Assembly (NCBI GenBank): GCA_965530755.1
Contig: CBESNA010000003.1
Coordinates: 76,848 to 140,847 of the forward strand
Direction of reading: 5' to 3'
Source of the DNA: an uncultured Acidimicrobiia bacterium
Lineage (GTDB): Bacteria; Actinomycetota; Acidimicrobiia; Acidimicrobiales; SZUA-35
Length of the DNA stretch: 64,000 bases
Below are positions 1 to 64,000 of this stretch, piece after piece. The notes beneath the pieces were generated by a model. That model was not told the DNA's origin. It did no database searches and saw only the letters and a list, made by a program, of their open reading frames with translations. A program made the translations under genes and the position numbers. How positions within the stretch are numbered: position 1 is the stretch's first letter; every line of letters starts with the position of its first letter.

Positions 1-1
1 C

Positions 2-316
2 CTCTACGACAACGCCAACACGAGCATCCACATCTCCGGCAAGGGGTACGACCGGCCGGGCTGGGTCGTGGTGTCCACCTACAATTGCAAGGTTCCCGGG
101 GCCTGGTCGTGCGACAAGGTGATGCTCGTGGACCTCGGCGGCACCAACCGCATCTACGACCTCGCCCACACCTACAACTGCGGCGACAACTACTGGACGG
201 AGACCCACGCTGCCGTCAACCGAGCCTTCACTCGGGTCTACTTCAACTCCGACAGCGGGTCCTGCGGCATCGACGCTGAGGTGTTCGAGCTCACGCTCCC
301 GCCCTTCGGCGAGTGA
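2..316 (+). CDS. 3' end of a gene for a secreted/membrane beta-propeller-like protein (5' end outside window)
   Basis: The frame is open from the window edge to TGA 314-316; track ORF 68..316 is its tail. The tail VYFNSDSGSCGIDAEVFELT resembles the tail of the 915..2309 product (VLFSSDWGTGGIDTFVIDLT). The stop overlaps the next start (GTGA). Confidence 0.5.
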   Translation, partial: LYDNANTSIHISGKGYDRPGWVVVSTYNCKVPGAWSCDKVMLVDLGGTNRIYDLAHTYNCGDNYWTETHAAVNRAFTRVYFNSDSGSCGIDAEVFELTLPPFGE

Positions 317-918
317 ACGTGGGAGCGCTCGTGCCTAGCCTCGACTCGTTGACTGATCGCGACCAGACGAAGCAGGGACCGACCGAGCTCTCACCGGAGG
401 GCGAGGCCGACACCCCGAGTTTCGATCACACCTACCACCGCGAGTACAGCAAGCTCCTCGGTCTCGGGTTCGTGCTCACCGGCAGCAGGTCGATTGCTGA
501 GGACCTCGTGCAGGACACCTTTGCCGAGGCACACAAGCGGTGGAACACCGTGTCGAGCTACGACAACCTCGGGGCGTGGCTGCGACGCGTGATGGTGAAC
601 AAGTCGACGTCGCGGGGACGCCGGCTCGTGTCCGAGGCCAAGATGCTGCGCGTGTTCGGAGCGAGACAGGCGCCGAGCGTCGATATTCCGGAGCACACGG
701 GTGAGATCTGGAAAGCCGTTCGGGCACTGCCTCGGCGACAAGCCCAGACCGTGGCCTTGTTCTATTGGGAGGACCGCCCGATCGCCGAGATCGCCGAGAT
801 CCTCGAGTGTGGAGAAGAAACCGTGAAGACGCATCTGAAGCGGGCGAGAGCGACGCTGGCAACAAACCTCGACAGCCACGCCAACACGGCAGCGGACGAC
901 GGACTGGACAGCCGATGA
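313..918 (+). CDS. ECF-type RNA polymerase sigma-70 family factor
   Basis: 201-aa ORF with a region-2-like DLVQDTFAEAHKRW and a region-4 HTH RPIAEIAEILECGEETVKTHLKRARATL. The GTG start overlaps the upstream stop. Confidence 0.85.
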   Translation: MNVGALVPSLDSLTDRDQTKQGPTELSPEGEADTPSFDHTYHREYSKLLGLGFVLTGSRSIAEDLVQDTFAEAHKRWNTVSSYDNLGAWLRRVMVNKSTSRGRRLVSEAKMLRVFGARQAPSVDIPEHTGEIWKAVRALPRRQAQTVALFYWEDRPIAEIAEILECGEETVKTHLKRARATLATNLDSHANTAADDGLDSR

Positions 919-2309
919 GCCACGACTCGATCGACGATCAGCTCCGTTCCGCTGCCGCCGACGTCCGCTCCGGCCTCGACGGTGTGGAGGCACCGGCGTT
1001 CAGACCGCCGTCGCCCGTCGGGTCCAGGGTCGCACTCGTCGCCGCCGTCGCGCTGATCCTCGGCGGTGGCTGGTGGCTCACTCGGCCGGACGATCAAACC
1101 ACGAATGTCGACGTTGCCGTGGACGACACGGTGACGACAGCGTCGACGAAAGATCCGACCGAACCCACGCTCGGCCCCGTTGTCGCTGGCAACATCACCG
1201 CAGAATCGGTCGCCGCCTCGTCCATGCAGCGGCCGGACCTCGGCACCTTCTCCCTCGAGCCCGACTTCGGCACATCCATCCGTCGGCTCACCGACAGCGC
1301 ACCAGGCGAAGTCATCCAGCCGGTGTGGGCCAGGACCCAGGCCTTCAATGCGGACGGCTCACTGATCCTTCTCTATCGAACCGGCGACGGCACCGGACCC
1401 AAGGGTCACGTCGTGATCGACGCCAAGACGGGAGCGCTCGTCACCGAGCTCGACCTGGCCGGTCGGAGCGACATCGAGAACGTGTCCTGGCATTCTGTCG
1501 ACCCGAACGTGCTGACCTTCCAACGGTCGAACGAGCTCGTCGACATCGATGTCAGAACCAACGAGATCACCGTCAGAGTGGTGTTCGCCCTGTGTGAGAA
1601 CATCGGCAACGGTTCGGTCGCAGGGAGCACGGCGAGCGGCACTTCGGTGGTCGGCTTGCTGTGTTCTCGTACCGATGGTCTGAACCAGTGGTACGCGTTC
1701 GACCGCTCGAACAACTCGACCATTGTCGGAGCCATCGCGACGATCGATGCCGCCCCGATTCCGCTGGTGAGCAGATCTGGTTTCGTGGTCGTCGGAGATA
1801 CAACGATCGTGGTTCTCGACGACGCACTCGAGCCGATCGACTCCATCGCCGTCGAGGCCTCGAGTTTCACGGTCGCCCAGGATCGGAGCGGGAACGACGT
1901 CGTTGTTGCCACCGTCTTCGGCGGGCCGACCGAACCGGGTACCGCACTGGTGGTCACGCTCGCGACTGGCGCCGTCGATGTGATCGTCGGCGAGGCGACC
2001 GGCTACCCATACCCGCCCGGAGGCACGCAGCTGTCGACAGCGGCGACCGACGCTCCCTATCTCGTGGCGATCTCGACGAACGCCGCGAGCAGCGGGGGCG
2101 TCCTCGAAAACGAGATCATGCTGCTCGACATCGACGGCGCCGATTCGGTTCTCTCCCGACTCTCCCACCACCGCAGCTCCGGTGCCGACGTCGGGTCCTG
2201 GCCCGGTGACTCGATGGTGGCCGTGAGCCCGGACGGCTCGAGAGTGCTGTTCTCGTCGGACTGGGGAACCGGCGGAATCGACACGTTCGTGATCGACCTC
2301 ACCCGCTGA
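915..2309 (+). CDS. Sigma-coupled single-pass membrane protein with extracytoplasmic beta-propeller-like (PD40/TolB-like) domain
   Basis: In-frame ATG 915 overlaps the sigma stop (ATGA). It has a short N-terminus, one TM helix (VALVAAVALILGGGWWL), then about 430 aa with PD40-like strands (VAVSPDGSRVLFSSDWG). The track start at 765 lies inside the sigma gene. Confidence 0.65.
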   Translation: MSHDSIDDQLRSAAADVRSGLDGVEAPAFRPPSPVGSRVALVAAVALILGGGWWLTRPDDQTTNVDVAVDDTVTTASTKDPTEPTLGPVVAGNITAESVAASSMQRPDLGTFSLEPDFGTSIRRLTDSAPGEVIQPVWARTQAFNADGSLILLYRTGDGTGPKGHVVIDAKTGALVTELDLAGRSDIENVSWHSVDPNVLTFQRSNELVDIDVRTNEITVRVVFALCENIGNGSVAGSTASGTSVVGLLCSRTDGLNQWYAFDRSNNSTIVGAIATIDAAPIPLVSRSGFVVVGDTTIVVLDDALEPIDSIAVEASSFTVAQDRSGNDVVVATVFGGPTEPGTALVVTLATGAVDVIVGEATGYPYPPGGTQLSTAATDAPYLVAISTNAASSGGVLENEIMLLDIDGADSVLSRLSHHRSSGADVGSWPGDSMVAVSPDGSRVLFSSDWGTGGIDTFVIDLTR

Positions 2310-3071
2310 TTCTCGCTTGGGTGAAGAGTTGTGTTGTCAAACACGTGTTCGTGGATTGAATGTCACACCCCCTAAGTACTGTGATGAGTATGAGTTTGGC
2401 GGAGATCTCATCACCCACGAAGTGCAGTCGGCGCTCGATCCGCGATGTCCGCGCTGCCGGCCTGGAAGCCGTTGAACTCCTCGCCGAAGCCGAACGCCTC
2501 CGCGCCGAAGCCGTTGCTGACCTGGTCGAGTTCCATGCCATCTACGGCCACATCACCGAGGGCTACCTCACACCACAACGCCAGTTGATCGTCGGCGCAC
2601 GAGTCGCCGACTCCGAAGCCAACCGCATCTTCCGACTCGTCCGGTTCTGCGAACACCATCCTCTGGTCGCCGACCAACTGGCCGCAGCACTCATCACCGT
2701 CGAACACGCAGACGCCCTCATGAAACTCGCCGCCAACGTTGATCGTGGCGAGTTCGCCGACGCCTTGCCTGATCTCCTTTGCGCTGCGGTCGGTGTGGAG
2801 TTGTCGGTGTTCTGCGACCGCATCAGATCCTGGCGCTGGCGCATCCAACCCGAGATCGCTGATGAGGATCTCGACGCTGCTTACGACCGGCGGTCGCTGA
2901 CCTCACAACGCAAACTGTTCGGCGGTTCCAAAGGCCAATACGAACTCGACGCCGCAGGCACCGCCATCCTCGAAGCCGGCCTCTTCACCACGCCTGACCC
3001 CACCGACCGCATCGACGGGCCCCGAACCCTGGCCCAACGCCGAGCCGACGCCGTTCGCTTCGCTCACTAAC

Positions 3072-3098
3072 GGAGTTGCTCGCTGCGCTCTCAACTCC
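3072..3098. repeat. Hairpin repeat copy D (GGAGTTG - CTCGCTGCGCTCT - CAACTCC)
   Basis: 7-bp inverted arms flank a 13-nt core. The same core is found in the copies at 3503-3557 and 28561-28719. The copy starts 2 nt after the premature TAA of the HNH pseudogene. Confidence 0.55.
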
Positions 3099-3502
3099 CA
3101 CGGCTCGACGACGACATCACTACCGCCGACCCAGACGACGGCGAACCAGCGGGTGGCTGCCAGTGGCCTGCCGGTGCCCGCCAGGCGTCGCGACCAACCG
3201 TCGATGTCATCATCGCTCTGCCGACGCTGTTGGGTGTCGGCTTCGACCTCGACGATCATCGGACAGGCGCCGGTGACGTTGACTGGGCTTCGATCGAAGC
3301 CTCCTTCGCATTGACCGGACGTGCTCCACGCAGGGTGATGCAGCAGTTCTTCTGCGATGCGTCATGGCGGACCCTCATCACCTCAGGCGGTTCGATCGTT
3401 CTCGACTACACCCGCGCCAAACACGAAGTGAATCGGTCGCAACGGCGTGCCGTCCAACGTCGAGATCGTCACTGCCAATTCTCTGGGTGCGATCGGCACT
3501 GG

Positions 3503-3557
3503 GGAGAGTCGTGAGCGCAGCGAGCGACTCTGAGCAACCCGCAGGGTTGCCGATGGT
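3503..3557. repeat. 55-nt insertion carrying hairpin repeat copy C (two hairpins)
   Basis: Hairpin 1 (3505-3531) is AGAGTCG-TGAGCGCAGCGAG-CGACTCT. Hairpin 2 (3534-3550) is GCAACCC-GCA-GGGTTGC. The core is the reverse complement of the core in copies A, B and D. The segment separates the CDRHW and CDVHH motifs of the HNH gene and shifts the frame by +1. Confidence 0.6.
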
Positions 3558-3784
3558 TGCGATGTGCATCACCTCCGAGCCAAGGAAGATGGCGGTTGGG
3601 ACCTGTTCGACAACCTCGCCCTCCTGCGCAGAAGACACCACACGATGGTCCACCAGCAAGGCTGGCAGTTGTGGCGCGACACCGACGGCCGAATACAAAC
3701 CGCCACCCCCTGAGCCTCGGGGGTGGCGGAACCCGGAACTTGAAACCGCCGCTCGGCCTCGAATGGGATCGGTAGTCTCTGCTG

Positions 3785-5506
3785 ATGCGTTGGTCCCAGC
3801 TGTTCTCGCCCACCCTTCGAGATGCCCCGAACGATGCGGTGGCGCCGAGCCATCAGCTGCTGATCCGGGGCGGTTTCATGCGTCAGCTCCATGCTGGTCA
3901 CTACTCGATGCTCCCGTTGGGCTGGCGGGTCCATCAAAAGGTGGCGAACATCGTCCGGGAGGAGATCGAGGCACTCGGCGGCCAGGAGTTCCTTCTTCCG
4001 ACCATGCATCCGGCCGACATCTGGAAGCAGTCGGGCCGCTGGGACACCATGGGCGAGATCATGTTCCGCCTCGAGGACCGAAAGGGGGCCGAGAACGCAC
4101 TCGGCATCACCCACGAGGAGATCTTCGCCACCGTCGCCTCCGAACTCAGTTCGTACAAGCAGCTTCCACAGATCTGGTACCACATCCAGATCAAGTTCCG
4201 CGATGAAGCCCGCCCCAAGAGCGGCCTGCTCCGAGTCCGCGAGTTTCACATGAAGGACTCCTACTCGTTCGACATCGACGAGGCCGGCCTCGACCGGGCG
4301 TTCGACGCTCACGACCAGGCGTACAGAACGATCTTCGAGCGGATCGGCGTGCCTGCCTTCGGCGTTCAGGCCAGCTCCGGCGCGATGGGTGGCAACAGCT
4401 CGGTCGAGTTCATGACACCGTCGGACGCCGGCGAGGACGACGTCGTTCGCTGCCCCTCCTGCGACTACGCAGGCAACGTCGAGAAGGCGACGTCGATCCT
4501 GCCTCCGACCGATGACGGCGATGCCACCGAGCTGGAGAAGTTCGCCACGCCCGGCGTCCGCACGATTGCGGCACTCGAGGCCTTCGACGGCGGAGCGGCG
4601 GCAATCGACCAACTGAAAACGCTGGTCATGGTGCTCGACGACCAGGTCACGCTCGTAGTGGTCCGCGGCGATCACCAACTCAACACCCAGAAGCTCGCCG
4701 ATGTCACCGGCGCCATCGAGGTTCGGCCCGCAGAGGTGGGCGAGACCATCACTTCCCTTGGCGCCAAGCCGGGAAGTCTCGGTGCGGTCGGCGTCGACCA
4801 ACTTCCCGTGATCGCCGACCTGGTAGTAGAGGGTCGAGTCAACATGACCACCGGCGCCAACGACGACGATTGGCACTACCGCGGTGTCAGCGTCGCACGC
4901 GATCTGACAGTCGAGCGGTTCGTCGACCTCCGACAGGTGGAGGCCGGTGAGGCTTGTCCTGTCTGCGGATCGCCACTCGAGATCGTTCGCTGCATCGAGA
5001 TCGGTCACATCTTCAAACTCGGAACCACCTATGCAGACACGTTCAACGTCACCGTCGCCGACGAGTCCGGGGCGATCGCCCCGGTGCAGATGGGCAGCTA
5101 CGGCATCGGAATCGGCCGCAACATGGCCGCCGCAGTCGAGGCCAACCACGATGACAAGGGCATCGTTTGGCCCGTCTCGATCGCACCGTTCGAGCTCGTC
5201 ATCACTCTGATGCGAATCGACGACGACTACCTCGAGGCCGGCAACGAGCTCTACCAAGCGTTCAAGGCTGCCGGGGTCGACGTCCTCATCGACGACCGTG
5301 ACGCGAGAGCAGGGGTCAAGTTCGCCGATGCCGAACTCATCGGCATCCCCCATCGCATCACGCTCGGTCCGAGAGGCATGGCTGACGGTCAGGCCGAGGT
5401 GACCAACCGGGCAACCGGCGACACTGGCAACATCTCAATCGACGAGGTCGTCTCGCATCTCGCACCACAGATCATCAAGGAGCGCAATCATGGCCGTACG
5501 ACCTGA
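3785..5506 (+). CDS. proS: Prolyl-tRNA synthetase (bacterial type with editing insertion)
   Basis: 573 aa. The N-terminus MRWSQLFSPTLRDAP..HQLLIRGGFMRQL..GWRVHQKV, motif FRDEARPKSGLLRVREFHMKDSYSF and the C-terminal anticodon-binding region are typical of ProRS. Confidence 0.95.
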   Translation: MRWSQLFSPTLRDAPNDAVAPSHQLLIRGGFMRQLHAGHYSMLPLGWRVHQKVANIVREEIEALGGQEFLLPTMHPADIWKQSGRWDTMGEIMFRLEDRKGAENALGITHEEIFATVASELSSYKQLPQIWYHIQIKFRDEARPKSGLLRVREFHMKDSYSFDIDEAGLDRAFDAHDQAYRTIFERIGVPAFGVQASSGAMGGNSSVEFMTPSDAGEDDVVRCPSCDYAGNVEKATSILPPTDDGDATELEKFATPGVRTIAALEAFDGGAAAIDQLKTLVMVLDDQVTLVVVRGDHQLNTQKLADVTGAIEVRPAEVGETITSLGAKPGSLGAVGVDQLPVIADLVVEGRVNMTTGANDDDWHYRGVSVARDLTVERFVDLRQVEAGEACPVCGSPLEIVRCIEIGHIFKLGTTYADTFNVTVADESGAIAPVQMGSYGIGIGRNMAAAVEANHDDKGIVWPVSIAPFELVITLMRIDDDYLEAGNELYQAFKAAGVDVLIDDRDARAGVKFADAELIGIPHRITLGPRGMADGQAEVTNRATGDTGNISIDEVVSHLAPQIIKERNHGRTT

Positions 5507-6158
5507 TTCGAAGGCCTCCAGCGTGCCGTTCCCACGGCACCCTGCCCGATTCTTCGACGACCTCGACGCGGCAGCGACCGCCGTCGTCCGTCATCTCGAC
5601 AGCACAGCCGGAAGCTTTGATCGTCTCACTGCGGTGAGCGACCCGGCCCACATCACGGCCCAGGACATCGTGGCCTGCTCGATGATGGAGCATCCCGTGC
5701 CTGCCGCAGCCGCAGCCTGGATCCTCAGTCCCGAAGGTGAGTGGTTGACCGCCGAGATCCTGTCTGACATCTCGCCGAACGACGAACTCTGGGGCTGCAA
5801 TGCCGGCGTCATCCTGCGCGCCGCCGACCTGTTCCAGCTGCTGCGATCACCGACGTCTCAAATGCCGGCCGAACACAATGATCCCGCCGTCAGCCAGGCC
5901 GTGGCCACCTGCCTGCTCGCAGCCAAACGACCGCGGCTGGTGCCCATCGACGACCGTCAGATCCGCCACTCGCTCAAGTATCCGAAGAACACGCTGTGGT
6001 TCCGTCGCTGGAAGGACGTGATGGACGATGAGCTCCTCGGGCTTGCCAGGACCGCCCGCCATCTCGCCGGCGAGGAACACGCCGCTGCGGTGAACCTCAG
6101 TGAGCTGCGTGTCCTCGACATCGTGGTGCGGGGCCGCGCCAAAGATCGCCGCCGCTGA
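5490..6158 (+). CDS. Hypothetical protein
   Basis: 222-aa ORF with an ATG start that overlaps the proS 3' end by 17 nt. I recognise no motif. It is the only sizeable ORF in this interval. Confidence 0.5.
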   Translation: MAVRPDSKASSVPFPRHPARFFDDLDAAATAVVRHLDSTAGSFDRLTAVSDPAHITAQDIVACSMMEHPVPAAAAAWILSPEGEWLTAEILSDISPNDELWGCNAGVILRAADLFQLLRSPTSQMPAEHNDPAVSQAVATCLLAAKRPRLVPIDDRQIRHSLKYPKNTLWFRRWKDVMDDELLGLARTARHLAGEEHAAAVNLSELRVLDIVVRGRAKDRRR

Positions 6159-6167
6159 CCCGTCTGG

Positions 6168-6938
6168 TCAGTCGCCGTCGACGAGGTCGGAGACTGCATC
6201 GCGGATCTCGTCGAGCGGGGTGTCGACCAGCACCGTGTCCTCGAGCGAGTCGTCGTCGACCATCAGCCAGGCAAGCACACCGAGGACCGCCCCGATCATG
6301 GGGAAGACGAAGAAGGCCCAGAGCTGGGTGATGGCGGCGTCACCGGCGAAGATCGCCATTCCGAAGCTCCGAGCTGGATTCACCGATGTGTTGTCGATGG
6401 GGATGCTGACCAGGTGAATCACGGTCAGCGTGAGGCCGATGGTGAGGCCGCTTGCCGCCCTCGGGAATCCCTGGTTCGTGGTGGAGAGCACGACGAACAT
6501 GAGAACGGCGGTGAGCACCACTTCGGCGATCATCATCGACCCGAAGGCGTAGAACCCGTTGTCGACGCCCCAGAGATTCACGGCGAAGTTGGTCGTGTCG
6601 GCGTCGAAGCCGCCGAGATTGCCACGGGCCATGAGCAGGATGACCAGGCCACCGAAGCTGGCTCCAAGGAGCTGAGCCATCCAGTAGATGGGAACGAGCG
6701 CCCCGTCGATCTTGCGCATCACGGCCATACCAAGCGTGACCGCTGGGTTGATGTGGCAACCCGAGACCGGGCCGACGGCGTAGACGGCAACCATCAGCGC
6801 CAGCCCGAAACCTAGTGCGACGCCGAGGATCCCGACGCCCCCCTCACGAGTTGCCAGAACGGCGGTGCCGGGACCACCGAGCATCAGGATGAAGGTGCCA
6901 ACGAACTCGGCGGCAAAGATTCGACCATTGGTCATCAT
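6168..6938 (-). CDS. aqpZ: Aquaporin Z (MIP family water channel)
   Basis: Two NPA boxes (HINPAVTLG, SVNPARSFG) and close overall resemblance to AqpZ. AAGGAG lies 6 nt upstream of ATGATG at 6938. Confidence 0.9.
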   Translation of the reverse strand: MMTNGRIFAAEFVGTFILMLGGPGTAVLATREGGVGILGVALGFGLALMVAVYAVGPVSGCHINPAVTLGMAVMRKIDGALVPIYWMAQLLGASFGGLVILLMARGNLGGFDADTTNFAVNLWGVDNGFYAFGSMMIAEVVLTAVLMFVVLSTTNQGFPRAASGLTIGLTLTVIHLVSIPIDNTSVNPARSFGMAIFAGDAAITQLWAFFVFPMIGAVLGVLAWLMVDDDSLEDTVLVDTPLDEIRDAVSDLVDGD

Positions 6939-7112
6939 AAATACTCCTTGGATTCGATCGACGGCGGCGAGGCACACATCGACTGCCGCAGTTCAGCACA
7001 GTGCGCGGCGCTCGACAGGCTCTCGCACACATCAATCACTCGGAACCGGTTCAGCCGGCCGGCCCAGTCGGATCTCCGGCGGCAGCGGTGGGACGGGCCT
7101 AGCCTCGGACTG

Positions 7113-8285
7113 ATGGACACGAGATCGCCAGCATCGTGGCGCCGCCGCCTCGAGCTCCTCCTCGGCATACCGGCGAGCGACGGCAACCTCGTCGAGGTGC
7201 TTCGCAACGGTGATGAGATCTTCGCTGCCATGCTCGGCGCGATTCACGCCGCCGAGCGTTCGATCGACATGGTGACCTTCGTGTTCTGGCGAGGCGACAT
7301 CACGCAGGCATTCACCGACGCCCTCAGCGAGCGGGCACGCTCCGGCGTGCGTGTGCGGCTGCTGCTCGACACCTTCGGGTCCCGGCACATCGCCGCAGAC
7401 CAGGTGGCGAAGATGCGGAGTGCGGGTGTCGACCTGCGCTGGTTCCGGCCGATCGAAGCCGCTGAGGGCAAACGCCTCACAAGGGTGAATCGCCGGACGC
7501 ATCGCAAAGTCCTGGTATGTGATGAGCGCACGGGCTTCACCGGCGGCGTTGGTATCGCGCAGGAGTGGACCGGCACCGCGTCGAATCCATCGGAGTGGCG
7601 CGACACCCACTTCCGGGTGGTCGGCCCGGCGGTCGACGGCCTCCACGGTGGTTTCATCGACAACTGGCTGGAGACCGGCCCGCTCCAGATCGACGAGATG
7701 TTCGACCACTTCCCGAACCAGCCGGCCGCCGGCACCTCGACCGTGCAGGTCATTCGCGGAGCGGCGGAGGCCGGCAGCAACGACATCGCCAACCTGTTCG
7801 AGATCCTCTTTCGCGAGGCGGAACGACACATCCGCATCACCACGGCGTACTTCAACCCTGACCACGAGGTGGCAGCGATGCTCGTCGACGCTGCTCACCG
7901 AGGCGTCGAGGTGGATGTCCTGGTGCCGGGCCGCCACGCCGACAAACGCTTCGTGCAGATCGTCGGCGAGGCACGCTACGCCCAGCTCATGCACGCCGGG
8001 ATCAACATTCGGGTCTACGACGCCACCATGCTGCACGCCAAGATCGTCACGGTCGATGGCATCGTCGCCTCGGTCGGCTCGGCCAACATCAATCAGCGGA
8101 GCATGCAATACGACGAGGAACTCAATCTGGTCGTCATCGACTCGGTGATCGTCGACGCACTCGACGCTGACTTCGACGCAGACGTCGCCAAGAGCACACA
8201 CATCGATCCGGACGACTGGGCAGCGCGTGGGCCGATCCAGCGGGCGGCAGAGCGGGCGATCTCGGTCGTCGCCGACCTGATCTGA
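7113..8285 (+). CDS. Phospholipase D family protein / cardiolipin synthase-like
   Basis: Two HKD motifs (HRKVLVCDERTGFTGGVGI and LHAKIVTVDGIVASVGSANINQRS). ATG 7113 was chosen because the longer track ORF starts inside the aqpZ upstream region. Confidence 0.85.
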   Translation: MDTRSPASWRRRLELLLGIPASDGNLVEVLRNGDEIFAAMLGAIHAAERSIDMVTFVFWRGDITQAFTDALSERARSGVRVRLLLDTFGSRHIAADQVAKMRSAGVDLRWFRPIEAAEGKRLTRVNRRTHRKVLVCDERTGFTGGVGIAQEWTGTASNPSEWRDTHFRVVGPAVDGLHGGFIDNWLETGPLQIDEMFDHFPNQPAAGTSTVQVIRGAAEAGSNDIANLFEILFREAERHIRITTAYFNPDHEVAAMLVDAAHRGVEVDVLVPGRHADKRFVQIVGEARYAQLMHAGINIRVYDATMLHAKIVTVDGIVASVGSANINQRSMQYDEELNLVVIDSVIVDALDADFDADVAKSTHIDPDDWAARGPIQRAAERAISVVADLI

Positions 8286-8311
8286 CTCCGTAGCCTCCAC
8301 GAGTGCCCGAG

Positions 8312-9553
8312 ATGAAGCCCCTGATCGATCAACGTCGAGCAGACTCACGCCACAGCGAGCGAGCCACCACGGGGTATCTCGCCTTCCTCGGAATCCTGCT
8401 GGCGTTCGGGATAGATGTCGCCCTTCCGGCGTTCGACGACATCGAGGCCGACCTCACGACAGGCGGCTCATCGGTGTCGCTGATCGGCACGCTGTATTTC
8501 CTCGGGATGGCTGCCGGCCAGCTCATCTACGGCCCCATTGCCGATCGCTTCGGGAGGCGACCCGCCCTCGTCTTCGGGCTCACGCTCTACGCGGCCGGCG
8601 CCTTCGCCTCTGCGCTCGCACCGTCGTTCGGCTTCCTGCTGGGATCCAGACTGCTCTGGGGACTCGGTGCTGCGGCTCCCGCTGCCTTGCGGACCGCCAT
8701 CGCCCGCGACCTCTTCGAGGGCGATCAGATGGCGAGGATCGTCACTGCGGTCACGGCCGTATTCATGATCGGACCCATCTTCGTCCCGATCGTCGGGCAG
8801 GCGATCCTGACGATCGCCCCGTGGCCAACCGTCTTCCTGGCCGCCATGTTGCTGGCACTGATCGCCATGGCCTGGACCGTCTGGTTCGGCGAGTCGTTGG
8901 CACCCGAACACCAACGTCCACTTCGAGCACGGCCGCTGATCGAGGCCGGCCGCACCGTGATCCGCACGCGGCCGACCATCGGCCACATCGCAGCCCAGAC
9001 GTTCTCCGGCGCAGCGTTCTTCTCCTTCCTCGGCAGCTCCCAGCCGATCATCGATCGCATCTACGGCCGCGAAGAACAGTTCGCACTCTTCTTCGGCAGC
9101 GGCGGCGTCCTCATGGTGCTCGCGCTTCTCCTGAACAATCGGATGATCGGCCTCCGCGGTGCCCGCAGGATGGCCCTCGCGAACTCCACCTTGCTGGTCG
9201 TGGTCACTGGCGTCGGCTTGATCATCACCCTCGGAGCCGACGGTCGACCATCGATCTGGGTCTGGTTCGTTTCAGTGGCCCTGGCCAACGCGGTCATCAC
9301 GACGATGACACCGATGTGCTCGGCGCTCGCCCTCCAACCGATGGGAGCACTGGCGGGAACGGCCTCGTCGATTCTGGGGGTGCTCACCCTGGCCGTGGGC
9401 GCGCTCCTCGCCGCGATCATCGACTCTCGTATCGACACGACGGTGACGCCGATGTCGGTTGGTTACTTCGTGTTCGCCGCTCTGGCCCTAGCCTCGCTGC
9501 GCTGGGCCGGCGACCCGGCCGAGGCTGAGCGTTCTCCACTTGTTCAGGTCTGA
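8312..9553 (+). CDS. MFS transporter, Bcr/CflA drug-resistance subfamily-like
   Basis: 12-TM profile with MFS motif A GPIADRFGRRP. GTG 8303 is an alternative start. Confidence 0.8.
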   Translation: MKPLIDQRRADSRHSERATTGYLAFLGILLAFGIDVALPAFDDIEADLTTGGSSVSLIGTLYFLGMAAGQLIYGPIADRFGRRPALVFGLTLYAAGAFASALAPSFGFLLGSRLLWGLGAAAPAALRTAIARDLFEGDQMARIVTAVTAVFMIGPIFVPIVGQAILTIAPWPTVFLAAMLLALIAMAWTVWFGESLAPEHQRPLRARPLIEAGRTVIRTRPTIGHIAAQTFSGAAFFSFLGSSQPIIDRIYGREEQFALFFGSGGVLMVLALLLNNRMIGLRGARRMALANSTLLVVVTGVGLIITLGADGRPSIWVWFVSVALANAVITTMTPMCSALALQPMGALAGTASSILGVLTLAVGALLAAIIDSRIDTTVTPMSVGYFVFAALALASLRWAGDPAEAERSPLVQV

Positions 9554-9626
9554 TCGGGAAGCGATCCGACCACTCCCCCGTTCCACCTTGCACGTGCGTC
9601 ACACTCGCGCCGAGCCCAGGGGGACC

Positions 9627-10346
9627 ATGACCACCAGCATCGATCCAGACGAACACCTCGAAGAGGCGGCGCCCGCCGCCCGGCTGAAGCACCCTCGGGC
9701 CGTGCGCTGGATGCACTGGATCAACTTCCCGCTGCTGATCGTGATGATCTGGTCGGGCTATCGCATCTACTGGGCCGATCTGCGCGACCCGTTCGTCCTC
9801 GGCGTGGGCGACTACTCGTTCTTCGAGTTCTGGCCGACATGGGTCAACGAGAAGCTGCAGCTGGAGAGTCGCCTCGCTCGCGGGATGGCCTTCCACTTCA
9901 GCTTCGCCTGGCTCTTCACCCTGAACGGGATCGCCTATGCCATCTACACGTGGCGAAGCGGTGAGTGGCGCCAGATCGTCCCCGAGCGGGGAACCGTTCG
10001 CGACAGCATCCAGGTCTTCCTCCGCGACCTGGGCATCGGCCGGTCGAAACCGCTCCCACCGCAGGCCCGCTACAACGGCGCCCAGCGGCTCACCTACTCC
10101 ATGATCCTCCTTCTCGGCGGCGTGGAGGTGCTCACCGGGCTGGCGATCTACAAGCCGACGCAGCTCTCGCCCCTCACCTCATTGTTCGGCGGCTACGAAT
10201 CAGCCCGCTTCATCCACTTCGCGATCACGATCGTCTTCATCGTGTTCTTCGCGGTCCACCTCATCCAGGTGGGGAGAGCAGGGTGGTCGAACTTCACGAG
10301 CATGATCACCGGCTACGAACGACAGGAAGGAAACAGACATGGCTGA
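9627..10346 (+). CDS. Membrane di-haem cytochrome b (b561 / Ni-hydrogenase cytochrome b-type family)
   Basis: HPRAVRWMHWINFPLLIVMIWSG plus further His-bearing TM helices. The 3' end overlaps the next gene by 8 nt (ATGGCTGA). Confidence 0.75.
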   Translation: MTTSIDPDEHLEEAAPAARLKHPRAVRWMHWINFPLLIVMIWSGYRIYWADLRDPFVLGVGDYSFFEFWPTWVNEKLQLESRLARGMAFHFSFAWLFTLNGIAYAIYTWRSGEWRQIVPERGTVRDSIQVFLRDLGIGRSKPLPPQARYNGAQRLTYSMILLLGGVEVLTGLAIYKPTQLSPLTSLFGGYESARFIHFAITIVFIVFFAVHLIQVGRAGWSNFTSMITGYERQEGNRHG

Positions 10347-11133
10347 GACCAACGACCAACGGGCCGCACGTTACGCCGACCTCGAAGCGTCGTATCCGAC
10401 GATTTCCCAGGCCGACTACCGGCGGCGCTCACGTCGCTCCGTCTTGACCGGTGGTGCAGCAGCACTCGCCGGATTCGCCGGGTGGCGATGGATCCAGAAC
10501 GCGCCTGCGGATGGCAGAATTCCGGCACCACTTCGCGATGTCCATGAAGCGAACGAGTCGCTCTGGCGAGCACTGTTCCGGGGAGACAAGCTGGCGCCGA
10601 CGTTCGATCGCGGCGATTCCTCGATGCTCCGGGTCAACGGTCGACGAGGCATCGGGGAGGAGATCGATCTCGCTACCTGGTCGATGTCGGTCCGCACCGA
10701 AGGCCAGGAAATCGCGACCCACACCCTCGACGACATCACCGGACTTCCGAAGCAAGAGATGACGGTCGAACACAAATGCGTCGAAGGCTGGAGCCATGTG
10801 GTCACATGGGGCGGCGTCCGCTTCACCGACTTCCTCGAGGCCCATCATGCCGAGCGGCTCAGCTCACCTTCCGAGTTCGTCAGCCTGGAGACACCTGACC
10901 GCGGCTTCTATGTCGGGCTGGAGTGGGCGGCGATGATGCACCCCCAGACACTCCTCGCATTCGAGCTCCAAGGAGAAGCGCTTGACCAGGAACACGGAGC
11001 GCCCCTTCGACTCGTGACCCCGTTGAAGTACGGCATCAAGCAACTCAAACGCATCGGCGTCATCGAGTTCACCGACACGCGGCCGGCTGACTTCTGGGGC
11101 GAGCGAGGTTACGACTGGTACGCAGGCCTCTGA
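10339..11133 (+). CDS. Molybdopterin-dependent oxidoreductase (sulfite oxidase / YedY-MsrP-like), Tat-exported
   Basis: Twin-arginine signal YRRRSRRSVLTGGAAALAGFAGW and Moco-Cys region EHKCVEGWSHVVTWGGVRF. It is coupled to the upstream cytochrome b gene. Confidence 0.8.
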   Translation: MAETNDQRAARYADLEASYPTISQADYRRRSRRSVLTGGAAALAGFAGWRWIQNAPADGRIPAPLRDVHEANESLWRALFRGDKLAPTFDRGDSSMLRVNGRRGIGEEIDLATWSMSVRTEGQEIATHTLDDITGLPKQEMTVEHKCVEGWSHVVTWGGVRFTDFLEAHHAERLSSPSEFVSLETPDRGFYVGLEWAAMMHPQTLLAFELQGEALDQEHGAPLRLVTPLKYGIKQLKRIGVIEFTDTRPADFWGERGYDWYAGL

Positions 11134-11173
11134 TCGGTCGACGAAGGACGGCCGAACCGCCGGAGATGTTCGG

Positions 11174-11971
11174 TCAGACCCGAGCGTCGGCAGCGGCGTC
11201 GATGATCGATTCGTCGGTCGCCGACTCGAACACGACCTGCGACGTCTCACCATCGCGGCCGAGCTTCGATGGTTCGACCAACACGCCGATCTTCCACGTC
11301 TGGTCGTAGCCCAACGTCGTGCCGTGGTTCACATTGCGTCGATGGCGAAGGATCTGCGATACGAGGTTCGTCACCCGGATGCGGGCTGCATCCTTGGATT
11401 CCGGCGAGTCCACCATCTCGATCTCTCGGAGACCGAAGGCCTCCATGCCAGACGTCGATGCCGTGACAGAGCCGTCGCGACCCTTGCCGACGACGATGTC
11501 GACCCAGAGATCGAGAGGAAGACTCGGGAACGCCGAAGCCTTCTCCATGAAAGCCCTGCGGCTGATGAGGTGCGGCGTCGCCGGCCAGTACACGCCGAGC
11601 GCGTCCGGAGCGGCAGCGAGGGCAGACGACGTGATCTTCGTCGCCAGTGAGAACAGGTCCGTCGCACGACGATTGTCGATGTCGACCGAGATCACCATGT
11701 GCGACTGGTGGCGCATGAGTCCATTGATCGAGCCGGGCCACAGCTTGTCGGCCACCCGCCGCTCCGGGAAGTCTTCGTAGTCGATCGGCGACGCGACGTT
11801 GACCATCAGAATCGCCGCTTCGCCAAGAGCGAACCCGACTTCGTGATCGCCTCGCACGAGATTCTGCAGGTTGCCGATCTCGGGCCAGCGCCATCCCAGA
11901 TCGTTCACCAACAGCTTTCCGTCGATGTTCGGCAAACCCTCGAACAACACCAGAGCCTGTACCTCTGCCAC
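11174..11971 (-). CDS. Hypothetical protein
   Basis: 265-aa ORF with coding-like composition. I confidently recognise no motif. Confidence 0.55.
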   Translation of the reverse strand: MAEVQALVLFEGLPNIDGKLLVNDLGWRWPEIGNLQNLVRGDHEVGFALGEAAILMVNVASPIDYEDFPERRVADKLWPGSINGLMRHQSHMVISVDIDNRRATDLFSLATKITSSALAAAPDALGVYWPATPHLISRRAFMEKASAFPSLPLDLWVDIVVGKGRDGSVTASTSGMEAFGLREIEMVDSPESKDAARIRVTNLVSQILRHRRNVNHGTTLGYDQTWKIGVLVEPSKLGRDGETSQVVFESATDESIIDAAADARV

Positions 11972-12097
11972 GCGGTCATCCTCACCTTCGAGATCGATGG
12001 GCCGGATGTCCTGTCGGCGAAGCCGCGGAACACCGGTCTGCTTGACCTATCGGCAGCACTCCGGTGGAGGTTGAGTACCCACAGTCGCAAACGCAGA

Positions 12098-12673
12098 TCA
12101 ACGATCGAACGGTGGATCTCCTGGCCGTTCACTCGTGAGACCGTGGCCCGCCACCGGTGACCCGCCGGCTCCTGAGAACCCGGATTGGCGCCACGCCTCG
12201 AACACGACGACCGCCACCGCGTTGGCCAGGTTCAGGCTTCGATTTCCGTCTCGCATCGGAATCCGGAGGCGATGGCCAGACGGCATCGAGGCCAGGATCT
12301 CCCCACTCAGGCCGTGACGTTCCGGCCCGAACACGACGACGTCATCGGCCAGGAAGTCAACATCGCTGTACGAGCGCTGAGCGCTCGACGTGAAGCCGAA
12401 CCACCGACCTGCGAGTTTGCTGCGAACCGAGACGAGATCGGGGTGCACGGTGACATCGGCCAGCTCGTGATAGTCGAGGCCGGCCCTGATGAGGTCGGCA
12501 TCGGCCATACGAAACCCGAGGGGCTCGACGAGGTGGAGCGACGAGCCGGTGTTGGCGCACAGCCGGATGATGTTTCCCGTGTTCGGGGCGATCTCGGGGG
12601 CGACGAGGACGACGTGCACCCATGGAGTCTGCCCGTCTGGGCCCGATCGCCCGCTTGGTGAGTCGTTCGACAC
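12098..12673 (-). CDS. trmL: tRNA (cytidine/uridine-2'-O)-methyltransferase, SpoU/TrmL
   Basis: APEIAPNTGNIIRLCANTGSSLHLVEPLGF, RAGLDYH, RIPM..RSLNLANAVAVVVFEAWRQ; near-collinear with E. coli TrmL. GTG start. Confidence 0.85.
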   Translation of the reverse strand: MSNDSPSGRSGPDGQTPWVHVVLVAPEIAPNTGNIIRLCANTGSSLHLVEPLGFRMADADLIRAGLDYHELADVTVHPDLVSVRSKLAGRWFGFTSSAQRSYSDVDFLADDVVVFGPERHGLSGEILASMPSGHRLRIPMRDGNRSLNLANAVAVVVFEAWRQSGFSGAGGSPVAGHGLTSERPGDPPFDR

Positions 12674-12704
12674 GGGCAGAACGTGCTCGAAGCTCCTTAG
12701 GGTG

Positions 12705-14786
12705 ATGACACATCTACGGGCCTCTGCGGCCCCACTGGCGAGAAGAATGCCTACCGAACACGAAGCGAACGATCCTTACCAGCCCACGGGCGATCAGACG
12801 ACCATCGGCAGTCCGATCTTCGCCGATGGCATCCCGTTCGACGATCCGCTCGCACCCCCGCCAGAACTCGAGGCCGACCAGCCCGTCCAGACCAACGAAC
12901 CAGTCGAGGCCGACCAGCCCGTCCAGACCAACGAACCAGTCGAGGCCGACCAGCCCGTCCAGACCAACGAACCAGTCGAGGCCGACCAGCCCGTCCAGAC
13001 CAACGAACCAGTCGAGGCCGACCAGCCCGTCCAGACCGACCAGCCCGTCCAGACCAACGAACCAGTCGAGGCCGACCAGCCCGTCCAGACCGACGAACCC
13101 GAGAATGAGGAGCTCCAACCAAATGAAGAGCTGACCGGATTCGCGGCGCTCGGACTTGGCCCCGAATTGCTGGCCACGCTGACCGAGCTCGGGTACGAAC
13201 AGCCGACGCCGATCCAGGTCGAGACCATTCCCCTGCTCTTGACGGGCATCGATCTTCTTGGCCAGGCGGCAACCGGTACCGGGAAGACGGCCGCCTTCGC
13301 TCTGCCCATCCTCGAACGCATCGGTTCCGGAGCGAAACCACTCCCCAGAGCTCTCGTACTCACTCCCACGCGTGAGCTCGCCATTCAGGTCAGCGAAGCA
13401 ATTCAGCAATACGGGAAGAAGCTCGGCATCGAAGTCGTCGCCGTCTTCGGCGGTCAGCCGATCCACCGTCAGCTGCGTGCCCTGGACCGTGGTGTCCACG
13501 TCGTCGTCGCAACTCCAGGCCGAGCGCTCGACCACATCAAGCGCCGCAGCCTTCGTCTCGATCGGATCGAGACCGTCGTACTCGACGAAGCAGACGAGAT
13601 GCTCGACATGGGGTTCAGCGAAGACCTCGAGGCGATCCTCGATGAAACTCCGGCCGAACGCCAGACCGTCATGTTCTCGGCCACGCTCCCGCCCCGCATC
13701 AACGCGATCGCCAAACGACACCAGAACGATCCAGTGAGAATTCGCGTCGGTCGTGCAGACGCGACACCAGGCAACGCCGATGTGGCTCAGTCGGTCTACA
13801 TGGTCAGTCGAAAGCACAAGGCGGCTGCGCTCGGCCGCATCCTCGACATGGAGTCGCCGCAGGCTGCGCTCGTGTTCTGCAAGACCCGCGCCGACGTCGA
13901 CGATCTCACCGAGGTGATGATGGGGCGCGGCTACCGAGCCGAAGCGCTGCACGGCGGTATGGATCAACCCCAGCGGGATCGGGTCATGGGGCGACTCCGT
14001 GACGGAACCGCCGAACTCCTGATCGCCACCGACGTCGCCGCTCGTGGGCTCGACGTCGATCTCTTGACCCACGTCGTCAACTACGACGTGCCGCCGGCAC
14101 CCGAGTCCTATGTCCACCGCATCGGCCGAGTCGGTCGCGCCGGCCGCGAAGGTGTTGCCATCACCCTCGTCGAGCAGAAGGAGAAGCGTCTCCTCCGCAA
14201 CGTCGAACGGCTCACGAAGCAATCGATCGCGGTGCGCAGTCTCCCCACCGTGGCCGACGTCAAAGCCAGCAAGATCCAACGAACGACCGATCGGGTCGGT
14301 GAGGCATCGAGCGATGCCGACCTCGAAACGTATCGTTCAGTGCTCGATCAACTCGCCGAGACTCACGGCCTCGAAGCCGTCGCCCTCGCCGCCATCAAGT
14401 TGCTCCACGAAGTCGAGCATCCGGGTGAGGACACCGAGATTCCCGCAGTCGTCGACCGATCGTCCGGTGATCGAGGCCGCGGCAACGATCGCTCGAGTCG
14501 GGGCAACCGCTCGAACGCTGACCGCCAAGGTGGTGGCGACGCCACCGGCGATACACAGTTCGTCTTCATCGGCCTCGGCGGCAAGGCCAAGATCCGACCG
14601 GGTGATCTGGTGGGCGCCATCGCCAACAACACGAATCTGAGCGGCAAGCAGATCGGTCCGATCCGCATCTCCGATCATCACAGCGTGGTGGGAGTTCCGG
14701 CCTCAGCCGTCGACGAGGTCATCAAGACGATGCACGGCATGCACCTCCGAGGCAAGAAGGCCAAGGCCCGCCGCTACTCGGATTGA
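12705..14786 (+). CDS. deaD: DEAD-box RNA helicase (DeaD/CsdA-like) with repetitive acidic N-terminal extension and DbpA-type C-terminal RNA-binding domain
   Basis: Q motif GYEQPTPIQ; motif I AATGTGKT; Ia PTRELA; II VLDEADEML; III SAT; VI HRIGRVGRAG. The C-terminus reads FIGLGGKAKIRPGDLVGAI. The start is uncertain (12702/12705/12747); track start 12489 overlaps trmL. Confidence 0.9.
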   Translation: MTHLRASAAPLARRMPTEHEANDPYQPTGDQTTIGSPIFADGIPFDDPLAPPPELEADQPVQTNEPVEADQPVQTNEPVEADQPVQTNEPVEADQPVQTNEPVEADQPVQTDQPVQTNEPVEADQPVQTDEPENEELQPNEELTGFAALGLGPELLATLTELGYEQPTPIQVETIPLLLTGIDLLGQAATGTGKTAAFALPILERIGSGAKPLPRALVLTPTRELAIQVSEAIQQYGKKLGIEVVAVFGGQPIHRQLRALDRGVHVVVATPGRALDHIKRRSLRLDRIETVVLDEADEMLDMGFSEDLEAILDETPAERQTVMFSATLPPRINAIAKRHQNDPVRIRVGRADATPGNADVAQSVYMVSRKHKAAALGRILDMESPQAALVFCKTRADVDDLTEVMMGRGYRAEALHGGMDQPQRDRVMGRLRDGTAELLIATDVAARGLDVDLLTHVVNYDVPPAPESYVHRIGRVGRAGREGVAITLVEQKEKRLLRNVERLTKQSIAVRSLPTVADVKASKIQRTTDRVGEASSDADLETYRSVLDQLAETHGLEAVALAAIKLLHEVEHPGEDTEIPAVVDRSSGDRGRGNDRSSRGNRSNADRQGGGDATGDTQFVFIGLGGKAKIRPGDLVGAIANNTNLSGKQIGPIRISDHHSVVGVPASAVDEVIKTMHGMHLRGKKAKARRYSD
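12870..13103 (+). repeat. In-frame 36-bp tandem repeat (EADQPVQTNEPV units)
   Basis: Four identical 36-bp units at 12870-13013, a 54-bp unit with an internal 18-bp duplication at 13014-13067, and a degenerate unit at 13068-13103. Confidence 0.95.
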
Positions 14787-14794
14787 CATCGCCG

Positions 14795-16849
14795 TCAGCG
14801 AAGTCGGCGGAGCGCTCCAAGGACGAACTTCACAGCCACGACGGCGAACACGAGCAGTAGAGCCAGCAGTGCACCGAGGCCGAACTGACGAGCCACGGAG
14901 ACTCGCTCTTCCGGCTCTGCGAGTGTCGCCAGCGCAGCTTCGACCGCGTCGACGGTCGGAGTCTTGCTGCGAACGACTTCGCCTCCGCCGCGTACGCCGA
15001 GCGCATCGCCACCGAAGGCAGACCAACCGCTCCTGGTGGCGTAGTCGACGAAACTTCTGCTCAGTTCCTCATGCGGGCTGAAGAGGACGAGCAAGTCACG
15101 ATCGGCCCACGACCTGCTCGCCGAGAGGAACGCAAGGTCCGCCGGGTTCTCACCGGCGACGAAGGCCAACTGTTCGGATCGGACGGTCGTGAGGTCTCGG
15201 GCGACTGCATCGGCAACCGGACCTTCGCCGTTGGTCACGATGAGCCCCGGCGCTGACCCGGACAAGACCTCTTCGATCGACGCACTGTCGGGATGTATCG
15301 GGATGGGGCTCGCCCCTTGGAGTACACCGAGCGTGCCCATTGCCAGCTCCAACTCGCTGTCCGTGTCCCCGACCGCCACCGAGAACGGTCCGAGGGCGAC
15401 CTGCGGAAAACGATCCAGGGAGGGTGGCAGGGACTGCCCCGGTTCGGCGTCGACCCAGGAGGCGGCGTCAAGCGTCAGCTCGTGATTGGGGAGCTGGTCT
15501 CCGCAGTCCAGGGGAAGCTCTGACCTGATGACGACCACGTTGTCCCGACCGACCTTCGAGGCATCGATCACGAACTCCAGGTCGAAACGTCCGGAGGGGT
15601 CGTAGTCGATCGAGTCCTGAAGATCACCGTTGAACCACAGCGTCACGACGGGATCCTGACCCTGAGTGGAAGAAGCGAGCGCCACCCCGCCCAGACGTAC
15701 CCGAATCTCCTCGACCGGTTCGCCGAACGCCGCCTGCGGCAGCGAAATCGGCAGTTCGAGCACGCGGCTACCGGTCGCCGACAATCGTCGCACCCCGACA
15801 TCGCGAAGGGATCGCTGGCCCAAGAGGTCGAGCGATCCCGCGCCGTCCTCGAGTTCCTCGACGTGGACGGTGTCACGGGTGATGAATGCCAGTTGCGGAG
15901 CGCTGACGGCTGCGGCCATCTCCTCGAGCAGACCAGGAGGCCCAGAGATCTCGAGGTAGGTCCCGTTGATCCCCTGTCGTACCTGCATCAACGCCTCGTC
16001 ACCCTCTGCCAACACCACCGTGCGGGTGAACGGGTCGTTGCTGACCGGAGGCGGAAGCGGATTGGCGGCCTCGGCCGGCTGGTGAACGACGTCGAGCGCA
16101 GGCATACGCGCGTAGCGGCGGGCCAGCGCCGTCGCCAGCTCCAAGGATGCCGACCGGACCGATGGGTCCGCCCCCGGGTCGATCACGACGATGGCCGACT
16201 GGAGAACCGGTGGGAAGAAATCAGCGATGTTCTCGGGTCGGGTGTCGATCCGCTCGAAGAAGAATTCATTGTCGACGAGCCGAAGGGCCGACTGCTCGAC
16301 GACGCTCGAGGTGCATGTGGCCCCGAACCGCTCCTCGACTGAGATCGCAAGTGTGGTGTCGGTGGCCACCGGCGTGTCGAGCGTGAAGGTCAGCTCCTCT
16401 GTGGAACCACCGGGCACCGTCGCTGAGAACACCGACACACCGTCGATGGCCATGTCGAGCTGGATCTCGTGGACCGCACTCGGAACCACGACCGTTGTCT
16501 TGAAGGCGGTGAACACCAGTCCGTCTGCGACCGCGATGTCGATCTCGCGTCGACCGGCGGGGCGAAGGAGGGTGATCGTGTCGCCGAGACCGAGATCTCC
16601 GGAATCGAACGATGCAGAAGGCAGCAGCGGATCAGTGTCGTCCTCGACCTGGTTCGGAACGAGAGCGTTGTCGACGAACGTGACCAGCCGCCCGTCATCC
16701 GACTCTGCCGCAAGACCCCCGTCAGTCGAATCATCGATCTGGAGCGGCACCAACGGCGCCGCCAGGCCGATCGCCGGAGGAAGCACCAAGAGACAGCAGA
16801 TGGCCAACGCAAACACACCCGCGAACCGACGACCTGTCGTGCGAATCAC
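14795..16849 (-). CDS. Exported protein with C-terminal TM anchor, BcsB-like architecture (putative polysaccharide-synthase partner subunit)
   Basis: N-terminal signal/anchor (FAGVFALAICCLLVLPPAIGLAAP), about 620 aa external region in two similar halves, and a C-terminal TM helix (LGALLALLLVFAVVAVKFVLGAL). GTG 16849 overlaps the GT2 stop (GTGA). The track start is 16930. Confidence 0.6.
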   Translation of the reverse strand: MIRTTGRRFAGVFALAICCLLVLPPAIGLAAPLVPLQIDDSTDGGLAAESDDGRLVTFVDNALVPNQVEDDTDPLLPSASFDSGDLGLGDTITLLRPAGRREIDIAVADGLVFTAFKTTVVVPSAVHEIQLDMAIDGVSVFSATVPGGSTEELTFTLDTPVATDTTLAISVEERFGATCTSSVVEQSALRLVDNEFFFERIDTRPENIADFFPPVLQSAIVVIDPGADPSVRSASLELATALARRYARMPALDVVHQPAEAANPLPPPVSNDPFTRTVVLAEGDEALMQVRQGINGTYLEISGPPGLLEEMAAAVSAPQLAFITRDTVHVEELEDGAGSLDLLGQRSLRDVGVRRLSATGSRVLELPISLPQAAFGEPVEEIRVRLGGVALASSTQGQDPVVTLWFNGDLQDSIDYDPSGRFDLEFVIDASKVGRDNVVVIRSELPLDCGDQLPNHELTLDAASWVDAEPGQSLPPSLDRFPQVALGPFSVAVGDTDSELELAMGTLGVLQGASPIPIHPDSASIEEVLSGSAPGLIVTNGEGPVADAVARDLTTVRSEQLAFVAGENPADLAFLSASRSWADRDLLVLFSPHEELSRSFVDYATRSGWSAFGGDALGVRGGGEVVRSKTPTVDAVEAALATLAEPEERVSVARQFGLGALLALLLVFAVVAVKFVLGALRRLR

Positions 16850-18255
16850 GCCGACTCCACCTGTTTGAAGCCGGCTCTGGGCATCTCGCCCCACGCCGTC
16901 TCGCCGGGCAGCAAGGAACGAATACGCCACACCAGGGTGAGCTGCCGATAACCCCAGTTCAGCAGCACGGCGAAAAGGATCAGGCGCCGGACATCACTCG
17001 GCCGATGGTAGATCGCGAGACGTTGGACGCCGACGAGGACAGCGAGCATGGTCAAGGCCATACCGAAGAATTGCGTCGTCAGGAAGATCGCCAACGCCGC
17101 CTCGGGATCGACGAACCGGAAGCCAACGAGAATGACGAGCAATACCCATCCGATCGCTTCGAGGATCGGACCGATCCATTCGAACACGTAGAGCGAACCC
17201 ATGCCGACAGTGCCGACGACACCGTATCGGCGACGTCCGATCATGTTTCCGTAGTCATCCATGATCAGTTTCAAGCCCCGGTGCCAGCGGATCCGCTGCC
17301 GTTCCAGGATGGCTTTGTCTGAGGGAAACTCGGTCCAGACGATGGCCTCCGGAACCTGCGCGATTCGATACTTGGCGCCGCTCTCGAGCTGGTGCTTCTG
17401 AATGCGCATGCACATGTCCATGTCTTCGCCGAGGTGGCCGTGCACGTACCCGCCAACGCCGAGGATGGCGTCTCTTCGAAACAGCCCGAACCCTCCCGAG
17501 ATGATCGGCATGGCACCGATGTGCGCCAACCCCGGCCTGGCGACGAGGAATGCGGTCAGGTACTCGATCAGCTGACAGCCGACCCAGAAGTTACTCCCGA
17601 CCCGACGATCGACGATCCGTGGGCCATCGATGGTGATGTCATTGGCCGGAAGCAGGGTCGTTCCCACACCAATGACCTCATCGGGGCTCACGACGACCTC
17701 GGCCATGCAGCGAGCGATGACGTCGAGCTCCATGAACTCATCGGCATCCATCACCACGACCCAGTCGTAGGTCGCGATGTTCACGCCGACGTTCGAGTTG
17801 TCGGCTTTCGCTCCCGAGCCTGCTTTGTCGACGACGACCAGGTTGGGAACCTGTTGCGATCGGTAGATGGCAAACAGTTCTTTGGTCTCGATCGGGCCAC
17901 CTGCCGGCTGAGACTCGAACACGTGCATGTCGAAACTCTCGATCAGCACGCCCATCGTGTTGTCCTTCGAGCCGTCGTTGACGACGATGATCTCGAGATT
18001 CGCGTACTGCTGTTCAAGCGCACTCCGGACCGTGTGGACGATCACCGCTTCCTCGTTGTACGCAGGCAGGATCAGCGAGACTCCCGGCGCACTAGCGTCG
18101 ACCTTGATCTTCTGGAGTGCCAGTTGGCGGTTTCCGTGGCGGTGACGATTCAACAGTTGGCCGGACAGCGTGGCCCACGTGATCATGGCCAGGTACTGGA
18201 GGATGGTGAAGCCGAAGCAGATCCCCATGAACACGACGACGCCTGTGCGGATCAT
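16846..18255 (-). CDS. Processive family-2 glycosyltransferase (cellulose/PNAG/chitin-synthase-like), integral membrane
   Basis: PAYNEE, VVNDGSKD, VVVMDADE, GEDMDM and the processive-GT2 signature RQRIRWHRG, flanked by TM helices. I saw no PilZ domain. Confidence 0.85.
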   Translation of the reverse strand: MIRTGVVVFMGICFGFTILQYLAMITWATLSGQLLNRHRHGNRQLALQKIKVDASAPGVSLILPAYNEEAVIVHTVRSALEQQYANLEIIVVNDGSKDNTMGVLIESFDMHVFESQPAGGPIETKELFAIYRSQQVPNLVVVDKAGSGAKADNSNVGVNIATYDWVVVMDADEFMELDVIARCMAEVVVSPDEVIGVGTTLLPANDITIDGPRIVDRRVGSNFWVGCQLIEYLTAFLVARPGLAHIGAMPIISGGFGLFRRDAILGVGGYVHGHLGEDMDMCMRIQKHQLESGAKYRIAQVPEAIVWTEFPSDKAILERQRIRWHRGLKLIMDDYGNMIGRRRYGVVGTVGMGSLYVFEWIGPILEAIGWVLLVILVGFRFVDPEAALAIFLTTQFFGMALTMLAVLVGVQRLAIYHRPSDVRRLILFAVLLNWGYRQLTLVWRIRSLLPGETAWGEMPRAGFKQVESA

Positions 18256-19316
18256 GGCGCTGCGGTTTCGTGTGTCGTCGTCTCATACGGATTCGCCGGC
18301 TCACGTCGTGGCAGGCCGGCAGCCGTTTCCTTGCCGTCACGGCCCGCGTTCGACCAGAGGACTTCGGAGGCCATCGATGCCGCGTCAGATGACTCACCGC
18401 TGGCAGCGGCCCGATGCAGGATGGCCCGGCCGGCGTCGGTCTGAGCCAGCCTGGAAGCGGCGGCGAACCGCGTCATCCGATCCGGTGCCGTGAGGGCTCC
18501 GGCGAGTGCGATCTGAGCACCGGGGTGTTCGATGGTGTTCGCAAGCGCGTTGACCGCAGCCAGTCGTCGCTGACTCGAAGGGTCGTCGAGCGCCTCGATC
18601 AGCACGCTCAGAGCATCGCTGGCCGAGCCGGCGTCCGGGAGCACACCTCGTGCCAGCGACTGCTCGGCCAACATCGGAGCGTTTCGCCACTGCGGACGGG
18701 CCACGGGCATCCGACTGTCAGGATTGCTGGCCATGGCGCTGGTCGCCCGGCCGAGCGTGTCGAGCACCCAGCCGCCAGAACGGTTGACGAGACCGACCAA
18801 CACGCCGATGGCGACCGACGGGTCGAGGGTCACAAGGGCCTCGGCCGCAGCTCGGACCACTTGCTCGTCCTCGGCGTTGGCCAGGTTCGCGACCTCCCCG
18901 AGCAGACTCGTCAACTCGAGGATCTCGACGGTTTCCAGTCCTTCGATGCGATCCAATGGGTCATCACTGACGAGCTTCGCCCGGGCCCATTCGTCAACTG
19001 AACTCCGTCGTACGGCCTCGAACAGCTGCCGGTTCGCGAGTTCGCCGTAGCTACGGGCGATGGCCGCCATTGAAAGCACGACGGGCGTCGGGTCCTTCTG
19101 CGAACTCATCAGACGGTCGATCAGCTTCGTTGCGTCGGCTCCGCCGTGCCCCTCGGCAAGCAAAACGCCGAGTTCGTAGGCGTCCTCCCACAGCTGGCCT
19201 GCAGTTCGGGCTCGCCGCAACACAGCGTGGCGGGTGAACACAGTCCACACGGCCGTCAACAGGAACAGCGAGAACGCAGCCCCCGCGAGGAGCCAAGTGA
19301 AGTCCAGTGCTCGCAT
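18252..19316 (-). CDS. Membrane-anchored HEAT/armadillo-like repeat protein
   Basis: ATG 19316 gives an N-terminal TM helix (FTWLLAGAAFSLFLLTAVWTVF). Repeated helical units follow (VVRAAAEAL..LDP, RRLAAVNALAN, TRFAAASRLAQ). The stop overlaps the GT2 start (ATGA). Confidence 0.6.
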   Translation of the reverse strand: MRALDFTWLLAGAAFSLFLLTAVWTVFTRHAVLRRARTAGQLWEDAYELGVLLAEGHGGADATKLIDRLMSSQKDPTPVVLSMAAIARSYGELANRQLFEAVRRSSVDEWARAKLVSDDPLDRIEGLETVEILELTSLLGEVANLANAEDEQVVRAAAEALVTLDPSVAIGVLVGLVNRSGGWVLDTLGRATSAMASNPDSRMPVARPQWRNAPMLAEQSLARGVLPDAGSASDALSVLIEALDDPSSQRRLAAVNALANTIEHPGAQIALAGALTAPDRMTRFAAASRLAQTDAGRAILHRAAASGESSDAASMASEVLWSNAGRDGKETAAGLPRREPANPYETTTHETAAP

Positions 19317-19433
19317 CGGGTTCCATCGGCAACGGCATCCGCTGCGTGAGCCGAGAGTGCCTAATGGGCCGGTGGTTCGCCGGATATGGGCCGTTCGGCT
19401 CATCAGAACTCGGCTGGCAGACTCCCAGCCGTG

Positions 19434-21206
19434 TCACCGAGCGGAGCGGTGACTGCTGACCCAGTCGAGGAAGGGTTCGCGCTCCCAGGAGTTCACCACC
19501 GAGTCTCGTGGCGCCCAGCCCCGCTGTGCCGTCAGCACGCCGTACTCCATGCGCCCGAGTTCGGAGGTGTGGTGACTGTCGGTGTTGATCACGAGCTTCA
19601 CACCTCTGGCCACCGCCTGGCGCACGACGTCAGACGCGGCGTCGAGCCGTTGCAGTGCTCCGTTGATCTCGAGCGCGACGTCGTATTCGAACAGGGCCTC
19701 GAGCACAGCTGCCACATCGATCTCGATGCCGGGGCGGCGGCCGATGTACCGACCGGTGAGGTGGCCGATGGAATCCACGGTCGGGTCAGCGATGGCGGCG
19801 ATCAGCCGGTCGGTCTGCTGGGCGATCGAGCGGTCGAAGTGCGAGTGCACCGATGCCACCGTGTAGTCGAACATCGCCCGGAACTCGTCGGTGTAGTCCA
19901 GGCCACCATCGGGTCCGATGTTCAGCTCGCACCCCCAGAGGATCGTCAGATCGGGATGATCCGCCTGGATGTCACGGATCACCTCGCGATGTTCCAGCAT
20001 TTCGTCAGCCGACGAACCGTTGATGGTGAGGTCTTCGCCGTGGTCGGTGATGGCCAGATACTCGTACCCCGCCGAAGCGGCAACGGCCACCATCTCGGCA
20101 ACGGTCGAACGCCCGTCTCCGGATCGATCAGTGTGATAGTGGAGGTCACCACGGATGTGTGACCGTTCGATGAGCTCTGGGAACACGGCGTCCGAGTCGT
20201 TCGCCGCTGCGTCGATCTCGCCCGTTGCCTCCCGCATGGGCGGCGGGACGAATCCCAGTCCCAGCGCCTCGTAGATCTCGGCCTCGGTGGCTTGGGCGAC
20301 GCAGTGCCCCGCCTTCCCGGTCTCGTCGTCGACCTCGAAGAGTCCATACTCGTTGAGGGTGAGCCCACGGTCCATCGCCCGCTGGCGGAGCTCGATGTTG
20401 TGCGCCTTCGACCCAGTGAAGTAGAGGGTCGCAGCGCCGAATTCCTTGTCAGCGACGACCCGGACGTCGACTTGCAGCCCGGCGGCGGTGAGGAACGACG
20501 TCTTTGTGTCGCCGCTGACGACGATCTCAACCACGTCGACATGGTTGCGCACCCCCTCCATGACCGTTGACGGGTCATTTGAGGAGACTGTGATGTCGAT
20601 ATCGCCGATTGTTTCGGAGAACCGCCGGAGCGAACCGCAGTACTGCACTCGATCGACACCATCGATGGCCTCGAGATCAGCGACGAGACGCTGGGCAAGG
20701 GGCAGCGCGTCGGCAATCGGTGTCCTTTGGTCCTTGCCGGTCAGACCCAACCGCTCGATGGCTTTGGCAATCTTGGCTTCACTCGTCGCTCCGAGGCCGG
20801 GCAAGGTTCGCAACTTCTCCTCTGCGATAGCGGTACGCAGGTCCTCGACGTTCTCCACGCCGAGTTCGGATCGAACCAGCTTGAGGGTCTTGGGTCCGAG
20901 ACCGGGGATCCGGCTCAGGGCAACGACCTCAGGCGGAAACGCAGCACGGAGAGTCTCGAGCTTGTCGACGACCCCGGTATCGACGAACTCGCGGATCTTC
21001 GTGGCCGTCGACTTGCCCACGCCGTTGACGGCGACCAATTCGCCGGCCGTCAGATCAGCGATGGGCCCGACCACGGCTTGAAGGCCCTGCTTCGCCTTCT
21101 CGTACGCACGGACCTTGAATGACTGCGGACTTCCCTCCTGCAGTGCCGTCAGGGTCACCAGCTCGTCGAGCATGGCAAGAATCGAAGCATTGGAGGTGGT
21201 CGCCAT
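19434..21206 (-). CDS. polX: DNA polymerase X family protein with C-terminal PHP phosphoesterase domain
   Basis: Pol-beta-like N-half (HhH GLGPKTLKL, GSLRRFSETIGDIDI) and PHP half (RGDLHYHTDRSGDG, LAITDHG). ATG 21206 was chosen; the upstream 161 codons of the track ORF are low-complexity. Confidence 0.9.
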   Translation of the reverse strand: MATTSNASILAMLDELVTLTALQEGSPQSFKVRAYEKAKQGLQAVVGPIADLTAGELVAVNGVGKSTATKIREFVDTGVVDKLETLRAAFPPEVVALSRIPGLGPKTLKLVRSELGVENVEDLRTAIAEEKLRTLPGLGATSEAKIAKAIERLGLTGKDQRTPIADALPLAQRLVADLEAIDGVDRVQYCGSLRRFSETIGDIDITVSSNDPSTVMEGVRNHVDVVEIVVSGDTKTSFLTAAGLQVDVRVVADKEFGAATLYFTGSKAHNIELRQRAMDRGLTLNEYGLFEVDDETGKAGHCVAQATEAEIYEALGLGFVPPPMREATGEIDAAANDSDAVFPELIERSHIRGDLHYHTDRSGDGRSTVAEMVAVAASAGYEYLAITDHGEDLTINGSSADEMLEHREVIRDIQADHPDLTILWGCELNIGPDGGLDYTDEFRAMFDYTVASVHSHFDRSIAQQTDRLIAAIADPTVDSIGHLTGRYIGRRPGIEIDVAAVLEALFEYDVALEINGALQRLDAASDVVRQAVARGVKLVINTDSHHTSELGRMEYGVLTAQRGWAPRDSVVNSWEREPFLDWVSSHRSAR

Positions 21207-21239
21207 GTCCCGATCGTAGGCAATGGGTAGTCTGCGGCG

Positions 21240-22253
21240 GTGCTCGTCGTGTTCGTCGTCCTCCTCGCCGTCCTGGCACTCGTGCTGCTGATGCTGTTGC
21301 TCCAGTCGCGCGGAGCCCTCGCTTCCACGCAGGAGACCCTGGCCTCGACACAGCGGGATCTCGTCTCGAGCCGAACCAGAACCACAGAACTCGACGCGCG
21401 GGTGGCCGAGCTGGACATCGCTCGTTCGGAAGCCGAGGAGCTCGTCGGGGAACTCCGTACCGAGCTGGCCGCCGAAAACGATCGGGCCACGGCGGCCGAG
21501 GCGAACACCGCCGAGCTCGAAGCAGCACGGGCCGACGCCGAAACCACCCGATCCCAGATCGAGACTGCCCTGACGGAACGAACGGAGGCGCTCGCCGACG
21601 CACAGTCGATCATCGAGACGCGGAACCGAGCCGCCGAGGAGCAGGCGGCGGAGATCCTCGACCTGACCCATCAGAGCGAGCAACTCCAAGTCGAGCTCGT
21701 GGAGGCCGCCGACAAGGCGGCCAAACAGCGAGCCCCCACCGTTCCGAGCGTGCTGGTGTCCGACGACGGAGCGGACCTCGACGTCCCCGGCTACAACCCA
21801 TCGATGGCGTGGGAGCTCGAACTCGTACGTAGCGCCAGGACCTGGCGATACAGCGTTGCCGCCAATCCCGTCGAAGATGCGAATCCGTTCGATGGCGCCG
21901 AGAATCCCCTGAAACTGGCCGTCGAGATCGAGGCGCTGGCACTACGCGAGGACGTCGGAGCGTTCATCGGCATCGATTGGCGGGCTGGAAACACGATCGA
22001 CCCGGACATCGACCCGGCACGTGCCCACCTGACGCTTCGCCTTGCCCAGGAACTCCTCGCCTCTGCGGCTCGTGAGATGTCACCCTCGACGTTGATCGTT
22101 GTGCCCGATCCCGCTCGCGGCGGCGTGTCGCTGGAAGTCGTCGCGTCTGATCCGGACGACGTCGATTTCAAGATCCCGCCACCACCGATCGCCAGCGAGT
22201 GGATCGGCATCGACGAGCACGGCGGCATGGTCGTGACGGTCAGAGTCGACTGA
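21240..22253 (+). CDS. Membrane-anchored coiled-coil protein, function unknown
   Basis: GTG start, N-terminal TM helix (LVVFVVLLAVLALVLLMLLL), about 150 aa of Ala/Glu-rich heptad-like sequence, then a globular C-terminus. Confidence 0.6.
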   Translation: MLVVFVVLLAVLALVLLMLLLQSRGALASTQETLASTQRDLVSSRTRTTELDARVAELDIARSEAEELVGELRTELAAENDRATAAEANTAELEAARADAETTRSQIETALTERTEALADAQSIIETRNRAAEEQAAEILDLTHQSEQLQVELVEAADKAAKQRAPTVPSVLVSDDGADLDVPGYNPSMAWELELVRSARTWRYSVAANPVEDANPFDGAENPLKLAVEIEALALREDVGAFIGIDWRAGNTIDPDIDPARAHLTLRLAQELLASAAREMSPSTLIVVPDPARGGVSLEVVASDPDDVDFKIPPPPIASEWIGIDEHGGMVVTVRVD

Positions 22254-22373
22254 ACCCGGCCGTCTGGCAAACACCTGGCCTTCCGAACGACCGGTCGACT
22301 AGTGAAAATTGACTGCCTGCAAGAGTCGATCCGAGTGGCCGACCTTGCGGAGGGCCATGGGTACTCTCGCTCC

Positions 22374-22802
22374 ATGGTGCGATGGTTCATGATTGATGAC
22401 AACGCCGAAGACCGCTCGATCCTCGAGCTTGCGCTCGACACGGTCGACGGTGTCGAGGCCGAGATGTTCGCTTCCGGGATCGAGGTGCTCGATCGTTTCG
22501 AGGCCGGAGATGTTCCCGACCTCCTCGTCCTCGACCTCGAGATGCCGGATCTGACAGCGATCGAGATGCTGGCCGAGATCCGGGAGTCGCCCAGAACGGC
22601 CACCCTCCCGGTGGTGGTCCTCTCGGCCAACACCGATCTCGACCGGGTCGACCACGTCTACCGCAACGGTGCCAACGTCTTCTTCGCCAAGCCGGACTCG
22701 GTGTTCGGCTTCGCCCGGCTGTTCCAGAACCTTCATGAGTTTTGGGACATGGCCGTGCCACCACCCGTGGCCGTCGAGCCGTCGTTCGATCATTCGATGT
22801 AG
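22374..22802 (+). CDS. Single-domain response regulator (CheY-like receiver)
   Basis: FMIDDNAED (acidic pocket), DLLVLDLEMPD (phospho-acceptor Asp), VVVLSAN, FFAKP. There is no output domain and no histidine kinase in the window. Confidence 0.8.
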   Translation: MVRWFMIDDNAEDRSILELALDTVDGVEAEMFASGIEVLDRFEAGDVPDLLVLDLEMPDLTAIEMLAEIRESPRTATLPVVVLSANTDLDRVDHVYRNGANVFFAKPDSVFGFARLFQNLHEFWDMAVPPPVAVEPSFDHSM

Positions 22803-22834
22803 TTCGAATCTGAATTAGATGGTAGTCTGGTGGG

Positions 22835-23881
22835 GTGACAGCCTCGCCGCAGACCCATTCGATCAGACAGACCTTTCCACTCGGCGCCCAATGGCCGACC
22901 ATCGACCCATTTCTCTTCGTCGCCCACCACCGTGACGCCTATCCCCAGGGCACCGACCGACTCGGTCCGGCGGCCCCGCTCGACGGCCGCAACCTCGGCC
23001 AGGACTTCGGCGGCAAAGACGGGTGGAACATGTACCACGGCACCGGCGTTCCCGGCTTCCCCCAGCACCCCCACCGAGGCTTCGAGACGGTGACCTACGT
23101 CCGTTCCGGGCGAATCGATCACGCCGACTCCCTCGGCGCCACCGCTCGCTTCGGCGACGGCGACACTCAGTGGATGACAGCCGGCTCCGGGATCCAGCAC
23201 TGCGAGATGTTCCCGCTGCTTCATCAGGATCAGCCAAATCCACTCGAGCTGTTTCAGATCTGGCTCAACCTCCCGGCCGAAGACAAGATGGTCGACCCCT
23301 ACTTCACGATGCTGTGGCGTGATGACACGCCAACGGTTCGCCTCGGCGGTGACGGCCCCCACGTCGACATCACCGTCATTGCGGGCGATCTGTTCGGCGC
23401 CGCGGCCGCCGCACCCCCACCCAACTCCTGGGCTGCCCGGCCTGCGGCCGAGGTCGGTGTCTGGCACCTGAGCTTCGAACCCGGAGCGACCATGACGTTG
23501 CCCCAGACGCTGGCCGATTCAACCCAGCGCGTCCTCTATGCGTTCGAGGGTTCGTCCATCTCGATCGACGGGACGACGCTCGATGCAGGAAACGGTGCGC
23601 TTCTGGCCAGCGACAACGACGTCGCTCTCGAGGCCGGTCCCGGCGGAGTCGAGTGCCTTGTCCTCCAGGGACATCCGATCAATGAGCCCGTGGCCCGATA
23701 CGGACCGTTCGTGATGAACACGGACGACGAGATCCGCCAAGCCTTCGCCGACTACCGCACGACCGAGTTCGGCGGGTGGCCGTGGCCCTCCCCCGAGCCG
23801 AACCACGGTCCGACCAAGGGTCGATTCGCCATCCACGCCGACGGCCGACTCGAGGATGCCGACCAACCGTCCAGGGTCTGA
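22835..23881 (+). CDS. Pirin family protein
   Basis: Bicupin with HPHRGFETVTYV..G...H.DS motif. GTG start. Confidence 0.85.
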   Translation: MTASPQTHSIRQTFPLGAQWPTIDPFLFVAHHRDAYPQGTDRLGPAAPLDGRNLGQDFGGKDGWNMYHGTGVPGFPQHPHRGFETVTYVRSGRIDHADSLGATARFGDGDTQWMTAGSGIQHCEMFPLLHQDQPNPLELFQIWLNLPAEDKMVDPYFTMLWRDDTPTVRLGGDGPHVDITVIAGDLFGAAAAAPPPNSWAARPAAEVGVWHLSFEPGATMTLPQTLADSTQRVLYAFEGSSISIDGTTLDAGNGALLASDNDVALEAGPGGVECLVLQGHPINEPVARYGPFVMNTDDEIRQAFADYRTTEFGGWPWPSPEPNHGPTKGRFAIHADGRLEDADQPSRV

Positions 23882-23925
23882 AAGCCACGGCCGCAACCAG
23901 CGGGCAACGCGCCTACGGTGCGAAC

Positions 23926-26091
23926 GTGAGCGAATCGGGCAGTGGCAGTGAGCAGCGCGTGATCGCCGAACCGCCGCGTCCCACCGATGCGGAGGTGGCA
24001 TCCGAGCTCGATGCCCACGTGAAGGCGCTTGCGGGTCCGGAGGCGACAGCCAGGCCAGAACAGCTGGCCGCCGTTCAAGCAGTGGTGGCCGGACGGCGCC
24101 GGACGCTGCTGGTGGCCCGCACCGGCTTCGGCAAGTCCGCTGTCTATTTCTCGGCGACGCGCATGCTTCGAGACCGAGGATGGGGCCCCACCGTCGTCGT
24201 CTCACCGCTTCTCGCCCTGATGCGAGACCAGGTCGACGCAGCACGCCGCCTCGGTCTGTCGGCCGAGACCATCAACTCGTCGAACCTCGACGCATGGGAT
24301 TCGATCGAGACCCGAATCAACGACGACACGATCGACCTCTTGCTGATCGCCCCGGAGCGACTCGCCAATGCAGGATTTCGACGTCGCGTGTTCGACACGA
24401 TGCGCACCCGAGCATTCGCACTCGTGTGCGACGAGGCTCACTGCATCTCCGACTGGGGACACGACTTCCGGCCCGACTATCGCCGCCTCCGCCGTTTGCT
24501 CGAGGATCTGCCGGCCTGGACCCCCGTCCTTGCCACGACCGCCACCGCCAACCAACGCGTCACCGACGACGTCGCCGCACAGTTGGGTGAGGACACCCTC
24601 GTCCTCCGCACTTCGCTCGATCGATCGTCGCTTCATCTGTCGGTCGTCGACCTCCCGGACGATGCTCATCGATTGGCCTGGCTGGGCACCCACCTCGACG
24701 AGCTCGATGGCTCGGGCATCATCTACTGCCTCACGGTTGATCAAGCCGAGACCACCGCGTCATGGCTGCGATCCCGCGGCCACGCCGTCGAGGCATACAG
24801 CGGAGGCGTCGATCCGGAACGGCGTTTGCTTCTGGAGCGTCAACTCCGGGACAACGAGCTGAAGGCCCTGGTCGCCACCTCGGCGCTCGGCATGGGTTTC
24901 GACAAGGGCGACATGGCGTTCTGCGTGCATCTCGGGCTCCCCCCGTCTCCGGTCGCGTACTACCAGCAGATCGGCCGCGCCGGCCGCAACATCGACCGGG
25001 CTTCGGTCATCGCGCTTCCGAGACCGACCGAGGACGGCGCCGTGTGGCGATGGTTCGAGTCGGTCTCCATGCCCACCGAGGCCACGTGTCGGTCCGTTCT
25101 CGACGAGCTCGAGCTCCACGGCTCCTCTTCGGTGGCGGCACTGGAGATCAACGTCAATCTCGGCCGCACCCGCCTCGGCACGCTGATGAACATCCTCGAT
25201 GTGGACGGCGCGGTCGAACGGGTCAAGGGTGGCTGGGCCAGGACGAGCGAACCCTGGAGCTACAACCACGAGCTCGTCGACAGCTTGAAGCAACTGCGCC
25301 GCGCCGAAGGCGAGCAGATGCGGGACTGGGCATCGCTCACGACCTGCCGCCTCCGCTACCTCCGCGAGGCTCTCGACGATGCCGAGGCCGACAATTGTGG
25401 TCGGTGCGACAACTGCACGGGGCGCCGGCCAGACCTCAGTACTGACCCCGCAGATGTAGCGGCAGCGAGCCAACGCCTCCGCGGCGGCGACGTGGTGATC
25501 GATGCCCGTAAACAGTGGCCGTCCGGACTCGGCGCCCCGAGGGGCAAAATCGCGCCGGAGCGCCAGCCGTCCGAGGGCAGGGCACTCGCTCGTGTCGGCG
25601 ACGGAGGTTGGGGGCCCGTGGTGGAGCGGCTGATAGCCGCCGCCGACCGGGGCGAAGCTGCCGAGCTTCCGCCCGACCTCGGCATCGCCTTGGCCCAGAT
25701 CCTGAAGCGGTGGCCTTGGGAGGCCAGACCGACCTGGATCTGCCCGATGCCTTCGCGCCGTCGCGACGACCTGATCAACGCGATCGCCGAACATCTCGGA
25801 ACTCTCGGGAAACTCCCAGTGCATCAGGCTCTCGTCGACGCTGCCGTCACGGACCGAGACCACGACGCCGGCCACCAGGCCGACCAGTCCAATTCGGCCC
25901 ACCAGGTGAGCAACGTGTGGGGTCGGCTTGCGATCGACGAGACGGCGGTCCCTCCCCCCGACATCGCCGCCGGGCCCGTCCTGCTCATCGACGACGAGGT
26001 CGACAGCCGATGGACGCTCTCGATCGCTGCCCACACGCTGACCGGCGCAGGGTTCGGGCCCGTCTTGCCGCTGGCCCTTCGGTCTCGATAG
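23926..26091 (+). CDS. RecQ-like ATP-dependent DNA helicase (RqlH-like, no HRDC) with C-terminal ComF/PRTase-like domain
   Basis: Motif I ARTGFGKS; motif II VCDEAHCISDWGHDFRPDY; TATA; Zn module CRLRYL..CGRCDNC. The C-terminal ~190 aa contain ICPMPSRRR...VLLIDDEVDSRWT (PRTase-like). GTG 23926 lies just after the pirin stop. Confidence 0.85.
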   Translation: MSESGSGSEQRVIAEPPRPTDAEVASELDAHVKALAGPEATARPEQLAAVQAVVAGRRRTLLVARTGFGKSAVYFSATRMLRDRGWGPTVVVSPLLALMRDQVDAARRLGLSAETINSSNLDAWDSIETRINDDTIDLLLIAPERLANAGFRRRVFDTMRTRAFALVCDEAHCISDWGHDFRPDYRRLRRLLEDLPAWTPVLATTATANQRVTDDVAAQLGEDTLVLRTSLDRSSLHLSVVDLPDDAHRLAWLGTHLDELDGSGIIYCLTVDQAETTASWLRSRGHAVEAYSGGVDPERRLLLERQLRDNELKALVATSALGMGFDKGDMAFCVHLGLPPSPVAYYQQIGRAGRNIDRASVIALPRPTEDGAVWRWFESVSMPTEATCRSVLDELELHGSSSVAALEINVNLGRTRLGTLMNILDVDGAVERVKGGWARTSEPWSYNHELVDSLKQLRRAEGEQMRDWASLTTCRLRYLREALDDAEADNCGRCDNCTGRRPDLSTDPADVAAASQRLRGGDVVIDARKQWPSGLGAPRGKIAPERQPSEGRALARVGDGGWGPVVERLIAAADRGEAAELPPDLGIALAQILKRWPWEARPTWICPMPSRRRDDLINAIAEHLGTLGKLPVHQALVDAAVTDRDHDAGHQADQSNSAHQVSNVWGRLAIDETAVPPPDIAAGPVLLIDDEVDSRWTLSIAAHTLTGAGFGPVLPLALRSR

Positions 26092-26152
26092 GCCGTTCGG
26101 CCGATTTCACCTTTCGCGGTCATACATCACGCAGTGTGACCGATGAAACAGT

Positions 26153-26827
26153 GTGGATCGCCGCATCGTCATCCCCGGGCTCAGAGCCATCGTCTCCCAT
26201 GCGTGGGTCAACGTGGTCACCGGGAAGATCGTGCCGCTCGTGATATTCCTCGCGTTGTTCAGTTCGGTTGGCATCACGGCCGCTGTGCTGGCCGCGCTGG
26301 CGTGGTCGCTCGGACTGGTTGCGTACCAACGGGCCAACGGCCATCGAATTGCCGGTCTGGTCATCCTCAGCATCGTGGGCAACACCGCCAAGACGATCGT
26401 GGCGCTCGCCACCGGCAGCGTGGTCGCCTACTTCATCCAGCCGACCATCAGCACGACGCTGATCGGCACCGCCTTTCTCCTGTCGGTCCCGCTGGGTTTC
26501 CCGCTGGCCGAACGACTCGTCAACGACTTCTGCCCGATCGACGAGGCGACGAAAGCGGAGCCGGCGTACAACGCATTCTTTCCTCGCCTGTCGTTTCTCT
26601 GGGCAGCGACGAGCCTCCTCAACGGCGGCGTGACGCTCTACCTGCTCCTCACCCAGTCGATAGCGAAGTTCCTGATCATCAAGGCGTTTCTCGGACCTGC
26701 GACCACGACGCTGACGATCGCTGTCGGACTGTGGTGGTTCCGACGCTCGATGAAGGCCGCCGGCATCGAAGTGGTACTGGCCAGGCGGATCCGAGCGGAT
26801 CCGGTCAGCCCTCTCGTCGCAACCTGA
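26153..26827 (+). CDS. Polytopic membrane protein, function unknown
   Basis: 224 aa with 5-6 predicted TM helices and a GTG start. The 3' end overlaps the convergent etfA by 23 nt. Confidence 0.55.
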   Translation: MDRRIVIPGLRAIVSHAWVNVVTGKIVPLVIFLALFSSVGITAAVLAALAWSLGLVAYQRANGHRIAGLVILSIVGNTAKTIVALATGSVVAYFIQPTISTTLIGTAFLLSVPLGFPLAERLVNDFCPIDEATKAEPAYNAFFPRLSFLWAATSLLNGGVTLYLLLTQSIAKFLIIKAFLGPATTTLTIAVGLWWFRRSMKAAGIEVVLARRIRADPVSPLVAT

Positions 26828-27761
26828 TCTCGGCGACGATCGCAGGGATCACTTCGTGGAGATCTCCGATCACGGCATAGTCGGCCTTGGTCACCATGTT
26901 CGCGTTCGGATCAGTGTTGATGGCCAGGATGTTCTTGCTCGCCATTGCCCCGACCCAATGCTGAATGGCGCCGGAGATCCCGCTGGCGATGTAGATCTCG
27001 GGAGCGATCCGAGTGCCGGTCTGGCCGACCTGATCGGAGTGGGGTCGCCAACCATTGTTGGTGACGGCCCGCGAACAGCCGACTCGTCCACCGAGCAGCT
27101 CGGCGAGTTCGTCCAATGGTGCGAACTCGGCCGCCCCACCGACCCCACGACCGCCGCTGACGACGACGGGGGCTGTTGCCAGGGTGACGCCGGCCTCGGC
27201 GATCTCACGACCCCGCACGATCGTGAGCGCCGCTGATTCGTCAAGCTCGGCTGCGAACGACTCCGTCGAGCACTCGGCTGCTCCACCCTCCACCGCTTCC
27301 ACCGCGTGGTGGGCCACCGACACGATCCTCGAGTCGGCTTCGAGCGATGTCCGCTCGAGAAGCGAGCCACCCCATTGCACGCGGGTCATCTCCTCGGCGC
27401 CGTCGTCGAGCTCCACTACGTTGGCCACGAACGGGAGATCGAGCCGGGCAGCGGCTTGGGCCAGGACCTCGTTGCCCTTCGATGTGCCACAGGCCAGCAC
27501 GAGGTCCGGATCGTTCTCTTCGATCCAGAGGGCGAGCGCCTGGCCCCAGGCATCGGGACCGAAGTCGGTATCGAGCAGCTCGTGCTCGGCCACATGAACA
27601 CTCGACGCCCCGTGCGCCCCGAGTACGTCGGCGAAGTCGTGGTCGCCGCAGACCAGCACGGCGATCTCGGCTTCGCCGATCGACCTCGCAAAGGTGAGCG
27701 CCTCGAGGGTGGCGGCGGAGAGAACCCCTCGATCGTGTTCGGCAAGCACAACGATGTCCAT
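26805..27761 (-). CDS. etfA: Electron transfer flavoprotein alpha subunit
   Basis: MDIVVLAEH start and FAD-binding C-terminus VVSGGRGVG..PEIYIASGISGAIQHWVG. The ATG shares 1 nt with the etfB stop (TGATG). The track ORF is extended artificially to 28274. Confidence 0.9.
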   Translation of the reverse strand: MDIVVLAEHDRGVLSAATLEALTFARSIGEAEIAVLVCGDHDFADVLGAHGASSVHVAEHELLDTDFGPDAWGQALALWIEENDPDLVLACGTSKGNEVLAQAAARLDLPFVANVVELDDGAEEMTRVQWGGSLLERTSLEADSRIVSVAHHAVEAVEGGAAECSTESFAAELDESAALTIVRGREIAEAGVTLATAPVVVSGGRGVGGAAEFAPLDELAELLGGRVGCSRAVTNNGWRPHSDQVGQTGTRIAPEIYIASGISGAIQHWVGAMASKNILAINTDPNANMVTKADYAVIGDLHEVIPAIVAEIRLRREG

Positions 27762-28546
27762 CACAAGACTCCCAGTTCGTCGAGCAGGTCGACCACGGCC
27801 GCGGCCGCTTCCGGGCCGATGCCCAGCGTGACGGTGGTGCTCTCCTGCTGCGCCGGCTGCAGCAGCCGAAGCAGACGCTGGCCGCCGGCGGCGCCGTCCG
27901 CTTCGAGGACGGTGACCGGCACCTTCTTCGATGCGAGCCGGCCTTTCATCGTGGGATAGCGCGGGAGGTTGAGGCCCTCCTTGACGCCGAGCACCGCCGG
28001 AACCGGCAGCGAGTAGATCTCGAAGCCGCCATCGATGTCGCGCTTGGCCGTCACGGTGCCGGCGTCGAGGTCGACCTCGATGCCCTTGATCGCATTGACG
28101 ATCGGACGTCCGAGCGCGTGGGCCACTCGAACGCCGACCTGGAACCCGCCGGCATCGGCACTTTCGTTGCCGAACAAGATCAGGTCGAAACGACCACCGC
28201 CATCGTCGGCGGGGCGTGCCTCGAGGTCGGCCACTGCACTGGCGATGGCACGTGCGGTGCGCTGCGGATCCCACGCAGTGCCATCGGTCGTCAGCAGGAC
28301 GGCGTGCTGGATGCCGAGCGACGCCGAGTACCGAAGTTGCTCCTCGGCTTCGGGCGGGCCGAGCGTGAGCACGGTGGCATCACCGCCAAATCGCTCGATG
28401 AGCTGCACGGCCTCCTCGACGGCGCACTCCTCGTGCGGACTCATGGCGAAGCCGAGGTGAGCGGTGTCCACGGACTGCTCGTCTGCGGTGATGTTGATCT
28501 TGGCCCCAGGTGCCGGCACCCGTTTGACACACACCAGGATTCGCAT
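27761..28546 (-). CDS. etfB: Electron transfer flavoprotein beta subunit
   Basis: MRILVCVKRVPAPGAKI start, the typical EtfB N-terminus and length. ATG at 28546. Confidence 0.9.
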   Translation of the reverse strand: MRILVCVKRVPAPGAKINITADEQSVDTAHLGFAMSPHEECAVEEAVQLIERFGGDATVLTLGPPEAEEQLRYSASLGIQHAVLLTTDGTAWDPQRTARAIASAVADLEARPADDGGGRFDLILFGNESADAGGFQVGVRVAHALGRPIVNAIKGIEVDLDAGTVTAKRDIDGGFEIYSLPVPAVLGVKEGLNLPRYPTMKGRLASKKVPVTVLEADGAAGGQRLLRLLQPAQQESTTVTLGIGPEAAAAVVDLLDELGVL

Positions 28547-28560
28547 GTTCACATGCTCCG

Positions 28561-28719
28561 TCGCGCAAGCGCCCAGGGGAGCAACTCTAAGAGTTGCCAC
28601 TCGCTGCGCTCAGACAATCCGCGTCGAGCGATCCTTGCTGCTCCCTGCACATGCCCTTTCGCGCATGCGCCCAGGGGAGCAACTCGAAGAGTTGCCACTC
28701 GCTGTGCTCGGACAATCCG
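28561..28719. repeat. Two tandem copies (A 28561-28621, B 28659-28719) of a 61-nt hairpin repeat, 98-bp period
   Basis: 57 of 61 positions are identical. Each copy has stem GCAACTC-[T/G]AA-GAGTTGC followed by CACTCGCTG[C/T]GCTC. The copies fill the intergenic gap between the DMGDH-like stop and the etfB start. Confidence 0.9.
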
Positions 28720-28772
28720 AGACCTCGCTCGGGCTGCTCCGCTCTGCTCCGCAGCGTGAACAACGATGGTCA

Positions 28773-31349
28773 TCATGACTTCAGTCGCTCGTCTTCGGGA
28801 TCGAAGAGCGAGCCCTCGATGGCGGCGACCTTCACCGGGAACGTCTCGTTCTGGTAGCCAACCAGTAGGTCGGTCCCAACGACTGCGAGCTCGGTCGGGA
28901 GGTAGGCGAGCAGCAAGTGCTTACCGACCGACGGGCCGGGACCGGCGGTACAGACTCGCGAGACGCGTCCGTGAGAGTCGACGATGCGCTCGCCATCGAG
29001 CGTGAGGATGGGCTCGTTGCCTCCCTGCGGATAACGCTTGCGTCCCTGTGAATCAGTGAGGTCCTCGACCGTGAGCGTGCACATTTTGGCGATGGGTTCT
29101 GCGTCGCGAGCAGCGAGGTAGGCCTCCTTGCCGATGAAGTCGGCTGCCTTGATCTTCGGGCGGGCGATACCGGCCTCGACCGGGTTGTATTCGCTCTCGA
29201 GCTCTGCCCCCATCAAGCGATAACCCTTCTCGAGACGACCGGAGGTTCCGTAGACACCGCCACCGGTTGGCCGAAGGCCGAGGTCGGCGCCTGCTTCCAT
29301 CAACGCATCCCACAGCGCAGGCCCGTTGTCCCATGCCGTGTAGATCTCCCAGCCGGTGTCGCCGACATAGGAGATGCGGAAGAGGGTGGCCTTGATCGGC
29401 CCGGATGCTGTCTGCAGTTCGACGTTGCGCAACGACCCGTACGGCGAACCGTCCTGGCTCAGATCATGGTCGGTGAGCTTTCCGACGATCGCCGGAGCGT
29501 TCGGACCCCACACACCGAGGGTGGTGGTGTCGAGCGTGATGTCGGTGAACGTCACTGACCCGTCAGTGGGCAGGTACTTCTTGATCCAGAAGCTGTCGCG
29601 ACCGCCGTCGAAGACGCCGGTCACGATGCGGACCTTGTCGTCCGCCACCCGCATCATCGTGAGGTCGGAATGGAACCCTCCGTCCGGTGTCAGCCAAGGG
29701 GTGTACACCGATGAACCAACCGGCTTGTCGACCTTGTTGACCGCCAGATAGTCGGCGAACGCAACGGCGCCCGGACCCTCGAGCTCGTACACCTGGAATG
29801 CGCTGAGATCGACCATACCTGCGTTCTCACGGAGGTTCAGGTGCTCACCGACCGTGATCGGACTCCACCAGCGGTTGTCCCACTCGACCTCGCGCTCTTC
29901 GAGACCGTAACGCTCGACGAGGTCGGCGTTGGACTTGTACCACTGGGGGCGTTCCCAGGTTCGGGCGCTGAAGAACTCGGCCTCGAGCGCCTCCTGGCGG
30001 GAGAAGTAGGGGCTGACCTGCAGGTTGCGCTGGTTCTCCCACTGCTCGGACGGATGGACGATGCCGTACGTCTTGTTGAAGTGCTCTTCGGCCCGGCTCC
30101 AGATGTGATCGTCGCTCTTCTCCTGCTCGTAGAAACGAGCGATGTCGGAGGCATGCGAATCGATCACGCGGGGGTAGCCGTAGGTCATCCACTCGGCGAC
30201 GACCTGCGCCATGCCCGGCCCCTCTTTGACCCAAACGGCGGCAGCCGACCACAGGTTGCGAACCTCCGGGATCTCGCCGAGGCATGGCATGGCGTCCGGT
30301 GTGAGGGACAGCAGCCCATTTATGGCGTACTTGATCTCGGCATCGCCGAGCATGTCCATCAGCTCGATGGCCTGCTCCATCTGGTCGTCGAAGTCGTCCG
30401 GCGTGAACGGCATCTCGGTTGGCGACAGCGCGGCTTCGTCGTTCGACGGGATCTCGTCTGGGTGGTGCAGAATCGGACGGTGGGCGTAGGAGCCGACCTC
30501 CATCGAGCCTGCGCTCTGACGCTCGTAGCAGAACGTGTCCATGTCGCGAACGATCGGGTAACCGATCTCGTTGTTCGTCTCAGCCAGGATGTCCATGGGG
30601 CCGACGTCGGCCATCTGGTGCACGGCGGGCACGAGCGGGATGTAGGCACCGGCCATGTTGGCTATTCGATTGCTCCACACTCCGCTGGCGATGACGACGT
30701 AGTCGGCCTCGATCGTCCCTTTGTCGGTGACGACGGCCTTGACCGTGGCCTGACCGGGAACGTGGCTGGGCTCGGTCACGAGGTCGAGCACCTCGGTGTT
30801 GGCGAATACCTGGAGCACACCGTTGTCGATGGCCTTCGTGCGCATCCGCGTGCCGGTCTCGAGCGAGTCGACCACAGACACGCTCGGACAGTAGAAGCCA
30901 CCCATGATGACCTCGTCGTTGATGAACGGCACCAGCTCCTTGACCTCGGCCGGCGTCAACAGCCGAGCGTCGACGCCCCACGACATCGCAGATGTCATGC
31001 GCCGATTGAGCTCGTTCATGCGTTCCTGCGTGCGAGCGACTTCGATGCCACCGCAGTCGACCGAGAGTTCGAGATCGCGATACTGATTGGCGCTCTGCAC
31101 ACCGAGGAGCGCCATCTCCTTGTTGTGATCGACAGGGAAGATGAAGTTCGATGCGTGGCCGGTCGATCCCCCGGGATTGGGCAACGGCCCTTTGTCGATC
31201 AGCACCATGTCGGTCCAGCCGAGGTCGGACAAGTGCCCGACAAGGCAATTGCCGACGATGCCGGCCCCGATGACGACGACCCTCGCACGAGACGGCACTG
31301 CGGTCGATGGCAAATCACTCATGTCCTGGCCCCGAATTCTGCTCGACAT
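28773..31349 (-). CDS. FAD-dependent oxidoreductase fused to GcvT-type folate-binding domain (dimethylglycine/sarcosine oxidase-dehydrogenase family)
   Basis: Rossmann VVVIGAGIVGNC, GSTGHASNF, and a C-terminal aminomethyltransferase-like region (RISYVGDTGWEIY, GRLEKGY). ATG 31322 is an alternative start. Confidence 0.85.
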   Translation of the reverse strand: MSSRIRGQDMSDLPSTAVPSRARVVVIGAGIVGNCLVGHLSDLGWTDMVLIDKGPLPNPGGSTGHASNFIFPVDHNKEMALLGVQSANQYRDLELSVDCGGIEVARTQERMNELNRRMTSAMSWGVDARLLTPAEVKELVPFINDEVIMGGFYCPSVSVVDSLETGTRMRTKAIDNGVLQVFANTEVLDLVTEPSHVPGQATVKAVVTDKGTIEADYVVIASGVWSNRIANMAGAYIPLVPAVHQMADVGPMDILAETNNEIGYPIVRDMDTFCYERQSAGSMEVGSYAHRPILHHPDEIPSNDEAALSPTEMPFTPDDFDDQMEQAIELMDMLGDAEIKYAINGLLSLTPDAMPCLGEIPEVRNLWSAAAVWVKEGPGMAQVVAEWMTYGYPRVIDSHASDIARFYEQEKSDDHIWSRAEEHFNKTYGIVHPSEQWENQRNLQVSPYFSRQEALEAEFFSARTWERPQWYKSNADLVERYGLEEREVEWDNRWWSPITVGEHLNLRENAGMVDLSAFQVYELEGPGAVAFADYLAVNKVDKPVGSSVYTPWLTPDGGFHSDLTMMRVADDKVRIVTGVFDGGRDSFWIKKYLPTDGSVTFTDITLDTTTLGVWGPNAPAIVGKLTDHDLSQDGSPYGSLRNVELQTASGPIKATLFRISYVGDTGWEIYTAWDNGPALWDALMEAGADLGLRPTGGGVYGTSGRLEKGYRLMGAELESEYNPVEAGIARPKIKAADFIGKEAYLAARDAEPIAKMCTLTVEDLTDSQGRKRYPQGGNEPILTLDGERIVDSHGRVSRVCTAGPGPSVGKHLLLAYLPTELAVVGTDLLVGYQNETFPVKVAAIEGSLFDPEDERLKS

Positions 31350-31351
31350 CT

Positions 31352-31380
31352 GATATATCTGCTGTGTATCATTGCGATAC
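31352..31380. promoter_or_regulatory. Candidate GntR-type operator(s) in AT-richer divergent promoter
   Basis: Palindrome GATATATC (31352-31359) and inverted repeat GTATC-ATTGC-GATAC (31366-31380) lie between the divergent DMGDH-like and gntR starts. Confidence 0.4.
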
Positions 31381-31443
31381 TAGGGACCGACCCTGGACCA
31401 CGCAACCCCCTCTCGAAGGGCGAACGGCGCTCGACCCCTCACC

Positions 31444-32133
31444 ATGACCCGAATCACCAGCGCGGCACCGACGGCCACTCCCCTGTCACTGAGTGAGCAG
31501 GCGTACCAGCAGATCCGCCGGCAGATCATCCAGCTGGAGCTGGCGCCGGGCGACGTTCTGCACGAGCACGAACTCCGCGAACGGCTGGACATCGGTAGAA
31601 CCCCCATCCGCGAGGCGCTGCAACGACTTGCCCGAGAGCACTTCGTCCAGGTCATCCCCCGCCGAGGAGTGTTTGTCACCAGCATTGATGTCGCCGAGCT
31701 CTCGACCTTGCTCGAAACGCGGCACGTGCTCGAGCCATACGCGGCGCGACTCGCTGCGGCCAGGGGGACAGACGAGCACTGGACGACAATGGCCGATGTC
31801 CTGGACGCGTCGGCGCTCGACGGCCTGACGCCGCCCGACCTCCTCGCCGTCGATCGCCGCTGCCACGAGATCATGTGGTCGGCGGCCGCCAATCGTTTCC
31901 TGCTCGACACGCTCGACATGCTCTACGCACAGAGCGACCGACTGTGGCACCAGTACCTGTCCGATGTCGCCGACATGGGCCACGCCGTGACCGAACATCG
32001 TGACATCCTCGATGCGCTGCGAGCGGGTGACGGGGATCGGGTTGCCGAGCTCGTCGAACAACACGTCGAGTCCTTCGACGAGCGCATTCGGGCCGCCGTC
32101 ACGGCCCACCTGTCGTCACCCCTCGCTGGGTGA
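31444..32133 (+). CDS. GntR family transcriptional regulator (FadR/FCD subfamily)
   Basis: wHTH HELRERLDIGRTPIREALQRLAREHFV plus a helical FCD-like C-domain with conserved His residues. Confidence 0.85.
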   Translation: MTRITSAAPTATPLSLSEQAYQQIRRQIIQLELAPGDVLHEHELRERLDIGRTPIREALQRLAREHFVQVIPRRGVFVTSIDVAELSTLLETRHVLEPYAARLAAARGTDEHWTTMADVLDASALDGLTPPDLLAVDRRCHEIMWSAAANRFLLDTLDMLYAQSDRLWHQYLSDVADMGHAVTEHRDILDALRAGDGDRVAELVEQHVESFDERIRAAVTAHLSSPLAG

Positions 32134-32292
32134 CCTCGACCTCGTCTCGAGGTCGTTCAGCTGACCGACTTCCACGATGCGGAAGTCTCTCGCCTGGTGG
32201 GAACCGTCTCGCACAGCACAACCCTCCGCGCGACCGTTTACAAGCAACGGCGTTATGAGTCTTACTTGCCAGTCAGCCCCCGAGGAGTACCC

Positions 32293-34002
32293 ATGGGATT
32301 CCCTTCTGACCTCGAGATCGCCAAGCAGGCGAACCTCCGACCTCTGCCGGAGATCGCCGAGGCGTCCGGTATCCCGACCGAGCTCCTCGAGCCGTACGGG
32401 ACAGGGGCCGCGAAGATCAAGCTCGACGCCATCGAGGCCATGTCGGATCGGCCGAGGGCGAAATACGTCGTCGTGTCGGCCATCACCCCGACTCCCCTCG
32501 GTGAGGGTAAGACCACCACGACCGTCGGTCTCGGCCAGGCCTTCCAGCACATCGGATCCTCGGCCACGATCGCCATACGTCAGCCATCGATGGGACCGAC
32601 CTTCGGCATCAAGGGTGGCGCCGCCGGCGGCGGCTACAGCCAGGTCGTTCCGATGGAGCTGTTCAACCTGCACCTGACCGGCGACATGCATGCCGTCACC
32701 GCGGCCCACAACCTCTGCTCGGCCATGCTCGACGCCCACCTCTACCACGGCAACGACGCCGGCTTCGACTTTCACAACATCACGTGGCGTCGCGTGCTCG
32801 ACGTGAACGACCGCAGCCTCCGCAACGCCGTGATCGGCCTCGGCGGCCGACTCGACGGCATCCCGCGCGAGACCGGGTTCGACATCACTGCTGCTTCCGA
32901 GGTCATGGCCGCACTGGCGCTGTGTTTCTCGATGCAGGACCTGCGGGAACGCCTCGGCCGCATCGTGCTCGGCTACTCCACGGAGGGCACGCCGATCACG
33001 GCCGAGGAGATCGGGGCCGCCGGGTCGATGGCGGTGATCCTCATGGAAGCCATCAAGCCGAACTTGATGCAGACGCTCGAGAACACACCTGCGCTGGTGC
33101 ACACCGGCCCCTTCGGCAACATCGCCACCGGCAACAGCTCGATCGTGGCCGACCGCATCGGCATCCACATGAACGAATTCCTCTTGACCGAAGCCGGCTT
33201 CGGCGCCGACATGGGCGCAGAACGGTTCTTCAACATCAAGTGCCGCTACTCCGGTATCGCTCCCGATGCCGCCGTGCTCGTGGCCACCGTGCGCGGCCTC
33301 AAAGCGCACTCCGGAAACCACAACATCGTGGCCGGCAAACCACTCCCCGACGCCCTGCTCGAGGCCAACCCGGACGAAGTCCACCAAGGTGGCGACAACC
33401 TGCGCAAGCAGCTCGAGAACATGCAGATCCACGGCGTGACCCCCGTTGTGGCCATCAATGTCTTCCCGGGTGATCACGACGAGGACATCGCTGCAATCCA
33501 CGAGATTGCTTCGGAGTTCGGAGCCCGGGCTGCGGTCAGCACGCATTTCTCCGACGGTGGGCAAGGAGCGGCCGAACTGGCCGCAGCGGTCAAGGAGGCC
33601 GCTGAGGAGCCGAGCAACTTCGAGGTCCTCTATCCGGACGAGATGTCGATTCGCGACAAGATCAACGTCGTCGCCACGAAGATCTACGGCGCAGACGGCG
33701 TCGACTTCTCCCCGGCGGCATCCAAGCAGATCGACACCTACGAAGCAGCCGGATTCGGAAATCTTCCCGTCTGCATCGCGAAGACACATCTGTCGATCAG
33801 CTCCGACGCCAAGCTGAAGGGTGCTCCCACGGGCTGGACCCTCCCCGTTCGCGAGGTCAGGGCGTCGGTCGGCGCCGGTTTCGTCTACCCGATCTGCGGC
33901 GACATGCGCACGATGCCCGGCCTCGGAAAGACGCCGGCCGCACAGAAGATCGACCTCGATTTCTCCAACTCCGCCGCCGGCGAGATCGTGAACCTCTCAT
34001 GA
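32293..34002 (+). CDS. fhs: Formate--tetrahydrofolate ligase
   Basis: DLEIAKQ, VVSAITPTPLGEGKTTTTVGL, typical length. GAGGAG lies 5 nt upstream of ATG 32293. Confidence 0.95.
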   Translation: MGFPSDLEIAKQANLRPLPEIAEASGIPTELLEPYGTGAAKIKLDAIEAMSDRPRAKYVVVSAITPTPLGEGKTTTTVGLGQAFQHIGSSATIAIRQPSMGPTFGIKGGAAGGGYSQVVPMELFNLHLTGDMHAVTAAHNLCSAMLDAHLYHGNDAGFDFHNITWRRVLDVNDRSLRNAVIGLGGRLDGIPRETGFDITAASEVMAALALCFSMQDLRERLGRIVLGYSTEGTPITAEEIGAAGSMAVILMEAIKPNLMQTLENTPALVHTGPFGNIATGNSSIVADRIGIHMNEFLLTEAGFGADMGAERFFNIKCRYSGIAPDAAVLVATVRGLKAHSGNHNIVAGKPLPDALLEANPDEVHQGGDNLRKQLENMQIHGVTPVVAINVFPGDHDEDIAAIHEIASEFGARAAVSTHFSDGGQGAAELAAAVKEAAEEPSNFEVLYPDEMSIRDKINVVATKIYGADGVDFSPAASKQIDTYEAAGFGNLPVCIAKTHLSISSDAKLKGAPTGWTLPVREVRASVGAGFVYPICGDMRTMPGLGKTPAAQKIDLDFSNSAAGEIVNLS

Positions 34003-34031
34003 TGACTCCGTTGACGACTCGTTCGCCCGAG

Positions 34032-34064
34032 GGCTTGATCGAGCTCGCTTCGCTCGATCAAGCC
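34032..34064 (+). other. Perfect 13-bp-arm hairpin between fhs and the MTHFR-like gene
   Basis: GGCTTGATCGAGC-TCGCTTC-GCTCGATCAAGCC, with no U-tract after it. A second short palindrome, GCGCAGCTGCTGCGC, follows. Confidence 0.5.
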
Positions 34065-34120
34065 GCGTCCCGTTTGCGCAGCTGCTGCGCTCCGACTCCG
34101 CAGCACCGAGAGGTCTGATC

Positions 34121-35008
34121 ATGGTTCTGTTTCGCAAAAGGGATTCCCACGTCGATGAGTTCCCGGAGTCAGACGCGGCCCGCGAACATCGGTTGGAGCT
34201 GACCCGCAACTTCACCATCGAGCTCGTGCCGATGAAGAGCCTCGACGAGGCCAGACGACACGTGCCGGCCCAGTCGACGATCTCGCTGACCTGCTCACCG
34301 GTCAAGGGAATCGCCGAGACCCAGCGTCTCACCGAGGAGCTCCTGGCCGAGGGACACTCCCCGATCCCGCACATCGCCGCCCGCATGGTGCGCGATCGAG
34401 CCCATACGCAAGAGCTCGCAGCGTGGTGCCGCTCAACTGGAGTGTCGAAGGTGTTCCTGGTCGGTGGCGACGCCGACCCACCAGGTGGCTATTTCGACGC
34501 AGTCGAATTCCTGCGTGACTTCTTGGACACTGATCACGGGCTCGAAGCGATCGGGGTGACCGCTTATCCGGATCACCACGCCTACATTTCCGATGGGAAT
34601 CTGCACGCGGCTCTGCACGCCAAGCAGACGATGCTGGCGGAGGCCGGCATCGCCGGTTGGTGCAGCACGCAGATGTGTTTCGACGCCGAGGTCCTCGAGG
34701 CATGGATGCGGGCCCAGCGGGCTGCAGGGCTCACGCTGCCGATCCATCTGGGCATCTCCGGTGTGGTCGACAAGACGAAACTCCTCAGCACCGGCATGCG
34801 GATCGGGCTCGGCCAGTCGCTCGGCTACCTCAAGAAGAATCGTGCGGCGATCGCGAAGATGATGACATCGGCCGACTACGACCCGAACGACCTGCTGCTG
34901 CCGCTGAGCGAGGCGAACCTCGAGCTCGGGGTGACCGGCGTTCACATGTACACGTTCAACCAGGTCGAGGCCACCGAGGCCTGGCGGGCCGACACCCTCG
35001 CCTGCTAG
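34121..35008 (+). CDS. metF: Methylenetetrahydrofolate reductase family protein
   Basis: Collinear with MetF landmarks: FTIELVPM (FEFFPP), IPHIAA (APHLTC), FLVGGD (ALRGD), VTAYPDHH (AAYPEVH), STQMCFD (ITQFFFD), HMYTFN (HFYTLN). Confidence 0.75.
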   Translation: MVLFRKRDSHVDEFPESDAAREHRLELTRNFTIELVPMKSLDEARRHVPAQSTISLTCSPVKGIAETQRLTEELLAEGHSPIPHIAARMVRDRAHTQELAAWCRSTGVSKVFLVGGDADPPGGYFDAVEFLRDFLDTDHGLEAIGVTAYPDHHAYISDGNLHAALHAKQTMLAEAGIAGWCSTQMCFDAEVLEAWMRAQRAAGLTLPIHLGISGVVDKTKLLSTGMRIGLGQSLGYLKKNRAAIAKMMTSADYDPNDLLLPLSEANLELGVTGVHMYTFNQVEATEAWRADTLAC

Positions 35009-35284
35009 CAACCCGGGCCCGCCGTCGACATGCCAGCGCAAGTGCGCTCCATCGAGAAATCGAACGCCAGAACCACATCATCTTGGCCACCGGATTCCAG
35101 CCCGTGAGGTTCAGCTATCGCCACGTGATGGAACAACCGAACGATGTCGCAGCAACCCTCCGGCCCCTCCTCCCCCTCTCTCGACCAGCCTGGGCCGGAA
35201 TCCGCCGCACGGCGGTGAATCTCGGCCCAGGTTCGGGGCGGTTTGTGGGTTTGGGCGGGCAGATCGGACCCAAGAAGGGCAGAA

Positions 35285-35992
35285 TCAGGCAGCGACCAGG
35301 CGTGCGGTGAGGGCGAACTGCGCCGCTCCCGCCACCAGCGTGCACACATGGAAGATCTCGTGGTAGCCGAACACCGTCGGTACCGGATTCGGGTGCTTGC
35401 GGCTGAAGCACAGGCCGCCGATGGCGTACACCAGGGCGGAGCCGAGCAACAGCGTCACCGCACCCGTGCCGAGCCGAGCATCGAGCGACGGGATGGCCAG
35501 CAGAGGCAGCCATCCCAGAACCGGAAAGAGCCATGGGCAGGGATCACGATCGATCGTGAGCTGCGTGAGCTTCAGGAACGCACCGACAAACGCTCCTCCC
35601 CACGAGAGCACGACGAGAACCGTTCCACGAACCCCGCCGACGCCGATCAGTGCGATCGGGGTGGTGGCTCCGGCCATGTGGAAGAAGATCATCGAGTGGT
35701 CGAGACGTCGCATCCAGAAGCGGGCCATGACACTGTCCGCCAACCGGTGGTAGCTCGCACTCGTCAGGAACATCAAGAACCCGGTGAGGGCGTACGCAAC
35801 AGCCGACACTCGAGCCTCCGGCGAGGCGTACCGCAGAACGAGCACGACGCCGGCGGGAAACGAGGCGACGGCACCGAGCTGATGGAAACGTCCCCGAAGG
35901 AGCGGTCGGGCTCCGTAGACCGGATTGGTGGCGATGGCCGAGTGGTCGACCAACCGGATGTCGATTGCTGGTGCAAAGACGAGAGCTGCCAT
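35285..35992 (-). CDS. Hemolysin III / PAQR family membrane protein
   Basis: 7-TM protein with SASYHRL, LDHSMIFF and FGYHEIFH motifs. Confidence 0.85.
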   Translation of the reverse strand: MAALVFAPAIDIRLVDHSAIATNPVYGARPLLRGRFHQLGAVASFPAGVVLVLRYASPEARVSAVAYALTGFLMFLTSASYHRLADSVMARFWMRRLDHSMIFFHMAGATTPIALIGVGGVRGTVLVVLSWGGAFVGAFLKLTQLTIDRDPCPWLFPVLGWLPLLAIPSLDARLGTGAVTLLLGSALVYAIGGLCFSRKHPNPVPTVFGYHEIFHVCTLVAGAAQFALTARLVAA

Positions 35993-36074
35993 GCATCGAA
36001 CTTAGAAACCACTTCGCCGCGCCGAATCGGGGTCGTCCCCCTCCCCGACATGTCGTTCTAGGGGTGAGACGAGG

Positions 36075-37373
36075 TCAACCGCCCGTGGTCGACCAGTGCC
36101 ACGCCTCGCTCGGGAGGTTGATCAGCCCGAAGCTTCCGGCATTGGCGACCATCCAGTTGAAGCCGGCGCTGCCCGGAGTGAGGATCGCTCCGTTCTCGGT
36201 GAAGTCGATGGCAAGACCGAGCTCGTGCTGTGACGCCCCGGGGCGTGCCGTCGGAGGCGAACACTCCCCGGCGGGACGTTCGAAGATGTCGTAACCGCTC
36301 GTGCCGCAGTGAGCGATGCGGAGGGTGATCTGGTCTTCGCGTGGCCGAAAACCGCCACCATGGAGATCGATGCCATCGGAACGGGCCGCTCCGACCAGTG
36401 CCTGCACCTGCCCGGCGATCTGTGCGTTCACGACCATCGGGGGAATCGCGACGGTGGTCGCCACCGTCGGCACCGGAGCGGCTTCGGCGGGCGTATCCGA
36501 TCCGCCGGTCACGGGCCCGGCCGCCACAGAGGCATCCTGCACGCCGTCACCGCTGGTGGCGGCCGCTCCCCGATCGTCTGGCAGCCCAATCGGGACCTGC
36601 ACGGTCACCGACGTGATCGTGACGAGGTCGACCTCCGGACGCTCCTCGGTCAGGAGCTCGTGGGTCAGACGATCGATGGCCTCGCTTCTTGCTGCGACCA
36701 TCGTCTCGAGGCGGTCGTAGATCTGCGTTGCATTGCGGTGGATTCGCTGGGCAACGTCGTCGGCGGCCACCCGTTCGGCAAGGACGATCGAGATGGCCTC
36801 GACGTCGGCCTCGGCTTCGGCGATTGCCGCATCCGCAGCTTCGACCCGAGCGATGAGCGCCTCGGTGACGGCGACGACGGGTTGTGCCTGCCGCGCCCGT
36901 TCCGCATCGCTTCCGTAGATCTCCTGGAGGCCGAGATCGCCGAGGACCCACATCGTGATCGAGTAGCCCTCCACCTCCTCTTCCATGTCGGCTCGGTGGT
37001 CGCGGACTGCGTCGAGGACATCCTCGGCATCTGCGAGCTCCCGCTCGACCTCGACCCGGGCAGCGGCCGTCGTCTCGGCCACTCCCTTGGTGTGGACCTC
37101 GTACTCGGCAACGGGGAGACGCCGACCCTCGATCTCGTCGTCCTGCAGCTCCCACGGGTCGAAATCGATCGCCGCCAGCGCAGAGATCTGGAGCTCGATG
37201 CCTTCGGGCACCACGCCGTCGTCCTGGGCTCCCGCCGTCCCACTGAGCACGGCGATCACGAGCAAGATCGTTCCCGCGACGCGTGTGGTGATCGGCCTTC
37301 GTTGCACCACTGTTCTACGGCCGATTCGGTGGCAGGGTGTGGCGTTTTGGGCCGTTCGGACCAGGTGACCCAC
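36075..37373 (-). CDS. Secreted coiled-coil protein with C-terminal M15 (VanY / D-Ala-D-Ala carboxypeptidase-like) peptidase domain
   Basis: Signal-like N-terminus (VAGTILLVIAVLSGTAGAQ), about 250 aa of Ala/Glu-rich coiled coil, and a C-terminal SQHELGLAIDF ... SEAWHW. Confidence 0.75.
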   Translation of the reverse strand: MGHLVRTAQNATPCHRIGRRTVVQRRPITTRVAGTILLVIAVLSGTAGAQDDGVVPEGIELQISALAAIDFDPWELQDDEIEGRRLPVAEYEVHTKGVAETTAAARVEVERELADAEDVLDAVRDHRADMEEEVEGYSITMWVLGDLGLQEIYGSDAERARQAQPVVAVTEALIARVEAADAAIAEAEADVEAISIVLAERVAADDVAQRIHRNATQIYDRLETMVAARSEAIDRLTHELLTEERPEVDLVTITSVTVQVPIGLPDDRGAAATSGDGVQDASVAAGPVTGGSDTPAEAAPVPTVATTVAIPPMVVNAQIAGQVQALVGAARSDGIDLHGGGFRPREDQITLRIAHCGTSGYDIFERPAGECSPPTARPGASQHELGLAIDFTENGAILTPGSAGFNWMVANAGSFGLINLPSEAWHWSTTGG

Positions 37374-37469
37374 GACCAGCTCTCATTCGGCGAGCTGGGT
37401 CTCGAATCACCTCCTGATTTGCTAGCGTCCCGCGTCAGTCGTCCCTTCTCCACCCGGTCGTCACGCCCC

Positions 37470-38789
37470 ATGGTCACAGAAATGAACGCCGAGCTCGGCG
37501 ACGACCCAGCCGTCGTCCCGAACCCCGCTGCCACGGACGATCCGTGGATCGAAGCGCACGTCGGCGCGGCCTCCGCTGCTTCGGCCCTGCTGCTCGGCAT
37601 GGGTCTCTTGATGGTCGGCAACGCCCTCGGGGGCTCCGTCATCGGTATCCGGGCCGAGCTCGAGGCCTTCAACACACTCGCCACCGGTGCGATCATGGCT
37701 GCGTACTTCGGCGGGTTCCTCATCGGATCCCGCCTGGCGATGCGGTTGCTGGCCCAGGTCGGCCACGTGCGTGTCTTCGCTGCGCTTGCATCGTTGGCAT
37801 CGACGGTCGCCTTGGTGCAGGCGATTGCCGTGCATCCGCTCGTGTGGGGCCCAACCCGTTTCATCACCGGAATGTGCATGGCCGGTCTGTATGTCGTCGC
37901 CGAATCCTGGCTCAACGACATCGCGAGGCCAGAGACACGGGGTCGGATCCTTGCGGCCTACATGGTCGTGTCGATGGGCGGCGTGGCGATCGGCCAAGCG
38001 CTGCTTGTCACCGCCAGCGCTCTCGACGTCACGCTCTTCATCGTCGCTTCGGTGCTCATCTCGATGGCGGTGATCCCGATTTCGCTGTCCACGTCGCATG
38101 CGCCCACAAAGGCGACGCCAGAACCCATGTCGCTTTCTGAAATGGTGCGCATCGTCCCGACGGGCATGATCAGCATGTTGTTCGTCGGAGTTTCGGCCGG
38201 CGTCCTCTTCGGCATGGGTCCCGTGTTCGCAACTCGAAGTGGCCTCACATCGAATCAGACGGCGCTCTTCCTGTTCGCCCCGATTCTGGGTGCGGTGGTG
38301 TTCCAGTTCCCCCTCGGGATCATCTCCGACCGGGTCCCCCGTCGAGGTCTGCTGGCGGTCGTGGCGACGACGGCCGCAGTGATCGCGCTCGGTCTCACCC
38401 GACTGGACGTCACATCGACCACCGGAACTGCAGCGATGTTCCTGCTCGGCGGTGCGATGTTCCCTCTCTATTCGCTCGCGATTGCCTACACCAACGACTG
38501 GATACCGGACTCCCAGAGGGTGGCGGCCAGTTCGTCACTGGTGATGATCAACGGCACGGGCGCCATCCTCGGACCGCTGGCCGCCGCGGTTTTATTCTCG
38601 GTCAGCGACGACGCATTCTTCTATCTCATCGCCGCCGCACACGCTCTGATGGCCACGTACATCGGCTGGCGGATCATGGTCAAGGACGCCCTTCCGATGG
38701 ATCGGCAAGAGGCGTGGGTGCCGCTGTCGTCACGCGCCACCGCAGCCATCTCCGTCCTGGCTCGCCCCGTCCGCAAACGGGATCGCTGA
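37470..38789 (+). CDS. MFS transporter
   Basis: 12-TM profile with an ESWLNDIARPETRGR loop motif. ATG 37470 was chosen because the upstream part of track ORF 36309.. is antisense to the peptidase gene. Confidence 0.8.
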   Translation: MVTEMNAELGDDPAVVPNPAATDDPWIEAHVGAASAASALLLGMGLLMVGNALGGSVIGIRAELEAFNTLATGAIMAAYFGGFLIGSRLAMRLLAQVGHVRVFAALASLASTVALVQAIAVHPLVWGPTRFITGMCMAGLYVVAESWLNDIARPETRGRILAAYMVVSMGGVAIGQALLVTASALDVTLFIVASVLISMAVIPISLSTSHAPTKATPEPMSLSEMVRIVPTGMISMLFVGVSAGVLFGMGPVFATRSGLTSNQTALFLFAPILGAVVFQFPLGIISDRVPRRGLLAVVATTAAVIALGLTRLDVTSTTGTAAMFLLGGAMFPLYSLAIAYTNDWIPDSQRVAASSSLVMINGTGAILGPLAAAVLFSVSDDAFFYLIAAAHALMATYIGWRIMVKDALPMDRQEAWVPLSSRATAAISVLARPVRKRDR

Positions 38790-38792
38790 CGG

Positions 38793-39572
38793 TCAAGCGG
38801 GCACGTCGAACCGTCGGAGCTGGTCGGACCCGGTGAACAGGCGTCTGGAGATCCCCAGGCTCATCACCGCCGTGGTCGTCGCCACGCTGCCGAGGACGAG
38901 GTACATCACCGACAGCTGCACACGGACAGCATCGACCGGTTCGACACCGGCGAGAATGAGGCCAACCATCGCCCCAGGTAGGGCGATGATGCCGACGGCC
39001 TTCGTCGACTCGATCTGGGGCACCAACGCAGTTCGCAACGCTTGCCGCAAGTGCGGCTGGAAGGCTGCCGAGGCGCTGAGTCCGAGTGCGAGGCGACCCT
39101 CGATGTCGATCCGCTGTTTCGATGCTGCGGTGAAGAGCTGCCTGGAGACCAGCACGGTCGCCGACAACGAATTGCCGACCACGATGCCGGCGAGCGGCAC
39201 GATCGTTCGTCCCTCGATGTCGTAGACACCGAACCCGAAGAGCACACCGAGAGTGACCACTGCGCTTGCGGCATAGGCGACCAGCGACAACGGCAGAACG
39301 TCCGGCACCTCCGATGCCCGCTGCTGGGTGGTGTAGGCAGCGAACCCGAGCATGAACGCCAACCAAACGAACGAGAGCACGAGAGGGTCGCCCGGGTCGA
39401 CGATGAGCTGCAAGGCGTACCCGACGATGATGAGCTGCACGAGGGCTCGAATCGAGGCGAACAGCACGCTGCGTTCGAGGCCCAGCTGACGCCACAGTGA
39501 GATCCCAATGGCGACGGCGATGAGAATGGACGACGCCGCCATGCCGAGCAACCCGATGTCGGTGCGTGCCAT
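38793..39572 (-). CDS. fetB: FetB/YbbM-type ABC exporter permease (UPF0014)
   Basis: Collinear with E. coli YbbM: ALVQLIIVGYALQ, PLAGIVVGNS, ALVPQIESTKAVGIIALPGAMVGLILAG. The ATG shares 1 nt with the fetA stop. Confidence 0.8.
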   Translation of the reverse strand: MARTDIGLLGMAASSILIAVAIGISLWRQLGLERSVLFASIRALVQLIIVGYALQLIVDPGDPLVLSFVWLAFMLGFAAYTTQQRASEVPDVLPLSLVAYAASAVVTLGVLFGFGVYDIEGRTIVPLAGIVVGNSLSATVLVSRQLFTAASKQRIDIEGRLALGLSASAAFQPHLRQALRTALVPQIESTKAVGIIALPGAMVGLILAGVEPVDAVRVQLSVMYLVLGSVATTTAVMSLGISRRLFTGSDQLRRFDVPA

Positions 39573-40276
39573 CAGCCCTCTCCGATCAGCCGACGGACCC
39601 GCGTGTCGTCGTGGTCTGACAACTCGCCGATGTGGCCGAACGCCACCATCTGCCCGCCGTCGAGCACCATCACGTGGTCGGCGAGCCGCCTGAGTTGGTC
39701 GGTGTCGTGGGTGACCCACACGATGGGCACACCACCGTCGGCGATCTCGCGTCCGAGTTCCTCGATGGTGCGTCTCGCGTCACCGTCGAGTGCCGCCGTT
39801 GGTTCGTCGGCCAGCAGAAACGACGGACCTGTCAGCAAGGCCCGAGCCACACACATGCGCTGCGCCTCACCACCGCTGAGGTCGGAGGCCTGTCTGGCCA
39901 GCAACTCGGCCGACAGACCGACGTGTTCGAGCACGTGCCCCGCCCGCTCGGCCGTCACGTTGGGGTCGGCCACACGCAGATTGTCGAGGACATCGCCGTC
40001 GAAGATCGGCGGCGTCTGGAAGACCATCCCGACCCGTCGGCGCAGATCGCTCGGCTCGAAGGACGACAGCGGCTCACCGTCCAAAGCGATCGTGCCGCTG
40101 ATCGGATCATCGAGTCGATTGAGCAGTCTCAGCAATGTCGACTTGCCCGATCCCGAAGGGCCGGCCAGTGCAGTGATCCCCTCGCCAGGGATGTCGACCG
40201 TGATGCCGTTCAGGATCGGATGCTCCGGCGGGCCGGCGACCACGTCGCGTAGTCGAAACGATGGCGAAGTGGTCAC
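39572..40276 (-). CDS. fetA: FetA/YbbL-type ABC exporter ATP-binding protein
   Basis: Walker A GPSGSGKST, signature LSGGEAQR, Walker B FLLADEPT. GTG 40276 was chosen because it lies downstream of the MMPL stop at 40300. Confidence 0.85.
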   Translation of the reverse strand: MTTSPSFRLRDVVAGPPEHPILNGITVDIPGEGITALAGPSGSGKSTLLRLLNRLDDPISGTIALDGEPLSSFEPSDLRRRVGMVFQTPPIFDGDVLDNLRVADPNVTAERAGHVLEHVGLSAELLARQASDLSGGEAQRMCVARALLTGPSFLLADEPTAALDGDARRTIEELGREIADGGVPIVWVTHDTDQLRRLADHVMVLDGGQMVAFGHIGELSDHDDTRVRRLIGEG

Positions 40277-40299
40277 CGCCGCACCGTAGGCCGAGAAGG

Positions 40300-42681
40300 T
40301 CAGACGGTGACGGTTTCGCCCGGAGTCTCGTCGATCTTCATCGCCGAGGGAGGCTCGTGGTGGCCACCCTCGACATTGAGATCTGGAAGGATCCGGTCGA
40401 GCCACGCCGGCAGCCACCAGTTGCGAGCTCCGAGCAGCTGCATGGTCGAAGGAACCAGGAGCATGCGGACGATGGTGGCATCGATCAGCACGGCCATGGA
40501 GAGACCGAGACCGAACAGTTTGATGATGCGATCATCCTCGAACAGGAAGCTGCCGAACACCACGACCATGATCGCGGCAGCAGCGGTGATGACCCGCGCC
40601 GTCATAGCGAGGCCGTCGGCCACCGAGTTGACGGGGTCGCCGGTGCGCTCGTATTCCTCTTTCACCCGGGAAAGCAGGAACACCTCATAGTCCATCGAGA
40701 GGCCGAAGACGATGGCGAACATCATCATCGGTATGAATGGCTCGATCGGCGCACCCTCGATACCGAAGATCGACCCGAACCAACCCCACTGGAAGATCGC
40801 AACGACAACACCGTAGGCAGAACCGATCGAGAGCATGTTCAGCACCACCGCCTTCAGCGGCACCATGATCGATCGGAAGACCGCCATTAACAACAGGAAC
40901 GACACGAGCAGCACCACGCCGAAGAACAGCAGGATGCGACCGCCGAGGAAGCCGGTGAAATCGATGTTCGCAGCGGTCGCCCCCGTGACATATGGAGTCA
41001 GTCCGCTGTCAGCCACGACGCCGGGAACAGTGTCGTCGCGAAGGGTCCGGACGAGCTCCTCAGTTGCCTCGTCCTGGGGCGAAGTCGTCGGCTGCAACTG
41101 GATGATCGCTGCGCTCGGGTTGTCCGGATCGTTCGGGATCGGAGGTGAGGCGAACGCCACACCCTCGGTCTGATTCAGTTCCTCGGAAAGAGCGACAAGC
41201 ACCTGGAGGTCTGCGGGCGAGTTCAGCTCGGTGACGACAGCAAGCGGGCCGTTGGCCCCAGGACCGAATCCTTCGGCCAGGAGGTCGTAAGCCTGACGGG
41301 TGGTGGTCTCCTCGCGGAAGTTGCCCTCGTCCGAGAACCCGAGGCGGAGGTCGAGCAACGGTGAGGCAAGCACCAGGAGGAACGCTGCGCCGCCGATGGC
41401 AAAGACCCATGGGCGGGACTGGATGATGCGGCTGAGTCGATACCAGATGGTCTCGCGGGTCGGCACTTCCCGACGGGCGGGTAGCGCCTTCTTGAGCGCT
41501 GTCGAGAGCGGAAGCGACCCGACCACCATGACCGCGATCGCCAATCCGACCAATGGGAGCGAGGTCAGGAGCGGGTCGAGACCGAGCCCCAGCATGAGCA
41601 GAGCGAGCGAGATCAGGACCGAGGCGGCCATGCCCCGGTAGCGGGTGAGATTCACTCGTTCACGAACGATGCCGAGCGCGGCCGGCAGCAGTGTGATCGA
41701 CGATGCCATCACAATGGCGACCGTGGTTGCGGCCCCGATTCCCAGCCCGGTGATGAACCCGAGGCCGATCAAGAGGAGGCCCAGCAGCGAGACCACGACA
41801 GTGGCGCCGGCGAAGACCACAGCGCGACCGGCGGTGTCGAGGGCGACCGCCGTCGCATCTTCTGGACCGAAGCCCTGGGCCAGCGCTTCGCGGTAGCGGG
41901 TGACGATGAACAGGGCGTAGTCGATGCCGACACCGAGACCGATCATGAGGCCGATGGTCGTGGCGAAATCCGGGATGCCGACGACGTTCGAGAGGAGGGT
42001 GATCAGCATGGCCCCGATGGCCACGCCCAGTACGGCGACACCAATGGTGGTGCCCATAGCCACGACCGAACCCATGGCCACGATGAGCACCATGACAGCG
42101 AAGGCAAGGCCGAGCACTTCGGACTCGGGCGGTTCGAACGCGCCGAAAGCGGCGCCCCCGATCTCGACTCGCAGTCCGTCGACTTCCTCCAGTCGCTGCA
42201 ACTCGATCAGCTCCCCGATCGCGGCACCCATCTCGGAGGCCTTGATCTGGTCTGTGCCGGTGGGCAGATTGATGGTGGCGTAGGCGATCTCACCGGAACG
42301 CTCACCCGCTCCGGCGATGTTCCGCAAACCTTCGGGATCGTATGGACTCACCAGCGACAGCTCATCGAACGTGGCACCCTCACCGCTGTCGGCACGAATG
42401 GCGTCGAACAGACCTGTCATTGCGGCCACCACGTCAGGGTCGTCGACTCCCTGCTCTGCCTCGAACACAATCGTGCCAGGAAGACCGCCGCCCGATCCAC
42501 CGAAGGAGCCCTCGAGGATCTCGAAGCCCGACGCGGAGTCGGAGTCGGGGATCTCGAAACTTCCGTCGTAGGCGGGACCGATGGCTCGGACAAGGACGCC
42601 GATGACGAGGAACACCACTGCCCACGCGGCGATGACTTTTCTGGCGTTGTTGAAACACCAGCGTGCGAGTCGTTCGTACAT
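40300..42681 (-). CDS. MMPL family (RND superfamily) transporter
   Basis: 793 aa in two 6-TM bundles, each preceded by a large external loop. The N-terminus MYERLARWCFNNARKVIAAWAVVFL is typical of MMPL proteins. Confidence 0.9.
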   Translation of the reverse strand: MYERLARWCFNNARKVIAAWAVVFLVIGVLVRAIGPAYDGSFEIPDSDSASGFEILEGSFGGSGGGLPGTIVFEAEQGVDDPDVVAAMTGLFDAIRADSGEGATFDELSLVSPYDPEGLRNIAGAGERSGEIAYATINLPTGTDQIKASEMGAAIGELIELQRLEEVDGLRVEIGGAAFGAFEPPESEVLGLAFAVMVLIVAMGSVVAMGTTIGVAVLGVAIGAMLITLLSNVVGIPDFATTIGLMIGLGVGIDYALFIVTRYREALAQGFGPEDATAVALDTAGRAVVFAGATVVVSLLGLLLIGLGFITGLGIGAATTVAIVMASSITLLPAALGIVRERVNLTRYRGMAASVLISLALLMLGLGLDPLLTSLPLVGLAIAVMVVGSLPLSTALKKALPARREVPTRETIWYRLSRIIQSRPWVFAIGGAAFLLVLASPLLDLRLGFSDEGNFREETTTRQAYDLLAEGFGPGANGPLAVVTELNSPADLQVLVALSEELNQTEGVAFASPPIPNDPDNPSAAIIQLQPTTSPQDEATEELVRTLRDDTVPGVVADSGLTPYVTGATAANIDFTGFLGGRILLFFGVVLLVSFLLLMAVFRSIMVPLKAVVLNMLSIGSAYGVVVAIFQWGWFGSIFGIEGAPIEPFIPMMMFAIVFGLSMDYEVFLLSRVKEEYERTGDPVNSVADGLAMTARVITAAAAIMVVVFGSFLFEDDRIIKLFGLGLSMAVLIDATIVRMLLVPSTMQLLGARNWWLPAWLDRILPDLNVEGGHHEPPSAMKIDETPGETVTV

Positions 42682-42763
42682 GTCGGTACTCCGGGTCGGG
42701 CGGCGGGGCCAGTCGGGCTGGCAATACGCTACGAGACCGTACCTGGGCGATTCCGACGTCCGA

Positions 42764-44527
42764 TCAGACGTACTCGTCGCGGAGCTGGCGTTTGAGGAAC
42801 TTCCCGTTGGCGTTCTGCGGGAGTGGTTCGGTACGGAACCAGATGTTGCCGGGGATCTTGTGTTTCGCCATCATCGGAGCGAGGAACTCCCGCAGCTCAT
42901 CGGCTGTGAGGGACGCACCCGAGCGCAGCACGACGGCGGCGGCGACATCTTCGCCGAGACGCTCGTCCGGTATGCCGAAGACGGCTGCCTCCGCGATGGC
43001 CGGATGGGTGTAGATCACCGTTTCGACTTCGGAGCAGTAGACGTTCTCGCCGCCCCGCAGCACCATGTCCTTTGCTCGGTCGACGATGTGGACGAATCCG
43101 TCATCGTCGATGAAGGCAATGTCCCCGGTGTTGAACCAACCGTCCTGGATGGACTCGGCCGTGGCCTCTGGCTGATTGATGTAGCCCTTGATCACGATGG
43201 GACCCTTCACCAGCAATTGGCCTCGCTCGCCCTGGGGCAGATCGTTGCCCACCTCGTCGATGACCTTGCCGTCCACGTTGGGAACCAGCGGACCACATGA
43301 CTCCGGTTTCATCACATACATCACGCTGGAGTTGGCCGTGAGAATACCGTGGGTCTCCGTGAGGCCATAGCCGGTCGACGGAGCACCCTTCGGCAGGGCA
43401 TCGTCGATCTTCTTTACGAGGTCGGGCTGCAGCGGTGCTCCGCCTCCGCCAAGGCCCTGCAATGACGAGGTGTCGCGCGTCTGCCAATCCGGATGCAGCA
43501 GCATCTCTCGACTCATCGTCGGGACGCCGGAGAAGTTGGTGACCTGCTCCCGCTCGATGAGTTCGAGCGCTCGGGCCGGGTCCCACTTGTAGGTGAGGAT
43601 GAGCTTGGCCCCGACCATGGTGGCTGGATGGAGGAGGCAGTTGCACGCCGTGACGTGGAACAGCGGCGTCGGCGCCATGTACGACGGAGGCAACGGCTCT
43701 TCGACAGCTTCGTCTGAAACCTCGCCCGCTGCCGCTTTGGCCTTGGCACCCGCCAATGCCGACACCATGCCCATGAACACGATGTTCAACAGGTTGTGCA
43801 CCGAACCGCGGTGCGTCAGCTGCGCCCCCTTCGGGGTCCCGGTGGTACCGGATGTGTAGAAGATCGTGATGTCGTCATCCGGGTCGATGTCGACCTCAGG
43901 CAGCGCGTCCGGGGCCGACGCCGGGTCGATCACGTCGCTCCAGTGCGCAGAATCCGCTGGGAGATCGGTCTCGGTGCGGACGGCGATGATGGCGAGATCT
44001 GCGTTCGCACGAAGTGCGTCGAGATGGGGAATGACCCGTTCGAGACGCTCCCGATCGCAGATGAGGACCTTCGGCCGCGAGTCGTCGAGAGCGAATTCCA
44101 TCTCGGGTCCGGTCCACCAGGCGTTCATGCCCACGGCTGCCGCTCCGATCGAGGCGATCGCCCAGTAGCTGATCACCCACTCCGGATAGTTGCGCATCGC
44201 GATGGCCACTCGGTCGCCGCGTTCAACGCCATGGTCGGTCACGAGGTGATGAGCGAGGGCCCTTACCAGCGCGGCGGTCTCGGTGAACGTGTAGCGCTCG
44301 TCTTCGTAGACGATGTAGTCCTTGTCGCCGTGGAAGGTGGCCATCTCCCACACTGCCCGCATGTCGGCCGGCCCCTGTTCGAAGACCCGCATCGGCACGC
44401 CCCGGACCTCGGTTTCGACCATGGCAAATCCACTGCCAGGGGCGATCAGTTCGTTCCATGCTTCTTTGAAGTGCTCGATCACCTGGACATGGTGGTACAG
44501 ACCGATCAGACGTGCCAGTCGACACAC
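42764..44527 (-). CDS. Acyl-CoA synthetase / AMP-dependent ligase (ANL family)
   Basis: IFYTSGTTGTPKGA, GYGLTETHG, TGDIAFIDDDGFVHIVDRAKD, and the NGK near the C-terminus. The GTG start lies 12 nt after the DUF971 gene. Confidence 0.85.
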   Translation of the reverse strand: MCRLARLIGLYHHVQVIEHFKEAWNELIAPGSGFAMVETEVRGVPMRVFEQGPADMRAVWEMATFHGDKDYIVYEDERYTFTETAALVRALAHHLVTDHGVERGDRVAIAMRNYPEWVISYWAIASIGAAAVGMNAWWTGPEMEFALDDSRPKVLICDRERLERVIPHLDALRANADLAIIAVRTETDLPADSAHWSDVIDPASAPDALPEVDIDPDDDITIFYTSGTTGTPKGAQLTHRGSVHNLLNIVFMGMVSALAGAKAKAAAGEVSDEAVEEPLPPSYMAPTPLFHVTACNCLLHPATMVGAKLILTYKWDPARALELIEREQVTNFSGVPTMSREMLLHPDWQTRDTSSLQGLGGGGAPLQPDLVKKIDDALPKGAPSTGYGLTETHGILTANSSVMYVMKPESCGPLVPNVDGKVIDEVGNDLPQGERGQLLVKGPIVIKGYINQPEATAESIQDGWFNTGDIAFIDDDGFVHIVDRAKDMVLRGGENVYCSEVETVIYTHPAIAEAAVFGIPDERLGEDVAAAVVLRSGASLTADELREFLAPMMAKHKIPGNIWFRTEPLPQNANGKFLKRQLRDEYV

Positions 44528-44539
44528 CCACCTGAGCGA

Positions 44540-44893
44540 TCAGTCAGCCTCGGCCCATCGACGGAACGTCTCGAATGGATAGATGCCAGTCGTATGACCG
44601 TCGTTCCAGAGGAACGACAAACCCCACGCTCCGTGCATCTCGGCGTCATCGATGGCGAGCGGTACAGGACTTCCCGGCCGTGGCCAGACGTCCTCGCCCT
44701 GCTCACGAAACACGCGACAGGTGGCACACGGGCATCCGAGCCTCACCTCGACGAGGTTGAACTCGGCCACCAGACCATCAGTCCACTGGACCGTGACCGT
44801 CCCGGCCGGGCGGTCGACGGTCACCGAGACGTCGTTCGGATCGACCGGCGGTTGTACAGAAGGGTTGCTCACCAACTCATTCAAGCCGGTCAC
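44540..44893 (-). CDS. DUF971 (gamma-butyrobetaine hydroxylase N-terminal-like) small protein
   Basis: 117 aa with a CPCATC zinc-knuckle-like motif and a GYSF/W.DGH-like region (LSFLWNDGHTTGIY). The GTG start overlaps the DMGDH stop (GTGA). Confidence 0.65.
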   Translation of the reverse strand: MTGLNELVSNPSVQPPVDPNDVSVTVDRPAGTVTVQWTDGLVAEFNLVEVRLGCPCATCRVFREQGEDVWPRPGSPVPLAIDDAEMHGAWGLSFLWNDGHTTGIYPFETFRRWAEAD

Positions 44894-47478
44894 GCCCGCA
44901 TCCGGGTTCCGGACGGATCGAACAGCGGCTCGGGCTGCGTCGTCGCTGACCGCCGCACGCCAAGGACCTCGATGTCAAAGGATCCATCGGCCTCGGCGAG
45001 GTCGGCCGGCACGTACGCCATCGCCACAGACACTCCAGAGCAGTGGGCGTACCCGCCACTCGTCACCCAGCCGACCACCTCTTCTTCCGCCGTGCCCTCT
45101 GGCGTGAACCACACCGGCTCGTCGCCGATCACGTCGGCTGCGTCCGGGCCGGTTCCGGCATCGAGCGTGAAGGTGACGAGCATCTTGTCCGGCCCCGCCG
45201 ATGCCTTGGCGACCAGAGCGTCTCGACCGACGAAGTCGCCTTTGATCGCCGGGTCGAGCTTCACGAAACGATCGAAGCCTGCTTCGAACGGGCTGTACAA
45301 CGGACGGTACTCCCGCGCCCAGGACCCGAACCCCTTCTCGAGCCGAAGCGAGTTGAGCGCCTGACTGGCGAACAGTCGGATCCCGAACTCTTCTCCGGCT
45401 TCCATGAGGGCATCGAACACGGTGCGTTGATAGCTCGCCGGCATCCAGAACTCGTAGCCGAGGTCGCCAGTGAAGCTGACCTTGCCGCACAACACGGGGG
45501 CGAGGCCGAGATCGATGGCCCGGAAGCGCATGAAGCCGAAGTTCTCGGCAGAAACGTCGTGGTCAGTCACCTTTTCCAGCACTCGTCGCGCATCTGGACC
45601 TGCGATCGACAGTCCGCACATCTCGTAGCCGAGCGCCCGGAAGGTGACCGGGGCTCCCCCGCCGTTGAGATGTGCCCCCTGTTGCTGTTCGAACCAGCGC
45701 TCGTAGTAGCGCTCGGCGACACCCGAGCCGAACACCATGAAGGACTCGAGCTCCGCCGTGTTCGCCGTCGCTCCCCCTGTCACGCCGCCGCGGGCACCGA
45801 GAGCATCACCGGACGCCGCCGGCAGACACGCGACCGTGAGGTCACCGATGAGTCCTCCAGCTTTGTTCACCATGGGAGCCATCGCCATCCGGCCCGGTTT
45901 CGGCACAGTGTTGGTGATCAGCCGGTCGAGCAGTGCGCGAGCCCCGGGGCCGTCGAACGCGAACGTGGCGAACCCGGTGGTCTCCATGAGCCCGACCGAC
46001 TCTCGAACGGCGAACGACTCCTCCCGAACCCGGTCCCACGAGTTCGATCGCTTGAACGTGATCTCCTCCATCGGCGGGGTGCCAGGTTCCTGGAACCACA
46101 GCGGAGTCTCCAGTCCGAACGACGTGCCCCAAACAGCGTTCGCAGCCACGAGCCGATCGTGGATCGGTGACGTCTGCAGCGGGCGAGCTGCCGGCAACAC
46201 CTCGTTGGGGAACGTGATGCGGAAGCGGCGGCTGTAGTTCTCCCTGACCTTCTCGTTCGTGTACCCGAGCGTTGCGAAGTCGCCGTAGCGGGCGATGTCC
46301 ATGCCCCAGATGTCGAAGCCGGGGTCGCCCTCGGTCATCCAGTTGGCCAACGCGAGACCAACACCGCCGCCCTGGCTCAACCCGGCCATGACGGCGCAGG
46401 CGCTCCAGTACCCCGGCAACCCGAGCACGGGACCGAGCAGTGGGTTGCCGTCCGGCGAGAAGGTGAACGGACCGTTGATCACCGTCTTGATGCCTGCTTC
46501 GGCGAACACGGGGAAGTGACGGAAACCGACGTCGAGCGATTCCGCTATCCGGTCGAGATCGGGGGCCAACAGCTTCTGACCGAAGTTCCACGGCGTGGTC
46601 TTGGTCGACCACGGCGTGCCGTTTCGTTCGTAGGTGCCGAGAAGGAGGCCGCCACCTTCCTGGCGCATGTAGATCTCGCCCCCGAAGTCGATGCAATGCA
46701 GGACCTCGCCATGTTCGGCGTTGTATTCGGCAACTGCGGGGATGTCCTCGGTGAGGAGATACATGTGTTCCATTGCCAGAACCGGCGACTCGAGACCGAC
46801 CATGCGCCCCACTTCGCGAGCCCACAACCCACCGGCATTCACGACGTGCTCGCAGTGGATCGTGCCGAGGTCTTCGCCTACCTCCCCGAGCTTGTCGCCT
46901 TCGGTCTTCATCAAGTGGACGTTCCAACCACCATCCGAAGCACGAGTGATGTCGCGTGCCCAGGTCTTGCGGTAGATCTCGGCCCCGGCCCGCCTGGCGG
47001 CGATGGCGTACGCATTGGTGACTCCGGACGGGTCGACGTGACCCTCGTGAGCGTCGTACATGGCGCCGACGAAATACTCCTCTTCGAGCAGCGGCATCAG
47101 GCGTTTGGCTTCGGCCACCGAGATCAGCTCGGTCTCCATGCCGAGATAGCGACCTCGGGCATGCGACATACGGAGCCAGTCCATCCGCTCCTCGGTGTCG
47201 GCCAACATCACGCCACCCGTGATGTGGATGCCGCAGTTCTGGCCGGACACCTCCTCGATCTCCTTGTACAGCTCGATCGTGTATTGTTGGAGCTTGGCCA
47301 CGTTGGGATCGCCGTTGAGCGTGTGCATCCCACCGGCCGAATGCCAGGTCGACCCATGCGTCAGTTCGCTTCGTTCAACGAGGACGACGTCGGTCCATCC
47401 GGCTTTGGTGAGGTGGTAGAGCACCGACGCCCCGACCACGCCACCGCCGATCACCACGACCTGCGCGCTGCTTTTCAT
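44890..47478 (-). CDS. Dimethylglycine / sarcosine dehydrogenase family flavoenzyme with GcvT folate-binding domain
   Basis: VVVIGGGVVGAS, a covalent-FAD His region HGSTWHSAGG as in DMGDH/SARDH, and a C-terminal GcvT-like half (VSFTGDLGYEFW). ATG at 47478. Confidence 0.9.
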   Translation of the reverse strand: MKSSAQVVVIGGGVVGASVLYHLTKAGWTDVVLVERSELTHGSTWHSAGGMHTLNGDPNVAKLQQYTIELYKEIEEVSGQNCGIHITGGVMLADTEERMDWLRMSHARGRYLGMETELISVAEAKRLMPLLEEEYFVGAMYDAHEGHVDPSGVTNAYAIAARRAGAEIYRKTWARDITRASDGGWNVHLMKTEGDKLGEVGEDLGTIHCEHVVNAGGLWAREVGRMVGLESPVLAMEHMYLLTEDIPAVAEYNAEHGEVLHCIDFGGEIYMRQEGGGLLLGTYERNGTPWSTKTTPWNFGQKLLAPDLDRIAESLDVGFRHFPVFAEAGIKTVINGPFTFSPDGNPLLGPVLGLPGYWSACAVMAGLSQGGGVGLALANWMTEGDPGFDIWGMDIARYGDFATLGYTNEKVRENYSRRFRITFPNEVLPAARPLQTSPIHDRLVAANAVWGTSFGLETPLWFQEPGTPPMEEITFKRSNSWDRVREESFAVRESVGLMETTGFATFAFDGPGARALLDRLITNTVPKPGRMAMAPMVNKAGGLIGDLTVACLPAASGDALGARGGVTGGATANTAELESFMVFGSGVAERYYERWFEQQQGAHLNGGGAPVTFRALGYEMCGLSIAGPDARRVLEKVTDHDVSAENFGFMRFRAIDLGLAPVLCGKVSFTGDLGYEFWMPASYQRTVFDALMEAGEEFGIRLFASQALNSLRLEKGFGSWAREYRPLYSPFEAGFDRFVKLDPAIKGDFVGRDALVAKASAGPDKMLVTFTLDAGTGPDAADVIGDEPVWFTPEGTAEEEVVGWVTSGGYAHCSGVSVAMAYVPADLAEADGSFDIEVLGVRRSATTQPEPLFDPSGTRMRA

Positions 47479-47527
47479 CGACGGTCCATCCTTCTCGGTG
47501 TCGTCCGCTCGCACGGCTGGAAACGCA

Positions 47528-49078
47528 TCAGAAATCGGTCTCCACGCCGCCCTCGGCAACCCGACGATCGACAAACGCCGTCAACTCGGCGGCGATGGCC
47601 TCGTCGAGCACGGGTGCCTCGAACTCGTCGAGCGCCTGCTTCACGAGCTTGTTGGCTTTGTCGAAGGCGGTCGGCTGGCCGGCATCGGTCCACGCCTCGA
47701 AGTTTCGCCAGTCCGAGATCAGGGGTTCGTAGAACTCGCCCCGGTAGCGATCCTGCGTGTGTTGCGTCCCGAAGAAATGACCGGCCGGGCCGACCTCGGC
47801 AATCGCCTCGACCGCCAGGGTCGCATCATCCACGATGATCGGTTGCAAGGAACGAGCGACCATGTGGAGCAGGTCGGCATCGATCGCCATCTTCTCGTAT
47901 GAGGTATGGAGTCCGCCTTCCATCCAACCGGCGCCGTGCATCAGGAAGTTGACGCCGCCCATCACGGCACCCCACAGAGAGAACACACTCTCGTAGGCCG
48001 CTTGAGCGTCGACCGCATTGGCTGCGTTCACGTTGGACGATCGATAGGGCAGGCCGTATCGGCGAGCCAGCTGCCCACCGACCATCGCCGTTCGCAGATA
48101 CTCGGGCGTGCCGAAGGCCGGGGCACCCGAACGCATGTCGACGTTCGAGGTGAAACCGCCGTAGATCACCGGCGAGCCAGGCCGAACCATCTGAGTGAAC
48201 GCGACGCCGGCCAGAGCCTCGGCGTTCTGGAGGGTGAGTGCTCCGGCCAGCGTGATCGGGGCCATCGCTCCGGCCAGCGTGAACGGCGTGATGACCACGA
48301 CCTGGTTCCGACTCGACATCTCGATGACGCCCTGCAGCATCACGTCGTCGTAGCGGAGGGGCGAACTCGCGTTGATGATCGTGGTCAGCGATGGCCGTTC
48401 GTCGAAGGTCGCCTGATCGACACCGTGGACGATGCGAGTCATCTCGATCCCATCGAGATTGCGCTGACGCCCGAGCGAATAGACGTGGAACACCTTGTCG
48501 GTGAGCGTGTAGGCGTCGAGGGTGGCATGCAGGTGGCGAACCGATGCGTGCACATCGACCGGTTCGACCGGGTACCCGGGCACGAGGTGGATGCTCGTGA
48601 AGGTCTGGCAGAGCCGAAGGAGGTTCTGGTAGTCGACGCGATTCCCCGTGCGTCGCGGTCCGTCGAGCCCGGCAACGTTCGGCGCCGACGCCACGGACCC
48701 GAACGCGACGTGGCGGCCTCCGATCTCCAGATCGTGGGCTGGGTTCCGAGCGTGGAGATGGAACTGTGCCGGCGCCTTCGCGACGGCGTGTTCGATCAGT
48801 TCTGGATCGAACCGAACCCTGTCGCCGGCGACGTCGGCCCCATTCGCAGCCAGGATCCGTCTCGCCTCCTCGTTGAGGAAGTCGATGCCAGTTTCCCGGA
48901 GCACGCGCAGCGAGGCGAGGTGGATCGATTCCAGCTCGTCATCCGACACAGCCTTGGTCGGCTCGAGATGCATTGTCGGTTGTCCGAACGGAGCCTGATC
49001 ACGCAGCGGGTTGCGGATGGGCTTGCCGTCGGCCCCGCCTCGCCGTCGACCGGCTCTCTCGCCGCCACCGGCCCTCAC
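47528..49078 (-). CDS. MttB-superfamily (trimethylamine methyltransferase-like) protein, non-pyrrolysine type
   Basis: 516 aa and collinear with the MttB/MtgB family (Arg/Gly-rich N-terminus, SDDELESIHLASLRVLRETGIDF, TIM-barrel-length body). There is no in-frame TAG. GTG start at 49078. Confidence 0.8.
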   Translation of the reverse strand: MRAGGGERAGRRRGGADGKPIRNPLRDQAPFGQPTMHLEPTKAVSDDELESIHLASLRVLRETGIDFLNEEARRILAANGADVAGDRVRFDPELIEHAVAKAPAQFHLHARNPAHDLEIGGRHVAFGSVASAPNVAGLDGPRRTGNRVDYQNLLRLCQTFTSIHLVPGYPVEPVDVHASVRHLHATLDAYTLTDKVFHVYSLGRQRNLDGIEMTRIVHGVDQATFDERPSLTTIINASSPLRYDDVMLQGVIEMSSRNQVVVITPFTLAGAMAPITLAGALTLQNAEALAGVAFTQMVRPGSPVIYGGFTSNVDMRSGAPAFGTPEYLRTAMVGGQLARRYGLPYRSSNVNAANAVDAQAAYESVFSLWGAVMGGVNFLMHGAGWMEGGLHTSYEKMAIDADLLHMVARSLQPIIVDDATLAVEAIAEVGPAGHFFGTQHTQDRYRGEFYEPLISDWRNFEAWTDAGQPTAFDKANKLVKQALDEFEAPVLDEAIAAELTAFVDRRVAEGGVETDF

Positions 49079-49100
49079 GGCTGGAGGCCCGTTGTGGGGC

Positions 49101-49979
49101 TCATGCCTCGTTCTTCAGCATCTTGTAGGCGGCGTAGGTGTTTTGCATGAGACAGCCGATCGTCATCGGACCAGTTCCGCCCGGCATCGGCGTGATGGCT
49201 CCGGCGATTGCCTGGACCGCGTCGAAGTCGACGTCGCCGACGATGCCGTCGGCCGTGCGGCTGATGCCGACGTCGATCACCGCCGCTCCCGGTTTCACGT
49301 GGTCTGCCGTGATGATGCCGGCGATGCCGGCGGCCGCCACGATGATGTCGGCTTCACGGCACACCGACGCGAGGTCGGAGGTGCGGGAGTGAGCCAGCGT
49401 CACGGTGGCATCAACGCCCTTGCGGCCCAAGAGCAGCACTTGGGGCAGGCCGACGAGGGTCGAGCGACCGACGACGACCGCCCGCTTGCCGCTGGTCGCC
49501 ACGCCGTAGCGCTCCAGGAGCCGCATGACACCGAGGGGCGTACACGGCGCATGCCCTGGCTTGCCCCGCACGAGCCGACCCATCGATCGTTCGGTCAGGC
49601 CGTCGACATCCTTGGCCGGAGGGATGAGATCCAGCACGGGCTCGGGATCGAGGCCGTCCGGCAGGGGCAACTGCACGAGAATGCCGTGGACGGTCGGGTC
49701 ATCGACCAGCGCCCGGACTTCGGCTTCGAGATCGGACTGGCTGATGTCGTCTGGGAGACCAACGTGTCTCGACTGGAGGCCCGCCTCGACCGCCTTCTTG
49801 TTCTTCGATTTCACGTAGATCTGGCTGGGCTTGTCGTCGCCGACGAGGACGGTCGCCAAGCAAACCTCAGGGCTCCCGGCCGCCTCGACCGTGGCCGCGA
49901 GCTCAGCGATCACCTGGTCGCGCAGGCGGAGGCCGTTCATGATCACGGCGCCTCCGTCGGTGTGGTCGACTTCGAACAT
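49101..49979 (-). CDS. folD: Bifunctional methylenetetrahydrofolate dehydrogenase / methenyl-THF cyclohydrolase
   Basis: TVLVGDDKPSQIYVKSK, HGILVQLPLP, PCTPLGV, VVVGRSTLVG, TPMPGGTGPMT. Confidence 0.9.
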   Translation of the reverse strand: MFEVDHTDGGAVIMNGLRLRDQVIAELAATVEAAGSPEVCLATVLVGDDKPSQIYVKSKNKKAVEAGLQSRHVGLPDDISQSDLEAEVRALVDDPTVHGILVQLPLPDGLDPEPVLDLIPPAKDVDGLTERSMGRLVRGKPGHAPCTPLGVMRLLERYGVATSGKRAVVVGRSTLVGLPQVLLLGRKGVDATVTLAHSRTSDLASVCREADIIVAAAGIAGIITADHVKPGAAVIDVGISRTADGIVGDVDFDAVQAIAGAITPMPGGTGPMTIGCLMQNTYAAYKMLKNEA

Positions 49980-50176
49980 GCAGCCTCGGCTCTCGTGGAG
50001 TGTCACGCACTGCCGACACCCGGCGCGCCGGCAGAACGTACCAGTCGGTCGTCGGCGCCGTCATCGACGATTGCCTCGACTCTCATTCCAAGAGACGGAG
50101 GTCGGCCAGGGCCGATTGAAACACGAGCTGCGGTGGGGTCGACAGCAGACCGCCTTCGGCATGCGATCATTCGGCC

Positions 50177-51133
50177 GTGCCAGACCCCGCCGTTCTCCGA
50201 GCCTCCGCCAAGCGGCGCGCCACCATCCTCGTCCCGCTCGCGTTCGCTCTCGTGATCCTCTGGTGGATGACCCCCGCCGCTGCGCAGACGACCGGGGACG
50301 GCACCGGACTCTCTGTGTTCGCGGCGATCGTCCTCGGACTGGTCGAGGGCATCACCGAGTACCTCCCGATCAGCTCGACCGGCCACCTGCTCGTCGCCAA
50401 TCAGATCTTGGGACTCGGCGGTACCGAGAGCGCTGACCGATCGCTCGAGGCCTACGCCATCTGCATCCAGGCCGGCGCCATTCTCGCCGTCTTCGTGGTG
50501 TACCTCGACCGGATCAAGCAGATGTTCGACGGGCTTCTGGGTCGGAGCGAAGAGGGCAAGCAGATTCTCCTCGCCGTGATCGTCGCGTTCGTCCCGACGG
50601 CCCTCATTGCCGTCGTGATCTTCGACCTCGTTCGCGAGCAACTCTTCGGCGTCACGCCGATCGCCGCCGCGTGGCTGGTCGGCGGATTGGTGATCCTCGC
50701 GCTCAGCCGGTCCGGGTTCTTCGACCGAGCCGGCGTCGACCTGACCCAGATCACACTGCAGCAGGCAGCCCTGATCGGCGTGATGCAGGCACTCGCCGTC
50801 TGGCCGGGGACCTCCCGTTCGCTCGTGACGATCATCGCCGGCGTGCTCGTTGGCCTGTCGCTGCGTGCGGCGGTGGAGTTCTCGTTCCTCCTCGGCCTGA
50901 TCACGCTGAGCGCCGCCACAGTGTTTGCAGGGCTCAAGGACGGCCAGGAGCTCATCGACAACTTCGGCTACCTGACGCCACTCGTCGGGCTCATCGTGGC
51001 CTTCATCTCCGCTGTGGTCGCCGTTCGTTGGATGGTGGCGTGGCTCAACGACCGGGGTTTCGAAGTCTTCGGCTGGTATCGATTGGCAATCGGGGCTGGG
51101 GCGTTCGCCGCCATCGGGGTCGGGTGGCTCTGA
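50177..51133 (+). CDS. uppP: Undecaprenyl-diphosphate phosphatase
   Basis: GLVEGITEYLPISSTGHL and PGTSRS motifs with a polytopic profile. The N-terminus is about 30 aa longer than usual; ATG 50267 is an alternative start. Confidence 0.85.
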   Translation: MPDPAVLRASAKRRATILVPLAFALVILWWMTPAAAQTTGDGTGLSVFAAIVLGLVEGITEYLPISSTGHLLVANQILGLGGTESADRSLEAYAICIQAGAILAVFVVYLDRIKQMFDGLLGRSEEGKQILLAVIVAFVPTALIAVVIFDLVREQLFGVTPIAAAWLVGGLVILALSRSGFFDRAGVDLTQITLQQAALIGVMQALAVWPGTSRSLVTIIAGVLVGLSLRAAVEFSFLLGLITLSAATVFAGLKDGQELIDNFGYLTPLVGLIVAFISAVVAVRWMVAWLNDRGFEVFGWYRLAIGAGAFAAIGVGWL

Positions 51134-51137
51134 GCGC

Positions 51138-51896
51138 ATGGCGGATGAACCATTCGATGTCCCGGATCAACATCTCGATCCGCTGATCGCCGCTTCGTAC
51201 GATCAGGGAGTCGCGGACCGCTTCACTCCCGAGGCGGTCGACACCTCGGTCGAAATTCTCGCCGATCTGGCCGACGGCGGCTCTGCGGTCGAGTTCGCAG
51301 TCGGAACTGGGCGCCTTGCCTTGCCGCTTGCAGCGACGGGAGTCCCGGTCAGCGGAATGGACTTCTCCGAGCCGATGCTGGCCGAGCTGAGGAAGAAGGA
51401 CGGAGCCGAGCAGCTCTCACTCGTGCACGGCGACATGACCTCGACCCAGATGTGCGCCGACGCGGCGCTGGTCTACCTCGTCTTCAATACGATCACGAAC
51501 CTGCGCACCCAGGTTCTGCAAGTTGCCTGCTTTCGTAACGCGGCCGCCCACCTCGCTCCCGGAGGCCGGTTCCTGATCGAGACCGGCGTCCCAAAGCTCC
51601 GGCAGCTGCCTCCCGGCGAGACCATCCATCCGTTCGACGTGACTCCCCATCACCTGGGGTTCGACGAGTACATCGATTTCGTCAACCAGATCTCCGTCTC
51701 GCATCACTATTACATCGAGGGCGAGCGAGCCCGCACGGTGTCTGGCGCGTTCCGCTACGTCTGGCCGTCCGAGCTCGACCTCATGGCGCAGCTCGCCGGG
51801 ATGGAGCTCGAACATCGGTGGGCCGACTGGCACCGGGCGGAGTTCACCGGCGAGTCACCCGCTCACGTTTCGGTGTGGCGCAAAGCGGGCGGTTAG
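51138..51896 (+). CDS. Class I SAM-dependent methyltransferase
   Basis: Motif I VEFAVGTGRLALPL, acidic post-I GMDFS, HGDM. Confidence 0.8.
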   Translation: MADEPFDVPDQHLDPLIAASYDQGVADRFTPEAVDTSVEILADLADGGSAVEFAVGTGRLALPLAATGVPVSGMDFSEPMLAELRKKDGAEQLSLVHGDMTSTQMCADAALVYLVFNTITNLRTQVLQVACFRNAAAHLAPGGRFLIETGVPKLRQLPPGETIHPFDVTPHHLGFDEYIDFVNQISVSHHYYIEGERARTVSGAFRYVWPSELDLMAQLAGMELEHRWADWHRAEFTGESPAHVSVWRKAGG

Positions 51897-53029
51897 CGGT
51901 CGTTCTCGAGCCAGACGATCGAGTCGCCTCGACCGATCGAGAGGTTCAGCACAACCGTCGATGTACCGGTTCCCACCTCGACGACCTCGATCCGACCGAG
52001 CAGACGACGCACGAACCAGGCGCCATCAGGCGACACGGCGGCGGCGCCGATCGAAGCGGGCCCCAGTGATCGCACGATCTCGCCGGTTGCGATGTCGTAG
52101 AGACCACCACCGAGAGCAGGCTGAGGCACCGATCCGGCCAACAGCCGGCCGCCGGCCACGACTCGGCCGATCGACAAGTCGGCGCTCGGAATCGGGGTGT
52201 CGGTTCGAGTCCAGGTCCGGCGATCGAACCAAGCAGTTGAACACTCCAAGCTGTCGCTGCACTGACGAACCAAGACCTCACTCTCACCGACGGCGATGAG
52301 TACGCCTGGAAGCACCTGCCGGTAGCTGTCATCCGGTTGCAGCTCGAAGACCCCGCCGGTCTCGGATCCGATCACCTCAGGCCCGACGAACGGGTCGGTT
52401 CCTCCCGGGAAACGTGCCTCGACCGGGGTGCCGATGTCGCGCAGCACGTTGGAGGTAGCCAACTCGATGAGCTGCCAGCGACGGGCACCGTCGGTCGTCG
52501 GCCAGGTGAGCCACACCTCGAATTCGGTCGCTGGAACCACCCGCGCCGGCCCGCCGATCGGGGCGAATCGGATGCCGATGATGTCGTCGAGCGTCGACGA
52601 CCGCAAGCCATCGAGTGGCACGTACGACCAGGTGAGAGTGTCCGATAGATAAATCAAGGTCGAGCCGGCGATGAACTTCGGGCCGAGAATCGTGTTGCTG
52701 ATGACGCGGTCGCCGGAGTCGAGGTCGAGCACCTGCAGCGGCGTGCCGCTTCCACCGACCATCAACGACAGACCGCTCACTCGTCCGAGCACTGGGCCGT
52801 CGCCGACTTCGACTCCCGCTGTGACGTCGACCATCCGCTCGGCCCTCGGCGTGGTGGCCGACGGAGGCACTCCGGACTCGTCGTCGCCGTCGTACGTCAG
52901 CACCAGTGCAGCCAGAACAGCCATCCCGACGACCAACGCAATCGCCATCCAGCTGCGTTCGGTGACGAGCTCGGTCGGCGCAACCACCGGCGGCTGGGTC
53001 GAGTCGATGAGCTCGATGTCTTCGGTCAC
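51893..53029 (-). CDS. Single-pass membrane protein with extracytoplasmic beta-propeller-like domain
   Basis: GTG 53029 overlaps the upstream ligase stop (GTGA). It has a TM helix (WMAIALVVGMAVLAALVL) and a PD40-like AAVSPDGAWFV. Confidence 0.6.
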   Translation of the reverse strand: MTEDIELIDSTQPPVVAPTELVTERSWMAIALVVGMAVLAALVLTYDGDDESGVPPSATTPRAERMVDVTAGVEVGDGPVLGRVSGLSLMVGGSGTPLQVLDLDSGDRVISNTILGPKFIAGSTLIYLSDTLTWSYVPLDGLRSSTLDDIIGIRFAPIGGPARVVPATEFEVWLTWPTTDGARRWQLIELATSNVLRDIGTPVEARFPGGTDPFVGPEVIGSETGGVFELQPDDSYRQVLPGVLIAVGESEVLVRQCSDSLECSTAWFDRRTWTRTDTPIPSADLSIGRVVAGGRLLAGSVPQPALGGGLYDIATGEIVRSLGPASIGAAAVSPDGAWFVRRLLGRIEVVEVGTGTSTVVLNLSIGRGDSIVWLENDR

Positions 53030-54543
53030 GTCAGATACGCATCCCGCAACAACCGCTTCTTGAGCTTTCCGCTCGCCTCCCGCGGGAGCGCGTCGACCAG
53101 ATCGACCGACCGCGGCACCTTGAACTTGGCGAGGTGTTCGACAGCAAAGGCCATGACGTGATCGCTGTCGATCCCGCTGCCGACGATCGGCTCGACCACA
53201 GCCTTGATCTCCTGCCCCCACTCGGGGTGTGGGATGCCGAACACGGCGACGTCGGCCACCCCGGGACACTGGCTGAGTACACCTTCGATCTCGGCTGGGT
53301 AGATGTTCGTGCCTCCGCTCAGAATCAGATCGACGCGGCGATCGGCCAGGAACAAGTAGCCGTCGTCGTCGAGCCAGCCGACGTCGCCGACGGTGAAGCG
53401 TCCGTCCGGCAACCGCATGGCGTCGCTCTTCTCCGCATCTCCGTGATACTCAGGGGCTCCATCCGGGCGCTTCACGTAGACCGTGCCGATCTCCCCGGTT
53501 GGAAGGTCGTTGCCGTCATCGTCGACGATCGACAGCTGAAGGAAGTCGGATCGCCCGACCGTGCCAGGGCGCTCCAGCCACTCGGTGGACGAGCAGACGA
53601 CCGGGCCGGTCCCCTCCGACGAGCCGTAGAGCTCGGTGATCACCGGCCCGAACCATTCGATCATGGCACGTTTGGCCCACGGAGGACAGGGGGCGGCCGT
53701 GTGGAGCACCCATTCGATGCTCGACACATCACAGCGTGCACGATCCTCCTCGGACATCTTGAGGAGGCGCACGAACTGCGTCGGCACCATTGCGGTCGCG
53801 GTGATCGCTCGTTCTTCGATGGTCGACAACACCAGCATCGGATCCCATTTCGGGATGATGGAGAGTGTGTGAGATCGAGCCAAGGTCGAACGAATCATGC
53901 CCCCGCCGAGCGCGTGATACGCCGGCGTGCAGAGCATGGCCCGACCACTCGACGGCATGCCCGTCAATTCACCCCATCGCACCATCGGATTCGCTGACTG
54001 GCTGACCGGACCGCCCTGGTCGGAGCGGAGCACTCCTTTGGATCTGCCGGTCGTACCTCCGGTGTACTGCAACGGTGCACCGGCAGGACCGTCAGGCAGC
54101 ACGGCGTCCGATTGTCCCTCGACCCACTCGTCGTAGTCTGGTCCGAGTGTGATGATGCGCTCGACGCCGGCGATTCGAGCTGCGTCGTTCCCGACCTCTG
54201 CGTGCGCTCCGTCGACCAACAGGAAGCGGGCGGAGGAATCGACCAGCAGCTCCGCGATCTCAGGAGCAGTCAGGTGCCAGTTGAGGGGGACGTACCTGCA
54301 TCCGGCACGGGTGTTGCCGGTGATGAGCTCGGCCCACTCGATGCAATTGTCGGCGAGGATTCCCCACGCCTCACCCGCCTCGAGCCCTGCCTCCCTGAGT
54401 CCATTCGCGACCTGCCGGGCCCGTCGCTCGAGCTCGAACCATGTCCGCGTTGCCGTCGGAGTCCACACGGCCTCGCCGTGAGGGTCGCCCGCCGACAGCG
54501 GCAGGATGAACTCGGGTTGCATCGCGATCGGTTCGCTTGACAC
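53026..54543 (-). CDS. Acyl-CoA synthetase / AMP-dependent ligase (ANL family)
   Basis: LQYTGGTTGRSKGV, YGSSEG, VGDVGWLDDDGYLFLADRRVD, SGKLKK. Confidence 0.85.
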   Translation of the reverse strand: MSSEPIAMQPEFILPLSAGDPHGEAVWTPTATRTWFELERRARQVANGLREAGLEAGEAWGILADNCIEWAELITGNTRAGCRYVPLNWHLTAPEIAELLVDSSARFLLVDGAHAEVGNDAARIAGVERIITLGPDYDEWVEGQSDAVLPDGPAGAPLQYTGGTTGRSKGVLRSDQGGPVSQSANPMVRWGELTGMPSSGRAMLCTPAYHALGGGMIRSTLARSHTLSIIPKWDPMLVLSTIEERAITATAMVPTQFVRLLKMSEEDRARCDVSSIEWVLHTAAPCPPWAKRAMIEWFGPVITELYGSSEGTGPVVCSSTEWLERPGTVGRSDFLQLSIVDDDGNDLPTGEIGTVYVKRPDGAPEYHGDAEKSDAMRLPDGRFTVGDVGWLDDDGYLFLADRRVDLILSGGTNIYPAEIEGVLSQCPGVADVAVFGIPHPEWGQEIKAVVEPIVGSGIDSDHVMAFAVEHLAKFKVPRSVDLVDALPREASGKLKKRLLRDAYLT

Positions 54544-54635
54544 GGAACTCCAAGGCTCGTGGATTCATGCCGATGCTGCCATGAAGCGGTCCCGCTGACC
54601 AACGGGGCTCGATCGTCGTCAGGTGAAGGGGTACG

Positions 54636-55829
54636 TTGCCTCGCATGGTCACCCCGCCAGACGCGTTCCGATCCGAGGTAGAGGTCTTCTTCTCGTCGGA
54701 GCGAGACGTCGAGAGTGACGACGGCGTCGGCGCGGTCGATCGGGCTCGTGCTTGGCGAGGCCGGCTGTTCGATGCCGGTCTCGGGGCGATCGACTATCCG
54801 GTCGAGTACGGCGGACGGGGCCTCGATGCCGACCATGTGAGCGTGTTTGCCGACGTGTCCCGAGGTCAGGTGCCCCGTGAGAGTTCGGTGTTCGGCATCG
54901 GTGTCGGCATGGCGCTGCCCACGATTCGCGACCACGGGTCAGACGAGATGAAGCAGCGCTTCCTTCGACCGGGCCTGCGAGGCGAGGAGATCTGGTGTCA
55001 GCTGTACTCGGAGCCGGGGGCCGGGTCTGATCTTGCGTCGCTCACCACGCGTGCCGTGCTCGACGGCGACGAGTGGATCGTGAGCGGTCAGAAGGTCTGG
55101 ACCTCAGGGGCACAACACTCGCAGTTCGGCATCCTCATCGCCCGCACCGAACCCGACGCGCCGAAGCACCGCGGCATCACGATGTTCGTGTTGCCGATGG
55201 AACAGCCCGGCGTCACCGTTCGGCCGCTCGTCCAGATCACGGGTGAGGCCGAGTTCAACGAGGTCTTCATCGACGAGGCACGGATCCCGAGGACCTGGGT
55301 GATCGGCGAGGTCAATGAAGGATGGCGGACTGCCGTTGCTCTGCTGGCCCACGAGCGGGTGCAGACGGGAACTGCCTCGATGAATTCGTCGACCGGTCAA
55401 CGGTCGAAGGCAGGCAGGGTCCCGATTCCCGTCGGCCAACTGATCGATCTCGCTCGCGAGCGCCGGCGCATCGACGATCCCCTGATCAGACAACAGCTGG
55501 CCACGCTCCACACCGGGGAGCGCGTCGTTGCCGTCCTGGGCGCTCGTTCGGGTATACATCCGTCGATCGGCAAGCTGTGGCGAACTCGCCAGGGCCGAGC
55601 AGCGGCTGAACTTGCCGCACAACTCGCCTTTCCCACGTCGCCGGCATGGGAAGAGGGCGACCGCGACGCCGACTACTTCGCCTTCCAATTTCTGAACTGT
55701 CGAGGCATGAGCCTCGGCGGCGGCACCGACGAGATCCAGCGCAACACGCTTGGCGAACGAGCGCTAGGTCTTCCCCGCGAACCCGGCCCCGACAAGGACA
55801 CACCGTTCTCGCAGCTCCTCAAGAACTGA
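54636..55829 (+). CDS. Acyl-CoA dehydrogenase
   Basis: QLYSEPGAGSDLASL, GQKVWTSGA, GGGTDEIQRN. The start is TTG 54636 or ATG 54645. Confidence 0.9.
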   Translation: MPRMVTPPDAFRSEVEVFFSSERDVESDDGVGAVDRARAWRGRLFDAGLGAIDYPVEYGGRGLDADHVSVFADVSRGQVPRESSVFGIGVGMALPTIRDHGSDEMKQRFLRPGLRGEEIWCQLYSEPGAGSDLASLTTRAVLDGDEWIVSGQKVWTSGAQHSQFGILIARTEPDAPKHRGITMFVLPMEQPGVTVRPLVQITGEAEFNEVFIDEARIPRTWVIGEVNEGWRTAVALLAHERVQTGTASMNSSTGQRSKAGRVPIPVGQLIDLARERRRIDDPLIRQQLATLHTGERVVAVLGARSGIHPSIGKLWRTRQGRAAAELAAQLAFPTSPAWEEGDRDADYFAFQFLNCRGMSLGGGTDEIQRNTLGERALGLPREPGPDKDTPFSQLLKN

Positions 55830-55839
55830 CACCGTTCAC

Positions 55840-55878
55840 GAGCTGAGGCACGGCAGCGCGACTGGCGCTGATCAGCTC
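55840..55878 (+). terminator. Compound hairpin downstream of the acyl-CoA dehydrogenase gene
   Basis: GAGCTGA..CAGCGC-GACTG-GCGCTG.TCAGCTC, starting 10 nt after the stop. No U-tract. Confidence 0.35.
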
Positions 55879-55897
55879 AGAGAGGCAGCATGCCCGG

Positions 55898-56557
55898 ATG
55901 GACTTCGACCTCGAACAGACCGATGCGCTCCTCTCGACGACACGAGCCGTTCGAAAGCGACTCGATCTCGAACGCGATGTGCCAGATGACGTGATTCTCG
56001 AGTGCCTCCAGCTGGCCGTGCAGGCTCCGACCGGCTCCAACCGTCAGGGTTGGCGTTGGATGGTCATCCGCGACGCCGAGAAGAAGGCGGCGCTGGCCGA
56101 CATGTACCGCCGTGCCGGTGGCGAGTACCTCGCGGCGGCCGCCGCCGACAGCGAGACCGGTTCGCAAACGGGCCGGGTTCTGGATTCGGCCAACTACCTC
56201 GCTCAGAACTTGGAGAAGGTGCCGGTCATGGTGATCCCGCTGATCATCGGCCGGCTCGACGAGCTCCCGGAAGGTCAGAACGTCACCGGCGCCGCGGCGG
56301 GACTCCTCGGTTCGATCATCCCCGCCGTGTGGAGCTTCCAGCTCGCTTTGCGAAGCCGTGGACTCGGCAGCTGCTACACGACGCTGCATCTCGGCCTGGA
56401 GGCCGAGGCCGCCGAGCTGCTCGGCATTCCCGATCACATGAGCCAGGCCGGTCTGCTGCCCGTTGCCTACACCCTCGGTACCGACTTCAAACCGGCCAAG
56501 CGTGACCCCGTCGGATTGATCACCTACCTCGACACCTTCAAGAACGCGATGGGTTGA
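55898..56557 (+). CDS. Nitroreductase family protein
   Basis: TTRAVRKRLDLERDVPDDVILECLQLAVQAPTGSNRQGWRWMV, typical of the family. Confidence 0.85.
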   Translation: MDFDLEQTDALLSTTRAVRKRLDLERDVPDDVILECLQLAVQAPTGSNRQGWRWMVIRDAEKKAALADMYRRAGGEYLAAAAADSETGSQTGRVLDSANYLAQNLEKVPVMVIPLIIGRLDELPEGQNVTGAAAGLLGSIIPAVWSFQLALRSRGLGSCYTTLHLGLEAEAAELLGIPDHMSQAGLLPVAYTLGTDFKPAKRDPVGLITYLDTFKNAMG

Positions 56558-56667
56558 TCTCGTGAGCTGATCGTCCTCTCGATCGGTACCACCTCTGCGA
56601 GGTGCCCCCGAGGTACCGGAATGTTCTTGACTGTTGCTCAGTTCCCGTCAACCAGGAGAAGAGCACC

Positions 56668-56778
56668 ATGTTCAAGAAGATTGCCGTTCCTTCCGCACTC
56701 GTTTCCCTCATCGCCGCTCTCGCCGCGTTCACGATGGCCGGCGGCGCCGAGCTGGCCAACGGCGGCTACCACATCTGA
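56668..56778 (+). CDS. Small ORF (36 aa) with Sec-signal-like N-terminus: MFKKIAVPSALVSLIAALAAFTMAGGAELANGGYHI
   Basis: It is too short for the supplied track. AGGAG (56654-56658) lies 9 nt upstream of the ATG. 30 of 36 codons end in G/C. The product has an n/h/c signal layout. A strong hairpin follows the stop. Confidence 0.45.
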   Translation: MFKKIAVPSALVSLIAALAAFTMAGGAELANGGYHI

Positions 56779-56790
56779 CCTGAATCGATC

Positions 56791-56842
56791 TCAACTGCCA
56801 GCGCCACACGTACCCAGGAGTACGTATGACGCTGGCAGTTGA
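56791..56842. terminator. Bidirectional terminator-like hairpin between convergent genes
   Basis: Perfect 13-bp arms TCAACTGCCAGCG / CGCTGGCAGTTGA with an inner 6-bp stem ACGTAC/GTACGT. It sits between stops at 56778 (+) and 56849 (-). Confidence 0.7.
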
Positions 56843-56848
56843 GAATCG

Positions 56849-59488
56849 TCAGCCGGCGTTGACGCGCTGCAGGGCTGCTGAGACCCACGCCGCGTTCGGC
56901 CGGTGTTCGGTCTCGAGGAATCCGAGCAACGAGTCGGCTTTTCGCTTCAACTCGAAGCGTCGCTGATTCATCTCGTCGTTGAACACGTCGCCTGGCAGGA
57001 GTGGACCCCGATAGATCTCGAGGGCCGCGATCGCGGCCGAGCGAGCCTCGGTCGCACGAGTCCGCCGTTTGGCGTCGACCTCGACGATCCGGGATTCGAA
57101 CTCCATGACGTCGGTGGCCACATGAGCACCGAACGACACCGTCGTCGGCTCTCGGACCACCACGTCGGTACCGAGATACTGTCTCGCCTTGACCATGACG
57201 TTCTTCAGCCGTCGCGTTCCCAGCTTGCGGTCGGTGCCTGGCCACAGGAGCTCGACAATCGACTCCACAGACGCCATGCCGCCGTTGACGGCCAGCCACT
57301 TCACCAGTTCACGTACGTGACCTTCCGGCAACTCGATCGGACCTCGAGCGCCGGATACCACGAGCCCACCGAACAGATCCACCCGCAACGGCGCAGCGGC
57401 CACACCATCACCGAAGAGCTCCGGCGCAAGCACCGGCAGGAGCTCGGTGAGATCCAGCCGCTTGGCGTCCTTCTCGGCCTGGGTGACATCGACGTCGCCC
57501 CCGGCCAACGCATCGGCCCGAGCAAGCTCGAGCTCGATCCGCCAACGTCGATCGTTCGGCACGATGTCCATATGGTCGAGCTCCTGCCACCGCGCCAGGG
57601 CACCGCGCCGGTCGCCGGAGCGGGCGAGCACGATGATGTCGGCGAGACCCAGCTCGACCGGGTTGCTGTCGTCCATCGCCTTCAGCGATTCCAGCAGGCT
57701 GACCGCCTCGTCGATCGCTCCGACCTGGGCGAGGAGAACCGCCAGTTCGGATCCGACCAGCACGCCGGTGTCGGTCGTCCAAAGCGAACCGAGGAGGTCA
57801 CGCGTGGTTCGTACCTCTGAGCGCAGCTCGGAGATCGAGCGACGACTCGCTGCTTCGTAGGCCGATGAGAGATGGAGGTAGGCCTCGAGCCATCGAATGC
57901 CCGATCCGGCGACCACGAAACTCGCCTGCTGCAGCGAGCGTCGATGGGACTCCCAATCACAACATCGAGCATCGAACATGGCCTTGAACACCAGCGTCAC
58001 GCCGTAGTCGAAGGTCTGGGCGATGGCGAGTTTGGCTGCCCTGTCGAGGCGGGTCTGTGCCTCCCGGTAGTGACCCAGGTGCCAGAGCGGGCCGGCCGCC
58101 AATGCTCGAAGCGCCTTGGCCGCTCGCAGGTTCTCCTGCTGGAACTCCCATTCGGCGGCGACCTCCACAAACCGATCGGCAGCTTCCTGCACGATGTGGT
58201 TGTCCCTGGTCTGTCCGAGGATTTCGGCTTCGACCTCGCGCAGACGCGTCGGCAGCGGTCCGCTGTGCCCCACCTCAGCACGAAGCTCGGCGAGCTTGTC
58301 GGCCGCCTCCTCCTGAGAGATGGTTCGGTGTCGGTAGAAGAGCAGCTCGACCGAGGCTTCCAACCGGACGTGGTCGTGAGCCACGCTCGATTCGAGTGCC
58401 AGTTCACATGCCTCGACGCTGGCTGCGATCTCGGCGAGGTTGGCGTGGATTCGGGCCTGCTTCAGCGCCAGGCCCGGGTGATCCGGGACGTGACCGGCCA
58501 GAACGCGAAAAACTCCGAGCAGATCTCGTTGGTCGCTCATGTCGATGACTCGGCCGGGCAGCGCCTCGAGCAGCCGACACGTCTGTTCTTGTAGGCCACC
58601 ATCGAGAAGCGCGCGGCAAGCTGCGAGCAGCTCACCGTCGGCGACCAGCACGGGAGCGAGCGCTTCGGCCGCTGCCGGGTCGAGCGCGATGTCGGCGATC
58701 AGCTCGTGGTGGACCGGATCGACGAACCGGAGCTGTCCAGAACGAGTGCGGTAGATGCCCGGAGCGTGAGGAAGGACCGTCTCGGCGAACTCGACTCCTC
58801 CGATCGCGACGGCCGCCGCATCGCTGAAACGATCGAAGTGAGCCAGCTGGGCCATCCGGTATCGATCGGCCGGCTTGAACGGCGTCATCAGTCGTTTCAC
58901 GATCCGCCGTCGAAACGGCGGCATACCGACCGATCCGACCAACTGATCGACGCCAATCTCTTCATCGACGATCAACTCGCAGCATGCAAACAGCCAGGCC
59001 GGCCAGCCGTCGCTCAGCTGCACGAGAAGCTCCGCCACGCCCGCGTCCACCACCGCATCGCCGCACCGGTGACGGCCCATCTCGATCACGTCGGGCACCG
59101 TCATGCGGAGCGCTCCGCCGTCGATCAGAACCGTGGGCACCGGTTCATCGATGAGGACATCACCGGACACGCCGACGGGAAGGACCAGGATGGTGGAGCG
59201 GCCGGCATCAAAACGTTGGACCACGGTGTCCCGCCACCCTCGAAGACCGGCGTGGAGCGGCGATCGCAGAATGGCGGCCCGAGGCTCGAGATTGCCTTCG
59301 ATGTCGTCTGGATCGACGATCTCGACCGGATCGTCGAGCCGGTCGACGAGCGCGGCCAGGAATCGATCGGCCTCGAAGCCCTTGGGGGACTCCATCACGA
59401 CCAGTCCGACGTGAGACGCCGCCCGGTCGAGCGAGCCGCCCCTGTTTCCGGTCACGTCACCCACCACGCTTCGACAACCAGCAAGCAC
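56849..59488 (-). CDS. Large transcriptional regulator: degenerate STAND/MalT-like N-region, helical (TPR-like) repeats, C-terminal SARP module (OmpR-type wHTH + BTAD)
   Basis: The C-terminus LRVDLFGGLVVSG..VESIVELLWPG..VDAKR..AIAALEIYRGPLLPGD matches SARP/BTAD. The N-region has MalT-like LRMTVPDVIEM...SDGWPAWLFAC. SPKGFEADRF sits where a Walker A would be. The start (GTG 59488) is uncertain. Confidence 0.75.
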   Translation of the reverse strand: MLAGCRSVVGDVTGNRGGSLDRAASHVGLVVMESPKGFEADRFLAALVDRLDDPVEIVDPDDIEGNLEPRAAILRSPLHAGLRGWRDTVVQRFDAGRSTILVLPVGVSGDVLIDEPVPTVLIDGGALRMTVPDVIEMGRHRCGDAVVDAGVAELLVQLSDGWPAWLFACCELIVDEEIGVDQLVGSVGMPPFRRRIVKRLMTPFKPADRYRMAQLAHFDRFSDAAAVAIGGVEFAETVLPHAPGIYRTRSGQLRFVDPVHHELIADIALDPAAAEALAPVLVADGELLAACRALLDGGLQEQTCRLLEALPGRVIDMSDQRDLLGVFRVLAGHVPDHPGLALKQARIHANLAEIAASVEACELALESSVAHDHVRLEASVELLFYRHRTISQEEAADKLAELRAEVGHSGPLPTRLREVEAEILGQTRDNHIVQEAADRFVEVAAEWEFQQENLRAAKALRALAAGPLWHLGHYREAQTRLDRAAKLAIAQTFDYGVTLVFKAMFDARCCDWESHRRSLQQASFVVAGSGIRWLEAYLHLSSAYEAASRRSISELRSEVRTTRDLLGSLWTTDTGVLVGSELAVLLAQVGAIDEAVSLLESLKAMDDSNPVELGLADIIVLARSGDRRGALARWQELDHMDIVPNDRRWRIELELARADALAGGDVDVTQAEKDAKRLDLTELLPVLAPELFGDGVAAAPLRVDLFGGLVVSGARGPIELPEGHVRELVKWLAVNGGMASVESIVELLWPGTDRKLGTRRLKNVMVKARQYLGTDVVVREPTTVSFGAHVATDVMEFESRIVEVDAKRRTRATEARSAAIAALEIYRGPLLPGDVFNDEMNQRRFELKRKADSLLGFLETEHRPNAAWVSAALQRVNAG

Positions 59489-59539
59489 GTACCGTGACGG
59501 TACCCACCGGCGCGATGCTCCTCAACGGTGACACCGTTG
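59489..59539. promoter_or_regulatory. Two related perfect palindromes in the divergent promoter region
   Basis: GTACCGT-G-ACGGTAC (59489-59503) and CAACGGTG-A-CACCGTTG (59523-59539). Both are built from ACCGT/ACGGT half-sites. Confidence 0.4.
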
Positions 59540-59557
59540 ACGTCAGGAGAACAGCCC

Positions 59558-60292
59558 ATGGTGCGTGCAACCTATCAAACCCGCCTGAGCGCGATCATTC
59601 TCGGAATCCGTCCGACGGTGGCCCACGTGTACGGCAGCGCTGGCCGAACGCCGGCCGACAATCTGGCCCACCTCGGCATGGAGGCCTGGCACATCGGCCT
59701 CGGCCAGCTCCACACCGACCTGTGCACGGCCTCGACCCTGTCGGCAGGCGAGCTCTGGATGCAGGCGTGGATCGTCGACGAACTCGAACGCGATGCTCGC
59801 CGCTGGAGCGACGCATCTACGATGCTGGAGCTTCTGGCCGTCTCGCTCGGCCCGGCAACCGCCGATCCCCGCCATGGCCCCCGAGGTCGCCTGTTCTGGA
59901 ATCAATGGCAACGGAATCTCGTGCATCACCGACAGCGAGTCGAATCGGGCGCCGCCATCGCCAGCCATGACACGCAGGACCTGGTCGACCACGTCATTCA
60001 CCTCGTCCTCGAACACGATGGACCTCAGGCACTCCTCGATGACCTCGCAATGATCGGATCAGCGCTGGGACCATCCGGAGCTCCCTCTCCGTTCCGGCCG
60101 CTCTCGTCTCCGATCGAGCGACTCCAGCTCTCGGCGATCCTCGGCTCGGCCTACGACGACGAGCCGGTCTGCACGGCTGCCATGTCGCGGCTGCTGGAGC
60201 AGCGGGCGCCGTCGCTCCCTTGCCACGCCCAGACCAACCGTCGCCACGTCGTGCGGGGCTGGCGGTACGGATCGGCGACTCCGGGGCGCTGA
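59558..60292 (+). CDS. Hypothetical protein
   Basis: AGGAGA lies 7-8 nt upstream of ATG 59558. 244 aa, predicted helical, with no motif I recognise. Confidence 0.55.
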   Translation: MVRATYQTRLSAIILGIRPTVAHVYGSAGRTPADNLAHLGMEAWHIGLGQLHTDLCTASTLSAGELWMQAWIVDELERDARRWSDASTMLELLAVSLGPATADPRHGPRGRLFWNQWQRNLVHHRQRVESGAAIASHDTQDLVDHVIHLVLEHDGPQALLDDLAMIGSALGPSGAPSPFRPLSSPIERLQLSAILGSAYDDEPVCTAAMSRLLEQRAPSLPCHAQTNRRHVVRGWRYGSATPGR

Positions 60293-60296
60293 GCGC

Positions 60297-60653
60297 TCAG
60301 GCTGCGGCGACCTCTCGAGCCAGAATTTCACCGAAGCTGCGGTCGGGCGATGCGGCTTCGGTGAAGTCGGCTCGACGAGGCGTCCGAACGCAGTCGACAA
60401 CCGAGACTCGATGTGTCGCGATGTCGCCGCTGCTGATCCACGACCGCTGCGGGGTGCGTCGAGCGGCCGATGGTTGCTGCTGACGACCTGCGAGGGCGGT
60501 GCACTGAGCATCGACCAGCCGCTGGAACGCGCCGGCGTTGCCACCGTGGTCGGGGTGCGCCGTCCGAGCGATCCGCCGGAAGGCGCGCTTGATCTCGTCG
60601 ACGTCGGCCGACGGGGGGACGCCGAGCAATGCTCGAGCCGTGATCTCGTTCAT
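60297..60653 (-). CDS. Small J-domain (DnaJ-like) protein
   Basis: LLGVPPSADVDEIKRAFRRIARTAHPDHGG contains the HPD tripeptide. 118 aa from ATG 60653. I saw no Zn-finger or DnaJ C-terminal domains. Confidence 0.7.
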   Translation of the reverse strand: MNEITARALLGVPPSADVDEIKRAFRRIARTAHPDHGGNAGAFQRLVDAQCTALAGRQQQPSAARRTPQRSWISSGDIATHRVSVVDCVRTPRRADFTEAASPDRSFGEILAREVAAA

Positions 60654-60692
60654 GGGGACACCTTCCGTGGTGTTGGCCCTGCGGGGCCGATG

Positions 60693-60724
60693 CAGATCCT
60701 TCTGCGCACAGATCCTTCTGTGCA
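60693..60724. repeat. 16-bp tandem direct repeat upstream of the J-domain gene
   Basis: CAGATCCTTCTGCGCA / CAGATCCTTCTGTGCA, 40-70 nt upstream of the minus-strand ATG at 60653. Confidence 0.85.
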
Positions 60725-60777
60725 CGGAGAGTGTCGGACGGCCGCACAGCGGCGTGAGTCGGCTCAGCCGACCCAGA

Positions 60778-62277
60778 TCAACGACCGGCGGAAAACGCAG
60801 CATCGGCGATCGCCCGCAGCTCGCCAACGCGAATCTTCGTACCGTTCGCGCTCGGCGTCGTGGGAAACTCGTCAACCCTGACCACTGCGACCGGCACCTT
60901 GTAACGAGCAAGGCGGGCGCGACAAAACGAGATCACGAGTTCCGGATCTGGGTCATGGTCGGCGATCACGACTACGGCAGCCCGAACGCCCTCCGGTCGG
61001 GGCAGCGCCACCGCGACTGCCGCGCTGATGCCGTCCAACTCGAGCACCACTGCCTCGATCTCCGACGGATTCACGAGAAATCCTCCGAGACGGAGGACAT
61101 CACCGATGCGGGTCAGGAAGGTGAAGGTTCCATCCTCTTCGGCTCTGGCGAGGTCGCCGGTACGGAACCAACGCCGTCCCTCAGCTTCGCAGTGCGCGCC
61201 GGCAGTGAGTTGGATGTCGATCGAGGCTCCCCCATCGGCCAGGTAGCCGGTGAACAGACTCGGCCCGGAGAGCATGAGCTCTCCGTCGCTGCCCTCCGGC
61301 ATCGGTTCGTCGGTGTCCGGGTCGGCGATCCGGAATGCCGCAGCCTTCGACGCCACGGAGCCGCCGGCGCGTTCGCGTCCGGCCGTGTCCTCATGCGGGT
61401 CCCGGAGAGCGAACAACGCCTGCACCTCGCTCATGCCGTAGAGGCCGGTGAGGGTGACGCCACGGTCGGCAGCGAGCTCGACCACACCATCGAGGGAGGA
61501 GTTGAACCGCCCGTAGCCGCCAATGCGAAGAGAAGACAGATCGCGATCGGTCAGGAGCATTCGGTGAAACATGTCATCCGAGCCGTTCATCGCTGTGATC
61601 AGTTCCGACGCCACAAGGTCGGCGACCGCCTCGGCGTTGAACCGATCAGGGAGCCACACCTCGCTGTCAGCTGCGAGGGCGGCCATCAACGACACGAATC
61701 CGAACACGCCACAGAGTGGGAGGGCAACGAGCACACGATCGTCCGCGGAGTAACCGAACCGAAATGCGGCGTCGGCCGCGTGACGAGCGATCGATCGCTG
61801 ATCATGCAGCACCATCTTCGGCTGGCTGGTCGTACCGGAAGTTGTGAACACGATGAACGGGTCCCCGGGTTCCGCCGACTTGATGCGACCGTCGTCGTCT
61901 GGGATGACCACAGCTCCCGCCTCGACGACCCTCAGCGAGGATTTCCCCTCGACCGGACGCACTGCGTCCGGGTCGGAGTCGGTGATCACGAGCGACGAAC
62001 CCGAGCGGGCAAGGAGCGAACGAGCCTCGTCCGGCGAATACCGACGGTTCACCGAGACCAGCACGAATCGGCCTGCTGCAGCGGCAGCGATGCAGCGAAG
62101 GTAGGTCAGGCCGTTGTCGGCGTAGACAGCGACCCGATCGCCGGAGCGCAGCCCTTCGCGCTCCCAGGTTGTTGCCAGCCGGCGACCTTCCTCGGCCAGC
62201 CGACGACCGGCCACATCGCCGCTCGATGTGTGGAGCAGCGAAGCGGAGGATTCGAGAAGATCGAGCACCGTGAACAT
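60778..62277 (-). CDS. AMP-dependent synthetase/ligase (ANL adenylating enzyme)
   Basis: VFTTSGTTSQPKMV, YGMSEV, TGDLARAEEDGTFTFLTRIGD, NGTKIR. ATG at 62277. A hairpin GTCGGC-TCA-GCCGAC lies 6 nt past the stop. Confidence 0.85.
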   Translation of the reverse strand: MFTVLDLLESSASLLHTSSGDVAGRRLAEEGRRLATTWEREGLRSGDRVAVYADNGLTYLRCIAAAAAGRFVLVSVNRRYSPDEARSLLARSGSSLVITDSDPDAVRPVEGKSSLRVVEAGAVVIPDDDGRIKSAEPGDPFIVFTTSGTTSQPKMVLHDQRSIARHAADAAFRFGYSADDRVLVALPLCGVFGFVSLMAALAADSEVWLPDRFNAEAVADLVASELITAMNGSDDMFHRMLLTDRDLSSLRIGGYGRFNSSLDGVVELAADRGVTLTGLYGMSEVQALFALRDPHEDTAGRERAGGSVASKAAAFRIADPDTDEPMPEGSDGELMLSGPSLFTGYLADGGASIDIQLTAGAHCEAEGRRWFRTGDLARAEEDGTFTFLTRIGDVLRLGGFLVNPSEIEAVVLELDGISAAVAVALPRPEGVRAAVVVIADHDPDPELVISFCRARLARYKVPVAVVRVDEFPTTPSANGTKIRVGELRAIADAAFSAGR

Positions 62278-62392
62278 GGGGAGACACCAGCAAGCAAAAA
62301 CTCGTGTGTCAACCGACACCTCATGCGTTTCGCCGAACGTCCGATGGGTACGCTGTAATTCACTGCCAGCCGGGGTTCGGCGTTGCGGTCCG

Positions 62393-63133
62393 ATGCACTA
62401 CGCAAAGGTTATGGGGTTCGACTCCCTCCGATGGCACTACCGCCTCCTTCGCCTCCGGCGAACGGCGACGTTCTTCGGTTTCGGCGAGGCGAAGGACGCG
62501 GTGCGTACGCTGACCGCGATGGATGACCGAGGCGACGACGCAACACACGAGTTGTTCATCGTCGAAGGCGAGTCGGCGGCGGATGCCGTCGAGCACGTGT
62601 GCAACCCGACCAGCCAGCGCGTCCACCCGATCCAGGGCAAACCCATGAACGTCGTACGGGCTTCGGAGAAGACGATCTGGGCCAACGATCGCGTGCGGAT
62701 GTTGCACCACCGCATCGTCGGCAGCCCATCAGCCCATCTGGTCCCCGGCTACGTCCCGCTCGGCCGAGTGATCCTTGTCACCGACGCCAATGCCGATGGC
62801 GTCCACGCGAAGGCACTTCTTCTCGCGTTGATCGACGAGGTCATGCCGGAGCTCATTCGCGACGACCGGGTCTTCACGATCCGAGCCCCGACCTTCGGCA
62901 TCACGTGCACCGAACGCAGAACACCGGTCTTCGCCTATTCATCAGAAGGACGACAGAGCGTCATGGCTCAACTCGCCGACCGCGGAGCGACCAAACTGTC
63001 GACGCAGCACTACGCGGGCTTGGCCAGCATGAGCGCAGACGAGCTTTCATTCGCGTTCACCAACCGCGCAACGCGCCGGCTGTCCGCTCTGAACGCACCC
63101 CACGTCGCCGCTGCCAGAGCCGCACTCGGTTGA
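62393..63133 (+). CDS. Stand-alone GyrB/ParE C-terminal-half homologue (Toprim domain + tail), no ATPase/transducer region
   Basis: ELFIVEGESAADA (GyrB ELYLVEGDSAGGSA), QRVHPIQGKPMNVVRA (QAILPLKGKILNVEKA), VILVTDANADGVHAKALLLALIDEVMPELI ([30 protein letters not shown]), HYAGLASMSADEL (RYKGLGEMNPEQL). ATG 62411 is an alternative start. Confidence 0.7.
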   Translation: MHYAKVMGFDSLRWHYRLLRLRRTATFFGFGEAKDAVRTLTAMDDRGDDATHELFIVEGESAADAVEHVCNPTSQRVHPIQGKPMNVVRASEKTIWANDRVRMLHHRIVGSPSAHLVPGYVPLGRVILVTDANADGVHAKALLLALIDEVMPELIRDDRVFTIRAPTFGITCTERRTPVFAYSSEGRQSVMAQLADRGATKLSTQHYAGLASMSADELSFAFTNRATRRLSALNAPHVAAARAALG

Positions 63134-63136
63134 TGG

Positions 63137-63179
63137 GCACGCGGCTGATCCGCACGCGGCTGATCCGCACCGGCTTGAC
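63137..63179. repeat. 15-bp tandem direct repeat (2 perfect + 1 degenerate unit)
   Basis: GCACGCGGCTGATCC x2, then GCACCGGCTTGAC, starting 4 nt after the Toprim gene stop and upstream of mscS. Confidence 0.85.
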
Positions 63180-63248
63180 TAGCGTGCACACCATGCCGAC
63201 GCCGAGCCCGTTCATCGCCGACATCCACCACGCGTCCCCGAGCGCCAA

Positions 63249-64000
63249 ATGATCGCTCGGTTGCTGGCTCGGGTCGACATCCCGAATCCGATCGTCGACC
63301 GCTCGTTGAACAGTACGGATTGGCTGCGTGCCGGCGCCACCGTGATCGCAGCGATCCTCGGGGCCATTCTCCTCGGACGCGTCGTCCGTCACTTGATGGG
63401 ACGCTGGATCGGACGAGACTCCGCAGGGCTGATCACAAGCCGGCTGGTGTCCTACGTCGCCTTCACGGTGGGTTTCATCTATGCGCTCACCAGTCTCGGC
63501 GTTCAGGTGGGGCCGCTTCTCGGCGCACTCGGACTCGGCGGTCTGGTTCTGGCCCTGGCGCTGCAGAAGCCGGTGGAGAACTTCTTCGCCGGAGTGATTC
63601 TGCAGGCCCGCCGTCCGTTCACGATCGGCGACTCGGTACAGCTCGGCGAGCACCTCGGACTCGTCACCGACATCGACTCCCGTACCACCGTGCTGCGTTC
63701 GCTCGACGGGACGACAATCCGGATTCCGAACGCGAAGGTCACCGACGGCGACATCGTGAATCTCACCCGTGACCCTGTCCGTCGAAGCACGCTCGAGGTC
63801 GGCGTCGCCTACAACACCGACCTCGACGTTGCGACCGCTGCCCTCGGCATCGCTGTGTCGCGGGTGCAGCGCATCGTCCACGAACCGGCCCCCTTGGTGA
63901 TGCTCCGCGATTTCGGCGAGTCGAGCATCAACTTCTCGATCTACTACTGGCACGACAGCGACGTCCCGTCCGAGTTGGCAGCTCGACACGACCTCGTCCT
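63249..64000 (+). CDS. Mechanosensitive ion channel (MscS family), 3' end outside window
   Basis: The frame is open from ATG 63249 to the window edge, which is why it is absent from the track. GLGGLVLALALQKPVENFFAGVILQARRPFTIGD and LDGTTIRIPN are typical of MscS. Confidence 0.85.
   Translation, partial: MIARLLARVDIPNPIVDRSLNSTDWLRAGATVIAAILGAILLGRVVRHLMGRWIGRDSAGLITSRLVSYVAFTVGFIYALTSLGVQVGPLLGALGLGGLVLALALQKPVENFFAGVILQARRPFTIGDSVQLGEHLGLVTDIDSRTTVLRSLDGTTIRIPNAKVTDGDIVNLTRDPVRRSTLEVGVAYNTDLDVATAALGIAVSRVQRIVHEPAPLVMLRDFGESSINFSIYYWHDSDVPSELAARHDLV

Follow-up and report, generated by a model that had tools for sequence, protein, structure and literature searches.

The 64,000-nucleotide stretch of Acidimicrobiales DNA analysed here (the window) probably carries most of a regulon for the catabolic demethylation of glycine betaine, of the MtgBCD type and with the partner genes of the methyl transfer located elsewhere in the genome (probability roughly 0.7). 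If this reading is true, the aerobic, cobalamin-dependent route of betaine demethylation extends to Acidimicrobiales. It would also define a very widespread MttB clade in Acidimicrobiia, Chloroflexota and Alphaproteobacteria, whose hallmarks are adjacent MttB and DMGDH genes and a changed quaternary-amine pocket. This would help to annotate the turnover of betaine, and the demand for B12, in metagenomes from soil and aquatic habitats.

In the proposed pathway, the MttB-family enzyme would act as an MtgB, transferring one methyl group of betaine to Co(I) of the small corrinoid protein MtgC and leaving dimethylglycine. MtgD, a pterin-binding methyltransferase, would pass the methyl group on to tetrahydrofolate (THF), while a RACo/RamA-type activator and DUF1638 would hold the cobalamin reduced; none of these four proteins is encoded in the window, and their genes are expected elsewhere in the genome. 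The next two methyl groups would be removed by the two DMGDH-type flavoproteins in the form of 5,10-methylene-THF, with electrons going to EtfAB. An MTHFR-like enzyme would oxidise methyl-THF, and FolD and Fhs would take the C1 units to formate with a gain of ATP, this direction of flux being the predicted one.

Two gene clusters and their arrangement in relatives

The first cluster (42764-50006) comprises five minus-strand genes, in the order of transcription:

49101..50006, minus strand: folD, methylene-THF dehydrogenase/cyclohydrolase (PF00763 and PF02882), operon gene 1
47528..49078, minus strand: non-pyrrolysine MttB-superfamily methyltransferase (PF06253, 639 bits)
44890..47478, minus strand: DMGDH-type flavoprotein with a folate-binding GcvT domain, DMGDH1 (DAO, FAO_M, GCV_T, GCV_T_C)
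44540..44893, minus strand: DUF971/GBBH-like_N small protein (PF06155, 57.8 bits)
42764..44527, minus strand: ANL acyl-CoA ligase (AMP-binding and AMP-binding_C)

Pfam searches and a junction check reproduced the gene order given in an initial annotation of this DNA, together with its intergenic gaps of 22, 49, -4 and 12 nt. Given these gaps, MttB must start at GTG 49078 and DMGDH1 at ATG 47478. An AGAAGGA lies just 5' of the DMGDH1 start, and the MttB start is supported by an N-terminal RRRxGG...QxPFxQP stretch that is conserved among MttB homologues. The public MttB gene call (481 aa from ATG 48973) is probably too short. The folD product scores about 300 bits against the NCBIfam FolD models, and the order folD-MttB recurs in the close relatives L001, L002, L090 and L091. 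In 47 of 65 loci the MttB ortholog is directly followed by a DMGDH gene. The nearest PDB entries of the ANL ligase are feruloyl-CoA synthetase and FadD13, no NCBIfam model exceeded its own cut-off for this protein, and L002 (998 bits) and L012 (836 bits) have strong homologues of it close to their MttB orthologs. The DUF971 protein matches 3luu, an uncharacterized protein. The glycine betaine route, as proposed, assigns no step to either of these two genes.

The second cluster (26805-35008) is divergent:

26805..27761, minus strand: etfA, electron transfer flavoprotein alpha (ETF and ETF_alpha domains)
27761..28600, minus strand: etfB, electron transfer flavoprotein beta (PF01012)
28773..31349, minus strand: DMGDH/DMGO-like flavoprotein, DMGDH2 (DAO, FAO_M, GCV_T, GCV_T_C)
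31351..31380, no strand: operator-like TGATAT / GTATC-N5-GATAC repeats between gntR and DMGDH2, with a palindrome at 31366-31380
31444..32133, plus strand: GntR/FCD-family regulator (PF00392 and PF07729)
32197..34002, plus strand: fhs, formate-tetrahydrofolate ligase (PF01268, 802 bits)
34121..35008, plus strand: non-canonical MTHFR-like gene (PF02219, 32 bits)

Pfam thus recovered the etfBA, second DMGDH-like, gntR, fhs and MTHFR-like genes that had been assigned to this locus. The etfA start codon (ATG at 27761) overlaps the stop codon of etfB. Both DMGDH1 and DMGDH2 carry all four domains of the DMGDH/SARDH family and resemble solved DMGDH/DMGO structures over their full length; the structure nearest to DMGDH2 is Arthrobacter dimethylglycine oxidase (1pj5, 430 bits), and DMGDH2 is a candidate sarcosine or dimethylglycine dehydrogenase. 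The fhs product exceeds the 652-bit cut-off of NF010030 (772 bits), and in L012 the gene next to the MttB ortholog is a homologue of fhs. Against the PDB, the MTHFR-like protein matches the 5,10-methylenetetrahydrofolate reductase 7xg9 with 108 bits and the canonical 1v93 with 22 bits. Its role may be MetF2-like, that is, the oxidation of methyl-THF.

The initial annotation had joined the two clusters into one route of methyl stripping and C1 oxidation, and the relatives back this. In four Ilumatobacter-type loci (L006, L007, L028 and L030) gntR is followed by a single operon, DMGDH2-etfB-etfA-MttB-DMGDH1. Since the homologues share an operon there, the two loci of the window are taken as one route. 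In these same four loci the DMGDH2 orthologs score 1256-1536 bits, the gntR orthologs are transcribed away from the DMGDH2-etf-MttB operon and repeats of the TGATATCGTnnTGATATATCAC type occupy the equivalent position; homologues of etfB directly precede MttB in all four and in other loci. In the window, at least the etf/DMGDH2/fhs locus is probably under the control of GntR; no operator-like site was found upstream of folD.

Other neighbours of the MttB-DMGDH pair are sarcosine oxidase genes (SoxBDAG, in about 16-24 loci), BetB-like aldehyde dehydrogenase genes (16 loci) and BetA-like GMC oxidoreductase genes (2 loci), L012 having both a BetA-like and a BetB-like gene.

The MttB-family protein and its likely substrate

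The MttB-family protein covers model positions 1-500 of 500 of PF06253, which places it in the MttB superfamily (PF06253/COG5598). Its best PDB matches are 4yyc (343 bits) and Desulfitobacterium hafniense MtgB (9yce/2qne, 326 bits), followed by MttB 7xcl (168 bits). The 516-codon reading frame is uninterrupted and hence has no in-frame UAG, so the protein contains no pyrrolysine, as had been proposed. A pyrrolysine-type trimethylamine (TMA) methyltransferase MttB was ruled out on this ground and by a TIGR02369 score of 320 bits, below the 525-bit cut-off. The product would be an MtgB-type betaine:corrinoid methyltransferase.

The residues R312 and H348, which bind the carboxylate in D. hafniense MtgB, correspond to R346 and H381 of the window protein and do not vary among 86 sequences of the clade. 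D. hafniense MtgB also needs the cation-pi pair Y97/F356 for glycine betaine binding, and the exchanges Y97A and F356L raise its Km several hundred-fold (PMC13080624). In the window protein this pair is replaced by Ala130 and Gly389, and throughout the clade the equivalent positions hold A/G/S and G. Owing to this replacement, the assignment of glycine betaine, or a close relative, as the substrate rests on gene context.

The altered pocket bears on a second, rather unlikely reading, according to which the enzyme is corrinoid-dependent with partners elsewhere and its substrate is another carboxylate-bearing quaternary amine, such as gamma-butyrobetaine, carnitine, proline betaine or a related betaine, the resulting tertiary amine being oxidised by the DMGDH-type enzyme. 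Loss of the aromatic pair with retention of the carboxylate binders would fit, as the same pattern is described for MtcB, MtpB, MthB and MtyB (PMC13080624); so would the GBBH-like_N (DUF971) gene and the ANL ligase within the operon, and the presence of several MttB paralogs in Acidimicrobiia. However, of 86 loci just two (the window and L002) have the DUF971 gene, and the ligase looks like generic fatty-acyl/feruloyl-CoA ligases. DMGDH1 is nearest to bona fide mammalian dimethylglycine dehydrogenases (4p9s/5l46, about 500 bits, full length), and in many loci genes for sarcosine oxidase and for enzymes like choline dehydrogenase and betaine-aldehyde dehydrogenase lie near the pair; these points, too, speak against the second reading.

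Search for corrinoid partner genes in the window and in related loci

The earlier statement that corrinoid genes are lacking in these 64 kb holds by Pfam and custom HMM scans. Pfam assigned a B12-binding, Pterin_bind, RACo or DUF1638 domain to none of about 50 window ORFs. HMMs made from the corresponding proteins of related loci (MtgC, MtgD, RACo and DUF1638) gave no hit in any of the 594 six-frame window ORFs (best E-values 0.17-0.9), and an Rfam scan of the window revealed no cobalamin riboswitch. The closest relatives (L001, L002, L090 and L091) show no partner gene within 10 kb of the MttB ortholog, and none of the best 120 relatives of MtgC, a very large and strongly conserved family, lies on the source contig (328,544 bp).

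The clade of the window protein, at 60-67% identity, has members in Acidimicrobiia, Chloroflexota and Alphaproteobacteria. Same-clade orthologs (60-65% identity) have mtgC beside them, within 10 kb, in 7 of 85 related loci (L010, L012, L020, L041, L058, L071 and L080); among loci that extend 8 kb or more to both sides, the figure is 4 of 46. Five of these seven also have mtgD, three RACo and three DUF1638; the additional genes were found in the less truncated of the seven loci. Genes for mtgD plus RACo/DUF1638-type reactivation are present in L010, L020, L041, L071, L080 and L086-L088. By Pfam, L020 encodes B12-binding and B12-binding_2, Pterin_bind, and RACo and Fer2 domains, and L071 encodes DUF1638 and RACo; the L020 MtgC matches the standalone methyltransferase corrinoid proteins 1y80, 4jgi and MttC (7xcn_M). 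Linked members are scattered among unlinked ones (L080 and unlinked L040 share 85% identity, L041 and L051 78%), and linked and unlinked members share one signature at the four active-site positions, which were checked across 86 sequences. Acidimicrobiia also have mtgC-DUF1638-mtgD-RACo operons, which contain a different MttB paralog. In L041 a gene 48% identical to the MTHFR-like gene of the window directly adjoins mtgD, which supports methyl-THF as an intermediate.

The initial annotation had suggested from the missing genes that the first demethylation may use an undescribed acceptor, an idea that the related loci do not support. In that very improbable case MttB would work without a dedicated corrinoid protein, passing the methyl group directly to THF, perhaps at the folate site of DMGDH, or using free cobalamin or the B12 domain of MetH; it would then be the first enzyme of the MttB superfamily to act without a corrinoid carrier of its own. 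The absence of corrinoid, pterin-binding and activator genes from the 64 kb and from the surroundings of the closest relatives is consistent with this, as are the tight MttB-DMGDH pairing with corrinoid genes linked in fewer than 10% of loci, the folate genes that directly adjoin MttB (folD, and a FolC-like gene in L090) and an active site unlike that of D. hafniense MtgB. Against it, clade members that share its active-site signature lie within mtgC-mtgD-RACo-DUF1638 clusters, and the gene next to mtgD in L041 is a MetF2-like MTHFR with a homologue in the window. Moreover, the characterised MttB-superfamily enzymes of PMC13080624 and PMC12478193 all methylate a corrinoid, and dispersed genes are the published norm in Ruegeria pomeroyi. 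Most likely, to judge from related bacteria, the missing B12 carrier of the window is encoded elsewhere in the genome, so new chemistry is improbable; it would follow only if the genome were truly without mtgC and mtgD.

The unseen partner genes could also mean that MttB is a remnant, its lineage having lost the corrinoid partners or being a B12 auxotroph that lacks them; the betaine step would then be inactive, with the locus serving only the oxidation of dimethylglycine and sarcosine. B12 auxotrophy is common among MAG lineages. Nevertheless, we regard this as scarcely credible, because the MttB reading frame is intact and full length and the protein keeps the four active-site positions and every residue that is invariant across 26 clade sequences (alignment A1). 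In several relatives MttB is retained at 73-89% identity with conserved synteny, and the MTHFR-like gene, needed only for methyl-THF, is still present.

Comparison with characterised systems

Glycine betaine demethylation with partner genes elsewhere has a precedent in the aerobe R. pomeroyi DSS-3, in which mtgB, mtgC and mtgD are unlinked (Mausz et al., PNAS 2025, PMC12478193). The dispersed genes are mtgB SPO2108 and SPO2134, mtgC SPO2160 and mtgD SPO1863, and MtgB was implicated via proteomics, not knockout; metF2 is paired with mtgD (PMC12478193), an arrangement mirrored by the MTHFR-like gene beside mtgD in L041. Common to both systems are an aerobic host (presumed for the window), a non-pyrrolysine PF06253 methyltransferase gene with no mtgC or mtgD next to it, several MttB paralogs per genome and, in the relatives of the window, DUF1638 and a RamA/RACo-type activator accompanying the corrinoid protein. 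The extra MTHFR paralog (tied to mtgD in R. pomeroyi), downstream dimethylglycine/sarcosine demethylation and THF-linked C1 oxidation are likewise represented in the window, by the MTHFR-like gene, DMGDH1, DMGDH2, etfBA, folD and fhs. In contrast to the alphaproteobacterium, the window belongs to Actinomycetota (Acidimicrobiales, as judged from ProRS), its MTHFR is of the non-canonical 7xg9 type, and its MttB gene stands between folD and the DMGDH gene with which it forms a pair.

D. hafniense MtgB belongs to the same family as the window protein, which it matches over its full length, lacks pyrrolysine and shares R312/H348. It differs in that D. hafniense is an anaerobe in which the partner genes of the MtgB/MtgC/MtgA system are adjacent, and in that Y97/F356 are Ala and Gly in the window. 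According to the account of MtgA in PMC7154762, that protein has no sequence identity to known structures, whereas the THF methyltransferase of the window's relatives has a PF00809 pterin-binding domain. In Eubacterium limosum the MttB-superfamily paralogs MtcB, MtpB, MtyB and MthB use one corrinoid protein (PMC8604678, PMC12155760). The likeness lies in the logic by which many paralogs, each specific for its substrate, supply a single corrinoid protein and THF methyltransferase, with R312 kept and the aromatic pair variable. The difference is that organisms of the E. limosum type are acetogens living anaerobically, in which DMGDH/ETF does not receive the products.

The best structural relative, the Sinorhizobium meliloti MttB homologue 4yyc, shares with the window protein a GW(M/L)EGGL motif and an Arg/Gly-rich N-terminal extension but retains Tyr at the position equivalent to Y97. 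The S. meliloti plasmid copies are about 46% identical to the window protein, which places 4yyc in a different clade. As in mammalian DMGDH/ETF and Arthrobacter dimethylglycine oxidase, a folate-binding GcvT domain is present in DMGDH1 and DMGDH2, and etfBA is adjacent. The window MttB has at least 8000 relatives at E <= 1e-30, and annotations of metagenomes from soil and aquatic habitats still give genes of its clade the name "trimethylamine methyltransferase".

The folD–MttB operon and its gene starts

The gene string described by the initial annotation, including its intergenic gaps, proved to be real by both Pfam analysis and reading of the junctions. The five genes are:

49101-50006, minus strand: FolD (Pfam)
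47528-49078, minus strand: MttB-family protein (PF06253, 639 bits, model positions 1-500 of 500)
44890-47478, minus strand: DMGDH-type flavoprotein, DMGDH1 (DAO, FAO_M, GCV_T and GCV_T_C domains)
44540-44893, minus strand: stand-alone DUF971/GBBH-like_N protein (Pfam), with a 4-nt overlap with the DMGDH stop codon
42764-44527, minus strand: ANL acyl-CoA ligase (Pfam)

From folD to the ligase gene the gaps are 22, 49, -4 and 12 nt, and the G+C content is approximately 65% throughout the window. The operon is flanked by unrelated genes, MMPL downstream and BacA together with a SAM methyltransferase upstream. A minus-strand ORF at 50003-51139 was rejected as a gene, having no Pfam match and overlapping BacA on the opposite strand. 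Scanning the operon for promoter and terminator consensus sequences gave no signal beyond chance.

The MttB reading frame contains no internal stop and therefore no pyrrolysine codon. DMGDH1 starts at ATG 47478, with AGAAGGA just 5' of the start. MttB was assigned the start GTG 49078, as its first 35 residues align with an extension rich in Arg and Gly that is present in homologues and in PDB 4yyc. The public copy of the protein (P0001, 481 aa) begins at an internal ATG (48973) rather than at GTG 49078. Judging from the conserved Arg/Gly-rich N-terminus, this database entry is probably truncated and the 481-aa call too short.

Synteny of the two loci and the proposed demethylation route

The second locus was likewise found as claimed: the minus strand carries etfA, etfB and another DMGDH-like gene (DMGDH2), and gntR/FCD, fhs and an MTHFR-like gene run divergently from them. 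To place both loci in context, related loci (designated by L numbers) were collected. A one-genome-per-species scan, retaining as much as 10 kb on either side, yielded 80 loci from Acidimicrobiia, other Actinomycetota, Chloroflexia and Alphaproteobacteria, and exact look-up added five, giving 85. Relatives of the window MttB number in the thousands; a few are close (73-90% identity), the best 120 otherwise lying at 63-69%, and the named ones among these belong to Ilumatobacter/Ilumatobacteraceae and Chloroflexota. The named relatives of the window prolyl-tRNA synthetase (ProRS; 3785-5506; 73-78% identity) are all Acidimicrobiales MAGs. When plasmids were searched for an ortholog that is annotated and comes from a cultured organism, the best match reached 57% identity (Mesorhizobium), in unrelated context.

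Of the 65 loci with enough downstream sequence, 47 have a DMGDH-type gene as the next gene after MttB, and 54 have one within 5.5 kb. Four loci (L006, L007, L028 and L030) share the arrangement gntR (divergent), DMGDH2, etfB, etfA, MttB, DMGDH1. Thus, the two loci of the window, approximately 13 kb apart, form one operon in relatives, which strengthens the earlier proposal that together they encode a single route stripping the methyl groups from a quaternary amine. MttB–DMGDH is accompanied by genes for heterotetrameric sarcosine oxidase in approximately 16-24 of the 85 loci and by a BetB-like aldehyde dehydrogenase in 16; at L012, a BetA-like GMC oxidoreductase gene and fhs are also present. 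The nearest match of DMGDH1 is mammalian dimethylglycine dehydrogenase (approximately 500 bits, full length), and that of DMGDH2 is Arthrobacter dimethylglycine oxidase (430 bits). Together, the synteny, these neighbours and the DMGDH similarities support a pathway in which choline or glycine betaine is converted via dimethylglycine and sarcosine into glycine, coupled to THF-linked oxidation of C1 units.

In a 73%-identical relative (L090, 6236-11524), genes for a LysR regulator, a Rieske/Ring_hydroxyl_A oxygenase, FolD, a FolC-like Mur_ligase_C protein, MttB and DMGDH stand in a row. This cluster may thus combine demethylases of two types, oxygenase and methyltransferase.

Corrinoid genes and active site of the MttB clade

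The reported lack of a corrinoid gene in the 64 kb was borne out by three kinds of scan. Pfam analysis of approximately 50 ORFs covering the window revealed no B12-binding, Pterin_bind, RACo or DUF1638 domain. HMMs built from MtgC (corrinoid protein), MtgD (pterin-binding methyltransferase), RACo and DUF1638 (both reactivation) of related loci were run against every six-frame ORF of the window reaching 60 aa (594 in all), and the best E-values (0.17-0.9) were noise. Rfam detected no cobalamin riboswitch or other RNA family in the window, which also has no tRNA. From this absence, the initial annotation had proposed an undescribed methyl acceptor.

Among the orthologs, candidate MtgC genes were located with a B12-domain seed, which Pfam analysis of its hits later validated. 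An MtgC-like protein is encoded within 10 kb of MttB in 7 of 85 loci (L010, L012, L020, L041, L058, L071 and L080). L020 carries, by Pfam, a DAO oxidoreductase, MtgC (B12-binding and B12-binding_2), a small PF13769 protein, a Pterin_bind methyltransferase and a RACo/Fer2 activator, divergent from MttB–DMGDH; its MtgC matches the standalone methyltransferase corrinoid proteins 1y80 and 4jgi and the TMA corrinoid protein 7xcn_M. At L071, a DAO oxidoreductase, MtgC, DUF1638 and RACo are followed directly by MttB–DMGDH (Pfam), and the L020 MtgD, used as a homology query, finds a pterin-binding gene there as well. The Acidimicrobiales locus L041 has an MTHFR-like gene, mtgD, DUF1638 and mtgC divergent from MttB–DMGDH; the first of these is 48% identical to the window gene at 34121-35008, which is an MTHFR of the non-canonical 7xg9 type.

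Orthologs linked to corrinoid genes are 60-65% identical to the window MttB, a level similar to that of the best unlinked ones (65-67%). The two kinds are interleaved, L080 being 85% identical to the unlinked L040, L041 78% to L051 and L012 75% to L042. Hence, linkage is evolutionarily labile and does not mark a separate subfamily. The MtgC family itself is large and conserved, the best 120 matches to an Acidimicrobiales MtgC query all being at least 80% identical; none of these 120 stands on the 328,544-bp contig with the 100%-identical copies of the window MttB and ProRS, which, in so large a family, counts neither for nor against a partner gene there. In an Acidimicrobiia operon (L086-L088, 14628-16630), mtgC, DUF1638, PF13769, mtgD and RACo are followed by an MttB paralog and then GFA (glutathione-dependent formaldehyde-activating), with etfAB–DMGDH near. 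This paralog is only 39% identical to the window MttB and keeps a tyrosine at the position of Y97 (see below). Such operons fit a model in which a single corrinoid module is shared by several MttB paralogs. Actinomycetota corrinoid clusters have a conserved gene for the small PF13769 ("Virulence_fact") protein, placed between mtgC/DUF1638 and mtgD (L020, 6532-6900; L087, 11310-11666).

In the aerobe Ruegeria pomeroyi, glycine betaine demethylation requires the corrinoid protein MtgC (SPO2160) and the pterin-binding MtgD (SPO1863) (Mausz et al., PNAS 2025, PMC12478193). Two PF06253 proteins, SPO2108 and SPO2134, are betaine-induced, a metF paralog adjoins mtgD, DUF1638 and RamA serve reactivation, and up to seven MttB paralogs can use one system (PMC12478193). 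These genes are scattered over the chromosome (PMC12478193). An MttB homologue lacking a neighbouring corrinoid gene is thus the described norm for an aerobe, not an anomaly. Approximately 5% of marine mtgC reads were assigned to Actinomycetota (PMC12478193).

MtgB of Desulfitobacterium hafniense holds glycine betaine via R312 and H348 (carboxylate) and Y97 and F356 (cation-pi), and the Y97A and F356L exchanges raise Km several hundred-fold (PMC13080624). By HMMER alignment to 9yce, with a two-residue numbering offset, the equivalents in the window MttB are R346, H381, A130 and G389. The arginine, histidine and glycine are invariant in all 86 clade sequences, as is W385 in a GWMEGGL motif, while the Y97 position holds Ala, Gly or Ser; MtgC-linked members follow the same pattern. 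At the positions checked, the window enzyme is indistinguishable from orthologs residing among corrinoid genes.

With Ala/Gly/Ser and Gly in place of the Tyr/Phe pair, the clade departs from the strict D. hafniense type of MtgB, which suggests that its quaternary-amine pocket is built differently. MtcB, MtpB, MthB and MtyB also keep R312 and lack the aromatic pair (PMC13080624), as would suit the same corrinoid mechanism acting on another betaine, which we consider unlikely. The substrate assignment for the clade rests on gene context, which points to glycine betaine. An inactive remnant is very improbable, the reading frame being uninterrupted and the arginine and histidine invariant. An arrangement truly independent of a corrinoid protein would fit the absence of corrinoid genes from the 64 kb. 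It is nevertheless improbable, and the undescribed acceptor is not supported: clade orthologs with the same active-site pattern sit in corrinoid clusters, and the mtg genes of R. pomeroyi are dispersed (PMC12478193). We favor, with a probability of roughly 0.7, a glycine betaine demethylase of the MtgB type that depends on a corrinoid protein and has its partners encoded at unlinked sites.

Ligase, regulation and other window genes

The ANL ligase recurs beside the MttB clade in three lineages (window, 42764-44527, minus strand; L002, 15338-16978, 998 bits to the window protein; L012, 2433-4169, 836 bits), in L012 between the BetA-like oxidoreductase and an IclR regulator. To our knowledge, no known betaine catabolic step requires CoA activation or a ligase. 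A role as CaiC-like betaine-CoA ligase was rejected, the NCBIfam and PDB neighbours being generic fatty-acyl or feruloyl-CoA ligases. DUF971 is present in the window and L002 only, among 86 loci, and its sole PDB relative, 3luu, is an uncharacterized protein.

The gntR–DMGDH2 spacer contains TGATAT-type direct and inverted repeats (window 31351-31380; palindrome GTATCATTGCGATAC), which recur at the same position in L006 (5500-5525), L007 (5568-5592), L028 (4705-4728) and L030 (4739-4765). Conserved in position across Acidimicrobiia, they likely represent a GntR operator. An operator shared by both loci, and with it their co-regulation, is not supported, as no comparable palindrome or TGATAT repeat lies upstream of folD–MttB.

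Elsewhere in the window, Pfam gave nothing at E <= 0.001 for three long ORFs whose coding signal is good (56849-59488, minus, 879 aa; 14795-16930, minus, 711 aa; 765-2309, plus, 514 aa). In an 826-aa ORF (36309-38789, plus), the best MFS_1 match begins at about residue 429, leaving either a long N-terminal part without a listed Pfam match or a start called too early. Adjacent cytochrome b561 and molybdopterin-oxidoreductase genes (9540-11133, plus), unrelated to the betaine operon, look like an MsrQ/MsrP-type pair.

Follow-up and report, generated by a model that had tools for sequence, protein, structure and literature searches.

A stand-alone GyrB/ParE-type cleavage module conserved in several bacterial phyla and its possible place at the GyrA/ParC DNA gate

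Few bacterial enzymes have been studied as thoroughly as gyrase and topoisomerase IV, both of them major targets of antibiotics. To our knowledge their B subunits have always been described as fusions of an ATPase with a cleavage domain, and such fusions were the only form described in the literature searched. The closest experimental likeness to the protein reported here is 'topoisomerase II-prime': in 1979 Brown, Peebles & Cozzarelli, as well as Gellert, Fisher & O'Dea, reportedly described GyrA combined with a ~50-kDa C-terminal 'nu' fragment of E. coli GyrB, and this combination is said to carry out ATP-independent relaxation and drug-induced cleavage. The two share a B subunit cut down to its C-terminal half, and the mechanism of topoisomerase II-prime is that proposed below for the solo family; the nu protein, however, comes from the ordinary gyrB product as a fragment and keeps all the canonical residues and the C-terminal peptide, whereas the solo family has a dedicated gene. 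A separate C-terminal B-type polypeptide is also found in phage T4. The phage family phrog_7229, which we take to be T4 topoisomerase II subunit gp60, matches residues 124-224 of the 246-aa database call of our protein. T4 gp60 lacks the N-terminal Toprim half with its Glu and works with gp39 and gp52 from the same phage, while members of the solo family have a whole Toprim domain, no partner genes nearby and no close viral relative. Toprim nucleases, stand-alone or from defence systems, such as the OLD family, Gabija GajA, PARIS AriB, Wadjet JetD and RNase M5, are likewise small proteins or modules with a Toprim metal site, and they act on nucleic acids with no topoisomerase tyrosine subunit; the solo Toprim differs from theirs in being of the GyrB/ParE type with a type IIA tail, in having no PADLOC match and in lacking a universally linked ATPase partner. 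An 'orphan gyrB' of Mycobacterium smegmatis is an extra GyrB-type gene with no adjacent gyrA (PMC2691988). That arrangement, likewise in an actinobacterium, resembles the present one. The orphan gene described by Jain & Nagaraja in 2002 is said to encode a full-length GyrB paralogue with an ATPase, proposed as a substitute for GyrB; the solo protein has no ATPase and cannot serve as one. By fold and element order the solo protein corresponds to the C-terminal module of GyrB and ParE (B', 'GyrB47', TopBK, ParE30), whose defined elements are a Toprim core, a tail and a C-terminal alpha-beta-alpha seat-belt (PMC2761264).

The window, a stretch of 64,000 nucleotides from an uncultured Acidimicrobiia bacterium, contains on its + strand an open reading frame (62228..63133) that encodes a GyrB/ParE-like Toprim domain and tail. 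Its parts, and the DNA just ahead of it, are these:

62302..62438, + strand: conserved non-coding block, tRNA-like towards its 3' end, probably outside the function of the Toprim gene
62393..62518, + strand: extra N-terminal stretch in the 246-aa database gene call P0001, probably an untranslated leader
62519..63133, + strand: most likely coding sequence of the stand-alone GyrB B' protein (Toprim, tail and B'-CT), 204 aa plus stop
62564..62578, + strand: EGESA, read from the sequence, with the Toprim Glu as E16 of the 204-aa product
62633..62653, + strand: QGKPMNV, read from the sequence, counterpart of canonical PLRGKILNV, preceding the beta2-alpha2 DNA-binding loop
62783..62797, + strand: DANAD, read from the sequence, counterpart of DxDxD (first Asp D89 of the 204-aa product) with Asn (N91) in place of the middle Asp
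63011..63031, + strand: YAGLASM, read from the sequence, counterpart of the YKGLGEM hinge motif

The database gene call P0001 is 100% identical to the window product over 246 aa, the length also given in the original prediction, but translation from ATG 62393 is unlikely. Most likely the protein begins at ATG 62519, giving 204 aa rather than 246, because this fits the lengths and N-termini of the homologues, which are mostly 195-215 aa and start 10-15 residues ahead of HELF, and because the upstream frame is broken in the closest orthologous locus (L001), where a net indel of 31 nt between the two ATG codons causes the frame to be lost. At the DNA level the start of the 62393..62518 segment is conserved, a consequence of its overlap with the tRNA-like block.

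This is a genuine gene, and its product is just the DNA-cleavage half of a gyrase or topoisomerase IV B subunit. Its product matches the Pfam Toprim domain PF01751 (E 3.5e-6; 27.5 bits, above the gathering threshold of 23.1) and, collinearly, profile positions 419-610 of 641 in the NCBIfam GyrB model PRK05644 (E 5.5e-28). Matches to the parE and gyrB equivalog models have E 1e-20 to 1e-21. All these matches lie far under the curated cutoffs set for full-length proteins, the scores being 97.7 vs 740 bits for PRK05644, 73.4 vs 882 for TIGR01059 and 75.1 vs 900 for TIGR01058. In a sequence search of the PDB the top matches were GyrB/ParE Toprim-tail chains (E 9e-18 to 1e-15). An AF2 model (pLDDT 90.7) has every B' secondary-structure element, with Toprim core, tail and C-terminal alpha-beta-alpha segment all found, and Foldseek places it on ParE/GyrB Toprim-tail chains from DNA cleavage complexes with TM 0.77-0.80 and probability 1.00. 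Profile search and structure prediction confirm the original reading of a free-standing GyrB/ParE C-terminal half. The absence of a GHKL ATPase and transducer, also read originally, is borne out: no part of the product matches either, and full-length GyrB used as a tblastn query against the window finds only 62534-62902. No shift in charge or pI relative to canonical B' was found.

The protein belongs to a large family of the same build. In a profile search, more than 70 clusters of proteins of 166-294 aa rank above the first full-length GyrB, and more than 100 clusters with the same short architecture occur in Actinomycetota, Planctomycetota, Verrucomicrobiota and Pseudomonadota. Adhaeretor mobilis HG15A2, Rhodopirellula maiorica SM1 and the 4.9-Mb Acidimicrobiia contig JAWPMS010000001 are among the carriers. 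The median length in this solo family is 223 aa, with ~13 residues ahead of the Toprim domain. A neighbour-joining tree contains a split, found in the full data and in 24/30 bootstraps, that sets 159/159 solo-signature sequences apart from 40 canonical ones. Compared with eight orthologues, the window gene has dN/dS of 0.10-0.22 at dS up to 1.7, indicating purifying selection. Judged by their sequences, the stand-alone proteins form a monophyletic family derived from GyrB/ParE that is apparently uncharacterised: a full-text literature search found no published study of a stand-alone B' family, in line with the original statement that no characterised stand-alone GyrB C-terminal protein was known. 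All solo-signature proteins are at most 294 aa long, and every protein longer than 300 aa among the best 150 has the canonical signature, so none offers a domain fusion as a 'Rosetta stone'. A 1280-aa ORF in L059 was rejected as a fusion as well; it is an open frame that overlaps a further two giant ORFs, and no additional Pfam domain was found in it.

The EGESA, DANAD and YAGLASM motifs stand in that order, as originally read, and the family can be compared with canonical GyrB position by position; the percentages that follow set short homologues (≤300 aa) against long canonical ones (≥600 aa). The metal site and its surroundings are largely retained. The Toprim Glu, counterpart of the Mg2+ ligand ParE Glu433 or Mtb GyrB E459, is invariant (100%) in both groups. 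The Mg2+ triad consists of E459/D532/D534 in Mtb GyrB and E433/D506/D508 in ParE; the corresponding positions are E-D-N in the window protein and E-D-D in 79% of short homologues. Within DxDxD, the first and third Asp are kept in 99% of short homologues, and the middle position is D in 79% and N in 20%. Asn does replace the middle Asp here, as had been noted, but the alteration is confined to the window's Acidimicrobiales subclade and is not a trait of the family. In topo IV structures the Glu and the first Asp hold the catalytic-position Mg2+, and both are intact in the window protein. The G-K..N core of the PLRGK-type motif is strictly conserved, and few stretches of the family are as well conserved as the QGKPMNV region around it, which served as one of two scan patterns. 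Relative to PLRGKILNV this region carries Arg -> Gln and Ile/Val -> Pro: the Arg position is Gln in 89% of short homologues and Arg/Lys in 99% of long ones, and the Pro is present in 85% of short homologues. In ParE this Arg is Arg456, which lines the drug pocket.

The family differs from canonical sequences at the hinge, the drug pocket and the C-terminus. The canonical C-terminal LMG..V..RRxFI peptide (the last ~28 residues), which leads into the A subunit, is missing from the solo family; a median of 4 residues follows the end of the profile, vs 29 in canonical sequences. Near the DNA gate the family has lost the PLRGK Arg, the counterpart of ParE Glu475, the second Gly of EGDSAGG, the Ile of DGxHI, the first Pro of QPPLY and the Gly-Glu of YKGLGEM. 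Canonical QPPLY has become RAPxF, and YKGLGEM has become Y(R/K/A)GLA(S/G)M. The family has also not kept the acidic cluster that has been linked to handling of the T-segment. According to PMC2761264 the YKGLG pentapeptide does not vary among type IIA enzymes, but this hinge feature is absent from the window protein, which has YAGLA, and altered across the family, with Lys in 26% and the final Gly in 23% (Ala in 76%); after it the family has A(76%)-S/G-M/L/I where canonical GEM is 100% conserved. Almost every position conserved in the family is conserved in canonical sequences too, with only 2 columns flagged as family-specific, which argues for an ancestral surface and not a newly invented one. 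Next to the canonical module, the solo protein is a separate ~205-aa product of a separate clade that shares the Rossmann-like Toprim core, tail, seat-belt, Mg2+ ligands and G-K..N core.

The genes that flank the solo gene in the window are the following:

60297..60653, - strand: small J-domain protein gene, whose syntenic gene in L001 carries PF00226 DnaJ
60778..62277, - strand: divergent ANL-family acyl-CoA synthetase gene (NCBIfam PRK06164, E 1.9e-113), not a demonstrated partner
63249..64000, + strand: MscS-type mechanosensitive channel gene, continuing past the window end, assigned by L001 synteny

The L001 counterpart of the channel gene (10615-11640) has MS_channel Pfam domains. The ANL ligase and the J-domain protein had been put forward as possible partners, but both were rejected as such since they are neighbours in only three very close relatives: L001/L005 and L068 are the only loci where the ligase adjoins the Toprim gene (L067 is not long enough to reveal the family of its neighbour), and J-domain homologues lie near the gene only in those same loci among the first 68. 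The solo gene itself is kept across phyla, whereas these two neighbours are kept only in close relatives. Clustering of all ORFs within 7 kb in about 60 loci provided the partner search, and no GyrA-like, ParC-like, GHKL or other universal neighbour was found in 60+ loci; no cognate GyrA gene lies within the window. An ordinary full-length gyrB is near the solo gene in L040 only, and no other GHKL/transducer ORF is near family loci. Synteny beyond close relatives is lineage-restricted, with AAA-VWA-Toprim in one subfamily, where a MoxR-type AAA ATPase and a VWA protein form the one clearly operonic association, and a ProQ/FinO RNA chaperone gene upstream in Granulosicoccaceae. In single cases, an HTH-Fic module (L040) and neocarzinostatin-family genes with UvrD (L003) stand beside the solo gene; the Fic/HTH neighbours do not recur. 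A defence system was considered and rejected, as neither the window protein nor two distant family members had a PADLOC match and no defence neighbours recur across family loci. A phage origin was also rejected: viral contigs hold only canonical topo II, at ≤30% identity, with no family member recognised.

While these data establish the protein's identity, fold, stand-alone status, motif pattern and conservation, its function, with any binding to GyrA and every activity named below, is inferred. Tentatively, we favour a B' subunit that lacks an ATPase and acts at the DNA gate of GyrA/ParC. There the solo protein would bind the gate that the host GyrA (or ParC) dimer forms, bringing a Toprim Mg2+ site up to the catalytic tyrosine. 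The resulting A2B'2 complex, having no ATP clamp, could cleave and religate DNA but would not supercoil it, and would resemble the classical GyrA plus C-terminal GyrB fragment. In vivo it could provide an ATP-independent relaxing/religating activity, act as a GyrB competitor that lowers supercoiling, or both, and its remodelled pocket (Arg -> Gln, lost Glu) would distinguish it from gyrase at the site of quinolone-type poisons. In a wider form, which is possible but somewhat doubtful, the family would be a natural 'topoisomerase II-prime' working with GyrA/ParC in bacteria of several phyla as an ATP-independent cleavage-religation enzyme with drug-pocket residues unlike those of GyrB, loaded or remodelled in one subfamily by the AAA and VWA proteins. 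Its possible effects would be relaxation of DNA, damping of gyrase, or resealing or protection of gyrase-DNA complexes under GyrB poisoning or ATP shortage.

Several lines of evidence support a role at the GyrA/ParC gate. The protein is homologous to and collinear with the C-terminal half of GyrB, and its model has all B' elements and superposes on chains from cleavage complexes. The tail and B'-CT seat-belt are both kept, and the literature consulted describes them in type IIA enzymes alone (PMC2761264). The Mg2+ ligands and the G-K..N motif, which in canonical enzymes act only beside the tyrosine of GyrA, are strictly conserved, and the family is monophyletic and under purifying selection. 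Furthermore, there are precedents: DNA is cleaved when GyrA is combined with an isolated Toprim construct of Mtb GyrB, and cleavage is likewise supported by an E. coli GyrB(388-804)-GyrA fusion with no ATPase. On the other hand, the gate reading is weakened by the absence of a GyrA/ParC-like or universal partner in 60+ loci, by the missing LMG..V..RRxFI peptide, by the loss of several invariant residues near the DNA gate, by the altered YKGLG hinge and unretained acidic T-segment cluster, and by an operonic AAA and VWA pair with no obvious gyrase link.

Nearly as likely as a role at the gate is an autonomous metal-dependent nucleic-acid protein: a Mg2+-dependent binding, nicking or processing factor that would work without GyrA/ParC, perhaps as a homodimer, in the Toprim style of the OLD-family nucleases or RNase M5, with the tail as scaffold only. 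We regard this as a possibility open to doubt. The combination of kept metal ligands with the loss of many A-subunit and DNA-gate residues and of the C-terminal peptide fits it, as do the lack of a gyrase-related neighbour, the ability of isolated Mtb GyrB' / TopBK to dimerise alone, and the lineage-specific ProQ/FinO RNA chaperone (Granulosicoccaceae) and AAA-VWA pair. However, the protein has no similarity to PADLOC models of defence-system Toprim nucleases, the family has no new specific conserved residues that could form a nucleophile-activating site, and a complete tail and seat-belt have been retained under selection. Moreover, we know of no type IIA Toprim domain that hydrolyses DNA alone, which counts against an autonomous nuclease.

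Family-wide changes fall on exactly those residues that line the quinolone/dione pocket, the counterparts of ParE Arg456, Asp435 and Glu475, and could instead suit a decoy or protective factor that would titrate a toxin, antibiotic or regulator targeting the Toprim-tail region, or shield GyrA, with no catalytic role. Proteins that inhibit gyrase are a known, widespread theme (PMC10886550), and the single-case Fic and neocarzinostatin/UvrD neighbours are compatible with it. Nevertheless, a surface recognised by a toxin should be kept, not changed, a decoy does not need near-100% conservation of the Mg2+ triad, toxin-related neighbours do not recur, and neither viral contigs nor defence models contain the gene; we consider this explanation unlikely. 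Less probable still is a split GyrB/ParE whose ATPase-transducer half is encoded elsewhere and which reassembles in the manner of T4 gp39/gp60. In its favour, phrog_7229 (172 positions), a phage 'DNA topoisomerase II' family that the protein matches in part, shows that splitting of B-type subunits does occur, and mid-length fragments with the canonical signature are present in databases. However, no GHKL/transducer ORF accompanies the family loci apart from the ordinary full-length gyrB of L040, viral matches are ≤30% identical with no close relative among them, and the family forms a clade apart whose hinge and pocket residues have changed. A functionless, decaying remnant of a truncated gyrB/parE, which the short length and the below-cutoff scores to all full-length models might suggest, is effectively refuted by the low dN/dS at dS up to 1.7, the >100 short-architecture clusters across four phyla and the confidently folded AF2 model, and the original view that this is not the remnant of a locally disrupted gene thus holds.

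A conserved, multi-phylum family of cleavage halves that is under selection and has an intact metal site and a changed pocket and hinge points to an unrecognised layer of type IIA topoisomerase biology. The options include a natural gyrase modulator or alternative subunit, a rescuer or protector of cleavage complexes, and a new role for the type IIA Toprim fold outside topoisomerases; any of them, if true, would matter for supercoiling homeostasis and for how well environmental bacteria intrinsically tolerate gyrase poisons.

The DNA upstream of the solo gene has a separate character. What had been taken for a 115-bp shared promoter is in fact ~240 bp of non-coding DNA (62278-62518) that includes the conserved tRNA-like block, and a promoter scan found no sigma-70-type promoter. 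As a riboswitch, tRNA or leader of this gene the block was rejected: ARAGORN makes no tRNA call on it, Rfam gives no match at E≤10, its fold z-scores are ~0 on both strands, and the four close copies show no covariation. The originally noted inverted repeat GTGTC-AACC-GACAC is present (62306-62319) but lies inside the tRNA-like element, and it is not evidently an operator because the element also occurs in unrelated contexts. Diverged copies of the block sit beside unrelated genes, so it has no fixed tie to the Toprim gene. It is nearly invariant in four orthologous loci despite dS reaching about 1, and its 3' end equals the T-arm and acceptor strand of tRNA-Leu genes.

The open reading frame at 62228-63133 on the plus strand has significant GyrB/ParE Toprim similarity: its product exceeds the Pfam Toprim threshold (27.5 bits against 23.1) and aligns collinearly with the NCBIfam GyrB model PRK05644 (E = 5.5e-28), the match being confined to profile positions 419-610 of 641. 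The NCBIfam gyrB, Gram-positive parE and Gram-negative parE models also match it (E = 1e-20 to 1e-21); these scores, like that for PRK05644, fall far under the cutoffs set for full-length proteins. A PDB sequence search returned GyrB, ParE and Top2 chains only, with Toprim-tail constructs at the top (E = 9e-18 to 1e-15), and a PHROG search led to phage topoisomerase II families. No resemblance to GHKL or transducer regions was found in the ORF or its surroundings, and a full-length GyrB query matched the window solely at 62534-62902. Given the profile and PDB matches, the motifs in place and the missing ATPase and transducer parts, the original prediction of a free-standing GyrB/ParE C-terminal module is therefore confirmed, far beyond chance, and all the motifs that it named are found (read from the sequence):

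62564-62578, plus strand: EGESA motif
62633-62653, plus strand: QGKPMNV motif
62783-62797, plus strand: DANAD motif
63011-63031, plus strand: YAGLASM motif

The predicted length of 246 aa fared less well. P0001, a 246-aa gene call in the database with the window's exact sequence, begins at ATG 62393, but homologues are mostly 195-215 aa, with the N-terminus 10-15 residues ahead of the HELF strand. Between the two candidate starts, the window and L001, the closest orthologous locus (90% amino-acid identity), show a net difference of 31 nt, which breaks the upstream frame in L001, and the DNA upstream of 62440 has a non-coding conservation pattern, with invariant blocks flanking a short hypervariable patch. 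For these reasons the ATG at 62393 is disfavored, and the CDS is likely 62519-63133, encoding 204 aa.

An AlphaFold2 model built from a 21-sequence family alignment (mean pLDDT 90.7, pTM 0.85) consists of a Toprim beta-alpha core, then a three-stranded sheet and helix (tail), then a terminal alpha-beta-alpha segment. This is the element order of M. tuberculosis GyrB', described as Toprim, Tail and B'-CT "seat-belt" (PMC2761264; PMC2923608). Foldseek superposed the model on ParE/GyrB chains of DNA-cleavage complexes in the PDB (TM 0.77-0.80, probability 1.00), bearing out the structural interpretation made from the sequence.

Column-by-column comparison of 162 short homologues (at most 300 aa) with 19 long canonical GyrB/ParE proteins (at least 600 aa) separated what the solo family keeps from what it has changed. 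Both groups retain the Glu of EGxSA (100%), the G-K and N of PLRGK..N, the first and third Asp of DxDxD (99%), the Gly and His of DGxH, one Pro of QPPLY, the G-L of YKGLG and one seat-belt Arg. The PLRGK Arg/Lys is replaced by Gln in 89% of the short homologues, and the Ile/Val next after that position by Pro in 85%. The solo family has lost the second Gly of EGDSAGG, the Thr of WETT and the Glu matching S. pneumoniae ParE Glu475 (100% in canonical proteins), and has Ala or Cys for the Ile of DGxHI, RAPxF for QPPLY, and Y(R/K/A)GLA(S/G)(M/L/I) for YKGLGEM. Canonical proteins extend a median of 29 residues past the profile end, against 4 in solo proteins, and their C-terminal stretch carries a conserved LMG..V..R(R/K)x(F/Y)I peptide. 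The altered metal motif holds for the window itself, but not as a family-wide change, since Asn replaces the middle Asp of DxDxD in 20% of short homologues, all from the window's Acidimicrobiales subclade. In topo IV structures, the Mg2+ ligands at the catalytic position are Glu433 and Asp506 (the first Asp), those at the non-catalytic position are Asp506 and Asp508 (the second Asp), and the quinazolinedione pocket is lined by ParE Arg456, Asp435, Glu474, and Glu475 (PMC2893164); the M. tuberculosis GyrB triad is E459/D532/D534 (PMC2923608). YKGLG has been described as an invariant hinge, and an acidic cluster of B'-CT is implicated in T-segment handling (PMC2761264); no conservation of this cluster was found in the solo family. 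Judged by the alignment, strong constraint acts on the metal site and on the DNA-contact motif's core, and features of strand passage, the drug pocket and, by inference, A-subunit tethering are lost or remodelled.

A word-indexed search returned 52 homologues, every one short (148-293 aa). When 1.84 billion cluster representatives were scanned in full with the family profile (HMMER), the first full-length GyrB (P0129, 671 aa, 163 bits) ranked below more than 70 clusters whose proteins are 166-294 aa long. Scanning one genome per species gave 62 solo Toprim loci, where the gene stands as an ORF of its own, about 200-230 aa long. The majority are Acidimicrobiales/Acidimicrobiia MAGs; other carriers are Pirellulaceae and further Planctomycetota (including the isolates Rhodopirellula maiorica SM1 and Adhaeretor mobilis HG15A2), Verrucomicrobiales, Granulosicoccaceae and further Gammaproteobacteria, and Thiobacillus and further Betaproteobacteria. 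A neighbor-joining tree of 209 dereplicated sequences split all 159 solo-signature from all 40 canonical proteins, both with the complete data set and in 24 of 30 bootstraps. No close relatives were found in a search of viral contigs, nor any fusion of a solo-signature protein to another domain. The window gene has a dN/dS of 0.10-0.22 against eight orthologues (dS 0.38 to 1.7), which, with the many short clusters and the separate side of the tree, speaks against a recent truncation under relaxed selection; by these comparisons the gene is a member of a family and not a remnant. One Acidimicrobiales MAG (CALKGG01) holds two solo paralogues (L042 and L050), one window-type (49% identity) and one of a subfamily linked to AAA and VWA genes (38%); the two subfamilies thus occur side by side, and redundancy between them is improbable.

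The proposed partnership with the ANL ligase and J-domain genes does not extend to the family. In the window, the solo gene lies among a divergent ANL-family acyl-CoA synthetase, a small J-domain protein, an 879-aa protein and a downstream MscS channel. This arrangement is common to the loci L001 and L005 and partly to L068; L067 has the divergent layout, on a contig that ends too soon to identify the upstream gene. The remaining members have unrelated neighborhoods, and clustering of all neighboring ORFs found no universal partner. Two other settings recur. In ten loci, a ProA-like dehydrogenase, an AAA ATPase, a VWA_CoxE protein and, last, the solo Toprim gene are contiguous on one strand, the Toprim ORF starting at most 11 nt from the VWA stop or overlapping it. 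These solo genes form a sister subfamily (about 38% identity) carried by Acidimicrobiales, a single Acidimicrobiia genome and a bin assigned to Verrucomicrobiales; the top NCBIfam families are MadB for the ATPase and MadC for the VWA protein, neither match reaching its cutoff. A gene for a ProQ/FinO-family RNA chaperone is immediately upstream on the same strand in Granulosicoccaceae and in a Chromatiales genome associated with Bugula, and in most such loci a PA14/PilY1/VWA protein gene (1072-1576 aa) lies downstream on the opposite strand.

56849-59488, minus strand: 879-aa ORF adjoining the J-domain gene, 93% identical in L001
L021, L023-L029 and L034 among loci (e.g., L028 2843-5212; L029 6640-7545): AAA-VWA-Toprim array
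L035, L041, L046-L049, L055, L060, L061 and L063 (e.g., L061 9317-9859): ProQ/FinO gene upstream

NCBIfam gave no match for the 879-aa ORF, and precomputed Pfam annotation gives its syntenic L001 gene no domain, so neither assigns this large conserved protein to a family. The spacer from Toprim stop to MscS start is 115 nt in the window, with two tandem copies of the 15-nt unit CACGCGGCTGATCCG at 63138-63167; their L001 counterparts overlap by 4 nt, which makes the spacer an insertion in the window's lineage. Two further contexts showed no recurrence among other family loci. In a Thiobacillus MAG (L040, 2431-10591), three consecutive plus-strand ORFs lie 2.2 kb upstream of the solo gene: two of 458 and 368 aa, presumed from order and length alone to be dnaA and dnaN, and then a GyrB of canonical full length (834 aa). 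The solo gene and an HTH (XRE)-Fic/DOC pair are divergently oriented, and Fic toxins include enzymes that adenylylate GyrB/ParE. In an Acidimicrobiales MAG (L003 8915-11910, the same as L004 and L013), neocarzinostatin-family (PF00960) genes flank the solo gene on both sides, with a UvrD-type helicase 2 kb upstream.

As to function, we tentatively favor a protein that still acts as a B' module at the GyrA/ParC DNA gate, because the B' architecture specific to type IIA enzymes is complete, because the metal ligands remain along with the core of the DNA-contact motif, because the positions conserved in the family fall within the canonical conserved set and do not mark a new site, and because isolated B' constructs support DNA cleavage together with GyrA (PMC2923608 among sources). 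Against it stand the absent C-terminal peptide, the remodelled gate-proximal residues, the changed hinge and the lack of any gyrase-linked context whatever. Having no ATPase clamp, such a complex would cleave and religate or relax DNA, or else compete with GyrB, as reported for topoisomerase II-prime (GyrA with a C-terminal GyrB fragment). An autonomous Mg2+-dependent protein that binds or cleaves nucleic acid is nearly as plausible. A decoy or protective role seems unlikely beside these two, and a split-subunit arrangement considerably more so; a dead remnant is scarcely credible at the dN/dS observed.

A full-text literature search turned up no description of a stand-alone GyrB C-terminal protein, in line with the original prediction. 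The closest named entities are the GyrB/ParE B' module itself, the proteolytic nu fragment of topoisomerase II-prime, the full-length "orphan gyrB" of M. smegmatis, and T4 gp60. By its sequence the protein belongs to the Toprim superfamily, but it lacks the ATPase, YKGLG, the PLRGK Arg and the C-terminal peptide and misses the curated cutoffs that define GyrB/ParE; it is therefore best filed as a distinct GyrB-derived family and not as GyrB.

Upstream of the gene lies a conserved non-coding block, near-invariant in four orthologous loci even at dS of about 1, where synonymous sites are near saturation:

62302-62438, plus strand: conserved non-coding block (DNA conservation across loci)
L001 9815-9950; L067 402-536; L068 3525-3660: copies of the block
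L152 3555-3687 (minus strand); L155 3472-3566; L160 468-588 (minus strand): copies of the block

Its 3' part of about 73 nt, ending in GGGGTTCGACTCCCTCCGATGGCAC, is tRNA-like, with an acceptor-like pairing, a variable hairpin, and a perfect T-arm and 3' acceptor strand resembling those of tRNA-Leu genes. A metagenome scan with a 23-nt pattern covering GGGGTTCGACTCCCTCCGATGGCAC, degenerate at one position, gave 17 exact matches. In 14 of these the similarity reaches no further into the element, and ARAGORN called a tRNA-Leu ending at the match in at least six of those 14 loci (all six among the matches listed); ARAGORN and Rfam found nothing in the window's own block. Diverged copies lie next to unrelated genes in three metagenome contigs, their central hairpin pairing kept with different sequences, apparently compensatory by eye. 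The block looks more like a tRNA-like element in its own right, or a conserved relic of tRNA origin, than like a regulator of the Toprim gene. The inverted repeat reported at 62306-62319 is present but falls inside the block, which gives it no evident role as an operator of the Toprim gene. On the minus strand it is followed by ACGAGTTTTT, hence a weak terminator-like score just upstream of the ANL ligase start codon. Its L152 counterpart, the hairpin GTGTCA-CTTC-TGACAC, occupies the equal relative position within that copy of the element.
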